In this document: piece after piece, positions 1 through 64,000 of the stretch
Layout: every line of letters begins with the position of its first letter
Numbering within the stretch: position 1 is the first letter of the stretch
Source of the DNA: a virus
Taxonomy: Duplodnaviria > Heunggongvirae > Uroviricota > Caudoviricetes
DNA: 64,000 nt
Virus record (IMG/VR): IMGVR_UViG_2823670853_000002
Reading direction: 5' to 3' (one strand)
Translations under genes and position numbers: made by a program
Notes under the pieces: generated by a model
What the model saw: the letters and a program-made list of their open reading frames with translations, nothing else
The model's database searches: none
Told to the model about the DNA's origin: nothing

Positions 1-111
1 GACCATATTGCAGGATTTTCCCGTTGGGTAATTTCATCCATCCATCACCACTGGCAAAAGAGGCCATGTCCGGTATCTGATTTTCCCCTGTCCCCACATC
101 CCGTTTTGCCG

Positions 112-137
112 CTTCTCCCAAACCAACGTTTTAGTCT
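112..137. other. cix-like site-specific recombination site bordering the invertible C segment
   Basis: TTCTCCCAAACC-AA-CGTTTTAGTCTT has imperfect inverted half-sites around an AAACC/GGTTT-type core, as in Hin/Gin/Cin crossover sites; lies directly upstream of cin. Confidence 0.3.
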
Positions 138-192
138 TAATCCCTACCTATACCAACGATGTATTTTTAACTAAACAAAGAGGTTGTTTTTC

Positions 193-765
193 ATGCAAAT
201 TGGCTACATTCGTGTGTCAACAAATGACCAAAACACAGATTTACAAAGAAATGCACTGAACTGCGCAGGATGTGAACTGATTTTTGAAGATAAAATAAGC
301 GGAACAAAGTCAGCCAGACCAGGCTTGAAAAAGCTGCTCAGAACGTTATCAGAAGGAGATACGCTGGTTGTCTGGAAGCTGGATAGGCTTGGCAGAAGTA
401 TGAAACACCTTATCACGCTTATAGAGGAGTTGCGGGAAAAAGGTGTTAATTTCCGTAGTCTGACAGACAGTATTGACACATCAACACCCATGGGGCGTTT
501 CTTTTTTCATGTCATGGGTGCTTTAGCAGAAATGGAACGTGAATTAATTGTTGAGAGAACACTGGCCGGACTGGCAGCTGCACGCGAACAGGGACGCATT
601 GGCGGACGTCGCCCGAAGTTGACAAAAGAACAACATGAGCAAATAGCGAGGTTGATCGAAAATGGCTACAGCAGGAAACAGTTGGCAATTATTTACGATA
701 TCGGTGTATCGACGATTTATCGTTATCATCCTGTAGAGAAGCGCCAAACTCAATCTGAGCTGTAA
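193..765 (+). CDS. cin: Cin serine DNA invertase (resolvase/invertase family)
   Basis: MQIGYIRVSTNDQNTDLQRNAL... matches P1 Cin; ATG at 193 with AGAGG RBS (track ORF starts at an upstream TTG, 184). Confidence 0.9.
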   Translation: MQIGYIRVSTNDQNTDLQRNALNCAGCELIFEDKISGTKSARPGLKKLLRTLSEGDTLVVWKLDRLGRSMKHLITLIEELREKGVNFRSLTDSIDTSTPMGRFFFHVMGALAEMERELIVERTLAGLAAAREQGRIGGRRPKLTKEQHEQIARLIENGYSRKQLAIIYDIGVSTIYRYHPVEKRQTQSEL

Positions 766-1200
766 TTCTAATGCCGCGTCGGTGTAATTTATCATGATAG
801 AATAGGTACATTTATCGCGCGGCACATCAATTCGATGTATCTAGCGCCTGCTGACCGCTAATGAAAACTGTTCTCGAAATGTTGTCCCTAGTCCGAGACT
901 AGGGTATCACCTCTGGAAAGCATACGCAGAACCTTTTTTAACCCAGGGTGCCCAGCCTTTTTGCTGCTCGCCTTATTCGCAAAAATTAGCTCACATCCTG
1001 CGCTTTCAAGTGCTTTTCACTGCATAGCTGTGTTTTGTTCATTTGTCTATATGCGTACATAGCCTATTAGCATATTTTTTGCCCACTATCGTTATTTATT
1101 GCAAGCCACAGGTTTTAATTAACAAAACCAGTGTGTGTGGAAATCACAAAGTGCATACCGTTCTCAAATGTTGTTCAACTTACTGTTGTATAGGTAAAAA

Positions 1201-1464
1201 ATGACATTTTATGTACATATCGTGATGTTATCCCTTCTTGGTGGGGTGTATTCGTATTTGAGTGGGCTATGTGAAAACCGTTACGAGTCTTCATGCAAGA
1301 AATTGCTGGACGAATGTATTTCCGCCGTACTTGCTGGCTTTATTGGCATGTATCTCGCGGAATATAAGGATATGAATGAAAGCCTTCAGAGCTGCATGGT
1401 TCTTATTTTCAGCGCCAATAGCAGGCTTATTATTGAAGGTTCCAAAAGTCGGTTGAATAGGTAA
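1201..1464 (+). CDS. hypothetical small membrane protein (holin-like)
   Basis: 87-aa ORF with hydrophobic segments between cin and the lydA-darA operon. Confidence 0.35.
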   Translation: MTFYVHIVMLSLLGGVYSYLSGLCENRYESSCKKLLDECISAVLAGFIGMYLAEYKDMNESLQSCMVLIFSANSRLIIEGSKSRLNR

Positions 1465-1538
1465 GTCTCTTATACAACATAACCGGTTGAGAAGTTACTT
1501 TGCATACCATTACCTCCTGACAACGTAGGAGGGAACTT

Positions 1539-1868
1539 GTGCTTGACACACAGGAATTAGCTCCAGTTGCTATTGCGCTCCTGCTTTCAGTAATTGGTGG
1601 GATAGGCACGTTCCTGATGGATGTCCGAGACGGTCGCCAGTCTGGCAATTTGTTGGGATTGGTTACGGAGATCTTTGTTGCAGTGACAGCTGGCGCGGTG
1701 GCGTACCTATTGGGGCAACACGAGGGCTGGGAGTTATCAATTACGTACTTAATGGTAACGATAGCCAGCAATAACGGTCATGAGGTGATTTCAGGGATGA
1801 AACGAGTGAATATCGATAGCATTCTGAATGTTCTTACAAGTTTGGTGAAAAAGGGAGGTGGGAAATGA
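1539..1868 (+). CDS. lydA: holin LydA (first gene of darA operon)
   Basis: 109-aa protein with transmembrane segments; GTG start 6 nt after AGGAGG; position and size fit P1 lydA. Confidence 0.6.
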   Translation: MLDTQELAPVAIALLLSVIGGIGTFLMDVRDGRQSGNLLGLVTEIFVAVTAGAVAYLLGQHEGWELSITYLMVTIASNNGHEVISGMKRVNIDSILNVLTSLVKKGGGK

Positions 1869-2308
1869 TTGGCTGGGGTGTATGCGCTCTTGCGTTAGCC
1901 TTAGCCGATCGCTATTTGCTAAAACGCAAGGACATCACGCATTTAGAACTTGGTGATGTGGAAATTAAACCGGGTTTCATCCGGGTGCCGTTCAAATACC
2001 GGTCTAAATTCCCGTTTTTGCGCGGCGCAACGGTCAGATATTGGATCCGCGATGTTCAGAAACCGACGACAGTGATTGAAGGCGAACAACGTTGTTTGAC
2101 GTCGGCTGAACAGGGCGAAAACAGTGAATGGTTGTACATACCCACTGAATATATGGGTAAAGGAGAGCGACTGTGGCATTTCAACGTCATGGTTACGCAT
2201 GGCGACTCGTTCATTAACCCGTTGTATCGGATTTTCCCTGTTACTCAGCAAATCCGCAGAAGTTACGTAATAAATCTCGCACAGGATGTGTCAGATGACG
2301 AAAAATAA
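1865..2308 (+). CDS. lydB: antiholin LydB
   Basis: 147-aa ORF with ATGA overlap to the lydA stop; synteny with the P1 darA operon. Confidence 0.55.
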   Translation: MIGWGVCALALALADRYLLKRKDITHLELGDVEIKPGFIRVPFKYRSKFPFLRGATVRYWIRDVQKPTTVIEGEQRCLTSAEQGENSEWLYIPTEYMGKGERLWHFNVMVTHGDSFINPLYRIFPVTQQIRRSYVINLAQDVSDDEK

Positions 2309-2897
2309 GTATGCAACGGTCGATTTTGACCAGGTTAATGAAAAGGGGCTGAAATCCCTTATCGCGGCGATCAATAAAACCGGTGTTACGGTAATTGAGG
2401 TTGACTCCAGCAACCGCGCAACAACGAAAGATGGCGTTAAAGTTAAAACCGCAAAGCTGGTTCTTAACGACGGACAAATTCTTGCCATACAGGTAAACGA
2501 TACTGGCGATATATCGTCTGTGAGGCTGAATGGAAAAGCTATTCCTAACGCTCAGTCGCCGGATATCAAGACGCTTGGTACCGTCATGGGGCAAGCGGCC
2601 CGCAAAAACTCCGCAAAATTCCAGAAATCACTGATCGCCAAAGCGAAACGTGTTGCCAATCCGGTAGACAAGAAACCGGCAGTAAAATCCAACTTTCAGC
2701 GCCTGCAAGAGGCAAAACAGCGGAATGCTCAGGTGGTTGCCGCTTATAAATCAGCGCAGAACTCGGTGTCTTTCAATCAACAGCAGATCACTGATTTGCG
2801 GGCGAAGCTGGATAAGGAGACAGGCCGACTCAATAACGAAAAGGCCCGAAATGGCGAACTCAAACGCCGTCTTAAGCAACTGAAAGCAGGAAATTAA
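2295..2897 (+). CDS. hdf: Hdf (DarA-related head protein)
   Basis: About 200-aa ORF directly upstream of darA with a coiled-coil C-terminus; internal ATG with AGGA RBS preferred over the track start at 2286; synteny. Confidence 0.5.
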   Translation: MTKNKYATVDFDQVNEKGLKSLIAAINKTGVTVIEVDSSNRATTKDGVKVKTAKLVLNDGQILAIQVNDTGDISSVRLNGKAIPNAQSPDIKTLGTVMGQAARKNSAKFQKSLIAKAKRVANPVDKKPAVKSNFQRLQEAKQRNAQVVAAYKSAQNSVSFNQQQITDLRAKLDKETGRLNNEKARNGELKRRLKQLKAGN

Positions 2898-2898
2898 C

Positions 2899-4818
2899 AT
2901 GGAACAGTTCAATATCAATAAAGGGGTGACGATCAAGCCTGGGCTTGACGTGCTTCCCCCGCCAGTGACTGATGATGAATATCGCGCATTAATGGCCGGT
3001 GAGGACCGCTATCTGATGACGGAATCCAACACCCTGGAGGAAATCGAGGCTACGTTCTTCTATGACACGCCGATCCACTGGTGTGCTACGGATTTACTGG
3101 AGGCGATTAGTTCTACTCGTTTGCAGTTACACCGGGCCATGCAGGCATTTGTCCGGGCATTGAACCAGAAGCTGAATGGTACCGGAATCTCTGCGGGGAG
3201 TGATAAAACGGGGGATGTGGCCCAGAGCGGCGCGCGCGCGATCGGCGGCGCTGAAATTGGCCGGGCACGTAACGTTAACGGGCTGCCGGTCTTGCCAGCC
3301 ATTATTCCGCTCAGTGATGGTCAGACTATCAGCATTCTGTTTCATAGCCCGACAGCGGAAAACCGGATCACCAATAGCGATACGCTGGTTGCTTTCCAGT
3401 TCTTACTGAATAAAAAAGACGTTACTCACACCGTTGCTCCGATGAGTGGACGTGATATGACGCTGGCGCAGGTCACCATGAAACTTGCCAACCTTGCAGA
3501 GAAAAACTCGGCAAAATTCCAGCGTGCGCAGAAGAAGAAAAAAGCCCTTGTTGATGAAATAACCCAACTACAGGCTGACAGTGACCAGAAAGAGGATGCC
3601 ATGAGCGACCTCGCGGATCAGGTGGCAGCGGTAGAAGGGCAGAAGGCAGATCTGGAGCAGAAAATTAACGCTGTTGCATCGGAAGCGGATTCTCTTTATG
3701 AAGAGAATGAGCGTTTGCAGACGGAGATTGATCAGCTCAATCGCACTGGTGGGCGCGATACCATTGCTCCAGCGGGGATGACTGGTGGGCACTCTCGCGC
3801 GCTGACGGATCGCCTTGCCAGTATCAAAAATCGTATGCATATGGACGGGGAAGTGACGCTCAGTAATGGTGCATCAATGAAGCAATTCATTGGGGGCGGC
3901 GAAGGGTATATCCAGTTAACCGATCCGGATGGCAGCGTATACATGATCAAGGCTAAATCCATACAGGGTGTGGACATGGCAGATGCGATCGGCAAGCTGT
4001 TTAAAGCCTATAAAGCGGGTAATGTATCGGAATACCTGGTCCAACCAGAAGAACATAAACCGGAAAACGTCGAACCTGAACCAGCGGAGGATACCGGTAG
4101 CTCTTCGCCTGAACCAGAAGTCTCTGTAGGTGCATATCGATATGCCCTGCAAATGCGTCCGGCGGCCCCTGGCGCAATACCTGAAGGTAACAAAGCAATT
4201 CTGCCGCGCCCTGATGAAGGTGACCCGTATTATGAATATGCACGCTACGGCATTGCTACTTACGATACCCCGCTTTCTGATCAGCAAATGAGTGAGTACG
4301 ACCTGAAGTTATTGCCTCGCGAGGATTCTTTCGACTTCCTGGCGAAGACACTTACTAATGGTCCGTTTGGCAAATATTCACAAAAAGCTCTGGAGCTGGC
4401 CACCAGCTCACCAGACGAGTTCCGCGTAATGCTGAAAACTCAGTTTCAAAAAACTTTCCCCAATATTGCGTTTCCTGGGGGCGCTGGCACCGAGAAAATG
4501 GTGCAGAGCATGATCAATGCATTGCAGGCCGAAGTCGGTGAGATTCCTCAGCCAGAACCGGCCCCGGCACAGCCTGATGAAACGGTTAGCGAAGCAGATG
4601 CAGAGGCTAATAAAGCCATTGAATATCTCAATAACGTGATGGATATACAAAGCACTGACATGGCGGAGATCCGTAACGCCCGGGGCAATGTCCGGGAAGC
4701 GATTGCAGCCCTTCAGGCTGCCGGACGTTTTGAGGAAAACGAAGAGCTGGTTAACGGCGCAGCTCGCCACCTGGCTGATCTGTTGGTAGCAATCCAGAAA
4801 GCGGGGGTAGCGGCATGA
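2899..4818 (+). CDS. darA: DarA antirestriction internal head protein
   Basis: 639-aa ORF, the size reported for P1 DarA, in the expected operon position. Confidence 0.75.
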   Translation: MEQFNINKGVTIKPGLDVLPPPVTDDEYRALMAGEDRYLMTESNTLEEIEATFFYDTPIHWCATDLLEAISSTRLQLHRAMQAFVRALNQKLNGTGISAGSDKTGDVAQSGARAIGGAEIGRARNVNGLPVLPAIIPLSDGQTISILFHSPTAENRITNSDTLVAFQFLLNKKDVTHTVAPMSGRDMTLAQVTMKLANLAEKNSAKFQRAQKKKKALVDEITQLQADSDQKEDAMSDLADQVAAVEGQKADLEQKINAVASEADSLYEENERLQTEIDQLNRTGGRDTIAPAGMTGGHSRALTDRLASIKNRMHMDGEVTLSNGASMKQFIGGGEGYIQLTDPDGSVYMIKAKSIQGVDMADAIGKLFKAYKAGNVSEYLVQPEEHKPENVEPEPAEDTGSSSPEPEVSVGAYRYALQMRPAAPGAIPEGNKAILPRPDEGDPYYEYARYGIATYDTPLSDQQMSEYDLKLLPREDSFDFLAKTLTNGPFGKYSQKALELATSSPDEFRVMLKTQFQKTFPNIAFPGGAGTEKMVQSMINALQAEVGEIPQPEPAPAQPDETVSEADAEANKAIEYLNNVMDIQSTDMAEIRNARGNVREAIAALQAAGRFEENEELVNGAARHLADLLVAIQKAGVAA

Positions 4819-5180
4819 CACTATCAGCTATTGAGTTAATGGATCTCAGCGATAAGTTGGATGCTCTGATGTCCAAAGCGGCTACCGCGAGTGGCATGGA
4901 GTTGCTGGATATCAGCGATGAAATTGACCAGATCATGCAACAGATGGGGTACGGCGCGTCCGGCGGTGGTAGTGGCGAGGAAAAACAACCTTCGGAACAT
5001 GATGGTGTGCCAAAACTGGTTGCTGATTTCCTGGCTGATAAATTCGTCGATCAGAGCACCGATGCATTTATCGGTACCTTGCAGGATTTGAGTCAATATG
5101 TTGGCACATACATCGACCTGGACCAGGTTAAACAGCACACTGCGGCATGGATAGCCGCCAACATTAAAGAGGCAGCATAA
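4815..5180 (+). CDS. ddrA: DdrA
   Basis: 121-aa ORF overlapping the darA stop; synteny with the P1 darA operon. Confidence 0.55.
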   Translation: MTLSAIELMDLSDKLDALMSKAATASGMELLDISDEIDQIMQQMGYGASGGGSGEEKQPSEHDGVPKLVADFLADKFVDQSTDAFIGTLQDLSQYVGTYIDLDQVKQHTAAWIAANIKEAA

Positions 5181-5192
5181 GGCGTAACAGGG

Positions 5193-8180
5193 ATGAGCTT
5201 AAGCGATCAGGTGGTAATGGCCACCAGCATAGAAACGCTGATCGAGCTGCTAAAGAACCTGCCCGATTATGGGCGGGTTTCGTATGTGGTGACAGCGAAG
5301 GGAGACGAGGTAAAAACAGCGTTTGATATCGTCGATGCCTCAGCTCTTTTGGTATCCAATACTCTGGATGGGAAAATTAATCCTGACTATCCCCAGGAAC
5401 TTCAGCCGCGCGACCGGACCCGCGCATCCAGCCTTCTTCAGGTTAACCAGATATCCAAAGATTTGCGGCCAGCTCAGCTTACTGATTCCGGTTTATCCAG
5501 CCATGGTGCGCCAATAATTGGTGAGGACAATGCCGTTGAGTCAGGTAATGGGCGGACCATGGGGATCATTAAAGCCTATCAGGACGGTAATGCGGATCGG
5601 TATCGGGAGTACCTGATTGAACATGCGACCGAATTCGGCATACGGCCTGAAAAGGTTGAATCAATGACGGCTCCGGTACTGGTGCGCCGCCGGTTAACGA
5701 AGGTTGACCGTGTTCAGTTTGCCAAGGACTCAAATATTTCTGATCTCCAGGAAATGGCAGCCAGTGAAAAGGCTTTTGTTGATGCCGACAGCATAACACC
5801 GGCGATGATGGCGTTGTTTAACCCGTCAGAAAGTGGAGATCTGCTTAGCCGCAGTAATGACGCGTTTATTCGCGGATTTATGACGCAAGTTGGTGCCACA
5901 CAGGCGGCTGGCCTTGTAACTGAAGATGGGCGACCAACACGGCAACTTGTAGACCGTATACAAAACGCGATCTTTGCCAAGGCATATAAGGATGCGCGCC
6001 TGGTAAGGATGGTTGCAGAAGAACCTGATCCGGATATGCGTAATGTTCTGACGGCGCTTAATGCGGCAGCCAATGATTTTGTCCAGATGCAGGCTTTATC
6101 AGGAGAAGCGCACAAGCAGGCTGTGACAACTATTGTTGATGGCATTGAGACAGCGGATAGCCTCGATAAAAAGGCGCTGGCGGCATTGAAAGATGCGGTA
6201 GACCTGGTAAGGCAATCGAAGGAGTCAGGCCAGCATATTACCGATGTTATTGCTCAGGGGGATATGTTCAGCGAAACGGCCCCGGAAGTGAAAGCACTCG
6301 CGTTGTTCATCGTCGCGAATAACCGTAGCGCGAAGCGTATGGCCACCGCCTTTAAGTTGATGGCTCAACGTATCAATGATGAGTTACAGCACCAGGGCCA
6401 GGCGCTGGGGGATATGTTTGGCGGCGGCGATGTGTCGTTACAGGATATCCTTCGCCAGGTGTCTCAGGAACTGGAAAACGAAGGCATGCAAGGGATATCC
6501 GGCGGTCTTTTCGAGTCCGTTTCCGGCGGTAGTTACAACGGTGTTGCTCCGTATACCAGTTTGCTATTACATCGGGCATCCGGCATCAAAGACATTATTC
6601 ATCTGATCAGGCTGCTTTCCCGCACAGATCCCCAGGATGAACAGCTTGTACAAGTGCTTGCGCATTTTGTTCGAATGCCTGTTGCCGACGTGAAAAAATG
6701 GTGCCGATTATTCGGTATCAGCAATTCGTTACTTCGCGGCTTGTTAAATCACGCATCCTCCCTTGGGCGCGATGGCTTTGACGAGATAGCGCAGGCGATA
6801 AAAAACGGAGATATGCCACCAGCTATTGACTGGTTTTCCATTCGCCCAACCAGGGTGAAAGCATTCCTTAGCGCGGCGCATTCGGCATCACCATTGGCAG
6901 AAATGGTTCAGAGGTTGTCGCTCATATTCACAGACCATACCGCGTTGGTTGATCTGACTCTGGACGAGATGAAAGAAGCCTCCATTCAGTGGGCCGATCG
7001 ACAAAATGAGGTTAACTCAGACTTCTTGCCAGCATTCAGGAAGGCCGTTAGTAAAGCGGATGATGCCCGTGGAATTCTGAAGGCATTTAAGGCATTGCAA
7101 AGTCGTGTTAATAAACATGTCGGTGATATCGATGGGGTAACGGCGGAAGGCCGGGATATTCTTAAAGAGCACGGCATAACGCCAGAGTTTATTGATGAGA
7201 TCAGGACTGATATGCAGCGTGAGGTCGTATCGTCCCTGCAAATCGTAGCCAGAGCGTTGGCGGATGCTAATCCGAAGAGTGCGGCCATTGTTAACCGGGT
7301 TATTGGTGATATTGAAGCATCGGAGGGCATGGGGGCGCTGAAACTCTTCCTTTCGCGAGCGTTTAATCCTAACGGCAATATTCTCCCTGGCATTATTGGT
7401 GAGGCTAAAAAGTATGTCAGTGAAGAAGAGCTTGAGCAGCTTGACCAACTACTTAAGCGATTCTCATATAACCCGCAGATACGCTGGCAAATGAATCAGC
7501 GAAGTATGGGTTCGGTCCACGAGAAAGTGTTATCTGCCATGAACAGTGCGATCGCAAACTCATCCGTATCTGAAGAAAAAGCTCTTGAGTGGGCCGACTC
7601 TTTTATCACAGAAGAAGTGGAAGAAGTCCGCGCTGGACAGAATGGTGGGATAGACCTGCGCAAGGAACTTGCTGATATTTATCGCCTGACCGGCGGGAAA
7701 ATATCGACCTTATCAAAGGTAGTTCACCACCAGGGAAGGGCATATGCAAATCTTAATGGTGTTGTTGCTGTCAATTTGAACGATGAAAATGCAAGTGCAC
7801 TGTGGCACGAGCTGGGTCATCATCTTGAGTACAGTAACCCTGGTTTGTTAGAGAAAGCCCGGTCATTCCTGAAGTCCAATGTTGAAGGGGATAAGCCATC
7901 TTTCGTCAATATCGGTGGGCGTGGCAAGCCTGAATGGTGCTTCAGATCTCGATTGAGTAATATTTATATGGCGAAGGTATACCCGCCAGCCTCAGTAAGT
8001 AACACCGGGAAAATTCGGCAGAAATCACCGACTATTTCCAAAACGTCAGCAACGGAAGTATTCTCTATGGCTCTTCAGTTGTATCATGACAAAGAGGCCG
8101 CTGCCGCATCACTGATGAATGGTGACGGATTGCTGGAACTGTTATTAGGTGTGGCAAAGGAGCTAAATAATGCAGATTAA
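5193..8180 (+). CDS. ddrB: DdrB, large Dar-operon protein with HExxH motif
   Basis: 995-aa ORF; contains LWHELGHHLEY (zincin-like HExxH); synteny with P1 ddrB. Confidence 0.6.
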   Translation: MSLSDQVVMATSIETLIELLKNLPDYGRVSYVVTAKGDEVKTAFDIVDASALLVSNTLDGKINPDYPQELQPRDRTRASSLLQVNQISKDLRPAQLTDSGLSSHGAPIIGEDNAVESGNGRTMGIIKAYQDGNADRYREYLIEHATEFGIRPEKVESMTAPVLVRRRLTKVDRVQFAKDSNISDLQEMAASEKAFVDADSITPAMMALFNPSESGDLLSRSNDAFIRGFMTQVGATQAAGLVTEDGRPTRQLVDRIQNAIFAKAYKDARLVRMVAEEPDPDMRNVLTALNAAANDFVQMQALSGEAHKQAVTTIVDGIETADSLDKKALAALKDAVDLVRQSKESGQHITDVIAQGDMFSETAPEVKALALFIVANNRSAKRMATAFKLMAQRINDELQHQGQALGDMFGGGDVSLQDILRQVSQELENEGMQGISGGLFESVSGGSYNGVAPYTSLLLHRASGIKDIIHLIRLLSRTDPQDEQLVQVLAHFVRMPVADVKKWCRLFGISNSLLRGLLNHASSLGRDGFDEIAQAIKNGDMPPAIDWFSIRPTRVKAFLSAAHSASPLAEMVQRLSLIFTDHTALVDLTLDEMKEASIQWADRQNEVNSDFLPAFRKAVSKADDARGILKAFKALQSRVNKHVGDIDGVTAEGRDILKEHGITPEFIDEIRTDMQREVVSSLQIVARALADANPKSAAIVNRVIGDIEASEGMGALKLFLSRAFNPNGNILPGIIGEAKKYVSEEELEQLDQLLKRFSYNPQIRWQMNQRSMGSVHEKVLSAMNSAIANSSVSEEKALEWADSFITEEVEEVRAGQNGGIDLRKELADIYRLTGGKISTLSKVVHHQGRAYANLNGVVAVNLNDENASALWHELGHHLEYSNPGLLEKARSFLKSNVEGDKPSFVNIGGRGKPEWCFRSRLSNIYMAKVYPPASVSNTGKIRQKSPTISKTSATEVFSMALQLYHDKEAAAASLMNGDGLLELLLGVAKELNNAD

Positions 8181-8478
8181 AATCGCAGCGCCATTAGGTG
8201 GAGATGCCATTATCGAATTTGATGATAATGAAGAAGTTTCCGGGCGTTTAAGCATTATCTCCGGTGACATTACCGAGGACATGATCGCTGAAGCCATAGC
8301 TGGGGCAAATCCCAATAGCTATATGGGATTCGTTAACACCCTTGATGCTCCCGCAAGTGATGTTCTCCGAACGCTGCATCTTTACGCTGGCTGGTTTGTT
8401 GATTGGCCAGCAGTAGATGGTGGCGATGAGGACGACGACGATGATTTTGGTGATCATGTAGACCAGATCGTATATTGA
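8170..8478 (+). CDS. hypothetical acidic protein (last gene of darA operon)
   Basis: 102-aa ORF overlapping the ddrB end, Asp/Glu-rich C-terminus, followed by a terminator. Confidence 0.4.
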   Translation: MQIKIAAPLGGDAIIEFDDNEEVSGRLSIISGDITEDMIAEAIAGANPNSYMGFVNTLDAPASDVLRTLHLYAGWFVDWPAVDGGDEDDDDDFGDHVDQIVY

Positions 8479-8481
8479 AGA

Positions 8482-8510
8482 AATCCCGCCACTCGGCGGG
8501 ATTTTTTTTA
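8482..8510 (+). terminator. rho-independent terminator of the darA operon
   Basis: AATCCCGCC-ACTC-GGCGGGATT hairpin followed by a T8 run. Confidence 0.65.
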
Positions 8511-9290
8511 ATCGCTTTCCACTTCTTCCGTGGTGTTTTCTTGCAGTTCTGTTAATGCAGCACGACATAGGTTCCGGGCATTGGCTATAGCCACACTTTT
8601 GACTTCATCCGTCATCGTGCAGGTAATGTACTGATCGAGTTCTTCAGCGCGGATGATGCTTTTGCCAATCAGAAACTGTATTTGCCAGAGCAGATCGGCA
8701 TCCATAATCAGAATTTCTGCCGGGCCTTCAGGGCCAGCCGGGAAGGAAACATAAGACTGTTTGCCCAGGCCGACAACTCGACAACTTGCTTCAAGAATTG
8801 CGCGCTTGAGGTCTGACTTTATAACGGAAACAGGTTGATTTTCACCAGTGATTACGCCGTTGACATGGAAAGGCATGTAGCTTGAAATACGCTCCACTTT
8901 CCACACGCCAGCAAGCGATCCTTCATGCAGCACAATGGGGGTAACCGCGAGTTTCATCTCACCATATAGCTGCTGGCAGATAGCTGGATTGCTGAATACA
9001 TCTAAAGGCTCACATTCAAACAGCGGCGCAATCTGCATGAGGTCCATCATGGTCATCCCTGGGGTACGAGCAGTAATGAATCTGCGCATACCAGTATCCA
9101 TTGCGCTCCAGATTGCTACACCATGCTTTTTGCTCACTTCTTCAGTAAAGCCAAGGTGGCACATGATGGTTTTTTCGATAGCCAGATCAGAGATCGAAAC
9201 CTTTTCGCCAGGCACACCATCATTATTGATGGTCACTTCGACACTCTGACCATTACGCAGGCGGTATTGAATTGCTTTAGTATTTTCCAC
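8508..9290 (-). CDS. hypothetical protein (third gene of ssb operon)
   Basis: 260-aa ORF with acidic C-terminal tail; GTG start with GGAG RBS; unknown function. Confidence 0.5.
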   Translation of the reverse strand: MENTKAIQYRLRNGQSVEVTINNDGVPGEKVSISDLAIEKTIMCHLGFTEEVSKKHGVAIWSAMDTGMRRFITARTPGMTMMDLMQIAPLFECEPLDVFSNPAICQQLYGEMKLAVTPIVLHEGSLAGVWKVERISSYMPFHVNGVITGENQPVSVIKSDLKRAILEASCRVVGLGKQSYVSFPAGPEGPAEILIMDADLLWQIQFLIGKSIIRAEELDQYITCTMTDEVKSVAIANARNLCRAALTELQENTTEEVESD

Positions 9291-9296
9291 GTTAAA

Positions 9297-9974
9297 TCAC
9301 TCCACTACAAACCAGTCACATGCCAGTAAGTCGCCTACAGAAGGAACCCACGGAACAACTACACCTTGTGCATTTTTTAAGGCGAAATAAGCACCATACG
9401 GAACGAGGTCGCCGGGGAAATATCCCTTAATGGCTTCCATTCGTGCCGGGTACTGTCCTTCAGGAACCAGCCAGCAGAATTGGTTTTCGCCGTTCCACCC
9501 GCGTCGAGCAACTTTCTTGCCATCCTTCAGCCACATCAGCGCGTCAGAAAAGTCGGCTGCTTCAAGGTCGATTTCTTCTTGTGTGGTAATGATGCCACTG
9601 GCAGCAATAGTTACGTCCCTGGCTGTAATGAATGTCACCCCATTGTGACCTTCAATACTGAGCGATACCCCATTTTCGAAGAAGTCGTTAGTCCGACTAA
9701 AGCCTTCTTCAAATGTTTTTTCTGGTGAATAGGACAGAGATCCGTCCTCATAAGCGACCAGATATCCGCCAATTTCTGGTCGGTGTTTTTGCAAAAACAT
9801 TTTATCAACATGGACTTTTACCCCTTCTGGCTCAACGACTTCGATGTTGCAAAAAAGGACCACATCCATTAGGGCGATAATTTCGATATCTTTGATTTTT
9901 GAGGCGCGAACTGTTTTATGGCTTTTGTATTTTGGAAGTGCCGTCAAAAGCTCTTTCGTTGTCATGTTATTCAT
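9297..9974 (-). CDS. DUF2829 (Tad2-like) domain protein
   Basis: C-terminal 85 aa (FSDALMWLKDGKKVARRGWNGEN...VVVPWVPSVGDLLACDWFVVE) matches the DUF2829 signature; start at MNNMTTK with GAGGAAAG RBS (track ORF extends to 10142 from a GTG). Confidence 0.55.
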   Translation of the reverse strand: MNNMTTKELLTALPKYKSHKTVRASKIKDIEIIALMDVVLFCNIEVVEPEGVKVHVDKMFLQKHRPEIGGYLVAYEDGSLSYSPEKTFEEGFSRTNDFFENGVSLSIEGHNGVTFITARDVTIAASGIITTQEEIDLEAADFSDALMWLKDGKKVARRGWNGENQFCWLVPEGQYPARMEAIKGYFPGDLVPYGAYFALKNAQGVVVPWVPSVGDLLACDWFVVE

Positions 9975-10171
9975 AGTCTTTCCTCTGCTTAAAACCTGAT
10001 GTATTGCGCCTTCAGGTGGGTCAGGAATGTTTTCCCACCAGCGAAAGCAATATCTCGGGGTGTTCTTTTCGTGAAAAGCGCGTGCCATTGCCAACTTTGG
10101 CGTTTGTTTGCGAGTTCGTGCTTTTGTCGGCGTCTGGACCACCGCTTTTCTTTCAGTCGTTTTTTACACAT

Positions 10172-10660
10172 TCAAAACGGAATATCGTCGTCAAAGTCCA
10201 TTGGAGGTTCGTTATTGGCGTTGCTCTGAGGTTTACCGCCACCACTGTATTGCTGGTGGTTTTGAGGTTGGTTTGATTGCCCCCAGCCATTTGAGGACTG
10301 TGAATCGTCACGGCGAGCGCCGATCATTTGCATGGTGCCGCCCTGGCTGACGATAATTTCCGTCGTGTAACGTTCTACACCGGCGTCATCTGTCCACTTA
10401 CGGGTTTTAAGTTTCCCTTCGATGTAGACCTGAGAACCTTTTCGTAAATACTCACTCGCAATTTCAGCAAGTTTTCCGAACAAAACGACTTTATGCCATT
10501 CTGTTTGCTCTTTCTGTTGGCCCGTTTGCTTGTCCCGCCATGATTCATTCGTTGCGATGCTGAGTCTTCCGACCGCGCCGCCATTTGGTATATACCTGAT
10601 CTCCGGGTCTTGCCCCAGGGTACCAATCAGGATGACTTTGTTTACACCGCGTTGTGCCAC
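10172..10660 (-). CDS. ssb: single-stranded DNA-binding protein
   Basis: [23 protein letters not shown]... with acidic C-terminus DFDDDIPF; canonical SSB. Confidence 0.93.
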
Positions 10661-10679
10661 TTATCTTACCTAATAAAAT

Positions 10680-10696
10680 AAATTAATTAGAGCAAT
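10680..10696 (-). promoter_or_regulatory. C1 repressor operator upstream of ssb
   Basis: Reverse strand reads ATTGCTCTAATTAATTT, 16/17 to the P1 C1 operator consensus. Confidence 0.55.
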
Positions 10697-10829
10697 AATG
10701 TATATCTTTGAAACGTAGCTAACAAGTGATTTGCATTATCCTGTGCCTTCTAAAGGGATCGAGTCAGTCGGTATTGGCTGTGAATGGGTGTTTGTCCTGG
10801 AGCGTAAAAAATTCGCTTATGAGGTCTTT

Positions 10830-11387
10830 ATGAAGGGAAAAACAGCCGCAGGAGGCGGTGCAATTTGCGCTATCGCGGTGATGATTACCATCGTGATGGG
10901 TAATGGCAATGTGCGAACCAACCAGGCGGGGCTTGAGCTGATTGGTAACGCTGAAGGTTGCCGACGTGATCCATACATGTGCCCGGCAGGGGTATGGACT
11001 GACGGGATCGGTAATACACACGGGGTAACGCCGGGTGTGCGAAAAACAGACCAGCAAATCGCCGCTGATTGGGAAAAGAATATCCTGATCGCTGAACGCT
11101 GTATTAATCAGCACTTCCGGGGCAAAGACATGCCCGATAATGCCTTCAGTGCAATGACAAGCGCGGCATTCAATATGGGATGCAATAGCTTACGGACCTA
11201 CTACAGCAAAGCGCGAGGCATGCGAGTAGAAACGTCCATCCACAAGTGGGCGCAGAAAGGGGAATGGGTGAATATGTGTAACCATCTCCCTGATTTCGTG
11301 AACAGTAACGGCGTGCCCCTGCGAGGTTTAAAGATTCGCCGTGAAAAAGAACGCCAGCTTTGCCTGACGGGACTGGTCAATGAATAA
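10830..11387 (+). CDS. lyz: SAR endolysin Lyz (lysozyme with N-terminal signal-anchor-release domain)
   Basis: 185-aa protein MKGKTAAGGGAICAIAVMITIV... followed by a lysozyme domain; matches P1 Lyz. Confidence 0.9.
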   Translation: MKGKTAAGGGAICAIAVMITIVMGNGNVRTNQAGLELIGNAEGCRRDPYMCPAGVWTDGIGNTHGVTPGVRKTDQQIAADWEKNILIAERCINQHFRGKDMPDNAFSAMTSAAFNMGCNSLRTYYSKARGMRVETSIHKWAQKGEWVNMCNHLPDFVNSNGVPLRGLKIRREKERQLCLTGLVNE

Positions 11388-11634
11388 ACTCCGGCAGCTC
11401 CGCCGACTTTCGACAATGAAGTTATCGTTGGCGGCGATAGTTTTCGACTCGATTTTCATGGCGGTATATGTGCTCAATGAGACGTGGCCACTGGAACCGC
11501 TATTGTATGCCGGGCTTCGGCTGTGCCTGACATTTTTGAGCATGGCTGCAAGATTGATGCAGCAGAAAGAAACCGCTTCAGATTGTCCACGCCGCGCGGT
11601 GCGCAAATATATGGCACGCAGGCGAAGGCGATAA
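11380..11634 (+). CDS. hypothetical membrane protein overlapping lyz stop
   Basis: 84-aa ORF with an N-terminal hydrophobic segment and Arg-rich tail; ATG overlaps the lyz stop; terminator follows. Confidence 0.3.
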   Translation: MNKLRQLRRLSTMKLSLAAIVFDSIFMAVYVLNETWPLEPLLYAGLRLCLTFLSMAARLMQQKETASDCPRRAVRKYMARRRRR

Positions 11635-11647
11635 TAGTTAACGAGAA

Positions 11648-11674
11648 CCCCGGCAGCCGCCGGGGTTATTTTTG
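11648..11674 (+). terminator. rho-independent terminator after the lyz transcription unit
   Basis: CCCCGGC-AGCC-GCCGGGG hairpin followed by TTATTTTT. Confidence 0.6.
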
Positions 11675-11678
11675 GTGG

Positions 11679-14409
<2,731 letters not shown>

Positions 14410-14475
14410 TTAATTAGAATAATTCACATCGTGTTTGAACGGAATTTAACACTAGTCACTTGTTAAGGATTACCA

Positions 14476-17400
14476 ATGAACAAGCTATCTATGGGGGTGT
14501 TTCGCTGTTCAAGTGTCAGCGAAATATTGAAATACATTAGGGCAATAACATCTCACCGAGCGCCGATTAAATACGGCGTGGAAAAGGTGGAAGGCAAAAG
14601 CTATGACCGACTGCGCCGGGAGGCGAATCAGAAGGCGATAGATTTGCTTAATTCGCTGGTGGACGGCGCGACACTGACAGATGAACAGCGCCAGATCCTG
14701 GCTGGGTACACCGGTGAAGGCGGCATTGGCGGGTCCGTCTCCGAATATTACACACCAAAGCCGATCGCTGAAGGTGTCTGGGAGATCATGAAGCTCTACG
14801 GCGCGGACGTAGGTAACACTCTGGAACCATCGGCGGGCACCGGCGTTTTTAATGAGACAAAACCGGTTGGTACGGTGATGACTGCGACTGAGATCAGCAG
14901 TGTTTCCGGTCGTATAAACCAGCTGTTACACCCGGAAGACAGCGTACAGATTTCCCCGTTCGAACAGCTGGCTGTAAGCACGCCTAACGATTCATTCGAC
15001 CATGTTGTGGGTAACGTTCCGTTCGGTGGTCGTGATAACACACGCAACATCGATAAGCCTTACGCAGAAGAAACGGACATGGGTTCTTACTTCATGCTCC
15101 GCATGCTGGACAAGATAAAGCCAGGCGGATTCATGTGCGTGATTGTGCCGCCGTCCATTGTTTCAGGTTCAAACATGAAGCGGTTACGCCTGCGCCTATC
15201 ACGGAAAGCTGAATTTCTTGGTGCTCACCGCTTGCCTACCGGTACTTTTGACGCAAACGGGACCAGTACAGTCGTTGATGTGGTGCTGATGCGCAAACAT
15301 CCGGCAGAGATGGCTGAGAAAATCCCCCTGGTGGATGAAAGCACTCTTGAATCGGCAAATGTGCTTTGGCCAACGTTTATTTCTGGCAAGTGGTTTGAAA
15401 AGGACGGTCGCCGGTTTGTTCATGGCACCCAGGAGAAGGGATTCCAGGGGCGTATTGAGGTTCGTGCCGACGGGCAGATTGATAACCAGGCTCTTAAAGC
15501 GAAGCTGATTCATCGTTTCGAAAGTCGTATCGACTGGTCTTTGCTCAATATGGCTGAACCGTCACCGACCGCAGACGTTGTTGATGAAGGGGAAATGCGC
15601 CTGATTAATGGCGTATGGCAAAAATATGCTGGTGGTCGCTGGATTGAATCTGATGCAGGGAAGGAGCTGAAGATTGATGTTGCCAGTTATGGCGCGGACA
15701 GCTGGGAGGCTCTTCAGCGTAACCTGACTACAACAGAAGGCCGTCTCGGTATGACATTTACCCAGATGGCAAATGTCCGCGATAAGTACACCACATCAAT
15801 CAGCGACGATATGGTGCAGCTGGTGGACTGGATTAACAGCCAGCCTGAAAAATACCGTGAACGCTTGTATCGCGGGGCGATGATTGGCCGGATGTTAATT
15901 GAATATCAGGACATGAAGGCCGCCGGGCATAGTGCTGAACAAATCGAACAGCAGCGCCTTTCTCTGGTATCCCGTTTGCAGGCAGAGATTGACCGTTTTG
16001 GTAACCCCGGTCGCGGTCCGATAGCGAAATTATCGGGGAGCGGTGCGCGCGCCTGGTTTGCTTTCCGTGGTGCAATTAAGCTGGATGGCACTATTTCTGA
16101 CGAGCTGACAGGAAAACTGGTTACGCATGATTCCAGCGCCAGTTATGACTCCACCAGCTATCAGGACACCCTGCGTTATCTCTACAGTGATCTCACTCGC
16201 GATCCAATCCAGCTCGATGATTTCCGCCTTGCGTTTACCGGCGAACTGCCAGCCAGTGATGACGAGTTGCTTAATTTATTGGCCAGCACCCCTGGCATTG
16301 CGGTTTCACCGTATGGCGGGATTGTTCCGTTCGCCCGCGCCACCAGCGGCGACATTAACGAGATAGTGGCACCAAAACAGGAATTCCTTGCCACACTCCC
16401 CGACGGTCCAGTAAAGAACAACGTCCTTAATCAGCTGGCAGCGATCGAAGAGAAGCGCATCAAGACGCCAGCAGAGAATATCCGCTTTAAGCTCAATAGC
16501 CGTTGGTTCGACCGTTCCGTCATTCTGGAATTTTTGCAGGAAAACGGCTATCCGGATCTTCGCTATGTGCAGTCAGTGCAGCTGGAAGGCGACGAAATGG
16601 TTTCTGACACCTATCACGGTGGTGATGGTCTGTTCGTCGGGCACCGATACGGTGTCGTCCAGCGCAAGGATAAAGAAACAGGCGAGATCCGCTACGAGTG
16701 GGACCGTAAATCAGGTGAAAACGCGACCGGGTTCCCGGCACAGCTGGAAAAGTATCTCAATGGTGCGCGTATCGGTGGCAAAGATAGCGCGACGGCGAAC
16801 GGCTACCGCGAGCAGATGGCACTGCTTGAGGACCAGTTCAATAAGTGGATCAAGACGCACGATCGCTACGATGAACTGGTTGCCAAATACAACGATGTGT
16901 TCAATAGCAATATCCCGTATGAACACTCTGGCGATCCGCTTGGGTTGAAGGGATTAAGCGGTAAGCGCCAGCCATTTGATTACCAGAATAGCGAAGTGCG
17001 CCGACTGTCCGAAGATGGGCGCGGCATCCTGGGCTTCGGCACCGGGCTGGGTAAAACTACGACCGCGCTGGCGCTTGAAGCGTTCAACTATGAGAACGGT
17101 CGCTCCACCCGTACTGCGTATGTAGTGCCTAAATCAGTGCTGGAAAACTGGTATTACGAAGCAAAAGAATTCCTGAGTGAAGAGGCATTCAGTAACTACC
17201 TGTTCGTCGGTCTTGATGTGCTGATGGATGGCGATCAGATTCGCCAGGTGCCGGTGCTCGATGAGAACGGTAAACCTGTTCTTGGTACTGATGGCACTCC
17301 AGTTATGCGCGATGCCCTAAAACTGGCAGATGAAGCCACTATCACGGCGCGGATGAACGCGATCCCGCACTCAAATTACCGTGCAGTCGTGTTTACCAAA

Positions 17401-20400
17401 GAACAATACGCCCGCATTCCGCTACGTGATGACACCGTAGATGAGCATGCACAGGATATGCTTTATGACTTCGTTGCCGCCGGGCGCGTAGCCAGCGCAA
17501 TGGACTCCGACTCCCACCGCAAAGAGGCCGCGCGTCGCCGGGTATTGTCGGAGTATTCAGATACCGGCACCGAAAAAGCAGAGAAGTATCCGTACTTTGA
17601 GGATATGGGCTTCGATAGTGTGATCGCTGACGAAGGTCACAACTACCGCAATAGCTATAAAAATGGTCGCGAAGCGTCACAACTGGCCTATCTGCCCACC
17701 AGCGCGGTGGCGCAATCGGCGCGGGATATGGCAATTAAAAACGCGTACCTGATGAAAAAGAATGGTGGGCGCGGACCGGTTCTCCTGACTGCAACGCCAG
17801 TCGTTAACACCCCGATCGATGCATACAACATGCTTTCTCATGTGCTGCCGAAGGAATACTGGCAGAAGATGGGGATCTACGGTCCTGATGACTTCGTTAA
17901 ATTCTTCGGCAAGACCAGGCTGGAAACGGTACAGAAAATCAGCGGTGAAGTTGAAGAAAAAATGGCGCTGGTGGGCTTTGAAAACCTTGATGCGCTGCGC
18001 GGCATATTCCATCGCTGGACAACGCTTAAAACGGCGGAAGACGTTAAGGATACCGTGGAGATCCCGGAACTGGACGAGCACCAGCAGGATGCACCACTTA
18101 CTGAAGAACAACTGGCGGCGTATGAAGAATTACGTCAGCAGGCGGAAGCGGCAGCAAAAGCCAACAATGGCGTAACGACCTCGGTCAATGAAGACGGCGT
18201 GATTGAGCACGAGAAAGCCCGTCCGATCTTCTCAATAATCAGGGATATGGACCGCGTATGTACTGACATGGACCTGTACTATCGCCGGATCACCTATCGT
18301 TTCCTGCCGGAGTACGCCGATGCGGTGCAGCAGCTGGCGGACAGTTTGCCTAAACAAGCCACCAGCGAAGACGACGACAGTGATGATTCAATCACGCAGC
18401 AATCGCAATACTCCCTGATAGATAAGGGCGAGTTTATTCAGTTGCAGGTTCCGGAAGCGTTCGAGCAGGAAGTGAATAAGCGCCTGGCCAGGTTTGGCAT
18501 TGACGAACAGACCGTAACTCACCCCGTTACGCCGAAATACGCGAAGCTGATCGCCACGCTGAAGGAGTTTTTCCCGGAAGGGAAGCAAATCATCTTCACC
18601 GACGAAAAAACGCAGCACCAGAAGCTCAAACGCATTATCTGCAATGCTCTTAACCTTGAACCTTCAAAGGTAGGGATCCTGAATGCTCAGACGGTTGCCG
18701 AGGCAGGTAAAACCGGTAAGAAACTGAAAGCGGTTAAACCGCCGAAAGAGTTACCGGATGAACCAACAGATGCACAGATAGCGAAATACAACGAGCAAAT
18801 GGCTCTGTATGACGCCTATATCGCGCAGCAAAATGAAATGTCGCTGGGTGGGCTGGAAAAGATTGCTGCCGACTTCCAGGAGGGCCGGACTCCGATCATC
18901 ATCTGCAACAAAAAGGCAGAGGTGGGTATCAACCTGCATCGAGGAACGACTGACATCCATCATCTGACGTTGCCATGGACACCAGCCAGTATCGCACAGC
19001 GTAACGGTCGCGGTGCCCGAGTTGGTTCCAACCGTGCAAGCGTTCGCGTTCACTACTACTGCGGCAAGGGTTCTTTCGATGAATACCGACTGAAGACGCT
19101 GAAGCGTAAAGCAGGCTGGATCTCCGATATCCTCCGCTCAGATAAGTCTGAAATGGAGAACGCCGACGCCAACGATATGATCGAAATGCAGATGTATACC
19201 GCTAAGGATGATGGCGAACGTCTGGCAATGATGCAGGTTCAAATGGATAAGGCGAAAGCCGCGCAACGCGCTCGCCAGAAAGAACAGGCTACTATCGACC
19301 TTCAGAACTACATCAAGGCGCAGCACGCAGCTGGCGAGGATGTGGAGGTACTTACCGCTGAATTAGAGCGAAGCAAAGCGGAACTTGAAAAGACCACCGC
19401 CGAGGTAGCTAAATTCAAACAGGCGGTAATGGCCAAAGCAGCTGATAACGCAGACTGGAAGGCCCGCTGGGGGAGCGTCCATCACACAGACCGTATGTTG
19501 TTAGCACAGTATCGCGCGTCGTTGAAAAACGCCATTCAGCGCAAGGCTAATATCTCTCAAGCCATCTCCCGCTATGAGAAATTATTGAACCGTACTCAGA
19601 AGGCCGCGACGGATATCAAACGCCTGCGCCCGCTGGTGGAGGATGCAATAAATAAAGGCATTCTGGATGTTGATCCTGACCTGGTTAACCATGCGAGTGA
19701 GTTCCTTGTTATCGGCGATCGCTCATGGCGTGTAGGCCAATACTACGATTGTGCCGGTGATATCGTTCGCATTAAGTCGCTGGACTTCGACAGCCAGCGC
19801 GCAGACGTGGAGATCATCTTTACCTTCAAAGGCACCAAATCGGGTAACTGGGATGTGAAGACGCTGGATAAACAGGTGGATGTAACTCCCGATGAAGATG
19901 CTGTTATGCAGAAAATCAGTGGTGGCGTCTCCATCGCCGGGATTAACGACATCATTTCCTGTGACGATTTCTACCGTTTCCAGCAGCGCGGCATGATCAA
20001 AATAACTGACTCGTACGGCGTTCAGACTACAGAGTCAGGCTATAGCATTGATTTTGTTGGTACCTATACGGACCCACTGAAGCATGCGGTTTACCCGGAT
20101 CGCCGTGACGGCGCGCTGAAGTCGTCAATTGCAAAATGGGTGCTTGGTATGATGTCGGAAGGGAATAACCGCCAGATCCGTTCGGCAGAAACATTCCTGG
20201 TTGAATTGTTTGGCTCCAATTATGGCGATGTAATCGCGTCATACGGAGATACGCTATCCCCTGAAGCAATTCAGGAGAAAATAGCGGATGCGATCGCCAG
20301 AATGCCGGAAAAAACAAGCCAGGGGGCTACTCGTAACGGGGATTCTGAACTTGAAGTCACCAATGCCATTTTCGGTACCAATGAGTTCCGGGCGTCAGAT

Positions 20401-21243
20401 TATGAGATCACCACAGCACAGTTTGGCACCATTGGCATTTACAGCAATAAAGCCGAGATCAAGCAGGCAATGGACGCAGCAAGCGCGCGCATCGCAGCAG
20501 AACGGGAAGCCAATCTGAATCATGCAGTCGCCGCGCTGACTCAATCGTGGGTAACAGCAATCAGGGAGGCCGCCACCACAGGGAAAATCACACCTGCAAT
20601 AGCGGATGTCGTAAACAACGGCTCTAAATTTATGGATGCCTATCAAATGGATGCGGTGAAGTTGCCATCAGCCTATGGTCAACTCAGCTATCGCATGACC
20701 TACAACCTGGTATCAATGTTTTCCGACCTTGCCATCCTTGGGCTGGTGGATCTTAACGAGGTTACGCCGGAATTGCTCAGCATGCGCAAGAATCATGTGG
20801 AGATATTGCAGAGAATTAACACGGTTCTTGCCGGGCGCACCGATGAAGAGAAACAGGCCGACGCTGATCGGATAAACCTAACCCTTGGCAACATCACGGA
20901 GGAAGAGATTGCCGCCAGAAACGAGAAACAAGAAGAGTTATCATCAATACAGGGTGATGCCACCAGCATAGCTCAGTCTCTTGGTCTGAATTATCGCGTA
21001 TCCACCGCCGACCTGAAGATGATGTACGCACCAAAATTCGCCGCTGGCGAGGTATTTGGGCTTCAGGAAGCCTCAGGCATGAAAGGCGTTCTTTTCCGTG
21101 CGAAAGACGCAATCAAGGCGAAATTCGGCGCTCGCTGGCTGCCAGCGAAGGCGAAGAACAGCGATTTCCCGGGTAACTGGTGGATTATCGAGACAAAACA
21201 CAACGTGGCGGACGTTCTGGCCGTCATCCAACAATACGCATAA
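14476..21243 (+). CDS. darB: DarB antirestriction protein (N6-adenine methyltransferase plus SF2 helicase domains)
   Basis: 2255-aa ORF; NVPFGG methyltransferase motif and DEGH helicase motif; size and context match P1 DarB. Confidence 0.9.
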   Translation: MNKLSMGVFRCSSVSEILKYIRAITSHRAPIKYGVEKVEGKSYDRLRREANQKAIDLLNSLVDGATLTDEQRQILAGYTGEGGIGGSVSEYYTPKPIAEGVWEIMKLYGADVGNTLEPSAGTGVFNETKPVGTVMTATEISSVSGRINQLLHPEDSVQISPFEQLAVSTPNDSFDHVVGNVPFGGRDNTRNIDKPYAEETDMGSYFMLRMLDKIKPGGFMCVIVPPSIVSGSNMKRLRLRLSRKAEFLGAHRLPTGTFDANGTSTVVDVVLMRKHPAEMAEKIPLVDESTLESANVLWPTFISGKWFEKDGRRFVHGTQEKGFQGRIEVRADGQIDNQALKAKLIHRFESRIDWSLLNMAEPSPTADVVDEGEMRLINGVWQKYAGGRWIESDAGKELKIDVASYGADSWEALQRNLTTTEGRLGMTFTQMANVRDKYTTSISDDMVQLVDWINSQPEKYRERLYRGAMIGRMLIEYQDMKAAGHSAEQIEQQRLSLVSRLQAEIDRFGNPGRGPIAKLSGSGARAWFAFRGAIKLDGTISDELTGKLVTHDSSASYDSTSYQDTLRYLYSDLTRDPIQLDDFRLAFTGELPASDDELLNLLASTPGIAVSPYGGIVPFARATSGDINEIVAPKQEFLATLPDGPVKNNVLNQLAAIEEKRIKTPAENIRFKLNSRWFDRSVILEFLQENGYPDLRYVQSVQLEGDEMVSDTYHGGDGLFVGHRYGVVQRKDKETGEIRYEWDRKSGENATGFPAQLEKYLNGARIGGKDSATANGYREQMALLEDQFNKWIKTHDRYDELVAKYNDVFNSNIPYEHSGDPLGLKGLSGKRQPFDYQNSEVRRLSEDGRGILGFGTGLGKTTTALALEAFNYENGRSTRTAYVVPKSVLENWYYEAKEFLSEEAFSNYLFVGLDVLMDGDQIRQVPVLDENGKPVLGTDGTPVMRDALKLADEATITARMNAIPHSNYRAVVFTKEQYARIPLRDDTVDEHAQDMLYDFVAAGRVASAMDSDSHRKEAARRRVLSEYSDTGTEKAEKYPYFEDMGFDSVIADEGHNYRNSYKNGREASQLAYLPTSAVAQSARDMAIKNAYLMKKNGGRGPVLLTATPVVNTPIDAYNMLSHVLPKEYWQKMGIYGPDDFVKFFGKTRLETVQKISGEVEEKMALVGFENLDALRGIFHRWTTLKTAEDVKDTVEIPELDEHQQDAPLTEEQLAAYEELRQQAEAAAKANNGVTTSVNEDGVIEHEKARPIFSIIRDMDRVCTDMDLYYRRITYRFLPEYADAVQQLADSLPKQATSEDDDSDDSITQQSQYSLIDKGEFIQLQVPEAFEQEVNKRLARFGIDEQTVTHPVTPKYAKLIATLKEFFPEGKQIIFTDEKTQHQKLKRIICNALNLEPSKVGILNAQTVAEAGKTGKKLKAVKPPKELPDEPTDAQIAKYNEQMALYDAYIAQQNEMSLGGLEKIAADFQEGRTPIIICNKKAEVGINLHRGTTDIHHLTLPWTPASIAQRNGRGARVGSNRASVRVHYYCGKGSFDEYRLKTLKRKAGWISDILRSDKSEMENADANDMIEMQMYTAKDDGERLAMMQVQMDKAKAAQRARQKEQATIDLQNYIKAQHAAGEDVEVLTAELERSKAELEKTTAEVAKFKQAVMAKAADNADWKARWGSVHHTDRMLLAQYRASLKNAIQRKANISQAISRYEKLLNRTQKAATDIKRLRPLVEDAINKGILDVDPDLVNHASEFLVIGDRSWRVGQYYDCAGDIVRIKSLDFDSQRADVEIIFTFKGTKSGNWDVKTLDKQVDVTPDEDAVMQKISGGVSIAGINDIISCDDFYRFQQRGMIKITDSYGVQTTESGYSIDFVGTYTDPLKHAVYPDRRDGALKSSIAKWVLGMMSEGNNRQIRSAETFLVELFGSNYGDVIASYGDTLSPEAIQEKIADAIARMPEKTSQGATRNGDSELEVTNAIFGTNEFRASDYEITTAQFGTIGIYSNKAEIKQAMDAASARIAAEREANLNHAVAALTQSWVTAIREAATTGKITPAIADVVNNGSKFMDAYQMDAVKLPSAYGQLSYRMTYNLVSMFSDLAILGLVDLNEVTPELLSMRKNHVEILQRINTVLAGRTDEEKQADADRINLTLGNITEEEIAARNEKQEELSSIQGDATSIAQSLGLNYRVSTADLKMMYAPKFAAGEVFGLQEASGMKGVLFRAKDAIKAKFGARWLPAKAKNSDFPGNWWIIETKHNVADVLAVIQQYA

Positions 21244-21276
21244 CAGGAGCGCCCGGTTCGCCGGGCGTCGCATAAT

Positions 21277-21717
21277 ATGGCCACACTATCTGATACAATA
21301 AAACCGAATAAAACATATCTTGAGGCGGTACTCCGTACAGCGTTGTTAGGAAAGACAGAAGACGAATACGTTGATTTCTTCCTGTCAGGGCTACGCGGGC
21401 GATTACTGAAAAATCCCCGCCTGTACCGCAGCTATGGTCCATACTGGCCGGAAATTAAAAAATTATTACTGGAGCGCGGTTATGGTAATTTCGGTCGTCT
21501 CGTTGACCGTGACGTTCGCAAAATTTACCGTTATGACCGCCCGGCGCTAACACTCATAGCCGCGACGCTCTACAGCCAGGAGCGTTTTGATAATGGTCAG
21601 ATATACTCAGCCTGGCATTTACTGCCAGTGCCTGAAGAAGTTGACGACCAGGACTATGAGTTTGAGTCTTACGATTTGGAAGTTGAAGCCTTGGCACAGG
21701 CTGGAGAGAAAACTTGA
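21277..21717 (+). CDS. ulx: Ulx
   Basis: 146-aa ORF between darB and lxc; synteny. Confidence 0.5.
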   Translation: MATLSDTIKPNKTYLEAVLRTALLGKTEDEYVDFFLSGLRGRLLKNPRLYRSYGPYWPEIKKLLLERGYGNFGRLVDRDVRKIYRYDRPALTLIAATLYSQERFDNGQIYSAWHLLPVPEEVDDQDYEFESYDLEVEALAQAGEKT

Positions 21718-21962
21718 AAAAGCGATACTACACAGTAAAGCATGGGACGCTACGAGCATTACAAGAGTTTGCTGACAAGCATAACGTTGAGGTGCGCAGG
21801 GAAGGGGGAAGTAAAGCTCTGCGCATGTACCGTCCGGACGGGAAATGGCGTACGGTCGTCGATTTCAAAACTAACAGTGTTCCCCAGGGCGTCCGCGATC
21901 GGGCATTCGAAGAATGGGAGCAGATCATCATAGATAACGCATTGCTCCTGAATGCTGATTAA
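21714..21962 (+). CDS. lxc: Lxc/Bof C1 co-repressor
   Basis: 82-aa ORF with apparent TTG start after GGAGAG, consistent with the known 82-aa Bof with TTG initiation. Confidence 0.65.
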   Translation: MKKRYYTVKHGTLRALQEFADKHNVEVRREGGSKALRMYRPDGKWRTVVDFKTNSVPQGVRDRAFEEWEQIIIDNALLLNAD

Positions 21963-22001
21963 ACTTTCCGCCCTTTTGCCCGGTCTATCGCCGGGCATCT
22001 T

Positions 22002-22643
22002 TCAGAGATAATTACCTTTACCTGTCAATTCCCCTTGTGGTACTTGTTTTTGCGCCAGTGTTTGGGTTCCGCGAATTATGTTAATCAGAGGGCTTAGTAA
22101 CGATGGTTCCTGGCGTGCCTCAACTTCTCCAGCCATTGCCCTGATGTAGTCGGAGCTTGCAACGTTGTTGTATTCCGTTGCGAAGCAGCATAACAACGTC
22201 AGAACGTGCTCTGTCGTTATTTCGCTCCAGTTGATGTTGAAAAATTCATCGCCTTTTTTATCGTGTTCGGAATCGAAGATGCTTTGGTGGAGGATGTATT
22301 TGCCGGATTCCTTGCGCGGTAACTTGATCGCTTTCTGGCGTTCCAGCTCCTTGTAAATCTGCATTGCTTCAATCAGTACCGGCCTGCCGTTCATGAAGGG
22401 ATCGCGCAACCTTACACGCTGGCCAACTCGACCAGTAATAAAGCTGTTTTCCTCTTCCACCAGCACGATAAAACCCTTTTCCTCTTTTTCTCGCAATTCG
22501 CGCAGCAGCTGGAGTTCCATATCGCGGCGGCGTTCAGGGTAGCTGGTCCGCTCAGCCATTATTAGCTCATTGTTGATCCATGCGGCAGTCATTGACGCCG
22601 GTTTGCCGACGCTCATCGAAACAACGCATATTTTCTTATCCAT
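22002..22643 (-). CDS. mat: Mat-like protein (by synteny with P1 mat)
   Basis: ORF between lxc and ref; start taken at MDKKICVV with AGGGG RBS (track start 22670). Confidence 0.45.
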   Translation of the reverse strand: MDKKICVVSMSVGKPASMTAAWINNELIMAERTSYPERRRDMELQLLRELREKEEKGFIVLVEEENSFITGRVGQRVRLRDPFMNGRPVLIEAMQIYKELERQKAIKLPRKESGKYILHQSIFDSEHDKKGDEFFNINWSEITTEHVLTLLCCFATEYNNVASSDYIRAMAGEVEARQEPSLLSPLINIIRGTQTLAQKQVPQGELTGKGNYL

Positions 22644-22831
22644 AGCGCCCCTACAAAAAAGAAAAGCCACCAGCGGCGGCTTAGCAATACAACTGAAGGT
22701 AGCGCCCGGTACTCAGACTGTGCCGTCCATGGAATATTTGAAAAGGGATCCATCCGTACCGGGCATGTGATGATTCTGACTGAAGTCACTTGTCAGTTGT
22801 CAATTATTTCAGATTAAAAATAATATATTTA

Positions 22832-23392
22832 TTAGTGCATGATGTTTGCCATCTCATAGGCGTCAGCCAGCAACTCCATCTCTGACTTGTTCAGCAAGGT
22901 GAATTCTTTCTTGCCTCCAACCACACCATCGGCATGAACAGGGACCAGCCAGGGGTATTTTTCTCTTACTTCAGCCGGTGCTGCATGCTGGTGGTGCCAT
23001 CTACAAAGGGGCAATTGCTTTTTGTGACAACCCGGCGCGGTACGACCGGAGATATGGTGCAGAGATACCTCTCCAGATATTACTCCATGCATGTAGCAGG
23101 CAATGCAGGGGAGAGCGCCAAGAGCATTGGCGATGCGCCGTTCCTCCGCCGTTGGTGTTCTCCCCTTCAAGCCACGAGATTTTATTTTTACCGCGCTTTT
23201 CCGCGTTTTGCTGGCTGGTGGGCGCTCTTTCTGTTTAGCGATACGGCGGTCGATAGAATCCCGCATTTTCTGATATTGCGATTCTCGCCAGGCGGGGTCA
23301 GCCAACTTTTCCCGTTGCCGAGCGATCGCTCGTTCTCTGGCTGCCTTCTGCCACTCGCGGCGCTGTTCAAGTTTTTGTTCGATTGTTTTCAT
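22832..23392 (-). CDS. ref: Ref recombination enhancement function (HNH endonuclease)
   Basis: 186 aa; HNH-like Cys/His cluster (CIACYMHG...HHISGR...CHKK...CRWHH); matches P1 Ref. Confidence 0.85.
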   Translation of the reverse strand: MKTIEQKLEQRREWQKAARERAIARQREKLADPAWRESQYQKMRDSIDRRIAKQKERPPASKTRKSAVKIKSRGLKGRTPTAEERRIANALGALPCIACYMHGVISGEVSLHHISGRTAPGCHKKQLPLCRWHHQHAAPAEVREKYPWLVPVHADGVVGGKKEFTLLNKSEMELLADAYEMANIMH

Positions 23393-23397
23393 ATGGC

Positions 23398-23424
23398 AAA
23401 AAAAAAGGCGGCCTAATGGCCGCC
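23398..23424 (-). terminator. hairpin plus U-run on the minus strand immediately upstream of ref start
   Basis: GGCGGCC-ATTA-GGCCGCC followed by T9 on the minus strand; may terminate read-through from the cre side or act as an attenuator. Confidence 0.45.
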
Positions 23425-23481
23425 AATGATGTCAAGGAGTTAAGTAATGGCAACGTCTTCGTAGTTGACAAAAACTGCGGC

Positions 23482-23508
23482 TTAATTATAGCAATCAATT
23501 AGAGCAAT
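23482..23508 (-). promoter_or_regulatory. tandem C1 operator-like sites upstream of ref
   Basis: ATTGCTCTAATTGATTG and overlapping ATTGCTATAATTAA on the minus strand; ref is C1-controlled in P1. Confidence 0.5.
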
Positions 23509-23574
23509 GGTAGGTATTTTGTTAATCGCGAATCACATTTTTTCACTTCAGTACCTGTGTGCTATACTCCTTCT

Positions 23575-23641
23575 TGATTGATTGGATGCGGAATACAAAC
23601 CCGCTCTTTTGTGCAGCCTGGCTCCTTGCCAGGCTTTTTTT
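23575..23641 (+). ncRNA. candidate small RNA (promoter-like -35/-10 plus intrinsic terminator)
   Basis: TTCACT...TATACT promoter-like elements, then GCCTGGC-TCCTT-GCCAGGC hairpin plus T7; no ORF explains it. Confidence 0.2.
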
Positions 23642-23951
23642 ATTTCATCATGGAAGCTGTTAACGCTTTGGATCTTGCTGAACTGATTGAAAGGGCATTG
23701 TTTACCTTACCCAGGAGTTCGCCAAATTCCACCATCACTCTAGTAAGCCCGCGCCGCGCTTCCTCCTCCGTTGCATTCATCACAAAATGTTCAGCACTCC
23801 GCATGCTTTTAACGGGGAACGCAACAGATATCGAGTCGATATCAGGCATCCTATCGCTCAACTTTACGGTGACAATGACAGATGGTGACTGAATTTGAGA
23901 GCTTACAGACAGCACCACATATTTTCCGTCTATTTTGAAATCCTTCCGCAT
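23640..23951 (-). CDS. hypothetical protein between cre and ref
   Basis: 103-aa ORF, same strand as cre and ref, preceded by an operator-like site. Confidence 0.35.
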   Translation of the reverse strand: MRKDFKIDGKYVVLSVSSQIQSPSVIVTVKLSDRMPDIDSISVAFPVKSMRSAEHFVMNATEEEARRGLTRVMVEFGELLGKVNNALSISSARSKALTASMMK

Positions 23952-23967
23952 GTGTCACCATAAATAT

Positions 23968-23984
23968 CAAATAATTAGAGCAAT
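23968..23984 (-). promoter_or_regulatory. C1 operator-like site
   Basis: Minus strand ATTGCTCTAATTATTTG. Confidence 0.45.
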
Positions 23985-24001
23985 CAGTTGCAAATAAACG
24001 G

Positions 24002-25033
24002 CTAATCGCCATCTTCCAGCAGGCGCACCATTGCCCCCGTTTCACTATCCAGGTTACGAATGTAGTTCATGACAATATTTACGTTGGTCCAGCCACCAGC
24101 TTGCATGATCTCCGGTATTGAAACTCCGGCGCGGGCCATATCTCGCGCGGCTCCGACACGGGCACTGTGTCCAGACCAGGCCAGGTATCTCTGCCCAGAG
24201 TCATCCTTAGCGCCGTAAATCAATCGATGAGTTGCTTCAAAAATCCCTTCCAGAGCGCGAGTTGATAGCTGGCTGGTGGCAGATGGCGCGGCAACACCAT
24301 TTTTTCTGACACGGCAAAACAGGTAGTTATTCGGATCATCAGCCACACCAGAGACAGAAATCCATCGCTCGACCAGTTTAGTTACCCCCAGGCTAAGTGC
24401 CTTCTCTACACCTGCGGTGCTAACCAGTGTTTTCGTTCTGCCAATATGGATTAACATTCTCCCACCGTCAGTACGTGAGATATCTTTAACCCTGATCCTG
24501 GCAATTTCGGCTATACGTAACAGGGTGTTATAAGCAATCCCCAGAAATGCCAGATTCCGTATATCCTGGCAGCGATCGCTATTTTCCATGAGTGAACGAA
24601 CCTGGTCGAAATCAGTGCGTTCGAACGCCAATGCCTGTTTTGCACGTTCACCGGCATCAACGTTTTCTTTTCGAATCCGCCGCATGACCAGTGAAACAGC
24701 ATTGCTGTCACTTGGTCGTGGCAGCCCGGACCGACGATGAAGCATGTTTAGCTGGCCCAAATGTTGCTGGATAGTTTTTACTGCCAGACCGCGCGCCTGA
24801 AGATATAGAAGATAATCGCGAACATCTTCAGGTTCTGCGGGAAACCACTTCCGGTTATTCAACTTGCACCATGCCGCCCACGACCGGCAAACGGACAGAA
24901 GCATTTTCCAGGTATGCTCAGAAAACGCCTGGCGATCCCTGAACATGTCCATCAGGTTCTTGCGAACCTCATCACTCGTTGCATCGACCGGTAATGCAGG
25001 CAAATTTTGGTGTACGGTCAGTAAATTGGACAT
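24002..25033 (-). CDS. cre: Cre tyrosine site-specific recombinase
   Basis: 343 aa, MSNLLTVHQNLPALPVDATSDEVRKNLMDMFRDRQAFSEHTWKMLLSVCRSW..., essentially identical to P1 Cre. Confidence 0.97.
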   Translation of the reverse strand: MSNLLTVHQNLPALPVDATSDEVRKNLMDMFRDRQAFSEHTWKMLLSVCRSWAAWCKLNNRKWFPAEPEDVRDYLLYLQARGLAVKTIQQHLGQLNMLHRRSGLPRPSDSNAVSLVMRRIRKENVDAGERAKQALAFERTDFDQVRSLMENSDRCQDIRNLAFLGIAYNTLLRIAEIARIRVKDISRTDGGRMLIHIGRTKTLVSTAGVEKALSLGVTKLVERWISVSGVADDPNNYLFCRVRKNGVAAPSATSQLSTRALEGIFEATHRLIYGAKDDSGQRYLAWSGHSARVGAARDMARAGVSIPEIMQAGGWTNVNIVMNYIRNLDSETGAMVRLLEDGD

Positions 25034-25354
25034 TTAACACTCAGATAATAGTTTTAAGTAAAGTGTACAGGATTGGCTCTGCCTTTACCTGTTTATGGTT
25101 CTCGTCATAGAAACGCCAGCGACCGCGCGTGCGTTCTATTTTCTCTTCACCGCGCGATAATGACAGTTGGCAACTATCACGATCAAACCCTTTTGCCCGC
25201 CAGTAACCACGGTTTTTCTCAAGCTCAAGATGAGTGGACACTTTAGCAGCTGAATATCCCATTTTTCACCTCTGATTGATTGGTGGTGCTAAGTGCGCTA
25301 CGCGAAATCTGGAGCACTAACACTGCCAACATTTCGCAGATTTTACGTAGCGCA

Positions 25355-25435
25355 ACCTTGATCAAATGATCAAGTGATCACTATTTGACCTGATAAGGTA
25401 TTGAACTGTATGGATTTACAGGTAAATTGATCATG
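25355..25435. promoter_or_regulatory. Dam (GATC) cluster in the cre promoter region
   Basis: Four GATC sites between loxP and cre; P1 cre promoters are Dam-regulated. Confidence 0.5.
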
Positions 25436-25451
25436 TTCAATAACCCTTAAG

Positions 25452-25485
25452 ATAACTTCGTATAATGTATGCTATACGAAGTTAT
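25452..25485. other. loxP recombination site
   Basis: Exact ATAACTTCGTATA-ATGTATGC-TATACGAAGTTAT (13-bp inverted repeats, 8-bp spacer). Confidence 0.95.
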
Positions 25486-25530
25486 TAGGTCTGAAGAGGA
25501 GTTTACGTCCAGCTGCGCATAAAAATCAAG

Positions 25531-25547
25531 AATTATTAGAGCAATAA
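25531..25547 (-). promoter_or_regulatory. C1 operator (immC region)
   Basis: AATTATTAGAGCAATAA contains the operator core in minus orientation. Confidence 0.5.
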
Positions 25548-25603
25548 ATTTTGAGAGAAAAATCCCACTCCACCAGCCAAAAACTGGATTGTTTTTCATA
25601 GTT

Positions 25604-25628
25604 GTTTGACAATTGCTCTAATAAATTA
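25604..25628 (+). promoter_or_regulatory. promoter with overlapping C1 operator upstream of coi-c1
   Basis: TTGACA -35 immediately followed by ATTGCTCTAATAAATTA (16/17 to consensus). Confidence 0.65.
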
Positions 25629-25866
25629 TAGTTTTGCCGCCGTTTCGTAATACGACTTTGGATTCACTATTTAATGTGTCTTCAGCGTTGTAGAGCGGCT
25701 CAGAAGGAAATGAGCAAACAGGGAAACCTTATACAACGGCATTACAGCTATGCATTGCTCATCTTACACACAGCGCAATGTTGTTAGATTACCCCAGCAT
25801 GGATCATGGGTGAAACAGTAGGTCAGAGCTTCAGGCTCTGTGTTGTCAATACAGTGAGGCATAATT

Positions 25867-26076
25867 ATGGCTTTCATTCCACCAACCATCGACGACGTTA
25901 GACATTGCTCTAACGCTTTATCTGTAGACCCCGCCGAAACCGACGCTGCCCGCGCCATTGCTGAACACTACTCAAAGATATCCAATCAGGAGTACCGCAT
26001 CACCCAAGACGACCTGGATGATCTCACTGACACAATCGAATATCTCATGGCCACTAACCAGCCAGACTCACAATAA
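25867..26076 (+). CDS. coi: Coi, C1 inactivator
   Basis: 69-aa ORF directly upstream of c1, the size and position of P1 Coi. Confidence 0.85.
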   Translation: MAFIPPTIDDVRHCSNALSVDPAETDAARAIAEHYSKISNQEYRITQDDLDDLTDTIEYLMATNQPDSQ

Positions 26077-26186
26077 ATGCACTAATAAATCTATTATTTT
26101 CGTTGGATCCTTCTATAATGGTGGCCAACAACTCCCAGTGTAATCCGCTGTGAGTTGTTGGCCATGTCAATTCTGGAGGAGGATCA

Positions 26187-27038
26187 ATGATAAATTATGT
26201 CTACGGCGAACAACTGTACCAGGAGTTCGTCAGCTTCAGGGATCTCTTTCTAAAAAAAGCTGTTGCACGCGCCCAACACGTTGATGCCGCCAGCGACGGT
26301 CGTCCTGTACGCCCGGTTGTCGTTCTGCCGTTCAAAGAAACGGACAGCATTCAGGCTGAAATTGATAAATGGACTTTAATGGCGCGGGAACTGGAACAGT
26401 ACCCAGACCTCAATATCCCAAAGACTATTTTATATCCTGTGCCTAACATCCTTCGCGGTGTGCGTAAGGTTACGACTTATCAGACAGAAGCTGTGAACAG
26501 CGTCAACATGACCGCTGGCCGCATTATTCATCTGATTGATAAGGACATTCGCATCCAGAAAAGCGCGGGGATCAATGAGCACAGTGCGAAATACATAGAG
26601 AACCTGGAAGCAACAAAAGAGCTAATGAAGCAGTACCCGGAGGATGAAAAATTCCGTATGCGTGTACACGGCTTTAGCGAAACAATGCTGCGCGTCCACT
26701 ACATTTCCAGTAGCCCTAACTACAATGATGGTAAATCAGTTAGTTACCATGTGCCGCTGTGTGGTGTGTTTATCTGCGATGAAACTCTCCGTGATGGAAT
26801 CATCATCAACGGTGAATTCGAGAAAGCAAAATTTAGCCTTTATGACTCTATAGAACCGATCATCTGCGACCGCTGGCCGCAGGCAAAAATATATCGCCTG
26901 GCAGATATTGAAAATGTAAAAAAACAAATTGCCATCACTCGCGAAGAGAAAAAGGTCAAATCAGCCGCATCAGTTACGCGCAGCCGTAAAACTAAGAAGG
27001 GGCAGCCAGTAAACGACAACCCCGAAAGCGCGCAATAG
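26187..27038 (+). CDS. c1: C1 repressor of lytic functions
   Basis: 283 aa, MINYVYGEQLYQEFVSFRDLFLKK...; matches P1 C1. Confidence 0.95.
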   Translation: MINYVYGEQLYQEFVSFRDLFLKKAVARAQHVDAASDGRPVRPVVVLPFKETDSIQAEIDKWTLMARELEQYPDLNIPKTILYPVPNILRGVRKVTTYQTEAVNSVNMTAGRIIHLIDKDIRIQKSAGINEHSAKYIENLEATKELMKQYPEDEKFRMRVHGFSETMLRVHYISSSPNYNDGKSVSYHVPLCGVFICDETLRDGIIINGEFEKAKFSLYDSIEPIICDRWPQAKIYRLADIENVKKQIAITREEKKVKSAASVTRSRKTKKGQPVNDNPESAQ

Positions 27039-27062
27039 TTTCTATCCGGCATGGTCAATGAG

Positions 27063-28547
27063 TTATTCATTAAGCCATGCCAGAGCTTCATCAACCTGCG
27101 CTTCGTCTTCGACGCTAAGCACTTCATCCTGGGGAACATAATCAGCCAGCATAGCGAAACAATATGTATCCCAATGGTCTGGTGAGTGCAGGTTGAGTTT
27201 TTTCTTCATATCCTCCTTACTCATCACCTTCCATTGACCTGCGGAGTTAATCCCTACAGGGATTTTCGACGCTTCCTCAATAGTTTCATTACCCTTATCC
27301 AGTCTCATACGACCAGATTTTACGGCCTCTGCGGCTTGAACGTTGGCATAAGCACGTTTATCAAAGTACAGGCTCTTATCTTCACGGCTATGCATCTTTT
27401 TACCCCAGCGTATACGCTGTACGGTAATACCATAATACTCGTACATCAGATCCGCCGTTGCTTTACCCAGGCCATCGCCGTCTATCGCTATGGTGATATT
27501 TGGGAATCGCTCAGGATTACATTCTGCGAAAATTTTGGCGGCAAGCTGCGTTTCTGTAACGTCTGTGTATTCCAGCATTCGATAGTTGATTACACGGCGT
27601 TTATTTCGCTGGCCGGACACCATCATGATATTGATAACGGACTTATCCCGTCCCGTACCACCAGCAACGTCCACACATGCAAGCCAGCCCCATCCTTTTG
27701 CAATCTTGACTTTCCGCCGCGTTGCACGTTCAACCTCATCACGTCCAAGAAGGAAGCCATCCTGTGATTTAGGGAATAGGCCGCGTACCTTAATCATGTA
27801 CATAGGGTTATCACGCCCGCCGTACTCCGCCAGCTTCATTTTGATAAATGCTGGCGTTACCAACGGTGATTCCTCACTGTTAAGCGTGATCGCCGTATAA
27901 ACGCCATCAGGGTTACCAGGACGCTTGGCCAGTTTATGGTGTGTATCGTAGAAATAGCCGCTTGGGCGTGTAGGCTGTGACAGCAATAAGATGCGGTTAT
28001 CCTGTCCGGTAAGAGCACCGGTGATGATACCGAAAGCTCTATCACTGACACCGGAGGCTTCATCGATAATATACAGAAGATGATCTGCGTGTTCACCGGC
28101 GAGAGCTTCTTCACTTCCCAGACGAAAGCCCTTCGGTACTACAGTCCATACACCTTTACCAGTAATCTCATAGAAAGCGGTTTCTGTCAGAACAAAATAA
28201 TCAGCAAGCCATGGGAAACGGCTGGTGGCAGTAGCCCAGTTTATCTTGATGTACTTGAATATACCGGTCATTACCTGCTGAATTTTGTTCGCAACGATAA
28301 TGGCACGGGCACCTGGATACATGATTATGAACAACATGATCATGATAGAAGTCATGTCTGATTTCCCGGTACCGTGACCAGACGAAACAGATGTCTTGCT
28401 ACCCTGTTCCTGCACAGACTCAATAATCAGATCCTGCTGCCAGGTAGGTGTTTTGCCGAACAAAACATCAGCGGCCGCAATCCAGTCATAACGATATAGC
28501 GCCACCAGCTCGCGCCAACGTGGATCCGTTACGCAACTTCTGGCCAT
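27063..28547 (-). CDS. pacB: PacB terminase large subunit
   Basis: 494 aa with Walker-type ATPase region (GHGTGKS) and nuclease half; position next to pacA. Confidence 0.9.
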
Positions 28548-29740
28548 TAATCATCATCCCCGTATAGCTTGCGGGTAACTTCTTCGTCTTCCTCCTCGTC
28601 TTCGTCCAGGTCTTGTTCCAGCCATGGGTCGTTTGATACACCTTCAGTATCAACATCTCCATAACCGCCTGTATCAACGATATCGGCGATTTCTTCCCTA
28701 CGCTGCTCAATCCACAATGCGGCATCGGCGCGGCGGTTGGCGGCCCGTTCTCGCGCAACTTTGTCCAGATCTTCAAGAGAAGGGCCACCGACGGCTGTTT
28801 GCCTTTCCTCATCATCGGTATTGGTCTTAGGAGCACGCAGATCGGCTTTGATTTGCTCCAGCATCAGGGGCGGCACTTTCCCGCCATGCGCCTCGATGAA
28901 TTCAGCTGCTTCCAGCACTGACCAGTTATTTTCACGCTTTCGTTCGTATGCCAGCTTAACAATGCCAGCTTGCCCCATAGACAAAGCGTGCTTTTCCGCC
29001 TCCCGGCTTTCTTTTCGATAGTTATTCCGGATGCTGTAAATGGTGTTGATCAGGCTGCTTATCTGCGCGGAACAGCTGTTTAGCATGCTCGCGATACGGT
29101 ATTCAGGCGGAGTACCTTCATCATCGTCTTTTTGCTGATCGCGCATTTCCTGCACCAGGCGAATACACGTATCCCTGGCGTTCTCCAGCATAAGGAGATG
29201 AGAAAGAGACTTTTCCAGAAGAGTGGTTTCCAGAACATCGGCCCCGGACCGACGCAACATAGCGCGCGCGGCCTTCCGCGCTTCAACGTTATCTATCAGG
29301 TAATCGCCAGCTTCGAATTCAAAGCGTTCACCATCATCATCCAGGGTGTCGCGTTCCAGGCGATCACGTAAGGTCCGGTGGGCGCGGGTGATCACGTCAT
29401 GATCATCAGAACGATCATTTATGCGCTTATTCTGGCGCTTCGCGTTCTCGACTGCGGCACTGACAACAGCATTAACTCTTTGTTTTTCAGCCATTTCAGC
29501 CACAATGTGATCACCTGCACGTTGATCATTAGCGTGATCAATGATCATGCTTTTTAGTGGTTTTCTGACAGGCTTATTTGGCTTACGGCTGTCCGCTGTT
29601 CCGGTGTCTTCTTTGAATGCACGGAGATAACGACGTGCGGTGTTTGGGTTGAGATTAAACTCGGCGGCATATTGTGCGATGGTGTAACCACCATCTCGCG
29701 CCAGGCGAGCAAAATTCTTCTTGTGATCGTCCCAGGTCAC
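28547..29740 (-). CDS. pacA: PacA terminase small subunit (contains pac site)
   Basis: 397-aa ORF; N-terminal HTH-like region; acidic C-terminus; pac hexamer clusters lie within it. Confidence 0.85.
29389..29549. other. pac packaging site (clustered TGATCA/G hexamers)
   Basis: Two clusters of GATC-containing hexamers (3-4 at 29389-29419, 4 at 29508-29549) spanning about 160 bp, as described for P1 pac. Confidence 0.7.
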
Positions 29741-29826
29741 TTATGCTTCCTTTCGTATAAAACTCTTTTTGACGCGAGGGTAACGAAAGTCACATGTCAA
29801 AAGGCCCGGAACGGGCAAGCAATCAA

Positions 29827-30279
29827 TCAGATACGTGCGGATGTGGCATTACCGTAATGACGGTGCTGACGGACCACCTTATTGAAAAGTTGACGCGCCA
29901 TCACCCAAGGCTGGTGCTCCCGGCGTTCCTTTTCGTCCTGCGTCATATAGAGTTCGTTCTGGAGTTTTTCATCAAACCGGCGCGGAGCGCGGCTGCGGCG
30001 AAAGAATTCAGGATTCAGAGAGTGGATCTGAAATCTACGTGGGCGTGTACTGTCATCAATCAAAACAGACGAATACTTAGACACAGCGATAGCCTTTAAG
30101 CGCAGATAAACATCGCGCTTATCGACATCCAGATGCGGGTATTCCTTTTCAAGAATTGCTGCGAGTTCTTTCGCTGATAGAAGAGATTTAGTGCGGATCA
30201 TGTAATCCGCAATCTCGTACGATGTTATTCGTGAGTGATTTATTTCCATGAAGTGGCGTCCCTGCCAGTTAAGTAACAT
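29827..30279 (-). CDS. lpa: Lpa late promoter activator
   Basis: 150-aa ORF with GGTGA RBS, between pacA and the phd-doc side; operator upstream; synteny. Confidence 0.65.
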   Translation of the reverse strand: MLLNWQGRHFMEINHSRITSYEIADYMIRTKSLLSAKELAAILEKEYPHLDVDKRDVYLRLKAIAVSKYSSVLIDDSTRPRRFQIHSLNPEFFRRSRAPRRFDEKLQNELYMTQDEKERREHQPWVMARQLFNKVVRQHRHYGNATSARI

Positions 30280-30340
30280 CCTGTCACCTACTGATTAGCC
30301 CATGTCAACTAATCAACGTCGAATATAATACCCTCGATTA

Positions 30341-30366
30341 AATAAATAGCAATACATTAGAGCAAT
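30341..30366 (-). promoter_or_regulatory. C1 operator-like site(s) upstream of lpa
   Basis: Minus strand ATTGCTCTAATGTATTG plus adjacent ATTGCTATTTATTT. Confidence 0.45.
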
Positions 30367-30367
30367 T

Positions 30368-31411
30368 TTATCTAACGCTCGACGAATGACTTGTGATAGC
30401 GCCGACTCCAAGCGCGTAATCAAAGAACAATCGTTGATGCATCGCCAGCCTACCGTGCGTCTTCTCCCAATTATCGCGGTCACGCTCAATATCACGCTGG
30501 CATGACTGGCACAGAGGAATAGCATAAATGTCATGCGCGCATAATCGACTATGACGAACGATATAAGGCGTAATGTGAGCGCCAGCTCCCGCAGCTCCAC
30601 AGCCACAGCATGGACGGGAAGCCACAAAATCCATGTACTCGGGCAATTTTAGCGATTGAAGTTTTGGTATTTTGAAATGCGCCATGCCAGGGTCGGAGTC
30701 AACATCCACAGGGCATACTTTTGCACGCATCGGCGCGGCGCGTTCTTCCATCATCTGAACATATGCTGTAGCGCGATCGTCATACGGGCGAATATCCGCC
30801 TCTTTCAGAGTTCCGCTATCCTGCGTTGCGGCTTTCATCTTATTTATTGATATACGGCAAACTTCTTCCGGCATCAGGTGCATCATGTTGCGCATGAAAG
30901 CCCACCAGCACAGTTCCTGAATACTTAAATCATGGCCATCTGAAAGCCCCATTTCCTGACGGGCGACATCCAGTATCCAGTTAACGCGATTATTATGCAG
31001 CGTTTCTTTCAGCTCATTAAAACCACGCATCCGGTAATGGTTATCGTGATGCCAGCACAACAACACCGCGCTATTGTCTCGTTCAGCGTGGACAATATGG
31101 TTGTCACACCAACTACGATCTGCGGCCTGGCATTGCCCCTCTTTCCTGCGCAACCACGCCACCAGCGAGTCAATTCCACCAATACGGCGAAACAGTTCAT
31201 CGCTGTTAAAAAACGGCTGCAACGCCTCATTTGTTGCCATAGTTTGCTCGGAAACAACGAGGCCGTCGTCCATGTGCTCGATTAACTCACGCGGCACCGG
31301 CTCCATAATAAATTTACGGCCAGCCTCCACAAGCTTTCTGACCTCCTGATCCACTTTGAAAGTGGCGAGGCCAAGCTCTTTCTGTACAAATGGAGTAATT
31401 ACGGCTTTCAC
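30368..31411 (-). CDS. PdcB-like protein with Cys-rich C-terminal region (by synteny)
   Basis: 347-aa ORF; C-terminal CCGCG...H...C..H...C..C cluster suggests zinc binding. Confidence 0.55.
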
Positions 31412-31438
31412 ATCACACCTTTAATCACTGATTGGGCT

Positions 31439-31639
31439 TTATCTGCTGCCCGGCATTCTCTGTTTAAGCACAACCATTTCCTGACGGCATAACACAGCAA
31501 TAGCTGTCCTGGCACCAATTTGCTTACCAACCAGGTATTGCTTTACCTTGCGGCGACTCACGCCATCAAGAAGCATCTTTAACGCTTCACGGGACAACTT
31601 GTTGTATTTACGTGCCATTAATCTACTCCGCAGAACCAT
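31439..31639 (-). CDS. small basic protein downstream of doc
   Basis: 66-aa Arg/Lys-rich ORF overlapping the doc start region; weak. Confidence 0.25.
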
Positions 31640-32003
31640 ACAATCTACGTAACGTGTCGGCGACAGAAGATACAGATATCTCGCCAGTCGCAGCGCCTAC
31701 GGTAAGGTCTGCCAGTTCAGGTGAATCAAATACCTGCACCCCGTTACGGCGTAGAAATAGAAGCGCACTGTTTAGCGCGGTACGCTTATTGGCATCATTG
31801 AATATATGCCCTCTCGCTGTAGCCACCAGGTAGGTGGCGGAGACTTCGAAAAGGTCGGTGATCTCTTCGTAGGCAACTCTGGCCTGAACTCTCCCGATAA
31901 TGGCCTCTGCCCTACCCGGATCAGACATTCCCGGCAGGCCGCCGTAGCGGCTTATATTCGCATCATGAAGCGCAATAAGTTCTTCCGGTGATATATGCCT
32001 CAT
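31623..32003 (-). CDS. doc: Doc toxin (Fic-fold kinase, death on curing)
   Basis: 126 aa, [22 protein letters not shown]...; matches P1 Doc. Confidence 0.92.
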
Positions 32004-32224
32004 TATCGGTTAACCAGTTCCTTGTTGGTGGAGTCCAGGGTGTCAAACAGGGATGCAAATTCAGCATCCAGCGCCGCTTTTTTGTAGGCTTCGAAAGTAG
32101 CCTTGCTGACAATTACTGCTGGCTCACGGCCTCTGCGGGTGATTTCAACCTCTTCCCCGGCTTCAACATTGTTGAGCACTTCAGAAAGGTTGCCGCGCGC
32201 GGTACGGAAGTTAATGGATTGCAT
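32003..32224 (-). CDS. phd: Phd antitoxin
   Basis: 73 aa, [39 protein letters not shown]...; matches P1 Phd; overlaps the doc start. Confidence 0.92.
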
Positions 32225-32296
32225 AAACACCTCGTGTACTCGTTATGTGTACACAATTATAAACTTCACAGGCATAAAGCACCAGCACTTTGCAGC

Positions 32297-32686
32297 TTAA
32301 ATGACCGGACAATCATCAAACTCCCCACTCCGGGCATCATTGATGACATGAGTGATCACACCAAAAACAGCATTACTGCCCGTGTATCCATCGTCATCTA
32401 CTGGTAACGCCTCTTTCTTCCCGGTGCTTAAATCCTCCAGGTGCTGGCGCGGATACTTCCTGTATCTCTTTATGCGATATTCACCCTCCATAGCGCACAC
32501 AAGCAGAGAACCATCAACCGGAGTAAGCGAGGAATCAACCACCAGCAAAGCACCCTGCAATATTCCCTCACGGTGATGGCTGTCTGCCGCCCGCATGAAG
32601 TAGGTCGCTGATGGATGCCTGATTAGTTGCTGATCAAGAGAAATTCTGCTTTCAACATAATCCGCCGCAGGAGAAGGGAAGCCCAT
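32297..32686 (-). CDS. humD: HumD, UmuD-like S24 peptidase
   Basis: 129-aa UmuD'-like protein; LexA box upstream. Confidence 0.85.
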   Translation of the reverse strand: MGFPSPAADYVESRISLDQQLIRHPSATYFMRAADSHHREGILQGALLVVDSSLTPVDGSLLVCAMEGEYRIKRYRKYPRQHLEDLSTGKKEALPVDDDGYTGSNAVFGVITHVINDARSGEFDDCPVI

Positions 32687-32707
32687 AGCGTTTTCACCTC
32701 AATAATA

Positions 32708-32723
32708 CTGTTCATTTATACAG
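32708..32723. promoter_or_regulatory. LexA (SOS) box upstream of humD
   Basis: CTGT-TCATTTAT-ACAG, perfect CTGT-N8-ACAG, about 22 nt upstream of the humD start. Confidence 0.7.
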
Positions 32724-32860
32724 TATACATTAAAGAGACACCTTTGGTGCAAACGCGTTACGTACATCAACCACCGCTGATGATTTTGTGCTCTTTGCTA
32801 CTATTCATCACCAACGGATCAGCGTAACCTCGTTGCCAATCAGTTAATAAGGAATTAGCT

Positions 32861-33433
32861 ATGCCTAATCGCATTCCTCTCGATCCTGTATTGCCCAAAA
32901 ATTTTGACTGCACTCCTAACGAGAAACGCTCTAAAGCTCAGCTGGACGCCTGGTGGGACCATCCCTATGGGGTTACAGAACATGACGGGAAAATTGTTGT
33001 TTATTGTCTGAATGGTGGCGCGTGGGACCGTCCATCCGTGCTTGGTTTGGCAAATAACTATGATGAAGCCTGTGAACTTGCCGAAAGACAGCAGGCTAGA
33101 TGGGTGAAAACACGGTCACAGCCGACATTCATGTTTTCAAAAGAACCGCCATTTATACTGGCGAGGATGCCGCAGCGACCGGATCATCAACAAGAAATTG
33201 TTGCTGAATTTTCCTCAAGGGATGAGATGAATCTCTTCTCATTAAAGCAGGAAGAAAGGGAGCGCGTCGAAGTGTCTCCAACTCTCGACCACAACCGGAT
33301 GAACCTGGCCCAACTCGCCTGGTACAGCAAAGAATTAGAGATGTCTATTGCCCGACTTGAAAACGAAAAAGCCGCTATCCAAGCCCAGCATGAAGCTGTC
33401 ATTGCCAGGATACGAGAAGTTCAAAACGGTTAA
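32861..33433 (+). CDS. hypothetical protein (position of P1 lxr)
   Basis: 190-aa ORF divergent from humD with a coiled-coil C-terminus. Confidence 0.5.
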   Translation: MPNRIPLDPVLPKNFDCTPNEKRSKAQLDAWWDHPYGVTEHDGKIVVYCLNGGAWDRPSVLGLANNYDEACELAERQQARWVKTRSQPTFMFSKEPPFILARMPQRPDHQQEIVAEFSSRDEMNLFSLKQEERERVEVSPTLDHNRMNLAQLAWYSKELEMSIARLENEKAAIQAQHEAVIARIREVQNG

Positions 33434-33439
33434 CTACCG

Positions 33440-33703
33440 CTATTTCTTTACGGCATCATCTTTCTGATATGCCGGATCGCTCCCTTTTGGCAACTGGAGG
33501 CTTAACTGCCGGTAGTGCCGTAGCCGTTCCATGAAATAGGTGCGCAGATTCTCTGGTTGCTCGCGGGCTACCTGTTCAGCTATGACAGGTATGTTCAATC
33601 GCTCTTTGTACGCCACACCGCTGGCAGCCAGATCAACGTTAACCTTATCCCGTTCTTCCTGACTTTTAGCTGCAATATTCCAATCGTACATATCAAATCC
33701 CAT
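33440..33703 (-). CDS. hot: Hot, homologue of DNA polymerase III theta subunit (HolE)
   Basis: [43 protein letters not shown] aligns with E. coli HolE. Confidence 0.75.
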
Positions 33704-34140
33704 CCAGAATAATTGAGTAACGACTATTATTTAACCAGCAAAGTAACTTTTAATTTTTTTTCTTCTCCCATTGATTTTTGTGCACAGCTTATCTGCCTTG
33801 CCGTGCGCAGAATCAACTTTTTTCTTCCTGATTTATCCACAAAGTTATGCACTTGCAAGAGGGCCATTTTCTAAATATTGTGATGTTTCACAAATGAAAT
33901 GAATTTTGATTAATGAAGATAAGGAGAAAATTTGAGATGCAATCATGACGTTAATAGATAGGGTCTGCATTACAGACCCCATCCGCATCAAGGAATTAGC
34001 CGTTCCCTGATGTTGTTCCGAAAACATGTGCCGTAAGCTCACGTTAACGACTTTCTTTCACCGAATCCAACTATATAGGGGTTGGGTTTCTACGTCAACG
34101 TGAGCAAGTGCTCCTTTACATTTGACAAGGAACCACCTTA

Positions 34141-34278
34141 ATGACTGCTTTTTTTCAGTTCCTGAGTGCATTTTTAGATGCGCCTGTTATTAGCCAGATT
34201 CTGGCGATCATCCTCATCATCGTTTTGATATTGCTTTTAAGGTCAGTAAAAAATGGAATTATGCACTGGCTTACTTAA
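34141..34278 (+). CDS. candidate 45-aa hydrophobic peptide (MTAFFQFLSAFLDAPVISQILAIILIIVLILLLRSVKNGIMHWLT)
   Basis: Short ORF with AAGGAA RBS in an otherwise ORF-free 650-bp AT-rich intergenic region; below the track size cut-off. Confidence 0.2.
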   Translation: MTAFFQFLSAFLDAPVISQILAIILIIVLILLLRSVKNGIMHWLT

Positions 34279-34352
34279 TGTTCAGTGAAACATTAAAATC
34301 TCCTTGATGTGGAAACAATCATTTTCTGTATGTGCTGGTGGGTACCTGTAGT

Positions 34353-34715
34353 TCAGCTTTCGTTGGCATTTAACTTCGTCTTTGCTTTCTCCACCAGCAA
34401 CTTCCAGATGCCTATTTCATTAGCAGCCGCCTTGATGGCGGCATAAAAAGCATCTTGCTGATCGTAACGCTGAATCTGTTTTTTCAGTTTTACCTCCACC
34501 AATTTAATTTCATTACGTGCTTTCTGAAGCCGCAGCGCCGCCCGGTTACGTCTGTTCTTGTATAGCGCGTTAATCTCTGACAATTGCTTTAATTTACCAG
34601 CCTGACTGCGGATTATCGCCTCTCTGACTTCTGCCGTGCGTCTCATCTGATCTCTTAAGAGTTCACCGTTTTCGATAATTCTTTCAAGGTGTTTGATGTG
34701 ATCTGCAACTCTCAT
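34353..34715 (-). CDS. hypothetical coiled-coil protein
   Basis: 120-aa ORF, end overlaps the upstream gene start. Confidence 0.5.
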   Translation of the reverse strand: MRVADHIKHLERIIENGELLRDQMRRTAEVREAIIRSQAGKLKQLSEINALYKNRRNRAALRLQKARNEIKLVEVKLKKQIQRYDQQDAFYAAIKAAANEIGIWKLLVEKAKTKLNANES

Positions 34716-35356
34716 ACTTCACCCTCGCTTGTATCGCCAGCATCCACCAGCGGCAATAAAGCCCTGGCCATCTTATGAACCAATAGTGCATCAATAATGC
34801 CAAGCGTATGCCCCGGCTTAATGTTTAATGCCGCCTCAAGGTGACACCTTTCCAAGCCACTTTTCTCGGCTTGTTTATGATGATCTGGCGTAATAACGTC
34901 GCCCAAAACACGGCTAATTCTTTCTCGTAATTGCTGGGTGCCCGCACACTTGATCGCTGTATCGTGGAGACGGTTAACCAGTTCGCGATAAACATGCGGT
35001 TTAATGCGGATACGTTCACCGGTGACGCCCTTTCCTGGCCCTGGCACCGAACTATCCGGAATATCCGGATAGTTGCCAGCCTCGTAAGCTACCCGCAGCC
35101 AGTGCATGAATGTTTCAGTGGACACACAACCACAGTCCACATCGATTTTCCCGCGTTGCTGTTCCAGCCACTGCTCAAAATTCAATCTACACGTATTACT
35201 TTCATGTTGCTCTTTTTGTCTCAAGGCCAGCATCTGCTGGGCTATTTCCAATACTTCATCTGCCGTATATCCAGCACCGTGACCATACATTTCGATACGG
35301 GAAATAATCTCTGATATACGCTCTTCAGTGATTCTGGTCATTTCTTTTTGCGCCAT
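34712..35356 (-). CDS. hypothetical protein
   Basis: 214-aa ORF within a co-directional gene string. Confidence 0.5.
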   Translation of the reverse strand: MAQKEMTRITEERISEIISRIEMYGHGAGYTADEVLEIAQQMLALRQKEQHESNTCRLNFEQWLEQQRGKIDVDCGCVSTETFMHWLRVAYEAGNYPDIPDSSVPGPGKGVTGERIRIKPHVYRELVNRLHDTAIKCAGTQQLRERISRVLGDVITPDHHKQAEKSGLERCHLEAALNIKPGHTLGIIDALLVHKMARALLPLVDAGDTSEGEV

Positions 35357-35712
35357 TTCTTTTCACATTCCTTAATCCATTTTTCAATGTTCATTTTGGC
35401 AATATCAGTCATTCCATCACCTAAGAAATACTTTTTCCGGTATGTCTTGCACTTAAACCACACTACAACAGCCACCAGCCAGAAAATAAAAGGCCATACA
35501 GCAATACCAACGACAGCCGCGATAAAGCCCAATAGCCATAAATGAAGCTCTCCAACTTCTGTTTCCGGCAATATTCTTAAAGAATTAAACAGCAGGCTGA
35601 ACGAATGGTCGTATGCATTGGCAGTATAAGACATGCAATCCATATAATTAAAGTCATAGCCTGCGGCTGCCGCCCATAATGGGCGGTCAAGAAAATGTTT
35701 TAGTGTCATCAT
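35338..35712 (-). CDS. hypothetical membrane protein
   Basis: 124-aa ORF with two predicted TM helices and a Lys-rich C-terminus. Confidence 0.5.
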   Translation of the reverse strand: MMTLKHFLDRPLWAAAAGYDFNYMDCMSYTANAYDHSFSLLFNSLRILPETEVGELHLWLLGFIAAVVGIAVWPFIFWLVAVVVWFKCKTYRKKYFLGDGMTDIAKMNIEKWIKECEKKWRKKK

Positions 35713-35718
35713 ATAAAT

Positions 35719-36012
35719 TTAAGGTTCAGACCAGTTATCTTCAATAGCAATGCTTAATCTTTGTAGCCATTCTGCTAATTTCAGCATTGCTTCTCTTTCG
35801 CTTAAACCACGAGGAAAATCATCAAGCGAAATTGTTGGCTTGAAGCCCCCGTAATTATCCATTTCAACTGTCAGATTTTGTTCCAGCACGGTATTTCTTA
35901 CGCGGCTATTGTGCCGGAGCAAATATACTGAGCGTGATTTATTGGTTTTGTGGTCTAGCTTATATTCGGTAAGTATCATCTGGCTTTTGCCATGATTATT
36001 ACCTCTCCACAT
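35719..36012 (-). CDS. hypothetical protein
   Basis: 97-aa ORF from MWRGNNHG with GAGG RBS (track start 36108 overlaps the upstream small ORF). Confidence 0.4.
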   Translation of the reverse strand: MWRGNNHGKSQMILTEYKLDHKTNKSRSVYLLRHNSRVRNTVLEQNLTVEMDNYGGFKPTISLDDFPRGLSEREAMLKLAEWLQRLSIAIEDNWSEP

Positions 36013-36019
36013 ACTTACC

Positions 36020-36142
36020 TCACTTAATAAAACAACTCCATGCGTAGTTGATGATTTTTTCCCACGTAATATAAATCTGCACTCCGGCAGTAAAACCAAA
36101 GCCAACAATTGCTGAAAAAATCAAAACATTTACTTTTGACAT
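36020..36142 (-). CDS. candidate 40-aa membrane peptide (MSKVNVLIFSAIVGFGFTAGVQIYITWEKIINYAWSCFIK)
   Basis: Short ORF with GAGAGA RBS immediately upstream of the 97-aa gene; hydrophobic. Confidence 0.25.
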   Translation of the reverse strand: MSKVNVLIFSAIVGFGFTAGVQIYITWEKIINYAWSCFIK

Positions 36143-36190
36143 TATAAATTTTCTCTCGGTGTCGTAGGTGATAGCACCATAATTGATAAT

Positions 36191-36442
36191 TTAGTGAGTT
36201 AGCAGTTCCATTTTTTGGATGATTTCCGCATGAGCATCATCGTTATCAACACTTAACTCGTTTAATGCCTCTCGCACTACATCAACTTCTTCTGGTTGGA
36301 AGAAGTCATCTCGGTAGTCACCAAATAGAACCGAAACAAGCCTGCCACCAGCAACATCAAGATTGGCGCTAACAGGTGGCTCTTTACCATCCTCAAATTC
36401 GACTACAAAAGTTAATTTTCCCATCGTTACCACCAGCGACAA
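36191..36442 (-). CDS. hypothetical acidic protein
   Basis: 83-aa ORF. Confidence 0.45.
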   Translation of the reverse strand: MSLVVTMGKLTFVVEFEDGKEPPVSANLDVAGGRLVSVLFGDYRDDFFQPEEVDVVREALNELSVDNDDAHAEIIQKMELLTH

Positions 36443-36509
36443 ATTGAATACAAACCCAGTGCTGCCGCCATCACAATTCCTACCGTTGCGAATGCTTCAG
36501 GCCAGCTCA

Positions 36510-36770
36510 TTATCTCACCTCCAGTCTCCATACCGCCTGACCAATCCGGCTGGCATGGGTATCTTTGGATACTGTTCCATCTTTAGCCATCTCCATAAGA
36601 ATTTTGCGCAAATCTGCCGAACGCCATTCTTCATCAGGAAATTCCTTCTCCATTGCCAACCGCAGATTCCAGGTTGCCATCCTGAATGGATATTCCCCGC
36701 CGAGAGCTTTATCTTGCAGGGCAGCCCGGGAACGCATCACCTGCAAAACCTTCTCTTTTACATCCATCAT
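36510..36770 (-). CDS. hypothetical protein
   Basis: 86-aa ORF from MMDVKEK; ATGA overlap with the upstream stop (track ORF extends to 36914 in overlap). Confidence 0.4.
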   Translation of the reverse strand: MMDVKEKVLQVMRSRAALQDKALGGEYPFRMATWNLRLAMEKEFPDEEWRSADLRKILMEMAKDGTVSKDTHASRIGQAVWRLEVR

Positions 36771-37570
36771 TTCGCCTCCTGCGGCGGTTCTGGTAGCGGC
36801 ATCCAGTACAAGGCGTTCCCTAACCACGATAAAGTGCCGTCGCTCAACTCCACGTATTCCCCTTGTACCTGTCCTGCCATATACTCGCCGTGCTTTGAAT
36901 AAATTAAAATCCAATCATCTTGAGCGGGCATTCGCTCACTACAGCTTATCCAACCATCCGGAGTTACCGGATAGTTGCCATTCACAAGGTCAGCTCGAAC
37001 ATATAGCGTGTCATCATGGTGCTGATTGTGGCTGCACCACGTTAATTCGCTTAACTCGCCATCTTCTGGCCATACTCCAGCTGTTTGCAGCCAGATATGG
37101 GCTGGCGCATCTTGGCAAGGTGTATTAACTGGCAACTTGTAAGTTTGGCTTACAGGTTGGCTACCCTGAAGCATGGCAGCGTGGCAGGCATCCTCAACGT
37201 TCTTCACTGCATCTGCGCAGTAGTTATAGCGATTGCATTCCACTAATTTCTGCTTGAGGTTTTCAATTGCTAACTCGATTTCATCCGGCACTACCGGCTC
37301 TGGTTGGATAGTGACGTTGGCAAAGGCAGCACGCAAACCGGCCTTAATTTCCTCTACTTCATCAGCGCCTAGCGATGAATCTGACAATGCGTGATGGAAT
37401 GCGTAAGCCATGTCGTCGTTTACTGCAACCGGTTCTGCTTCCAGCGATGCCAGAGCAATTCGTGCCAGTTCTTCCGCTTCTTCTGCTGGCAGTACAACGT
37501 TGCTACCAGGTCCGTATGTTTCGCGCCACTGCTTGATTGTCAGCAGTCGCTCTTTGGTAATAGTGATCAT
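36767..37570 (-). CDS. DUF551-domain phage protein
   Basis: C-terminal DGWISCSERMPAQDDWILIY...WMPLPEPP is typical of DUF551. Confidence 0.55.
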   Translation of the reverse strand: MITITKERLLTIKQWRETYGPGSNVVLPAEEAEELARIALASLEAEPVAVNDDMAYAFHHALSDSSLGADEVEEIKAGLRAAFANVTIQPEPVVPDEIELAIENLKQKLVECNRYNYCADAVKNVEDACHAAMLQGSQPVSQTYKLPVNTPCQDAPAHIWLQTAGVWPEDGELSELTWCSHNQHHDDTLYVRADLVNGNYPVTPDGWISCSERMPAQDDWILIYSKHGEYMAGQVQGEYVELSDGTLSWLGNALYWMPLPEPPQEAK

Positions 37571-38082
37571 GCCGCGTTTCCTTCTTTCTTATTAACAATT
37601 ACACCGTCATATATTTCATTAAGGTGCCCTCTCAACTCCATGCGCCTTAATGCAGATAACATGTAATCGCATTCAACCTGCTTATTTCCAGTAAATGGCT
37701 TATCGTCAGGATTACCCCAACAGCAATTACCCTTGGGCCACCCATGTACTTTCCGTACTCTTCCGTTAACAACGTGAAGTAATCCCCAGCCAGGTGGTAA
37801 ATCCTCAACTGAAATAATTCCCGGCTCACTAATAAAGAATCGCCAGTCGCCCATTCCAAGAGATGGATTTTTACGAAAACGCTTTTTCCTATCTGCCAAC
37901 AAGTCAGCACGAGAACACTTCGCCTCTATCAGGCATGATGCTGAATTTCTGAATCCCATAGCATCTGGCTGTTCTCCGGTACTGGTTACAGCTATAAAGC
38001 GGTCATGAAAACAAACCTTGAACCCGTTGCGCTTAAGGAACTTATACGCAATCTGACAGAGTTCGCGGTGTGTTAACGCCAT
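37567..38082 (-). CDS. PD-(D/E)xK nuclease-like protein
   Basis: PDAMGF...CLIEAK motif; start taken at MALTHREL (track start 38154). Confidence 0.45.
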   Translation of the reverse strand: MALTHRELCQIAYKFLKRNGFKVCFHDRFIAVTSTGEQPDAMGFRNSASCLIEAKCSRADLLADRKKRFRKNPSLGMGDWRFFISEPGIISVEDLPPGWGLLHVVNGRVRKVHGWPKGNCCWGNPDDKPFTGNKQVECDYMLSALRRMELRGHLNEIYDGVIVNKKEGNAA

Positions 38083-38617
38083 ATCACTCTCCTTTAGTGC
38101 GCAAGTGGTTTTTCCAGCGGTTTTGCGCCGCGCTGGGCTTTTTGCAAAAACCACAATCCATCATCCCGTAATATTTCATCAACCCCATCCGTCGGTTGCT
38201 GAGTCTCACCCACTGCCAGACGCCAGGAGCGTTTCTACGAACTAACAGAATCTTTGCTTTACGGTTTTTCATCTTACAGCGTACCCTTTCTTCCGCCTGT
38301 TCTGTGACGCAGTAGGCTTACGCTTTGCGGCAAAAGCCACCTGACCAAATGGATGGAGTACCGCTATCTTATGGTTGCTAATAACCAGCTCCACCACACG
38401 CACAGGTCGCTGTAAAAAAAGTCGTTTTGCCTTACGGTTTTTCATCGCTTTGCTCTCCTGCGTCTCTTTGCTGCTCGTCGTGCCGCTGCAATACCGGTAT
38501 GGCGGCGCTTTGGTGCCGGGATGATGTTGTCAGCCATCAGGACATACGGCTTTGCAATTAGCGCAGAAGCCCAAAAACGAGTCGGGTACGGTAACAAGCC
38601 GATACATGCCACACGCA

Positions 38618-39370
38618 TTACTCACCTCCTTTGATGCGAATGCCTGCGGCGCGGATTGCAGCGATGACTTCAGAAACTTTGTATGCCATTACCGTTTGGT
38701 AATCATCGTGAAAATCTGTTCGATGAAGCATGCTGCTACGTTCCGGGAGCGATATTTCCCGAGCATCCAGTTCCTTAACGCGTTCCTCCAGTTCGTAGAC
38801 CCTGCATTGTTCTCTATCATCAATCAGATATACCCCAAGACATTCGCTTTCTACCCAACCGCCAAAATCATGATCGTAACGCTCACATGAAAACTCACCG
38901 TCACCGTCCTTTGTTGGAATGGTGTAACTATCTAATGGGCCACCATATGTCGGCACATTTCCCAATGTTGGATGCTCAATCCACATGAAAAATGCACGTC
39001 CGGTTATTGGGCAAATATCTGGCCGCCATTGGTTACGAACAGCCTTGGTTTCGGATAATTCTTCAGCGTGTTGTTTTACTTCCTCAAGCTCAACTCTCAG
39101 CTTCCCTACCGTTAGCGCAATATCCTCGTTCTCCTGATCGCGGCGTTTTATGTATTGCTGGTTTCTTTCCCGTTCATCCAGCAGCGCCAGCACGGTTTCT
39201 GGTCCGGTCAGAAATTTGAAGGCGTTGAGCGCATCAATATCCACGCCGTAATCTTTAAGTTCCTGTTCGCTTATCAGATCATCATCAACTGGCAACATTA
39301 ACAGGCGTTCCATTGCCGGAATTGCACGCTCTGCCGCCTCACGCAGTGCCTGATAGTCAATCTTGCTCAC
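38618..39370 (-). CDS. ead/Ea22-like protein
   Basis: N-terminal IDYQALREAAE signature of the Ead/Ea22 family. Confidence 0.6.
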   Translation of the reverse strand: MSKIDYQALREAAERAIPAMERLLMLPVDDDLISEQELKDYGVDIDALNAFKFLTGPETVLALLDERERNQQYIKRRDQENEDIALTVGKLRVELEEVKQHAEELSETKAVRNQWRPDICPITGRAFFMWIEHPTLGNVPTYGGPLDSYTIPTKDGDGEFSCERYDHDFGGWVESECLGVYLIDDREQCRVYELEERVKELDAREISLPERSSMLHRTDFHDDYQTVMAYKVSEVIAAIRAAGIRIKGGE

Positions 39371-40098
39371 TGGTTGCCTCCTTTTCGAAGCTCTGCGGCA
39401 AAGTCAGTGGCATGTTCACCGAGTAGTTTCCAGTTATCGCGTATATCAGATGCAAATGACTGTTCGGATTTTGAGTTACATTTCTGTGCAAACATCTCCA
39501 ATCCCTGCGCCCGCACTTCAGCCAGGCATTTGCGAAACTCGGAAACGTACTGTTCGACGCTCATTCCCCAGCTAAGTGGACATTCATTGAATGTTTCGCC
39601 TTCGTGCTCTTCATCAGGTAGCTCTTTGGTAAAGAACTCACGCTCAATGGCGTGGAGTGTGTCAGCAAAACGACGTAAGTTACTCAAACCTACCGTAATG
39701 GAGAATTCAGGAGCATCACATCCGACGCCCATCTGCTGATAAACGGCGGTTTTGAAGGCCTTAAGCCCCGCATTCTCCGCCACCAGCGCCGCGAGATTAG
39801 TCTCAAGCTCTGCAATTCGACACATAGCATCAATATTTGTGTCCTCCAGGCGCTTAATTTCACCAAGCAGCTCCAGTGCAACCTTTGGGTTGAACGCGGC
39901 AACATAACGAGCGTTATTCTCTGCGTTTTCCTGTCCATCAAAGCCGGGCCATTTGATAACGTCTCCACATCGTTTATCACCGGGTGTATGCACCGCATAT
40001 GTACCAGTACCCGGCGAAATAAATGCGACCCATTCGTCTGGTGTTGCCTTTTCTGCCGCCTCACGCAGTACCTGATAGTCAATTGTCATTCTCGCCAT
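39367..40098 (-). CDS. ead/Ea22-like protein (paralogue)
   Basis: N-terminal TIDYQVLREAAEKATPDEW; tandem with the preceding paralogue. Confidence 0.6.
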   Translation of the reverse strand: MARMTIDYQVLREAAEKATPDEWVAFISPGTGTYAVHTPGDKRCGDVIKWPGFDGQENAENNARYVAAFNPKVALELLGEIKRLEDTNIDAMCRIAELETNLAALVAENAGLKAFKTAVYQQMGVGCDAPEFSITVGLSNLRRFADTLHAIEREFFTKELPDEEHEGETFNECPLSWGMSVEQYVSEFRKCLAEVRAQGLEMFAQKCNSKSEQSFASDIRDNWKLLGEHATDFAAELRKGGNQ

Positions 40099-40730
40099 CC
40101 TTCACAGTTGTAATCACGACAGCCTTCAAAATCATATGGGCTGTACTGCCAGGTGATTTTTCCGCAATGCGGACAATTCCAACGCACCTTCCCGCTTCGC
40201 GACTTCTTTCTTCTGTTCTGCTTTTTCAACCAGTCAGGCATGACCAAACCTGCGCCCTGAACCATTGTTCTGCGGTTAAATTTATTGATATTGAACGTCC
40301 GGCGCTTTGCTGCATCAGCAATGGAAAATGGCAACCAAACTATTCCTGGTTCGTTTTTGTTGGCGACGCTAAAGATGGTCGCTTTACTGAAGTCATCTGT
40401 TGGCAATCCACCGTGTTGAAGCCAGTAAACATCGTTGCCGTTCCAGCTACCTTTTTTGTAGGCCACATACGCAGTGCAATCTGACTCAATCAGGCTTTCT
40501 GTAGGGATGTACTGGCAATCAACGTGCCACACAGCCATTGCATCCACACTATCGGCACAAACAGGCTGATCGATATCTCGCCCACAATTCCAGGCTTTTT
40601 GGGCTTCTTCCAGCGTGTAAACATGAGCGCGATCGATATCAGAACTGTAACCATTGCCGTTATGGCAATGGAATGAGGCGTTATTACCCACAGTTTCACG
40701 CAAGCACATCATGTAAAAACGGTTACTCAC
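40086..40730 (-). CDS. hypothetical protein with C-terminal zinc ribbon
   Basis: CPHCG...C...C near the C-terminus; GTG start 6 nt after AGGAGG with GTGA overlap to the upstream stop (track start 40766). Confidence 0.45.
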   Translation of the reverse strand: MSNRFYMMCLRETVGNNASFHCHNGNGYSSDIDRAHVYTLEEAQKAWNCGRDIDQPVCADSVDAMAVWHVDCQYIPTESLIESDCTAYVAYKKGSWNGNDVYWLQHGGLPTDDFSKATIFSVANKNEPGIVWLPFSIADAAKRRTFNINKFNRRTMVQGAGLVMPDWLKKQNRRKKSRSGKVRWNCPHCGKITWQYSPYDFEGCRDYNCEGWRE

Positions 40731-40966
40731 TGGATGCCTCCTTGGTGAAGTTGCGCTGCGATGCACGAAAAAAAAGACTCCCGAGTATGACTGTTAAGAG
40801 CTGGTGCGAACGCCTCGTTAAGAACGGCGGCATCACAGCCGTCATCAATATAGAGCGCAATTTTTTTCTCCAGGCGCGCTTTGGCTTCCTGCAACTGCAT
40901 ACCCCGGCACGCACGCGGGATATAATCAGCAATTTGAGCGATAGCTTTTTCGTTCTGTTTAAACAT
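40727..40966 (-). CDS. hypothetical protein
   Basis: 79-aa ORF translationally coupled to the next gene. Confidence 0.4.
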   Translation of the reverse strand: MFKQNEKAIAQIADYIPRACRGMQLQEAKARLEKKIALYIDDGCDAAVLNEAFAPALNSHTRESFFSCIAAQLHQGGIQ

Positions 40967-41162
40967 GCTTCACCTCGATAGGCTTGATGGTGTCTAACAG
41001 CAGTCGGCGGCGCGTATTTTCTGCAAAATGGCGGCGTCCAGTTTCTTTGTGGTAAAACTCGTTTTTGCCAACGACCCACATCCGCTCTGTTTGGTGCAGT
41101 TTTTTTACCTGCGGGCCATCTTTGGTGATCACGGTACCGGTATGGGTTTTTACGATTGTCAT
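40959..41162 (-). CDS. hypothetical protein
   Basis: 67-aa ORF overlapping the pap stop. Confidence 0.4.
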   Translation of the reverse strand: MTIVKTHTGTVITKDGPQVKKLHQTERMWVVGKNEFYHKETGRRHFAENTRRRLLLDTIKPIEVKHV

Positions 41163-42037
41163 GCCACTACCTCTTCGAATTTCAACTCCAATTGGTCACC
41201 CCAGATTTCACATGATTCGGAACACGAACCAGTATCAAACCGCTTGGCCTGCACCATCGCCTGATACAAATTTCTGTAGTCGCTGTCGGCATACATTCTG
41301 GCAATCCCGTCAAGCGTCAGGTGACCACGGTACATAACGTCTTTACCTGTTCTGCGATGACCATCCCTGACGTGTTTGCCTGTAACCAGTTCGTTAAAAA
41401 CCCGCATCAGACCTGGTTCGTCTTTACATGCAAGCCCCAGCTTTTGCGTTGACTTTTTGATGCAAAAAACACAGTTCCCGAGGTGCTCCGGGATTTGCAA
41501 ATCAAAAGGTTGTTTTCGCCACCACCGGATAACATCCGACTTATCAAAATCTGACAGCTCGGCAAGATACCGGACGCCCGGTTTCGGTTTCAGCCTACGG
41601 GGTTCGTCCGCACGAATACCGAGCCATGTGATGTAATTCCCTCGCCCAAAATGGTCATCGCAATATTTCGTGAAAGGGGTGAGTTTTAGCCTGTCAGTAC
41701 AGAACGCGCCGCCGATGTATGGCGTACCGTACTTTTTAACCATGTCCATAAACGGTTTAAGCACCGGCGTTCGCGTCTGAATATCCTTTGGTCCCCATTC
41801 CGTATAACCATTTGGCTGCCCAAGTTCTGGATTTATATCGACCTGCAACACCGTTAGCGGTACGTTCCAGAACTTCACAACCTCACGAATAAAGCGATAC
41901 GTCAGAGGATGTTCACAGCCGGTATCCATAAAAATGAAATGGACGCTAGCGCCAGCTTTTCGCTGTGCTTCCATCAGATGAACGAGATAAGCCGATGTTC
42001 GTCCACCTGAAAAGCTGACGACTTGATGCATACTCAC
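41159..42037 (-). CDS. pap: PAPS reductase-like (phosphoadenosine phosphosulfate reductase family) protein
   Basis: VVSFSGGRTSA N-terminal PP-loop-like motif typical of the PAPS reductase/ATP-sulfurylase fold; P1 carries pap. Confidence 0.7.
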   Translation of the reverse strand: MSMHQVVSFSGGRTSAYLVHLMEAQRKAGASVHFIFMDTGCEHPLTYRFIREVVKFWNVPLTVLQVDINPELGQPNGYTEWGPKDIQTRTPVLKPFMDMVKKYGTPYIGGAFCTDRLKLTPFTKYCDDHFGRGNYITWLGIRADEPRRLKPKPGVRYLAELSDFDKSDVIRWWRKQPFDLQIPEHLGNCVFCIKKSTQKLGLACKDEPGLMRVFNELVTGKHVRDGHRRTGKDVMYRGHLTLDGIARMYADSDYRNLYQAMVQAKRFDTGSCSESCEIWGDQLELKFEEVVA

Positions 42038-42040
42038 GGT

Positions 42041-42769
42041 TTATTCCTGAATGCGCTTAAACTCAATTACCCATACCCAGGGATTAGCGTTCCAGCTTTC
42101 TTCACCATAGATGGATTCCCACAGACGCTGGAACGCAACCTTGGCCATTGCGAAATCCCCCTTGGGAGTAAGGAATGTTTCCGGGTAATCAGGAAGCAAA
42201 CTTCCAGCAGGCGGAACGCCCTCAGCCCCTGCATCGCATTCGCTGATATCGTTCAACCGCTCAACGCGCACGTTGGTAATTTCCAACAGAATGCGTGATG
42301 CCCATCGCGGCATGTGAATTGATGGACGCCACCCACCATCAAACTTTTCATTCACAGTGTGAGGTTTCCAGTCGGCATCATCGGGTATCGACCATAAGCC
42401 GTAATCACCAGGCTTTTGCTCACAACTGGCCCGATAAATCCTTGCTGCGTTCTTCTCATCACCACGACAAAGGTTGTCGTTCCAGTCCACACTACAACCA
42501 TCCTCATTGCCTAATATCGCCCATGTTTCACGAACCCAAATTCGATCGCCGACGATACCAAAGGGGCAATTGAAGACACTGCTTACACCATCAGCCCCGT
42601 ACCACTGAAAACCTGCACCAATTTTTCTAACCATCACTGGTGCTTCTGGACCAACTTCCGCAGGCTGATTTTTCATTATCCGCCGCGTCTGCGTTTTCCT
42701 TCCTTCGATGATGGCCCGGACCATCTCATCGTTGAAAATCATGCCGCGCTCTTTCACTTCGCCTTTCAT
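42041..42769 (-). CDS. ASCH/PUA-like domain protein
   Basis: MIFNDEMVRAIIEGRKTQTRR signature. Confidence 0.5.
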   Translation of the reverse strand: MKGEVKERGMIFNDEMVRAIIEGRKTQTRRIMKNQPAEVGPEAPVMVRKIGAGFQWYGADGVSSVFNCPFGIVGDRIWVRETWAILGNEDGCSVDWNDNLCRGDEKNAARIYRASCEQKPGDYGLWSIPDDADWKPHTVNEKFDGGWRPSIHMPRWASRILLEITNVRVERLNDISECDAGAEGVPPAGSLLPDYPETFLTPKGDFAMAKVAFQRLWESIYGEESWNANPWVWVIEFKRIQE

Positions 42770-42778
42770 GCATCCCCC

Positions 42779-42865
42779 TTACCCATGTGCGACGATGCCG
42801 CCAAAAGTGATAGAGAACAGCCAGAAATAGATCGCGGCCATAATGATTTTGAATGCCGTGTTCAT
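42779..42865 (-). CDS. candidate 28-aa hydrophobic peptide (MNTAFKIIMAAIYFWLFSITFGGIVAHG)
   Basis: AGGAG RBS 8 nt upstream; sits between a C1 operator and the ASCH gene. Confidence 0.25.
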   Translation of the reverse strand: MNTAFKIIMAAIYFWLFSITFGGIVAHG

Positions 42866-42947
42866 ATTTTCAGCTCCTGTGATTGATTGGATACATGCCG
42901 CGCCTTGCGGCATGTTTTTATTTTCACTTTCTCTGTTTTAAAAATCA

Positions 42948-42964
42948 AGATTTATTAGAGCAAT
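42948..42964 (-). promoter_or_regulatory. C1 operator
   Basis: Minus strand ATTGCTCTAATAAATCT (16/17). Confidence 0.55.
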
Positions 42965-43470
42965 TATTGTTGATGGAGAAGCGCGTTTTCATACTCCCTG
43001 ACCATTAACGTAAGTACGCCGTGACTCCTGAAAACACGCGCCACTTCAATCTTATCTTCCAGCGCGAACGCGATTTTACTTAGACCAATTTTCTTAAGGA
43101 GATCAATCTTTGCTGGGCCGTCATTTCTGTCATCGGTGGCAGGACGCATAGATAGCAAAGGCTCAGCCCCGTTTGTTACGTGCTTACGCAACCAGGCTCG
43201 TGTTTTATCCCTGGCTATCTCACAGCGCCCGGTTACAAACCAGAGGGTGTAAATGCCGGACAACTGGCGCACCATATCAATAACTGGAGTGATGGGAGCA
43301 TCAGTGTCACAGGCAAGATTAAACTCGTTCCAGTGCTCTGTTAATGCACCTTTGCCCGGTGGTGGAAGTAAATGCAGCCTGTCTTCCGTTGCCTCTGATA
43401 TCGTCCCATCAATATCTACTATGACGATGTACGGACGTTCCTGGTGTGCGTGTTTATTGAAAATACTCAA
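42964..43470 (-). CDS. HAD-superfamily phosphatase-like protein
   Basis: VIVDIDGTI motif (DxDGT, HAD motif I). Confidence 0.5.
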   Translation of the reverse strand: MSIFNKHAHQERPYIVIVDIDGTISEATEDRLHLLPPPGKGALTEHWNEFNLACDTDAPITPVIDMVRQLSGIYTLWFVTGRCEIARDKTRAWLRKHVTNGAEPLLSMRPATDDRNDGPAKIDLLKKIGLSKIAFALEDKIEVARVFRSHGVLTLMVREYENALLHQQ

Positions 43471-43542
43471 ATGCCCTCCTCATTGGACGAAAAAAATGCT
43501 GGTGGGCGCACTCCACCAGCATTAAAAGTGACACTGTAACTA

Positions 43543-44805
43543 TCAGCGAACGTAAATAGTGCCGCCGTTCTCTTTTTCCCATGCATCGCTACGTGCATAG
43601 CAAACATCGAGAAGTCTTCTTGCCGCTGTTTCCTCTAAACCCAATTCGACAACCAACTGCTCATGACGGCGGGTAACCACATCAAACAGGGTATGCAACC
43701 CTTTAGTTGCCAGATCATCAATGAATTCCGGTTCGAACGGCAGCTCTGCATCTGCCAACATAACCTCTTGCGCCCACTCAACTCGACGGACCAATTCCGG
43801 GCGGCGGCTTTCCATCTCTTTACAGATTAATTCATGGAAGAACTCTACCCAACCTTCCGGCTGGAACTCGCGGAAAATTGCCAACGGCTGGAAGTTTGGC
43901 ATCAACCATTCGTTGATTCGGATATCAATGGCATAGCCCATGTCGCAGCAGAACTGATAAGCAAAGTCCAGCTTAGAAACGATATAAGGACGCTCGTTAT
44001 TGAACTCTTTAGGCGATGAGATCCCATAAGCCAGGAGGCGCGGGAAGAAGGAGATTTGCCCTAACGTCGGATGAAGTTTGCTTGCAGGGAAACGGCGCTC
44101 AGTAATGCCATACATTTCCTTCTTGAGCGTCGCAAATTTGGCATTCTCATTAACCAGCGCGGTAACCTCTGCTTTTTTATTAGCAAATGCCACGCGCGCC
44201 TCGCTTGCATCTTTAATAGTTTTTTTGAGCTGTTGGTTAAGGTCGGCGACCTGCTTACGCAGTTCCTGTCGCTCGCTTTTAGCTTTGTTATAGCGTTTCT
44301 CAAGGTTAAAAGGATCAAGTTTCATGATCTCTTTATATTGAGATTTTAGAGTTGAAATCTGTGAGTTCCGCAGTTCAACCATCGCGGTCATTTCATTGAG
44401 TTTTGTTTCCAGCTCAATGCTTATACGTTCGGCATTATCAGCACGCTGGTTGGCGTCATGCGTCGCATCGTCGATCGCGTCCTGTTGCTGGCGTTTCAAA
44501 TGTTCAATTTGCAGCTGAAGCTCTTCAATTTCTTTACCCTTCAGACCGAGATCCAACTGCATATTTTCAGCTGCATCTACCAGGGAGTTATGGCTATCAG
44601 CTTCTGCGTTATAAACATCAATAAGCTGTGCGTGAAGCATCTCCGCTGACTGAACCGCATTATCAAAAAAACGTGCTGTGAGGTCATCACAACTAACGCG
44701 GCGTTGCGCGGCCCGGATGTTCTGGATAATGGCCGGGATACCGGCATTCAGGACGTCAGGGATAGATACATTTTCGATTGATTGGTTTTGTGCTGAAGTG
44801 CTCAT
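43543..44805 (-). CDS. hypothetical coiled-coil protein
   Basis: 420-aa ORF; N-terminal half heptad-rich. Confidence 0.5.
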   Translation of the reverse strand: MSTSAQNQSIENVSIPDVLNAGIPAIIQNIRAAQRRVSCDDLTARFFDNAVQSAEMLHAQLIDVYNAEADSHNSLVDAAENMQLDLGLKGKEIEELQLQIEHLKRQQQDAIDDATHDANQRADNAERISIELETKLNEMTAMVELRNSQISTLKSQYKEIMKLDPFNLEKRYNKAKSERQELRKQVADLNQQLKKTIKDASEARVAFANKKAEVTALVNENAKFATLKKEMYGITERRFPASKLHPTLGQISFFPRLLAYGISSPKEFNNERPYIVSKLDFAYQFCCDMGYAIDIRINEWLMPNFQPLAIFREFQPEGWVEFFHELICKEMESRRPELVRRVEWAQEVMLADAELPFEPEFIDDLATKGLHTLFDVVTRRHEQLVVELGLEETAARRLLDVCYARSDAWEKENGGTIYVR

Positions 44806-44806
44806 T

Positions 44807-58037: not shown

Positions 58038-58113
58038 TGGCGATGGTGGATGGATTTGAACCATCGACCCGTTGATTAACAGTCAACCGCTCTAACCGCT
58101 GAGCTACACCATC
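58038..58113 (-). tRNA. tRNA-Asn (anticodon GUU)
   Basis: Minus strand GATGGTGTAGCTCAGCGGTTAGAGC...CTGTTAA...CCA cloverleaf. Confidence 0.85.
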
Positions 58114-58778
58114 ACTTGCCGGGTACGTCTCCGGCGAGGGCTTCCACCTCCGTATGCTTTTCGGCGCACCGCGCCCTGGCTGCAATTCGGTAACAGGGGA
58201 TGCACAACCCTGGCTTCCAGCGTGATTAGCGCCTTCAGCATGACGGGATATACCCGTAAATTCGTGGAACTGTACCCAAAGTGCTGTTAAGCACCGCTGT
58301 TACGCCGAAAAGAAAACGCAACAGGAAAGGACGCTGACCAACAGATGGCCCCTTCTCGTTCATCTGGTTAATCACACCAGCGCCCTTACCTGTTGTGCCT
58401 CCCCGTTCCCTAATACACAGACGGGGACACTCTGCGGTCGATTTTTTGACGGGGGACGACTCATACCCCGTGGCGTCTGGCTTCTTAGGCCGCTACCATC
58501 ATCAGATCATCGTTTGCATTTACTTTAATGGTCAGTTTCTAAACCGCCGCAAAGTCGCTAACCATGACGAAAACCCTGAAAAAAACGCCCACCCGAAGAT
58601 GGGCAAACTGGAAGCTCGTAACGCACTTCGGCGTTGCCACTTAGGCGCATGGTCAACCTGGCAACTCGGTGGTTTGTCTGGGAGGACTAGGCCCAGCCAT
58701 GCTTACCGCCGCGCCTGTCGCGGCTAACAGCTAAATCGCTCTATAAATCACGATTCATTGAGGCGATATTACACTAAT

Positions 58779-58795
58779 AAATTTATTAGAGCAAT
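58779..58795 (-). promoter_or_regulatory. C1 operator at the head of the ban operon (Op72-like)
   Basis: Minus strand ATTGCTCTAATAAATTT, 17/17 to consensus, upstream of tRNA-tciA-ban. Confidence 0.7.
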
Positions 58796-60804
58796 ATACC
58801 TAAAACGTCATGAGCAACACCTCGAGTGTCCCCCTTACAAGACACAGAACGTCTGGCAAAAAGAGGTTCCACTCTGAAGCCATTGTCATGATAAAGCTCT
58901 CTGATGTTTGGCGCGCCACTGTTAGTAATGAGAACCTTTGCACCTCGGCGATGAGCATCCGTCAACAGAGACACCAGGCGTTTTTGCTCTTCAAACTTAA
59001 AGTCATGACCGGAATAGTTCGTGAATCCCTCTGTATTTGGAAGCGGTTCATATGGCGGATCGCAAAAAATGACATCTCCTTCTCCGGCAGCTTCAATCAC
59101 CGCAGCAAAATCACCACATACAAACTCAGAACGACCTTCCGCACCGAGGAAGGCTTCCATCTCCTGTAATGGGAAATACGGAGTTTTATACTTCCCATAA
59201 CCGACATTGAACTCACCGGCCTGGTTGTAACGCGTCAATCCGTTAAAACAATGTCGGTTCAGGAACAAAAACGCCGCTGCGCGATGTAAATCATCATAGA
59301 CTTGTTTGTTAAACGCATTCCGTACTGCCAGGTATCCTTCCTGTGTGTTGTAGTCCTGGAAAAACTGATGCGCCAGTGTGATAAGTGAATGCGCCTCGCG
59401 TTGCAGAGTCTTGTAAAAGTTAATCAGGTCAGCATTCACATCATTTAGCAGATTTTCCTGGTATCCGGCATTCATGAAGACAGCTCCACCACCGACGAAA
59501 GGTTCAATCAGGCGCTTCCCTTCTGGCAAATAGCGAAAGATTTGTTCCAGAACACCAAATTTTCCACCAGCCCATTTGAATATGGACCGTTCGAATTCTG
59601 CCGCTGGTTTAACTTTTCGCTCTTTTGTTTCACGCCCTTCATTCTGCCGACATGCAGCCTTGGTTATCCGCTCGCCAATCCAGCGCATTACTGGTATCGC
59701 CATACTATTGCCGATCGCTTTGTAACGCGGTCCGTCAGCTGCAAGCATTGCGGCCTCTTCTTCGCTTAAATCTGGATAGTGATTGTGCAGATATGCCAGT
59801 TCATCTGAATTAACTTTTTTACGCTTTTCCGTAGGGATCAACGTATGCCAATCAGGAAAACCTTGCAGCCTTTCACATTCGACAGGGGTAAGACGGCGCA
59901 TTCTACCGTCGCCGAGCAATACAATTGGTGCTTCATGGTTACATGTCAAAGTTGGTGCCGAATTATCGGTTTTTATCTCAGCCCCTCCTTGCCCATGTGC
60001 CATGGCAATTATGTTTGTATCATCGCAAGTTCTGATAGCGATGTTTGAAGTATATCTGGTAGTTTCCTTCCCCTCGCCTCTGCTCGGCGCAATATTCCGG
60101 CGCACGCCTTCGAACTCAAAAAGTACCGTTGCGGGATCGAGGTCTGTTCGAGCACTTGCGACAACAAACACGCGTCGGCGTCGTTGTGCCACTCCGAAGT
60201 ATTGGGCATCAAGGATTCTCCAGGCCACCTTTCGCTGCGGTCCATAAATACAACCACACTGCGGCCACTTTGGAGCATGGCAACCGGTTTTGACATCCCA
60301 CCGCCAGAACGTGTTACTTTTTCGTGATTCAGGTCGATCACCAGGTTCGAATGGCGCATCTTCTCCAGCCAATCCGGCAAGGAAACATCCGAACGCGTTG
60401 TCTGCTGATGACAGGACTCCTGGGACATTTTCCCAGACGATAACTGTCGGTTTGAGGAAGGACTCAGACCGTTTGTCGTCAATTGCATTTGCAAGCTCCA
60501 CATACTTCAAAGTTAGCGCGCCGCGTTCATCATCAAGCCCACCACGTAAGCCCGCGATACTGAATGCCTGACAAGGCGTACCCCCGACGAGCACATCAGG
60601 GGCTTCAATTTCTCCAGCCTGGACTTTTTGGGCGAGTTTTGTCATGTCGCCAAGGTTCGCGACATGGGGCCAGCGGTGCGCAAGAACGGCAGATGGAAAA
60701 GACTCGATTTCAGCAAACCACGCCGGACGCATACCCAACGGTTCCCAGGCAATACTCGCGGCTTCAATTCCACTGCAAACAGATCCATAGCACAGCTCTT
60801 TCAC
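58786..60804 (-). CDS. dmt: Dmt DNA methyltransferase (C5-cytosine-like N-terminal domain fused to Dam-like N6-adenine domain)
   Basis: [11 protein letters not shown] and IVWENV motifs N-terminally; PFVGGG and CDPPY motifs C-terminally. Confidence 0.85.
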
Positions 60805-61706
60805 TGCTTAGCCTCTCCACCAAGGGCATTTACCAGAGCATCAACCAGGCACGAAATTTCACTGGTCAACAGGAAGAAATCTGCGTCCAGTCGCTGCGCA
60901 ACATCTTCACTATCAATATCAGAGTTCTGCTCAAGCAATTCATCCGCAAATTTGACGCTGGTAAGGCTGAAGTTATGGTCCAGTGTAAATTTAATGCGGT
61001 TCTGCCAGTCGAGTGCCAACTTAGTGACGAGCTTGCCAGCTTCCAGGTGTGTGGAAATTTCATCGCTTCCCAAATCCTGCTTTTTCACTCGGGCAATACC
61101 GCCATCCTCAAGCACTGCCTTAAGTTCTGCCGCATCCCCCATTTGAAATCCCTGTGGAGCACTACCATCACGTACCCAGTCGGTCAGCGTTAATTCAATG
61201 GGATTTTCAACACTCAGGGGAACAACAGGAAGAGAACCCAGAGACTTACGCATAAGCGCGAGCATATCCTCTGCCTGCCGCGCGCTGGCATTGATATAGA
61301 TACGTTTAGTTGAACCGTCGTAGATCGCCTGGATAACAGAAAACTTTGAAAAAGCCCGTGGCAGAAGAGAATGCAGAACTTCGTCTTTCAGGGAGTCCTT
61401 CTCTGTTTTCTTAAGTTTACGCGCTTGTTCTTGCTCAAGTTTTTCAATTTTTTCTTGAATAGCTCGCTGGATAACCGGCGGGGGAAGAATTTTTGTTTCG
61501 CGCTTTGCTTCAACAAGGATAAAACCATTTCCATGCATAGCGATAACTTCGGAATTATCACCAAATGGCGATACAAAACCGAACTTGGCCATATCCTGAC
61601 TACCGCATGGCGTGAAAAGGATCATTTTCTTTTTATCTTCTAAGTCGGTCAGATCCGCCTCACGAGAAAGTTTATAAATAGTAATGTTTTTCCAGTGCTT
61701 AAACAT
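60801..61706 (-). CDS. hrdC: HrdC, RdgC-like recombination-associated protein
   Basis: Collinear with E. coli RdgC (e.g. [37 protein letters not shown]); start at MFKHWKN (track start 61820). Confidence 0.9.
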
Positions 61707-61983
61707 GTTGTAACCCTTGAATATCAACCACAGAAAGCTCGTCTTTGTAGAAAAAGGCCAGGTTGTGGCACCCCCTCGTTTGAGCGTATGAGCTGGGACC
61801 AATTTCGTTCTTCCAGACAAATGGCTTCAAATCCGTACGGCGAAGCATAAAAACGCGATTTGTTCCGCTCTGATTCCCAATGAGGCAAAAGCCTTCTTTC
61901 ACCTTGATAGCCTGCAAGTTGTCGAGTTCACCGCTGGTTACACGGCTATCGAACTCCTTGCGGCTTATTAGCTCCATCTGCAT
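61699..61983 (-). CDS. hypothetical protein upstream of hrdC (position of P1 uhr)
   Basis: About 94-aa ORF from MQMELISRK, overlapping the hrdC start; operator upstream. Confidence 0.45.
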
Positions 61984-62054
61984 CTGACGACTCCAAACAA
62001 ATGCCCATTGAAGGGCGATGGCTGAATGGTACCGAAAACACGACATAAAAAACA

Positions 62055-62071
62055 ATATTTATTAGAGCAAT
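62055..62071 (-). promoter_or_regulatory. C1 operator upstream of the uhr-hrdC-dmt string
   Basis: Minus strand ATTGCTCTAATAAATAT (16/17). Confidence 0.6.
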
Positions 62072-62152
62072 TTTATAATGAGTAAACGCCATGTAGACCA
62101 CAAACAACCTAAGTTAAAATAACGAAAATCAGAGCAAATCATTGGTGATAAC

Positions 62153-62437
62153 GTGGCAAGTATTGCAACAAAAGACAGCATTTGTTCGGGGCACGGAGGA
62201 TTCCCATCCAGGCCTCCTGTAGAGAGTGAACCACTACTTAAAGTCAACGGAGTAGAAGTGTTAGTTGATGGTAAGCAATATGCACAGCATACCGATGGAA
62301 ACAGTACGCACGGTGGGCAAGCTATATCAACCAGGGCATGGTTTACCGTCAATGGTAAAGGGGTCGTATGCGTTGGTGACCCTGTTTCATGCGGCTCTAC
62401 CGTAGCATCAGGAGACGGCCTGGTTCAGGTAAGTTAG
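62153..62437 (+). CDS. PAAR-like domain protein
   Basis: 94 aa with repeated hydrophobic-x-V-N-G and GD...C, H..GG elements typical of PAAR spike-tip proteins. Confidence 0.45.
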   Translation: MASIATKDSICSGHGGFPSRPPVESEPLLKVNGVEVLVDGKQYAQHTDGNSTHGGQAISTRAWFTVNGKGVVCVGDPVSCGSTVASGDGLVQVS

Positions 62438-62445
62438 GAGATATC

Positions 62446-63216
62446 ATGCTGGAAAAAGACTACCAGTTATCCGCATATAAAAAATTGGCCGCAGCCGGTG
62501 GGATGAAAACACCTGGTGCCATAACATCAGCACGAAACAGTGCTAACACGGCAAAACAGCTTGCAGAAGAATTGACGGGATTAATTCTGGATACAATTGT
62601 CTATCCCGACACTATTACCAGCTATGTTTCAACGATCAGAACAACCACAACCGGCTTAACGAACATTGGAGAACTGGCAACTAAGCACGCGGACCTGTTG
62701 GCTGATTATGCAGATCTGTCAATGCTGCTTCAACTCGATATTGGTTGGGATGTTTACTGCCGTGCTAATGAGCGAGAAGTTTCAGAACTGCCGATCTCTA
62801 TTGCCATTGGTGATGTGAATATTACTAAATCGCTTGAGGACGCTGTTAATGCGCTTAATACATCAAGTTTAGTCGCTGCTATGGGGGAGATTAACCAGAC
62901 CCTTAACACTGGCTCAGGAAGCTCGTCAGGCTCTGGTTCAGGCGGCGGAACTGCCACTCCCCCACCAGCACTAACAGAAGAACAAATTGAATCTCTGAAA
63001 GTAGCAACTGAACAGTTTGGGGTTGTTTTCAACCAGACAACAGCGCCCACAACTGCGTTACAACAGCAGTATGAACGAGCGAATGAAAGCGCCAACGTAG
63101 CCATAACTGCTTATAACCATGCTATCGGTACCGCGCTTGCGGAAGCATCAGCAAAGAACCACGGCAGCCTGGCGGCTGCAAATCGTGGTGTGGCAGAATA
63201 TGAGCTTTCAGAGTAA
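62446..63216 (+). CDS. hypothetical protein with internal Gly/Ser-rich linker
   Basis: 257 aa from MLEKDYQ with TAGGAG RBS (track start 62389); TGSGSSSGSGSGGGTATPPP linker between two domains. Confidence 0.5.
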   Translation: MLEKDYQLSAYKKLAAAGGMKTPGAITSARNSANTAKQLAEELTGLILDTIVYPDTITSYVSTIRTTTTGLTNIGELATKHADLLADYADLSMLLQLDIGWDVYCRANEREVSELPISIAIGDVNITKSLEDAVNALNTSSLVAAMGEINQTLNTGSGSSSGSGSGGGTATPPPALTEEQIESLKVATEQFGVVFNQTTAPTTALQQQYERANESANVAITAYNHAIGTALAEASAKNHGSLAAANRGVAEYELSE

Positions 63217-63235
63217 CCATCCAGAATGAGTTCCC

Positions 63236-63508
63236 ATGTCACACAACCTGGAGCACCAGAAAGTCCACACCAGAATGGTGAAAGAGGTTCTGAAAGCCGT
63301 CGCCAGGGCCAATAATCACCCTTATCAGTCTGTATTTACAGACTTTATCGCCGGTCATCCCTCCTGTACGGTCTGTTTCTGGGAAACCTTCCACAAAATG
63401 TACCCGGATTCACCGTACGAATACGTCACGTTCTGCCATACCTGCCGTCGTTTTGATTTATACGAAACTGAAGCGGAGATGAAGGCGGATGACCCGAAGT
63501 GGTGGTGA
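63236..63508 (+). CDS. hypothetical Cys/His-rich small protein abutting the transposase
   Basis: 90-aa ORF whose end overlaps the transposase start; could be a target-gene remnant or an IS-associated ORF. Confidence 0.35.
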   Translation: MSHNLEHQKVHTRMVKEVLKAVARANNHPYQSVFTDFIAGHPSCTVCFWETFHKMYPDSPYEYVTFCHTCRRFDLYETEAEMKADDPKWW

Positions 63509-64000
63509 TTTTCAGCCCCGACCGCTGAAACGCCTGTTCACAGCCAACCAGTGCTGGACATCCTTCCTGGATGCGGGCGGCCTGCGCGATATCGAGGTTG
63601 AGGCTGTCACAAAAATGCTGGCCTGCGGCACGCGGATACTGGGTGTGAAGGAATACAACTGCGATAAACCTGAGTGCCCCCACGTCAGATACGTCACTAA
63701 CTCATGTGGCAGCCGTGCCTGCCCGTCCTGCGGAAAAAAGGCCACAGACCTGTGGATAGCGACACAGCTGAATCGTCTTCCTGACTGCGACTGGGTGCAC
63801 CTGGTCTTCACCCTGCCGGACACGCTGTGGCCGGTGTTCGAAAGCAACCGCTGGCTGCTGAATGACGTGTGCCGTCTGGCGGTGGAGAATCTGCTGTATG
63901 CAGCCCGGAAACGGGGTCTGGAACCCGGTATCTTCTGCGCCATCCATACGTATGGCCGTCGTCTCAACTGGCATCCGCATGTGCATGTGTCAGTGACCTG
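63489..64000 (+). mobile_element. IS91-family (rolling-circle HUH/Y2) transposase gene, 5' portion; continues beyond window
   Basis: Translation MTRSGGDFQPRPLKRLFTANQCWTSFLDAGG...CPHV...CGSRACPSCGKK...HTYGRRLNWHPHVHV shows the N-terminal zinc-binding region and HUH-type motifs of IS91/ISCR-like transposases. Confidence 0.7.

Follow-up and report, generated by a model that had tools for sequence, protein, structure and literature searches.

A predicted gluzincin-type metallopeptidase domain in DdrB of a P1-like phage and its candidate active-site residues

Gene organization of the locus

The window analysed in this study is a DNA stretch of 64,000 nucleotides from a tailed phage (IMG/VR record IMGVR_UViG_2823670853_000002, Caudoviricetes). 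The open reading frame under study and its neighbors are arranged as follows.

2286..2897, + strand: hdf, 203 aa, upstream of ddrB (ORF size and order as in the P1 annotation)
2899..4818, + strand: darA, 639 aa, upstream of ddrB (ORF size and order as in the P1 annotation)
4815..5180, + strand: ddrA, 121 aa, upstream of ddrB (ORF size and order as in the P1 annotation)
5193..8180, + strand: ddrB coding sequence of the darA operon of a P1-like phage, 995 aa plus stop, ATG start (ORF list and translation)
8170..8478, + strand: hxr, 102 aa, overlapping the 3′ end of ddrB (ORF list and P1 annotation)

On sequence grounds, the product of 5193..8180 is identified as DdrB of the P1 Dar (defence against restriction) operon. 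Records of P1 and P1-like phages are 98–99% identical to the locus at the DNA level and have a gene annotated as ddrB between ddrA and hxr, and phrog_2299 matches the protein over its full length. Both the gene order hdf-darA-ddrA-ddrB-hxr and the gene sizes agree with those of P1, as is expected of a syntenic, orthologous Dar operon. DdrB of the window differs from the reference P1 protein at 13 residues, only two of which (Y791S and A895S) are in the C-terminal domain, neither at a conserved position.

Domain organization of DdrB

DdrB can be divided into the following regions.

5298..5693, + strand: DdrB-like ParB/Srx superfamily domain, aa 36-167 (Pfam PF18763, ddrB-ParB)
5694..6512, + strand: continuation of the N-terminal module up to about aa 440, conserved but without an assigned family (block identity; phrog_5143 and phrog_14693)
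6513..7502, + strand: variable, indel-rich middle region, about aa 441-770 (4–17% identity per block, many gaps)
7503..8177, + strand: predicted C-terminal zincin-like metallopeptidase (MPTase) domain, about aa 771-995 (homologues, AlphaFold2 model, and Iyer et al., 2017)

To follow the identity along DdrB, 10 full-length DdrB-like proteins were aligned and compared in 20-aa blocks; in the N-terminal extension, the mean identity per block is 28–70% and mostly 37–63%. The ParB domain (E = 1.9e-39, 135 bits; cutoff 27.6) was the only part of DdrB matched in Pfam. No significant Pfam family was obtained for the C-terminal domain, and NCBIfam also gave no match to it.

An exhaustive HMMER search with the C-terminal domain found 401 representative homologues at E <= 1e-3. 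The distant relatives were reached only by this search, while a word-indexed search gave just close P1-like fragments. In the homologues, the same domain is fused to DdrB-ParB, to InPase and two DdrB-ParB domains, or to MuF head-morphogenesis domains, and further fusion partners are an Hdf-like domain and the combination of DnaJ and LRAT. The DdrB-type MPTase domain is thus associated with virion-packaged multidomain proteins. It fits the polyvalent-protein MPTase class, in which zincin-like domains stand next to effector or delivery domains in multidomain proteins of phages and conjugative elements that travel with the DNA.

The predicted metallopeptidase domain of DdrB is already known and is not a new proposal; the motif is real, and its reading is plausible. 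The RefSeq P1 record describes DdrB as a "possible metallopeptidase", and the annotation of phage JL22 reads "putative metallopeptidase". In the literature, Iyer, Burroughs, Anand, de Souza, and Aravind (J Bacteriol 2017) named a C-terminal MPTase in P1 DdrB (PMC5512222). A literature search found no published DdrB mutant or enzymatic assay. The original prediction had regarded DdrB as a protein without an assigned biochemical activity; this holds for experiments but not for predictions, which are present in both public annotation and literature.

Conservation of the HExxH motif and surrounding residues

The residues of the C-terminal domain that are discussed below are encoded at the following positions.

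7737..7739, + strand: R849 codon; the near-invariant Arg belongs to the sheet region that precedes the active-site helix
7806..7820, + strand: HELGH, aa 872-876, with two predicted metal-binding His (H872 and H876) and the predicted catalytic base Glu (E873)
7827..7829, + strand: E879 codon (HExxHxxE), near-invariant, model residue 110 in helix 99-112
7932..7934, + strand: E914 codon, near-invariant Glu, model residue 145, at the start of strand 145-150
7965..7982, + strand: Y925-x-x-K928-x-Y930 (consensus PYVGKxY), conserved aromatic/basic cluster
8055..8057, + strand: E955 codon in TEVFSMA, model residue 186

The original prediction had placed the segment LWHELGHHLEY near residue 870 of the 995-aa protein, and this is borne out by the translation. 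HELGH is the sole HExxH in DdrB, and a second one is also absent from all other stop-free stretches of the window that reach 150 aa (68 stretches with 20,017 aa altogether, DdrB included). A five-residue motif is weak evidence by itself, and the weight of HELGH therefore comes from its invariance in distant homologues. Conservation was counted in the occupied columns of 149 aligned homologous domains, which are typically 25–40% identical to DdrB. H872 and E873 are each conserved in 146 of 146 domains and H876 in 146 of 148, and all three are invariant in a smaller alignment of 45 sequences (alignment A1). The chance reading, in which HExxH is an accidental motif in a non-enzymatic helical region, can point to the shortness of the motif, its frequency in proteomes, and the lack of a significant match to a curated family or solved structure. 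However, only 0.026 HExxH motifs are expected by chance from the composition of DdrB, the motif is conserved in about 146 distant homologues alongside other invariant residues, and HELGH is part of a helix that is predicted with confidence and whose surroundings are zincin-like. We therefore rejected this reading, which the conservation data effectively refute.

Several residues outside the motif are comparably conserved. R849 is present in 144 of 146 domains, E879 in 146 of 148, and E914 in 144 of 146. Within the aromatic/basic cluster, Y925 is found in 147 of 147 domains, Y930 in 145 of 147, and K928 in 133 of 147 with Arg in another 12. E955 is present in 146 of 147 domains and is invariant in alignment A1. 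E955 is the best candidate for the third metal ligand on a predicted "glutamate helix", and its context E-x-x-S fits the motif (E,H)xx(A,F,T,S,G) of gluzincins (PMC7213743). E914, at the beginning of a β-hairpin insert, is an alternative candidate for this ligand. E879, on the active-site helix, probably belongs to the second shell or the pocket, and Y925, K928, and Y930 are candidates for contacts to the substrate or transition state by analogy with Tyr residues in ArdC and other gluzincins. The original prediction had called for a structure prediction and a search for the third zinc ligand. These gave a confident fold and E955 as the best candidate, with E914 and E879 as conserved as E955 across the aligned domains.

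Predicted structure of the C-terminal domain

The AlphaFold2 model of aa 770-995 was calculated using alignment A1 and had a pLDDT of 93.8 and a pTM of 0.90. An alignment-based prediction was needed, as the single-sequence prediction of aa 751-995 was useless (pLDDT 38). The secondary-structural elements assigned by DSSP are, in model numbering, helix 53-63, two strands (73-76 and 88-91) separated by a short bridge, and the HExxH helix 99-112, followed by helix 114-127, the hairpin insert, and helix 187-193, which starts right after E955. The order of a backing helix, an approximately three-stranded sheet, and the active-site helix is the core topology of zincins. The elements of the model follow the layout of a gluzincin. 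HELGH corresponds to model residues 103-107 and is located inside helix 99-112 (pLDDT of the block, 97–98). The original prediction had named a disordered or non-catalytic region as evidence against it, and disorder is not what the model shows. DdrB has both an HExxH on a predicted helix and the conserved His and Glu residues that characterize zincins. In agreement with the conserved HExxH, the downstream acidic and aromatic residues, and the confident helix, the reading of this domain as a zincin-like metallopeptidase is supported as a prediction; metal binding, peptidase activity, the third ligand, and the substrate are inferred.

The core described for the polyvalent-protein MPTase consists of an N-terminal helix, a three-stranded sheet, the HExxH helix, and a helix that bears a Glu, while the inserts vary (PMC5512222). 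In a PDB sequence/profile search, the C-terminal domain had nothing significant; a BoNT-like toxin and ADAM8 came up at E values of about 0.5. When the model was compared with the PDB by Foldseek, no match reached E <= 0.001, and the best zincin matches were weak (IrrE/PprI entries 3dte, 3dti, and 8sln, plus 6cz6; E of 3–9 and TM-scores of 0.21–0.23). The sub-threshold Pfam matches among members of the domain are mainly to zincin families, namely Zincin_1 (5 of the 45 sequences), Reprolysin_2/3/4/5, ATLF, M60, M91, and M10. Assignment to the metzincins (HExxHxxGxxH/D with a Met-turn) was rejected: in the sequence HELGH-HLE-YSN, the residue at +3 after the second His is the near-invariant E879, and that at +6 is N882.

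Possible self-processing of DdrB and alternative roles

We consider it somewhat probable that the region of about aa 771-995 is a gluzincin-type polyvalent-protein MPTase whose most likely role is the self-processing of DdrB. In the proposed mechanism, H872 and H876 on the active-site helix and a downstream Glu (E955 or, alternatively, E914) would hold a divalent metal ion, E873 would activate the hydrolytic water, and R849, E879, Y925, K928, and Y930 would line the pocket. The domain would then cut DdrB itself within the variable region of aa 441-770, and an N-terminal product of ~75 kDa with the ParB-like module would become part of the P1 head, into which DarB is incorporated with the help of DdrB. 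Autoproteolysis of DdrB to a 76-kDa head protein before packaging was proposed by Iyer et al. (2017) (PMC5512222). Any cut that yields an N-terminal product of ~76 kDa would fall in the variable middle region at about aa 441-770; the calculated mass of aa 1-690 is 75.3 kDa, close to that of the head protein, and was counted in favor of autoproteolysis. The 76-kDa assignment is second-hand, and it coincides with a 715-aa ORFVI (77.8 kDa) that was predicted from an early frameshifted sequence.

The processing could also be the work of the P1 prohead protease Pro, given its cleavage habits and the 19 (L/I/V)-x-E sites in DdrB. The capsid protein is cleaved by Pro after E120, and the trimming of DarA is attributed to Pro as well; sites 659, 669, 737, and 744 of DdrB are within the variable region. 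Gene 23, which encodes the P1 capsid protein and was sought for the context of Pro cleavage, is not present in the 64-kb window. Cleavage by Pro is part of an alternative in which the zincin-like fold is kept but serves chiefly in structure or packaging, for example in docking to DarA/Hdf or in the recruitment of DarB. The region of the N4 virion RNA polymerase that contains an MPTase is needed for encapsidation and this protein is packaged uncut (PMC5512222), the metal-ligand mutant E229A of ArdC, the best-studied analogue, is functional (PMC7213743), and P0014, a natural 699-aa variant of DdrB, is without the HExxH segment. However, among the close relatives of P1, P0014 is the one deletion variant, and it may simply be a defective copy of a dispensable gene. 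Moreover, H872, E873, H876, E879, E914, Y925, Y930, and E955 are nearly completely invariant at approximately 25–40% identity, which is expected of a maintained active site and not of a docking surface. A mainly structural role with processing by Pro is unlikely.

The original prediction had suggested that the domain processes Dar proteins or host restriction components, and both ideas had already been put forward by Iyer et al. (2017) (PMC5512222). As a post-ejection effector, an active DdrB metallopeptidase would be delivered with the DNA, possibly held there through the ParB-like module, and would cleave host proteins such as type I restriction or BREX components or activate co-ejected Dar proteins in the new cell. 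Such a role would agree with the ejection of Dar proteins together with the DNA and their protection only in cis; host-directed and post-injection processing are among the alternatives of Iyer et al. (PMC5512222), and a metalloprotease coupled to a DNA/NTP-binding module is reminiscent of ArdC, Spartan, and IrrE. The published DdrB phenotype is summarized as an aid to the entry of DarB into the capsid and thus as a role in assembly, and trimming to the ~76-kDa N-terminal product before packaging would leave the protease domain behind. No cleavage of a restriction enzyme by ArdC was seen, and its metal-ligand mutant was fully functional (PMC7213743). DdrB was detected in virions by proteomics (39 peptides, 59.5% coverage), but in silico digestion of aa 1-690 alone also gave 39 tryptic peptides (6–40 aa) covering 59.0% of the protein, and the peptide count thus does not discriminate whether the C-terminal domain is present. 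Taken together, we regard the post-ejection role as rather improbable. A stricter form of it, in which DdrB is packaged with its protease intact and acts in cis as a DNA-tethered effector that cuts host defence proteins, appears very doubtful. The ParB-like module may in that case hold DdrB on the incoming genome, and the targets may be, for example, translocating type I restriction or BREX complexes that reach this DNA. The restriction of Dar protection to the co-packaged DNA would then be explained; the 76-kDa form would be a historical mis-assignment and may be linked to the frameshifted ORFVI.

Among the six Dar proteins of P1, only DdrB has a predicted protease. If the domain is active, its activity bears on the maturation of DdrB, the entry of the 251-kDa DarB into the head, and the possible delivery of a protease into the host. 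DdrB would also allow the commonest domain of the "polyvalent proteins" of phages and plasmids to be put to the test. To our knowledge, no polyvalent-protein MPTase domain has a demonstrated substrate. Since both the reference annotation and the literature contain the idea, the value of the present analysis is a sharper set of residues for mutation and not a discovery.

Comparison with known metallopeptidases

Thermolysin-type gluzincins have HExxH plus NExxSD. The T-E-V-x-S of DdrB, whose Glu opens a predicted helix some way after HExxH, resembles the N-E-x-x-S-D of thermolysin, while the Asp of ExxxD is absent (Met or Gly instead), the DdrB domain is much smaller, and no sequence or fold relationship between the two was detectable. 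In IrrE/PprI proteins (COG2856, ImmA/IrrE family), a small gluzincin domain cleaves a specific partner protein. These proteins are the top zincin fold matches of DdrB in the PDB, at the non-significant level given above, whereas DdrB has no match to Pfam Peptidase_M78 and the context of IrrE is a repressor switch.

ArdC of plasmid R388 is an anti-restriction protein with a nucleic-acid-binding N-terminal domain and a C-terminal gluzincin domain, in which HExxH is followed by a Glu on the next helix; among solved folds, Spartan and IrrE are nearest to this domain, and no substrate of ArdC was found (PMC7213743). Like ArdC, DdrB has its predicted HExxH gluzincin domain at the C-terminus, and IrrE is nearest to both, though weakly for DdrB. 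No significant sequence or fold match between ArdC and DdrB was obtained. The distance from the second His to the proposed ligand is 24 residues in ArdC and 79 in DdrB, which has the hairpin insert, and ArdC moves by conjugation and is not packaged in a capsid, unlike DdrB.

The polyvalent-protein MPTase of Iyer et al. (2017) and the C-terminal domain of DdrB are the same object, and the alignment, the model, and the domain architectures obtained here agree with that description. Added to it are the residue candidates R849, E879, E914, Y925, K928, Y930, and E955, a confident model, the domain boundaries, and Pro-mediated cleavage as an alternative.

The darA operon and ddrB

The darA operon in the window, a late operon, is that of a P1-like phage. 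Its genes, with lydA and lydB preceding hdf, have the order and size of those in the P1 reference; from hdf to hxr they are:

2286..2897 (+), hdf
2899..4818 (+), darA
4815..5180 (+), ddrA
5193..8180 (+), ddrB, 995-aa product
8170..8478 (+), hxr

The 3.7-kb stretch around ddrB is matched with 98–99% identity by 19 P1-like phage records. DdrB differs from the reference P1 protein (995 aa) at 13 positions, of which two are in the C-terminal domain and none at the conserved sites. In several P1-like phage-plasmids (SJ46, RCS47, and vB_EcoM-813R1 were compared), the match to approximately 4800–8500 is interrupted by an insertion of ~1.3 kb that carries a transposase of the IS200/IS605 family (insQ), placed by the annotation between DdrA and DdrB. 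The segment 3' of hxr (8480–10170), of which reference P1 covers only 58%, lacks P1's isaB and IS1 arrangement and is matched at full length by Salmonella phage SJ46 and vB_EcoM-Ro157c2YLVW (98.7–98.9%). An antisense 143-aa ORF within ddrB (5714–6145, (-)) corresponds approximately in position to P1 iddB, which is annotated with function unknown.

Conservation of the HExxH motif

The original prediction that DdrB carries a zincin-like motif was borne out: LWHELGHHLEY is present, and HELGH spans residues 872–876 (nt 7806–7820). From the protein composition, 0.026 HExxH motifs are expected by chance in DdrB, and the long open frames of the window, ~20,000 residues together, contain no other. Because a five-residue pattern alone is weak evidence for a metallopeptidase, its conservation was examined. 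An exhaustive HMMER search with DdrB aa 751–995 (E ≤ 1e-3) gave 401 representative homologous proteins, and 149 of the homologous domains, typically 25–40% identical to DdrB, were aligned.

Table. Residues kept in the 149-domain alignment (denominators are occupied columns).
R849, 144/146
H872, 146/146
E873, 146/146
H876, 146/148
E879, 146/148
E914, 144/146
Y925, 147/147
K928, 133/147, plus 12 Arg
Y930, 145/147
E955, 146/147

The same set emerged from the cleaner 45-sequence alignment (A1), in which both motif histidines, the motif glutamate, Y925, and E955 are invariant. The few homologues without HExxH are fragments or one deletion variant. This pattern is what would be expected of a maintained active site. 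In P0014 (699 aa), a close P1-type DdrB variant, an internal deletion joining ~aa 590 to ~aa 878 (approximately 6960–7826 in the window) takes out HExxH; P0014 probably comes from a dispensable gene copy that has become defective.

Predicted structure of the C-terminal domain

Single-sequence prediction of the C-terminal domain reached a pLDDT of 38, and A1 was needed as input. AlphaFold2 with A1 gave a confident model of aa 770–995 (mean pLDDT 93.8, pTM 0.90).

Table. Order of elements in the model (DdrB residue = model residue n + 769).
1, three N-terminal helices
2, helix 53–63, ending in conserved YRLTGG
3, strands 73–76 and 88–91 with a short bridge between, site of R849
4, helix 99–112, bearing HELGH and E879
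5, helix 114–127
6, beta-hairpin insert 128–150, beginning the E914 segment
7, PYVGKxY segment
8, helix 187–193, starting directly after E955 (TEVFSMA)
9, two closing helices

Zincins have a backing helix and a small sheet, followed by the helix with HExxH and then by a “glutamate helix”, these two helices being separated by a variable insert (Iyer et al., 2017; PMC5512222), and the modeled DdrB domain has this layout. Structure prediction, which had been proposed as a check, thus placed the motif in an ordered helix and not in a disordered region. E955 is the preferred candidate for the third metal ligand, because it lies at a helix start, in an E-x-x-S context that agrees with the gluzincin motif (E,H)xx(A,F,T,S,G) (PMC7213743). 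E914 and E879 are as conserved as E955 in the 149-domain alignment.

Domain architecture

In full-length DdrB-like proteins, an N-terminal module (aa 20–440) and the C-terminal protease-like domain are conserved. The middle (aa 441–770; window 6513–7502) is very poorly conserved and indel-rich, and may be a linker or a fast-evolving adaptor surface. Elsewhere, the protease-like domain stands behind an inorganic pyrophosphatase domain and two DdrB-ParB domains, behind MuF head-morphogenesis domains, or in combination with DnaJ and LRAT/NlpC-like domains. The homologue P0036 (788 aa) carries an Hdf-like antirestriction domain (phrog_1620, aa 38–204) in its N-terminal part and a DdrB-type protease-like domain in its C-terminal part; in the P1 dar operon the two functions have a gene each, and their fusion here suggests a functional link. 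The partners are thus mainly modules of head-packaged, DNA-delivered proteins.

Possible roles of the domain

Iyer et al. (2017; PMC5512222) identified the C-terminal zincin-like metallopeptidase domain of P1 DdrB and proposed autoprocessing of DdrB by this domain as the origin of the reported 76-kDa head protein; cleavage of host proteins and processing after injection were listed as alternatives. From the conservation and the model, we favor, with some reserve, an active gluzincin-type processing protease. Such an enzyme would cut DdrB within the variable region (aa 441–770); the calculated mass of aa 1–690 is 75.3 kDa. A reading in which the domain is mainly structural or serves packaging, and the P1 prohead protease Pro does the cutting, appears unlikely. 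In its favor, Pro cleavage follows E120 in the capsid protein, the trimming of DarA is attributed to Pro, DdrB contains (L/I/V)-x-E at positions 659, 669, 737, and 744, and the metal-ligand mutant E229A of ArdC, the R388 antirestriction protein, is fully functional (PMC7213743). An injected effector protease, suggested by the cis-only action of Dar and by analogy with ArdC, Spartan, and IrrE, seems even less probable and draws no support from the DdrB phenotype, which is of the assembly type. That HExxH is a chance motif is effectively excluded by the conservation data.

The 1998 darA-operon record (AJ000741, 694–3680) splits ddrB into ORFVI (715 aa, 77.8 kDa) and ORFVII (283 aa), the latter essentially the protease-like domain, whereas ddrB is a single continuous gene (995 aa) in the P1 genome record, indicating a frameshift in the older sequence. 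The “76-kDa” head protein that has been assigned to DdrB is near ORFVI in size, and this match could therefore have influenced the assignment. Published virion proteomics gave 39 DdrB peptides (59.5% coverage); in silico, aa 1–690 alone yield 39 tryptic peptides of 6–40 aa (59.0% of the protein), so that the published figure is compatible with the C-terminal domain being packaged or absent.

Comparison with known metallopeptidases

The only domain that Pfam recognized in DdrB was the N-terminal ddrB-ParB (aa 36–167, E = 1.9e-39). An NCBIfam scan of DdrB gave no match; among PDB sequences searched with a profile, no match was significant, the sole proteases having E ~0.5. A lax-threshold Pfam scan of all 45 A1 members returned mainly zincin families, all below threshold: Zincin_1 (5 members), several Reprolysin models, ATLF, M60, M91, and M10. 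Among predicted viral structures, Foldseek identified seven significant neighbors, all uncharacterized or unnamed phage proteins. Formal links to known zincins are therefore weak.

A literature search found no experimental test of the DdrB HExxH motif; later P1 papers describe DdrB as a virion protein aiding DarB incorporation into the head and do not address the protease. The HExxH feature is real, and as a prediction its zincin reading has good support. Our additions are the confident model, the boundaries of the domains, and a list of residues to mutate (H872, E873, H876, E955, E914, E879, R849, Y925, K928, and Y930). The RefSeq P1 record describes ddrB as “unknown protein function; possible metallopeptidase”, and in phage JL22 the gene is annotated “putative metallopeptidase”; being in the reference annotation and the 2017 paper, the reading was already known, and the functions originally suggested are the same as those in Iyer et al. 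(2017; PMC5512222).

Follow-up and report, generated by a model that had tools for sequence, protein, structure and literature searches.

A Tad2-family (DUF2829) domain protein in the C1-controlled ssb operon of a P1-like phage-plasmid as a candidate counter-defence protein

P1 is a classic model phage, and P1-like phage-plasmids are frequently found in E. coli and Salmonella of clinical and animal origin, their known counter-defence being the injected Dar anti-restriction system. The DNA analyzed here (the window, a stretch of 64,000 nucleotides in full) belongs to a Caudoviricetes virus (IMG/VR record IMGVR_UViG_2823670853_000002), and was found to be a P1-like (Punavirus) phage-plasmid with about 99% identity to Salmonella phage SJ46 over positions 8000-11500. 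A preliminary description of the window had drawn attention to a minus-strand operon in which an operator is followed by ssb, a 225-aa gene and a 260-aa gene, and had suggested that the 225-aa protein may be a sponge for immune signals. The locus thus raises the question of whether this protein acts in counter-defence, and what its long N-terminal extension and its 260-aa neighbor may contribute. Our analysis suggests that the 225-aa protein is probably an early accessory counter-defence protein, whose Tad2 domain would sequester an ADPR-derived signal and possibly also a cyclic mononucleotide one.

Operon organization, gene start and the cassette

The four elements of the operon were found in the described order and places, all on the minus strand. 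The C1 repressor operator Ossb/Op21, ATTGCTCTAATTAATTT (10680-10696), overlaps the ssb promoters, departs from the C1 consensus at one position and is identical, letter for letter, to the annotated P1 Ossb/Op21; across the window, 15 C1-consensus-like sites were found in comparison to 0.21 expected by chance. The first gene of the operon is ssb (10172-10660; Pfam SSB E=7e-40, NCBIfam PRK09010 272 bits), which shares about 97-99% nucleotide identity with P1 ssb, and it is followed by a 197-nt leader (9975-10171) defined by alignment of the window, P1 and SJ46, with a GAGGA ribosome binding site (RBS) at its end. When considered as an RNA element, this leader matched nothing in Rfam, and its folding z-score was -1.0. 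Next comes the 225-aa gene with a Dec-like OB domain and a Tad2 domain (9297-9974; ATG at 9974, stop at 9297-9299), and the last gene is an isaA homolog of 260 aa (8508-9290; phrog_2326, 93.8% nucleotide identity to P1 isaA), which starts 6 nt past the stop of the 225-aa gene. No terminator-like sites were found on the minus strand between the operon genes, and none of the NCBIfam models matched the 225-aa protein, IsaA or Hxr. A sigma-70 consensus scan of 8300-10900 found no promoter, so that the promoter assignment rests on identity to the annotated P1 elements P1ssb, P2ssb and Op21. Early co-expression of ssb, the Tad2 gene and isaA from a C1-controlled promoter would fit this arrangement.

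The operon is flanked on one side by darA (2899-4818), ddrB (5193-8180) and hxr, and on the other side by lyz, pro, prt and darB (14476-21243), the dar and ddr genes being anti-restriction genes of P1. The location between darA/ddrB and darB was counted as neighborhood support for a counter-defence role.

The longest open reading frame at the 225-aa gene encodes 281 aa from a GTG at 10142, which is the start used in the SJ46 annotation. In the three-way alignment, the window, SJ46 and P1 have the leader, RBS and ATG in common, and in P1 the isaA codons (MTAQNTKTIQYRLRNG...) come directly after them. In addition, database homologs of the protein, from NCBI and metagenomic sources, are 211-233 aa long and begin with MNNM..., the RBS of the GTG 10142 extension is weak, and the 56-codon extension itself had no PHROG match. 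The 281-aa form was therefore rejected, and the supported product is the 225-aa form starting at ATG 9974. By the same leader and ATG argument, the annotated 320-aa IsaA of P1 appears to be over-extended.

The segment 9297-9970 has no counterpart in laboratory P1, and since the same leader, RBS and ATG there start isaA directly, the 225-aa gene is a precise cassette, which in the window precedes isaA. In P7, similarity to the window ends with ssb. The site falls within RD-2 (isaA-IS1-isaB), a documented variable recombination hot-spot of P1-like plasmids (PMC6906374); in P1, IS1 and isaB flank isaA, whereas both are missing from the window. In a set of 5,426 complete E. coli genomes, the P1-type ssb locus was found in 497, isaA in 378 and the DUF2829 gene in 213 (in 179 with a coverage of at least 80%); the DUF2829 gene occurred 220 times in these genomes, on plasmids in 213 cases. 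The gene for the Dec-Tad2 protein, as we call the 225-aa protein and its homologs of the same two-domain architecture, was also found at a second locus, beside cre and dUTPase, in D6/P7-like elements. The 225-aa gene was counted as accessory because it is absent from laboratory P1, lies in RD-2, is patchy in E. coli, is mostly plasmid-borne and occurs at a second locus.

The Tad2 domain and its putative ligand

The preliminary description had read a DUF2829 signature in the C-terminal region of the 225-aa protein, and the profile search bore this out. The Tad2-like domain (DUF2829, PF11195; aa 141-224, 9303-9554, minus strand) matched PF11195 with 80.3 bits and E=1.6e-22 over profile positions 2-73 of 73, in comparison to a cut-off of 25 bits, so that the assignment is far beyond chance and membership in PF11195 can be taken as established from the profile match. 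The best match among PDB sequences was ModTad2, also written MoTad2, of a Myroides odoratus prophage (9EIB, 8V3E; E=8e-21, 75 bits), with 45% identity over its whole 89 aa and one gap of 1 aa. The two proteins share the motifs GWNG and W-x-P-S-x-x-D, and the alignment takes in the insertion past beta2, which makes the additional pocket of ModTad2 (bioRxiv 2024.01.03.573942). Weaker PDB matches (E=1e-9 to 1e-12) were HgmTad2/AcrIIA7, SPO1 Tad2 and SptTad2. SPO1 Tad2 (gp34.65; 8SME/8SMF/8SMG), the founding member of PF11195, belongs to the same fold family (E=1e-9), but it is a single-domain protein of a Bacillus phage and is without the beta2 insertion.

To map the pocket, the contacts of SPO1 Tad2 with 1''-3' gcADPR were used as the reference; they are made by W25, N26, W73 and D79, S76 being one of the residues that coordinate water (bioRxiv 2023.05.01.538930). 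In the HMMER alignment, W25, N26, W73, S76 and D79 correspond to W160, N161, W209, S212 and D215 of the window protein, all of them conserved, and W160, W209, S212 and D215 are invariant in the 38-member family alignment, in which helix alpha1 and the C-terminal motif WxPSVGDLLACDW are nearly invariant as well. The identity of the ligand cannot be read from the sequence, because residues of SPO1 Tad2 on the adenine side or coordinating water are changed in the window protein (T78 to G214, H71 to V207, D67 to Q203 and T65 to N201).

Compared with this conserved frame, the central loop of the domain (aa 170-198, 9381-9467, minus strand) is hypervariable, four or more alleles of it being present in the P1-like elements of the alignment, which distinguishes the P1-like alleles from ModTad2. 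The corresponding loop region of Tad2 shapes the second pocket (bioRxiv 2024.01.03.573942), and the many loop alleles offer a ready series for a study of ligand specificity. The family as a whole is mosaic, the N-terminal domain, the linker and the Tad2 loop (aa 170-198) each having several alleles that are combined differently. Mosaic alleles together with a hypervariable loop may be read as an arms-race signature, and were counted in favor of counter-defence.

One member of the DUF2829 fold, AcrIIA7/HgmTad2 (8KBI, 9KZR), has been reported both as a Cas9 inhibitor and as a binder of cyclic dinucleotides, and its matches to the window domain had E-values between 4e-10 and 1e-9; 9KZR, too, is extended at the N-terminus, by about 43 aa. 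An AcrIIA7-type anti-CRISPR activity against Cas9 is nevertheless extremely improbable for the window protein, considering that the match reached 43 bits in comparison to 75 bits for ModTad2, that AcrIIA7/HgmTad2 has a much longer loop insertion and another host context, and that the hosts of P1-like elements, namely E. coli and Salmonella, have CRISPR-Cas of type I and not of type II.

ModTad2 sequesters His-ADPR of type II Thoeris, 2'cADPR of type VI Thoeris, and cUMP and cCMP of Pycsar. By nearest homology, the signal bound by the window protein would be derived from ADP-ribose, for example His-ADPR or 2'cADPR, and cyclic pyrimidine mononucleotides may be bound as well. In the mechanism that we favor, the 225-aa protein would be made early from the C1-repressed ssb promoter, either upon entry of the genome into a C1-free cell or upon induction of a lysogen, and its C-terminal domain, which most likely forms the usual Tad2 oligomer, would soak up a nucleotide-derived immune signal before the host effector is switched on, so that Thoeris-type, and perhaps Pycsar-type, defences would be blunted. 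Homology guarantees neither activity nor ligand, because in a screen of 84 sponge homologs, 19 were without effect on all seven systems tested (bioRxiv 2025.08.24.671296). Another consideration is the size of the protein. Known sponges are mostly smaller than 100 aa and Tad2 tetramerizes via helix alpha1, whereas the window protein has 225 aa, with a 135-aa OB domain and linker, in comparison to about 90 aa for the usual stand-alone Tad2 and 89 aa for ModTad2. An extension of 135 aa directly before helix alpha1 might disturb the Tad2 assembly, and if the protein is indeed a sponge, the gene would offer a natural way of testing multi-domain sponges.

The Dec-like N-terminal module and its fusion partners

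The region before the Tad2 domain had been described as an uncharacterised N-terminal domain of 140 aa. The extension is present, though it is about 135 aa long and is related to a known protein, the decoration protein Dec of phage L (6E3C). Its OB-fold core (aa 10-95, 9690-9947, minus strand) is homologous by sequence-profile similarity to the OB domain of Dec, and the variable linker that follows (aa 96-135, 9570-9689, minus strand), of which the family has two or more allelic types, was aligned by HMM to residues 90-127 of Dec, that is, to its spike-forming tail, with the Tad2 domain coming after it. In the predicted structure, this linker was modeled with low confidence (pLDDT 47-53). Dec itself binds the capsids of P22 and L and ends in a trimeric beta-helix spike, whereas the window protein ends in the Tad2 domain and is encoded in an early operon.

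As the only characterised relative of the N-terminal domain is a virion decoration protein, the 225-aa protein could be virion-associated, with the Dec-like part binding the capsid and DUF2829 displayed on the particle in a structural or adhesive role. Several observations make this quite unlikely. The gene lies in the early C1-controlled ssb operon and not in a late morphogenetic operon, and in every locus examined the neighborhood of Dec-like genes was early or accessory instead of a head module: SopranoGao gp55 (OB+Tad2) lies among regulators, Dolphis gp96 among small genes, and Bas106 gp70 (95 aa, OB alone) after lysis and Rha genes, the surroundings in these three being small early, regulatory or moron-type genes. 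Of the five Dec residues that were mutated to probe capsid binding, K30, Y31, Y49, Y71 and E73 (PMC6449081), none is kept in the window protein (E31, I32, H55, D77 and S79, respectively), which is a weak argument since the capsid of P1 is unlike those of P22 and L. The low-confidence linker model and the fusion of the OB module to domains acting in the cytoplasm also speak against a place on the virion.

These fusions form a network, in which the OB module occurs alone (79-117 aa), in tandem, as OB+Tad2 and as OB+OB+Tad2. Four relatives of the window protein (P0064, P0099, P0110 and P0113) have the architecture OB+Tad2+PF21825, and the module was also found fused to PF21825 without Tad2 and to a T7 gp5.9-like RecBCD inhibitor (PF25708). 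PF21825 corresponds to Sequestin, which sponges 3'cADPR and came to light through its fusion to Tad2 and Acb4, in a survey that queried Pfam; proteins in which Tad2 is fused to Acb4 are active against both Thoeris and CBASS (bioRxiv 2025.07.12.664507). The joining of the OB module to Sequestin and to the RecBCD inhibitor was counted in favor of counter-defence, and such multi-sponge fusions are known to function. The window protein resembles Tad2-Acb4 (Pasteurella phage Pm86) and Tad2-Sequestin in joining Tad2 to a second portable phage module, while it differs from these known multi-sponge fusions in having neither a Sequestin nor an Acb4 domain, its partner being an OB-fold for which there is no Pfam model.

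In the model we prefer, that of a signal-sequestering counter-defence protein, the Dec-like OB domain would be a separate portable module, for which a second anti-defence activity, an oligomerization scaffold or a targeting function may be considered. The module satisfies the "guilt by fusion" reasoning that led to Sequestin, because it is short, phage-specific, common as a stand-alone protein (80-115 aa) and repeatedly fused to counter-defence domains; without a Pfam model it escaped the Sequestin survey, and it was lost as "6E3C" from the largest sponge screen, which left out proteins with a 6E3C (Dec) or PF21825 domain (bioRxiv 2025.08.24.671296). The Dec-Tad2 architecture has therefore been met by others but was left out of functional tests by that filter. 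It is tempting, though tentative, to suggest that the OB domain is itself an unrecognised portable anti-defence module, either as a sponge or inhibitor domain of a new kind or as a means of targeting anti-defence payloads or placing them in advance, in which case the window protein would be a two-function counter-defence protein, and Dec-Tad2 with IsaA would be a mobile anti-defence cassette of P1-like phage-plasmids.

The same gene neighborhoods and fusions bear on whether defence is the right context at all. The Tad2-like domain could instead bind a cellular nucleotide or metabolite for a non-defence purpose, such as tuning replication or nucleotide pools, and the linkage to ssb in the window and to dUTPase in two of the D6/P7-like loci (L007 and L008), the existence of a dUTPase-Tad2 fusion (P0056), and the lack of a target among seven defence systems for about a quarter of the assayed sponge homologs would all agree with such a role. 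We consider it unlikely, since all characterised PF11195 members bind immune signals or inhibit a defence system, anti-defence genes typically show such presence/absence polymorphism, allelic mosaicism and fusion partners, and ssb and isaA of P1 proved non-essential in a CRISPRi study (PMC10695390).

IsaA, and the locus in relation to laboratory P1

The 260-aa protein is the ortholog of P1 IsaA (YP_006486), and it is acidic as had been noted (pI 4.93). It had further been put forward as a second anti-defence factor; the support found for this is the conserved linkage to the Tad2 gene, while the homology searches gave no anti-defence support and no informative fold match was obtained. In the D6/P7-like elements the gene order is c1, cre, two small genes, a dUTPase gene (L007 and L008) or none (L006), and then Dec-Tad2. 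Dec-Tad2 is directly followed by an IsaA homolog in the window and in SJ46, L007 and L008, and in L006 a single gene lies between the two, the homologs of L006, L007 and L008 being recognized by HMM at E=1e-81 to 1e-102 with about 45-50% protein identity. IsaA is also present without the Tad2 gene, for example in P1, and outside the P1 group it was not found near the Dec-Tad2 homologs at the SopranoGao, Dolphis and Bas106 loci.

The linkage of IsaA and Tad2 is evidence of co-inheritance and not of a particular function, and IsaA is best seen as a co-inherited partner in the proposed mechanism. A stronger version, which overlaps with that mechanism, holds that IsaA is a working anti-defence component or an obligate partner (a chaperone, a regulator or a second inhibitor) and that the pair is one unit. 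The linkage is kept despite a different locus and only about 45-50% identity, the isaA start lies 6 nt after the Tad2 stop, the product is acidic, and the family is small and was found only in P1-like elements among the loci examined, all of which would suit this version, though we hold it to be rather unlikely. Both IsaA and the Dec-like OB module are concrete leads to further counter-defence functions.

The preliminary description was also of the view that nothing of this kind had been described for the P1 family. No paper linking Tad2 with P1-like phages was found in the literature searched, which agrees with that view, but in RefSeq the genes already carry the name "DUF2829 domain-containing protein", and UniRef lists some of the proteins as "Thoeris anti-defense Tad2 family". 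Both the domain family and its mechanism are known, and the DUF2829 label is already in public annotation. What is new is the cassette polymorphism relative to laboratory P1 with its prevalence, the Dec-like N-terminal module with its fusion network, the allelic series of the loop, and the conserved pair of Dec-Tad2 and IsaA. Should the 225-aa protein prove to be a sponge, about 40% of the P1-like elements in nature would carry an inhibitor of signalling immunity that is absent from the laboratory strain, which would bear on host-range prediction, on the transduction of resistance genes, and on the use of laboratory P1 as a tester for Thoeris, Pycsar and CBASS. Laboratory P1 was used, according to the legend of Fig. 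S2A in bioRxiv 2025.08.24.671296, in an assay in which MoTad2 overcomes an E. coli Pycsar system, and the P1 of a related preprint by the same group is GenBank AF234172, which is without the 225-aa gene.

Gene partners of the Tad2 and OB domains

In the D6/P7-like elements, a dUTPase gene was found directly upstream of the Dec-Tad2 gene (locus L007, 4504-5642; locus L008, 3808-4994), and in L007 the two genes overlap by 4 nt. A direct fusion of dUTPase to Tad2, without the OB domain, was observed in the 241-aa protein P0056. The OB domain was also found with another partner in P0175, a metagenomic protein of 171 aa, which carries a Dec-like OB domain (aa 16-107) followed by a RecBCD inhibitor domain of the T7 gp5.9 type (aa 113-152; PF25708), and this fusion ties the OB module to a non-sponge anti-defence payload.

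Other genes were located close to the Dec-Tad2 and IsaA genes in related elements. One P1-like contig associated with Enterobacter has a 221-aa ORF, without a recorded domain, inserted between the Dec-Tad2 gene and that for the IsaA homolog (L006, 5573-6238). Shortly downstream of the Dec-Tad2/IsaA pair in a D6-like element, a gene encoding a Fic-domain protein and one for a PhdYeFM antitoxin are followed by a Peptidase_S24 repressor-like gene (L008, 5810-6613; L009, 1283-2086), which looks like a further accessory cluster.

Differences from P1 in gene content and annotation

In P1, hxr and isaA are separated by isaB and IS1 (L002, 1789-3500), while in the window the stop codons of hxr and isaA are only 29 nt apart (8479-8507), and both IS1 and isaB are thus absent. 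The weak leader-like Rfam matches at 8382-8512 (+) probably represent a terminator-type hairpin between the convergent hxr and isaA genes. The interval between darB (14476-21243) and the cre-like integrase gene (24002-25033) is only about 2.8 kb (21243-24002), in comparison to about 6 kb for the EcoP1I res-mod region of P1, which is a known variable region (RD-1; PMC6906374), and the window element therefore appears to lack the res-mod region or to carry a replacement for it.

For lyz, the mechanical call gave an ORF of 218 aa with a TTG start (10731-11387, +), in comparison to annotated lengths of 558 nt (185 aa) in P1 and 645 nt in Salmonella phage SJ46; the true start in the window is probably an ATG downstream of the TTG.

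C1-operator-like sites

Using a cut-off of three or fewer mismatches, 15 C1-operator-like sites were observed across the whole window, against 0.21 expected. Several of these form close or overlapping pairs on opposite strands (e.g., 25529-25628, 45040-45105, and 58768-58795), as expected for P1 immunity regions.

Follow-up and report, generated by a model that had tools for sequence, protein, structure and literature searches.

The 64,000-nt window, by which we mean the whole stretch of DNA analysed, ends on its right side in a P1-type spike-tip locus that is cut short by an insertion sequence (IS). Taken jointly, the evidence makes it very probable that this is the P1 upfC-upfB locus with the terIS end of an IS1294-like element at position 63156, that a 90-aa open reading frame (ORF) beside the junction is carried by the IS, that the C-terminal tail of UpfB has been swapped, and that the arrangement most likely arose by transposase-mediated deletion. 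The biology of the locus is already known for P1, and the observation is correct but not new. It matters little, as the segment is textbook P1, cryo-EM work of 2026 has assigned its proteins to the baseplate and the IS is common on resistance plasmids; the base-exact IS boundary is of minor value. All features listed by a first-pass annotation made from the DNA letters were present at the places given, small corrections aside.

Spike-tip genes in their P1 context

Window DNA at 61500-63158 was 95-98% identical to P1, P7, SJ46, RCS47 and related phages, and the order of hrdC, uhr, upfC and upfB was unchanged between the window and P1-type phages; on sequence grounds, the right end of the window is assigned to the upfC-upfB segment of a P1-like phage-plasmid. 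The phage features were:

52922-53554, gp5 ORF (gpV-like OB domain), 8.6 kb from upfC
62055-62071, minus strand, C1 repressor operator equivalent to P1 Odmt/Op68 (ATTGCTCTAATAAATAT, one mismatch to the consensus, 16/17)
62070-62097, minus strand, predicted sigma-70-like leftward promoter equivalent to P1 Pdmt (consensus scan and P1 annotation)
62153-62437, plus strand, upfC, intact, with a GTG start, encoding a 94-aa PAAR/gp5.4-type spike-tip protein (profile, PDB and PHROG matches)
62446-63216, plus strand, upfB ("tripod"), 256 aa, with native residues 1-236 and IS-read residues 237-256 (PHROG 1559 and AF2)
62911-62949, plus strand, Gly/Ser linker of UpfB (aa 156-168), joining the N-terminal helical domain to the C-terminal helical hairpin

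UpfC was identical to its P1 counterpart at 92 of 94 residues, with I71V and A86S, both conservative, as the only substitutions. In a PDB sequence search it matched chain 9vyi_A, "UpfC", over the full length (98% identity, E = 2.5e-60), and further matches were obtained to T4 gp5.4 (5iv5/4ku0; E = 6.5e-8 and 9.1e-8), the PAAR protein 4jiv_D (E = 2.9e-4) and PHROG 281, "PAAR motif" (E = 2.2e-30). These results bear out the initial description of the 94-aa protein as PAAR-like. The proposed profile search with Pfam PAAR_motif (PF05488) gave E = 7.4e-6 and 26.5 bits, with the gathering cut-off of 27.0 lying just above the score, and did not overturn that assignment. Against NCBIfam T6SS_PAAR_dom, UpfC scored 36.2 bits, far under the equivalog cut-off of 124, which places it in the phage gp5.4 branch and not among the T6SS PAAR proteins. 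Set beside P1 UpfC, T4 gp5.4 and T6SS PAAR-repeat proteins, its closest known systems, it has in common that it is a lone, small PAAR domain lacking any extension.

The likeness to P1 extends to a cognate gp5 spike gene in the same genome and to the order uhr, Odmt, upfC-upfB. The gp5 ORF scored 21.1 bits against Phage_base_V (cut-off 23.8). The annotated spacing of about 9 kb between the pair and the spike gene agrees with the exact distance; the pair does lie far from the baseplate genes, but this separation is the native P1 gene order according to the P1 annotation. By cryo-EM of P1, one UpfC copy forms the tip at the blunt end of the trimeric, beta-helical gp5 spike and the "tripod" UpfB is attached to this tip, with three trimers in P1; the placement of UpfB in the P1 baseplate is an AlphaFold3 model fitted into a medium-resolution map (PMC12810830). 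By analogy, window UpfC is predicted to cap the trimeric gp5 tail spike as a single-copy cone of PAAR/gp5.4 type, and gp5, UpfC and UpfB together to be the membrane-piercing tail end. Experiment on the 98%-identical P1 proteins upholds the initial reading of a PAAR protein with a physical partner (PMC12810830; PDB 9vyi).

A pattern search found C1 operators at 15 places in the window, where chance alone would give 0.21. The pair had been described as lying downstream of such an operator, and the site exists, but in P1 it serves the divergent dmt operon: Odmt/Op68 overlaps the leftward promoter of uhr-hrdC-dmt in the P1 annotation. The Pdmt-type promoter is predicted to drive uhr-hrdC-dmt and not upfC, and a simple consensus scan gave no plus-strand sigma-70-like promoter upstream of upfC.

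An IS1294-like end inside upfB

The remaining features belong to the IS and its boundary:

63155-63156, junction of P1-like DNA and terIS, with P1 homology to 63155 and the IS from 63156
63156-64000, plus strand, leftmost 845 bp of an IS1294-like element (IS91 family, 1,713 bp in full), the remainder lying beyond the window
63156-63183, plus strand, terIS, with terminal GAAC (GTTC on the transposed strand) and then a subterminal hairpin, GCAGCC-TGGC-GGCTGC (63164-63179)
63236-63508, plus strand, 90-aa accessory ORF inside the IS, overlapping the tnpA start by 20 nt
63489-64000, plus strand, 5' part of tnpA, the first 170 of 402 codons (ATG at 63489), with a zinc-binding domain and the HUH motif HPHVH (63972-63986)

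Alignment of the junction, as the first-pass annotation had proposed, put the left end of the IS at 63156, 61 nt before the present upfB stop. Seven unrelated left flanks (the window and loci L002-L007) met the same end, GAACCACGGCAGCC..., and the IS match began at the same base in IncC, IncF, IncI and IncY plasmids. Comparison of the window with L002 gave an upfB match at 62100-63155 and an IS match at 63156-64000, and copies on E. coli, Salmonella and Klebsiella plasmids were 100% identical over the 845 bp of the IS in the window. The proposal that the IS had remodelled the locus was supported, with the boundary inside upfB and ppfA, mlp and upfA absent from the window; an IS boundary well downstream, with the P1-like locus intact, is not what we found.

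The terIS layout, GAAC followed by CACG-GCAGCC-TGGC-GGCTGC at 63156-63179, has both the GTTC end and the subterminal palindrome, in agreement with the published description (GTTC cleavage site, subterminal palindrome, no terminal inverted repeats; PMC13181058). The TnpA fragment matched Zn_Tnp_IS91 (E = 4.4e-23) and the start of Y2_Tnp (E = 2e-7), consistent with the annotated IS91-family transposase running off the window, and an identical full-length copy of the transposase scored 311.9 bits against NF033538 transpos_IS91 (cut-off 125). Similarities to the rolling-circle HUH-Y2 elements IS1294/IS1294b comprise the GTTC-ending terIS with its subterminal hairpin, the length of ~1.7 kb, the 402-aa transposase and, from related loci, a GTTC/GAAC target beside oriIS without target duplication. 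The right end of the window copy lies past 64000; the oriIS flank was GAAC in the related loci L002-L005, L009-L011 and L019-L022, and flanks were contiguous in P1 coordinates at six related insertion sites. We found no statement of the length or sequence of IS1294b in the literature, and therefore call the element only IS1294-like. A sister 1,691-bp IS1294-like element beside ISEcp1/blaCTX-M (L008) had the first 28 nt of terIS in common with it and tnpA DNA that was 94.5% identical, but carried an unrelated 62-aa ORF, whereas the window IS has a 330-nt leader with the 90-aa ORF between these 28 nt and tnpA.

Replacement of the conserved UpfB tail

The partner of the PAAR protein had been described as a 257-aa two-domain protein with a Gly/Ser linker; domains and linker were recovered, but its length is 256 aa. 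The structure prediction suggested for it, run with AF2, gave an all-helical protein with two domains split by a low-pLDDT linker (<50 over residues 158-169/170 in both UpfB models). P1 UpfB (PHROG 1559) likewise has two helical domains and a Gly/Ser linker, and this profile matched window residues 1-240 over its positions 1-241 of 263 (E = 9.5e-125). The main UpfB cluster (P0060) was 95% identical to the window protein, and residues 1-236 were collinear with the P1-like UpfB of plasmid AP027786, with 2 substitutions therein.

The difference lies at the C-terminus, where the last 26 residues of the native protein (NKxSTASAVAALVPDSVLDELNKAAQ) give way in the window to 20 unrelated IS-read residues, KNHGSLAAANRGVAEYELSE. 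The tail motif TASAVAALVPxSVLDEL was kept in 18 of 18 aligned homologues, with identity down to 42%, and is missing from window UpfB. In the AF2 monomer model the native tail formed two short helices of modest pLDDT (~46-63), and the IS-derived tail was modelled as disordered (pLDDT 31-36). The window provides a natural allele of UpfB without the conserved tail at its C-terminus, and the exact fused protein had no record in the collections searched. UpfB had no match among PDB sequences, and a Foldseek search of its AF2 model against the PDB returned generic helical bundles only, none at E ≤ 1e-3. In BFVD, Foldseek matches to phage DUF7217 proteins were too weak to support a relationship (E 1.7e-3 to 2.4e-2, TM 0.3-0.44).

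Origin of the junction

Compared with the closest IS-bearing relative (L002; plasmid AP027786), 1,078 bp are missing at the junction, namely the 3' end of upfB, ppfA, mlp and most of upfA. Neither the ppfA-mlp-upfA segment nor a second IS copy was found elsewhere in the 64-kb window, which excludes inversion or relocation within it, and the same upfB-IS junction was not found in PLSDB plasmids, RefSeq complete E. coli genomes or the phage collection. The native sequence after the junction is TAAG (CTTA), a one-base variant of the canonical CAAG/CTTG. In two P1-like plasmids with terIS-flush deletions (L003 and L012) the deleted DNA begins with CAAG, where that of the window begins with TAAG; CAAG occurs 7 times in 2,134 nt, and simple arithmetic from these counts puts the probability of two of three endpoints falling there by chance at ~3e-5. 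The terIS-flush deletions at CAAG point to a transposase-mediated adjacent deletion in the window, which is the most likely origin of the junction, and adjacent deletions with IS1294-type insertions have been reported (PMC5043248). Such a deletion would have started at the terIS end and extended leftward as far as a cleavage tetranucleotide resembling CTTG (CTTA in this case), upfB losing its last 26 codons at the junction and gaining 20 IS-derived ones, and the same event would also have taken ppfA, mlp and most of upfA. In P1, upfB, upfC, ppfA, mlp and upfA are non-essential and dispensable for plaque formation (PMC10695390), and the phage-plasmid would be expected to remain viable, its spike cap intact and its tripod damaged at the C-terminus.

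Direct insertion of the IS into upfB at 63155/63156 with nothing deleted, such that the rest of upfB (TAAGGYCAGCACAGCC...) and then intact ppfA, mlp and upfA would follow beyond the IS, is formally indistinguishable from deletion within the window, because the right IS junction lies outside it, and the same IS family does occur as simple insertions in upfB of other P1-like plasmids (P1-equivalent 5139/5140, 5171/5172 and 5573/5574). We nonetheless consider it unlikely, since simple insertions of the IS or its sister in the upfB-upfA region fell directly 5' of GAAC at each of the six independent sites found, without target duplication, whereas the window junction precedes native TAAG, closer to the CAAG of the deletion junctions in L003 and L012. 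Homologous recombination between direct-repeat IS copies in upfB and upfA seems slightly less probable again. It would drop the interval without any transposase deletion and leave an identical-looking product, and insertions are frequent here, six or more sites falling within a 1.6-kb hot spot, but it needs the IS to have gone first into TAAG, a non-canonical site, and into CAAG in two other deletion-type plasmids, when every simple insertion observed uses GAAC; nor is there a second IS copy in the 64-kb window.

T6SS PAAR proteins often carry or recruit effectors, and the gene pair might on that basis be an effector-delivery or toxin module in the T6SS PAAR-effector style, mobilised into the phage by the IS. 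The co-mobilisation of terIS-adjacent DNA by one-ended transposition in the IS91 family (PMC13181058) would be in keeping with this. The idea is effectively refuted and has hardly any probability left: P1, P7 and dozens of relatives without the IS have upfC-upfB at the same place, and UpfB, a structural virion component (PMC12810830), is all-helical in AF2 and showed no domain of an enzyme or toxin in Pfam, NCBIfam or PHROGs. Of the roles initially suggested for the PAAR protein, capping of the spike agrees with P1 cryo-EM, but effector carriage or recruitment does not fit a bare 94-aa domain with no extension and no sign of a toxin. 

With transposase-mediated deletion as the preferred origin, IS1294-type elements appear to make terIS-flush deletions ending at CTTG-like sites, and the non-essential upfB-ppfA-mlp-upfA segment takes repeated IS1294-type hits (at least six GAAC sites).

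The accessory ORF of the element

The 90-aa Cys/His ORF had been noted to overlap the transposase start, as it does by 20 nt (63236-63508 against the ATG at 63489). Remodelling of the locus by the IS and membership of this ORF in the IS had been offered as alternatives, and both are true, the left IS end lying 80 nt upstream of the ORF. It is annotated in unrelated plasmids as WP_000019163.1 and accompanied tnpA in every context examined; homologues also lie upstream of tnpA in relatives 71% and 43% identical, and the same overlap layout recurs in L013 and L014. Searches of Pfam, NCBIfam and PHROGs returned no annotation for it. One CxxC (C67/C70) was nearly invariant across the family, and the dN/dS of 0.146 indicates purifying selection. 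Judged from its genomic context, the ORF belongs to the IS and has no relation to the phage tail.

In IS91, orf121 is a regulator of transposition (PMC13181058). The window ORF resembles it as a small ORF directly upstream of and overlapping tnpA, in its C-terminal CxxC and in its conservation with the transposase across diverged copies, but orf121 has 121 aa and a 1-nt overlap compared with 90 aa and 20 nt here. No sequence homology with Orf121 was detected, BLASTP giving E = 0.024 over 48 aa in a single comparison (IS91 copy, L017 815-1177, 121-aa ORF) and hhalign with the 28-member family profile a probability of 1.5%. By analogy, the 90-aa ORF could tune terIS recognition, and hence one-ended transposition and terIS-flush deletions. 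A 2026 paper describes such an ORF as carried by IS91 alone, a published statement that is qualified by a selected 90-aa ORF overlapping tnpA in an IS1294-like subgroup. We offer two tentative and rather doubtful readings: that the ORF, strongly conserved and coupled to tnpA, may be a functional Orf121 counterpart in IS1294-type elements, and that the window UpfB allele, without the most conserved tail of its family, would mark a natural tripod-defective P1-like phage; if true, this phage could be used to test the role of the tripod in adsorption or penetration.

A remote family member at 32% identity (P0133) was not IS-associated, so the wider family of the 90-aa ORF is not exclusively IS-borne.

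Locus layout and P1 identity

The system at the end of the window is already known: cryo-EM has solved or placed P1 UpfC and UpfB, and next to upfB lies what is, judged by its sequence, a common IS1294-like element of the IS91 family. Only three items are new, namely a strain-specific upfB allele clipped by the IS, evidence for recurrent site-specific deletions on the terIS side (the left end of the IS here) in the non-essential upfB-upfA segment, and a conserved IS-borne 90-aa ORF. When ORFs were listed and 61500-64000 was read directly, every object of the first-pass annotation was recovered where it had been placed, and its interpretation was supported; the linker-containing partner, described there as 257 aa, counts 256.

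Features of the locus (window coordinates, strand, description)
58786-60804, minus, dmt
60801-61820, minus, RdgC-family gene (Pfam RdgC, E 8.5e-98)
upstream of upfC, minus, short uhr-like ORF
62153-62437, plus, upfC, 94-aa ORF with GTG start
62446-63216, plus, upfB, 256-aa ORF, ATG preceded by AGGAG, nine bases after upfC
63236-63508, plus, 90-aa ORF
63489 (ATG) to past the window end, plus, tnpA, IS91-family transposase gene

The stretch 61500-63158 is 95-98% identical to P1, P7, SJ46, RCS47 and other punaviruses, with HrdC, Uhr, UpfC and UpfB as the annotations beneath the match, and the gene order (uhr, Odmt, upfC-upfB) is that of the P1 record. Within dmt, which has 672 codons vs 754 in P1, 184 nt without BLAST match (59899-60082) stand in place of 430 nt of P1 (2154-2583), an in-frame replacement, 246 nt shorter, between the two methyltransferase halves.

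The C1 operator (62055-62071, minus strand, one mismatch) occupies the position of P1 Odmt/Op68, which the P1 record shows between uhr and upfC, overlapping Pdmt, a leftward promoter. It lies upstream of upfC as first described, but since a promoter scan found a Pdmt-like promoter adjoining it on the minus strand, it neighbours upfC but in P1 is part of the divergent dmt operon. It is one of fifteen C1-operator-like 17-mers (≤3 mismatches) that occur over 10680-62071 vs 0.2 expected by chance, a pattern consistent with an intact P1-type immunity regulon; among them is a bivalent Oban pair at 58768-58795. UpfC and UpfB are virion proteins, yet a simple scan of 62072-62152 detected no sigma-70-like promoter on the plus strand ahead of upfC, and the P1 record annotates none there.

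UpfC and the UpfB tripod

The 94-aa protein is UpfC, a spike tip of PAAR/gp5.4 type, differing from P1 UpfC at 2 of 94 residues. A profile search for the PAAR-like nature proposed for it gave 26.5 bits against Pfam PAAR_motif (E 7.4e-6, just below the cut-off of 27), and it matched PHROG 281 'PAAR motif' (E 2e-30) and PDB sequences (9vyi_A 'UpfC', E 2.5e-60; T4 gp5.4, 5iv5/4ku0, E about 1e-7; PAAR protein 4jiv_D, E 2.9e-4). In the 2026 cryo-EM study of P1, one UpfC monomer sits atop the trimeric gp5 spike, likened closely to T4 gp5-gp5.4 (PMC12810830). The gp5 homologue in the window (52922-53554, a weak Phage_base_V OB domain match) is 8.6 kb from upfC, close to the 9 kb estimated earlier, and this arrangement is native to P1.

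The product of the 256-aa ORF is the 'tripod' protein UpfB (PHROG 1559, E 9.5e-125), whose homologues come solely from P1-like elements in E. coli, Salmonella and their relatives. In P1, UpfB is described as three trimers that attach to the tip of the spike, where it was modelled by AlphaFold3 only, in a medium-resolution map (PMC12810830); the PDB sequences searched contained no solved structure for it. Our AF2 models reached pLDDT 83.

Predicted parts of UpfB (AF2)
residues 4-155, helical N-domain
residues 156-170, Gly/Ser linker, disordered
residues 178-239, long helical hairpin
residues 241-261, two short C-terminal helices, native protein only

Foldseek returned no convincing structural relatives. 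The native model weakly resembled an uncharacterised protein of Salmonella phage 38 and phage proteins of ~240 aa that carry the DUF7217 annotation, from Pectobacterium phage Wc4 and Serratia phage vB_SmaA_3M (probability 1.0, E 1.7e-3 to 2.4e-2, TM 0.3-0.44); on these models, they may be analogous tail-tip proteins.

The IS has remodelled this locus, one of the two options raised at first reading: UpfB is native only to residue 236, and its final 20 residues (KNHGSLAAANRGVAEYELSE) are translated from the IS end. Within the 26 residues lost, NKxSTASAVAALVPDSVLDELNKAAQ, lies one of the family's best-conserved stretches, retained in homologues down to 42% identity, and AF2 predicts disorder in the tail that replaces them (pLDDT 31-36). 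In CRISPRi experiments upfB, upfC, ppfA, mlp and upfA were all non-essential for P1 plaque formation (PMC10695390). Neither the upfB/IS junction nor the fused UpfB was found in PLSDB, RefSeq complete E. coli genomes, or the phage set, protein and contig collections.

The IS1294-like element and the origin of the junction

Homology to P1 and most P1-like plasmids stops at 63155. Against the IncY P1-like plasmid AP027786 (L002), 62100-63155 aligns to upfB, and 63156-64000 is 100% identical to DNA lying 1,078 bp farther along. In unrelated plasmids (IncC Salmonella, IncF Shigella, IncI Klebsiella and E. coli, a tet(A) plasmid) the IS match begins at the same base as in the window. Aligned copies delimit a 1,713-bp element, GAACCACGGCAGCC...TTTCCTATACGT, whose left flanks all differ and whose right flank is usually GAAC. 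Its left end carries the cleavage tetranucleotide GTTC (plus strand GAAC) and a subterminal hairpin, as described for terIS of IS801, IS1294 and IS1294b (PMC13181058). The transposase fragment contains the IS91 zinc-binding domain and HUH motif, and an identical full-length transposase passes the NCBIfam IS91 model. A sister 1,691-bp element beside ISEcp1/blaCTX-M (L008) begins with the same 28 nt and has a tnpA that is 94.5% identical, but its leader is unrelated. On all these features we call the element IS1294-like.

The eleven P1-like or P1-fragment-carrying plasmids examined hold IS1294-type elements in the upfB-upfA interval. Simple insertions fell at six sites, each of them 5' of a GAAC and with no duplication of the target (P1-equivalent 5139/5140, 5171/5172, 5573/5574, 6464/6465, 6602/6603 and 6734/6735). 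The non-essential upfB-ppfA-mlp-upfA segment is an IS1294-type hot spot, with at least six distinct GAAC sites in 1.6 kb (P1-equivalent 5139-6735; loci L002, L003, L009-L012 and L019-L022). Several of these plasmids typed 'IncHI1B' by MOB-suite (L003, which is CP099021, L009-L011 and L019-L022) carry the P1-like segment beside a RepB-family initiator, and the label seems to refer to a phage-plasmid replicon, not a true IncHI1 backbone.

In three plasmids the oriIS side was flush with a target site and DNA was missing on the terIS side: P1 positions 5363-6485 in L003, 6042-6484 in L012, and a large deletion in L010. The first four bases of the deleted DNA are CAAG in L003 and L012 but TAAG in the window, so that the endpoints on the bottom (transposed) strand read CTTG, CTTG and CTTA. 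With seven CAAG in 2,134 nt, the chance of two of three endpoints falling on it is about 3e-5. CTTG-like sequences are among the cleavage-type tetranucleotides of the IS91 family (PMC13181058), and adjacent deletions accompanying IS1294 insertions have been reported (PMC5043248). The simplest reading is that the transposase would catalyse removal of the DNA between terIS and a CTTG-like site downstream, and the window junction most likely arose in this way; the 64-kb window contains no ppfA, mlp or upfA. Direct insertion at a non-canonical TAAG in upfB is compatible with a window that ends before the right end of the IS, and we consider it improbable. Recombination between two IS copies is a likewise improbable origin of the junction, the right end again lying beyond the window; no second copy was found within the 64 kb. 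The native 3' end of upfB is lost in every scenario considered.

A conserved ORF within the IS

The 90-aa ORF, left at first reading as a possible part of the IS, does belong to it, starting 80 nt inside the element and lying beside tnpA in every context examined. Relatives 71% (L013, 3001-3273) and 43% identical (L014, 508-777) likewise overlap a downstream IS91-family tnpA. Between the window and L013, the ORF has a dN/dS of 0.146, lower than the 0.326 of tnpA, which indicates that the ORF is a protein-coding gene under selection. An exhaustive HMMER search gathered 78 representative clusters, mostly of 75-105 aa, whose near-invariant residues include C67 and C70 and exclude the first CxxC. 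Orf121 of IS91 curbs transposition and enhances the recognition of terIS, and IS91 is said to be unique in its family in having such an ORF (PMC13181058, 2026); the 90-aa ORF resembles Orf121 in position only, with no detectable homology to the copy from L017. In a subgroup of IS1294-like elements, a conserved 90-aa ORF overlaps the start of tnpA; in the 1,691-bp sister element, a 62-aa ORF unrelated to it takes that place (L008, 2285-2473).
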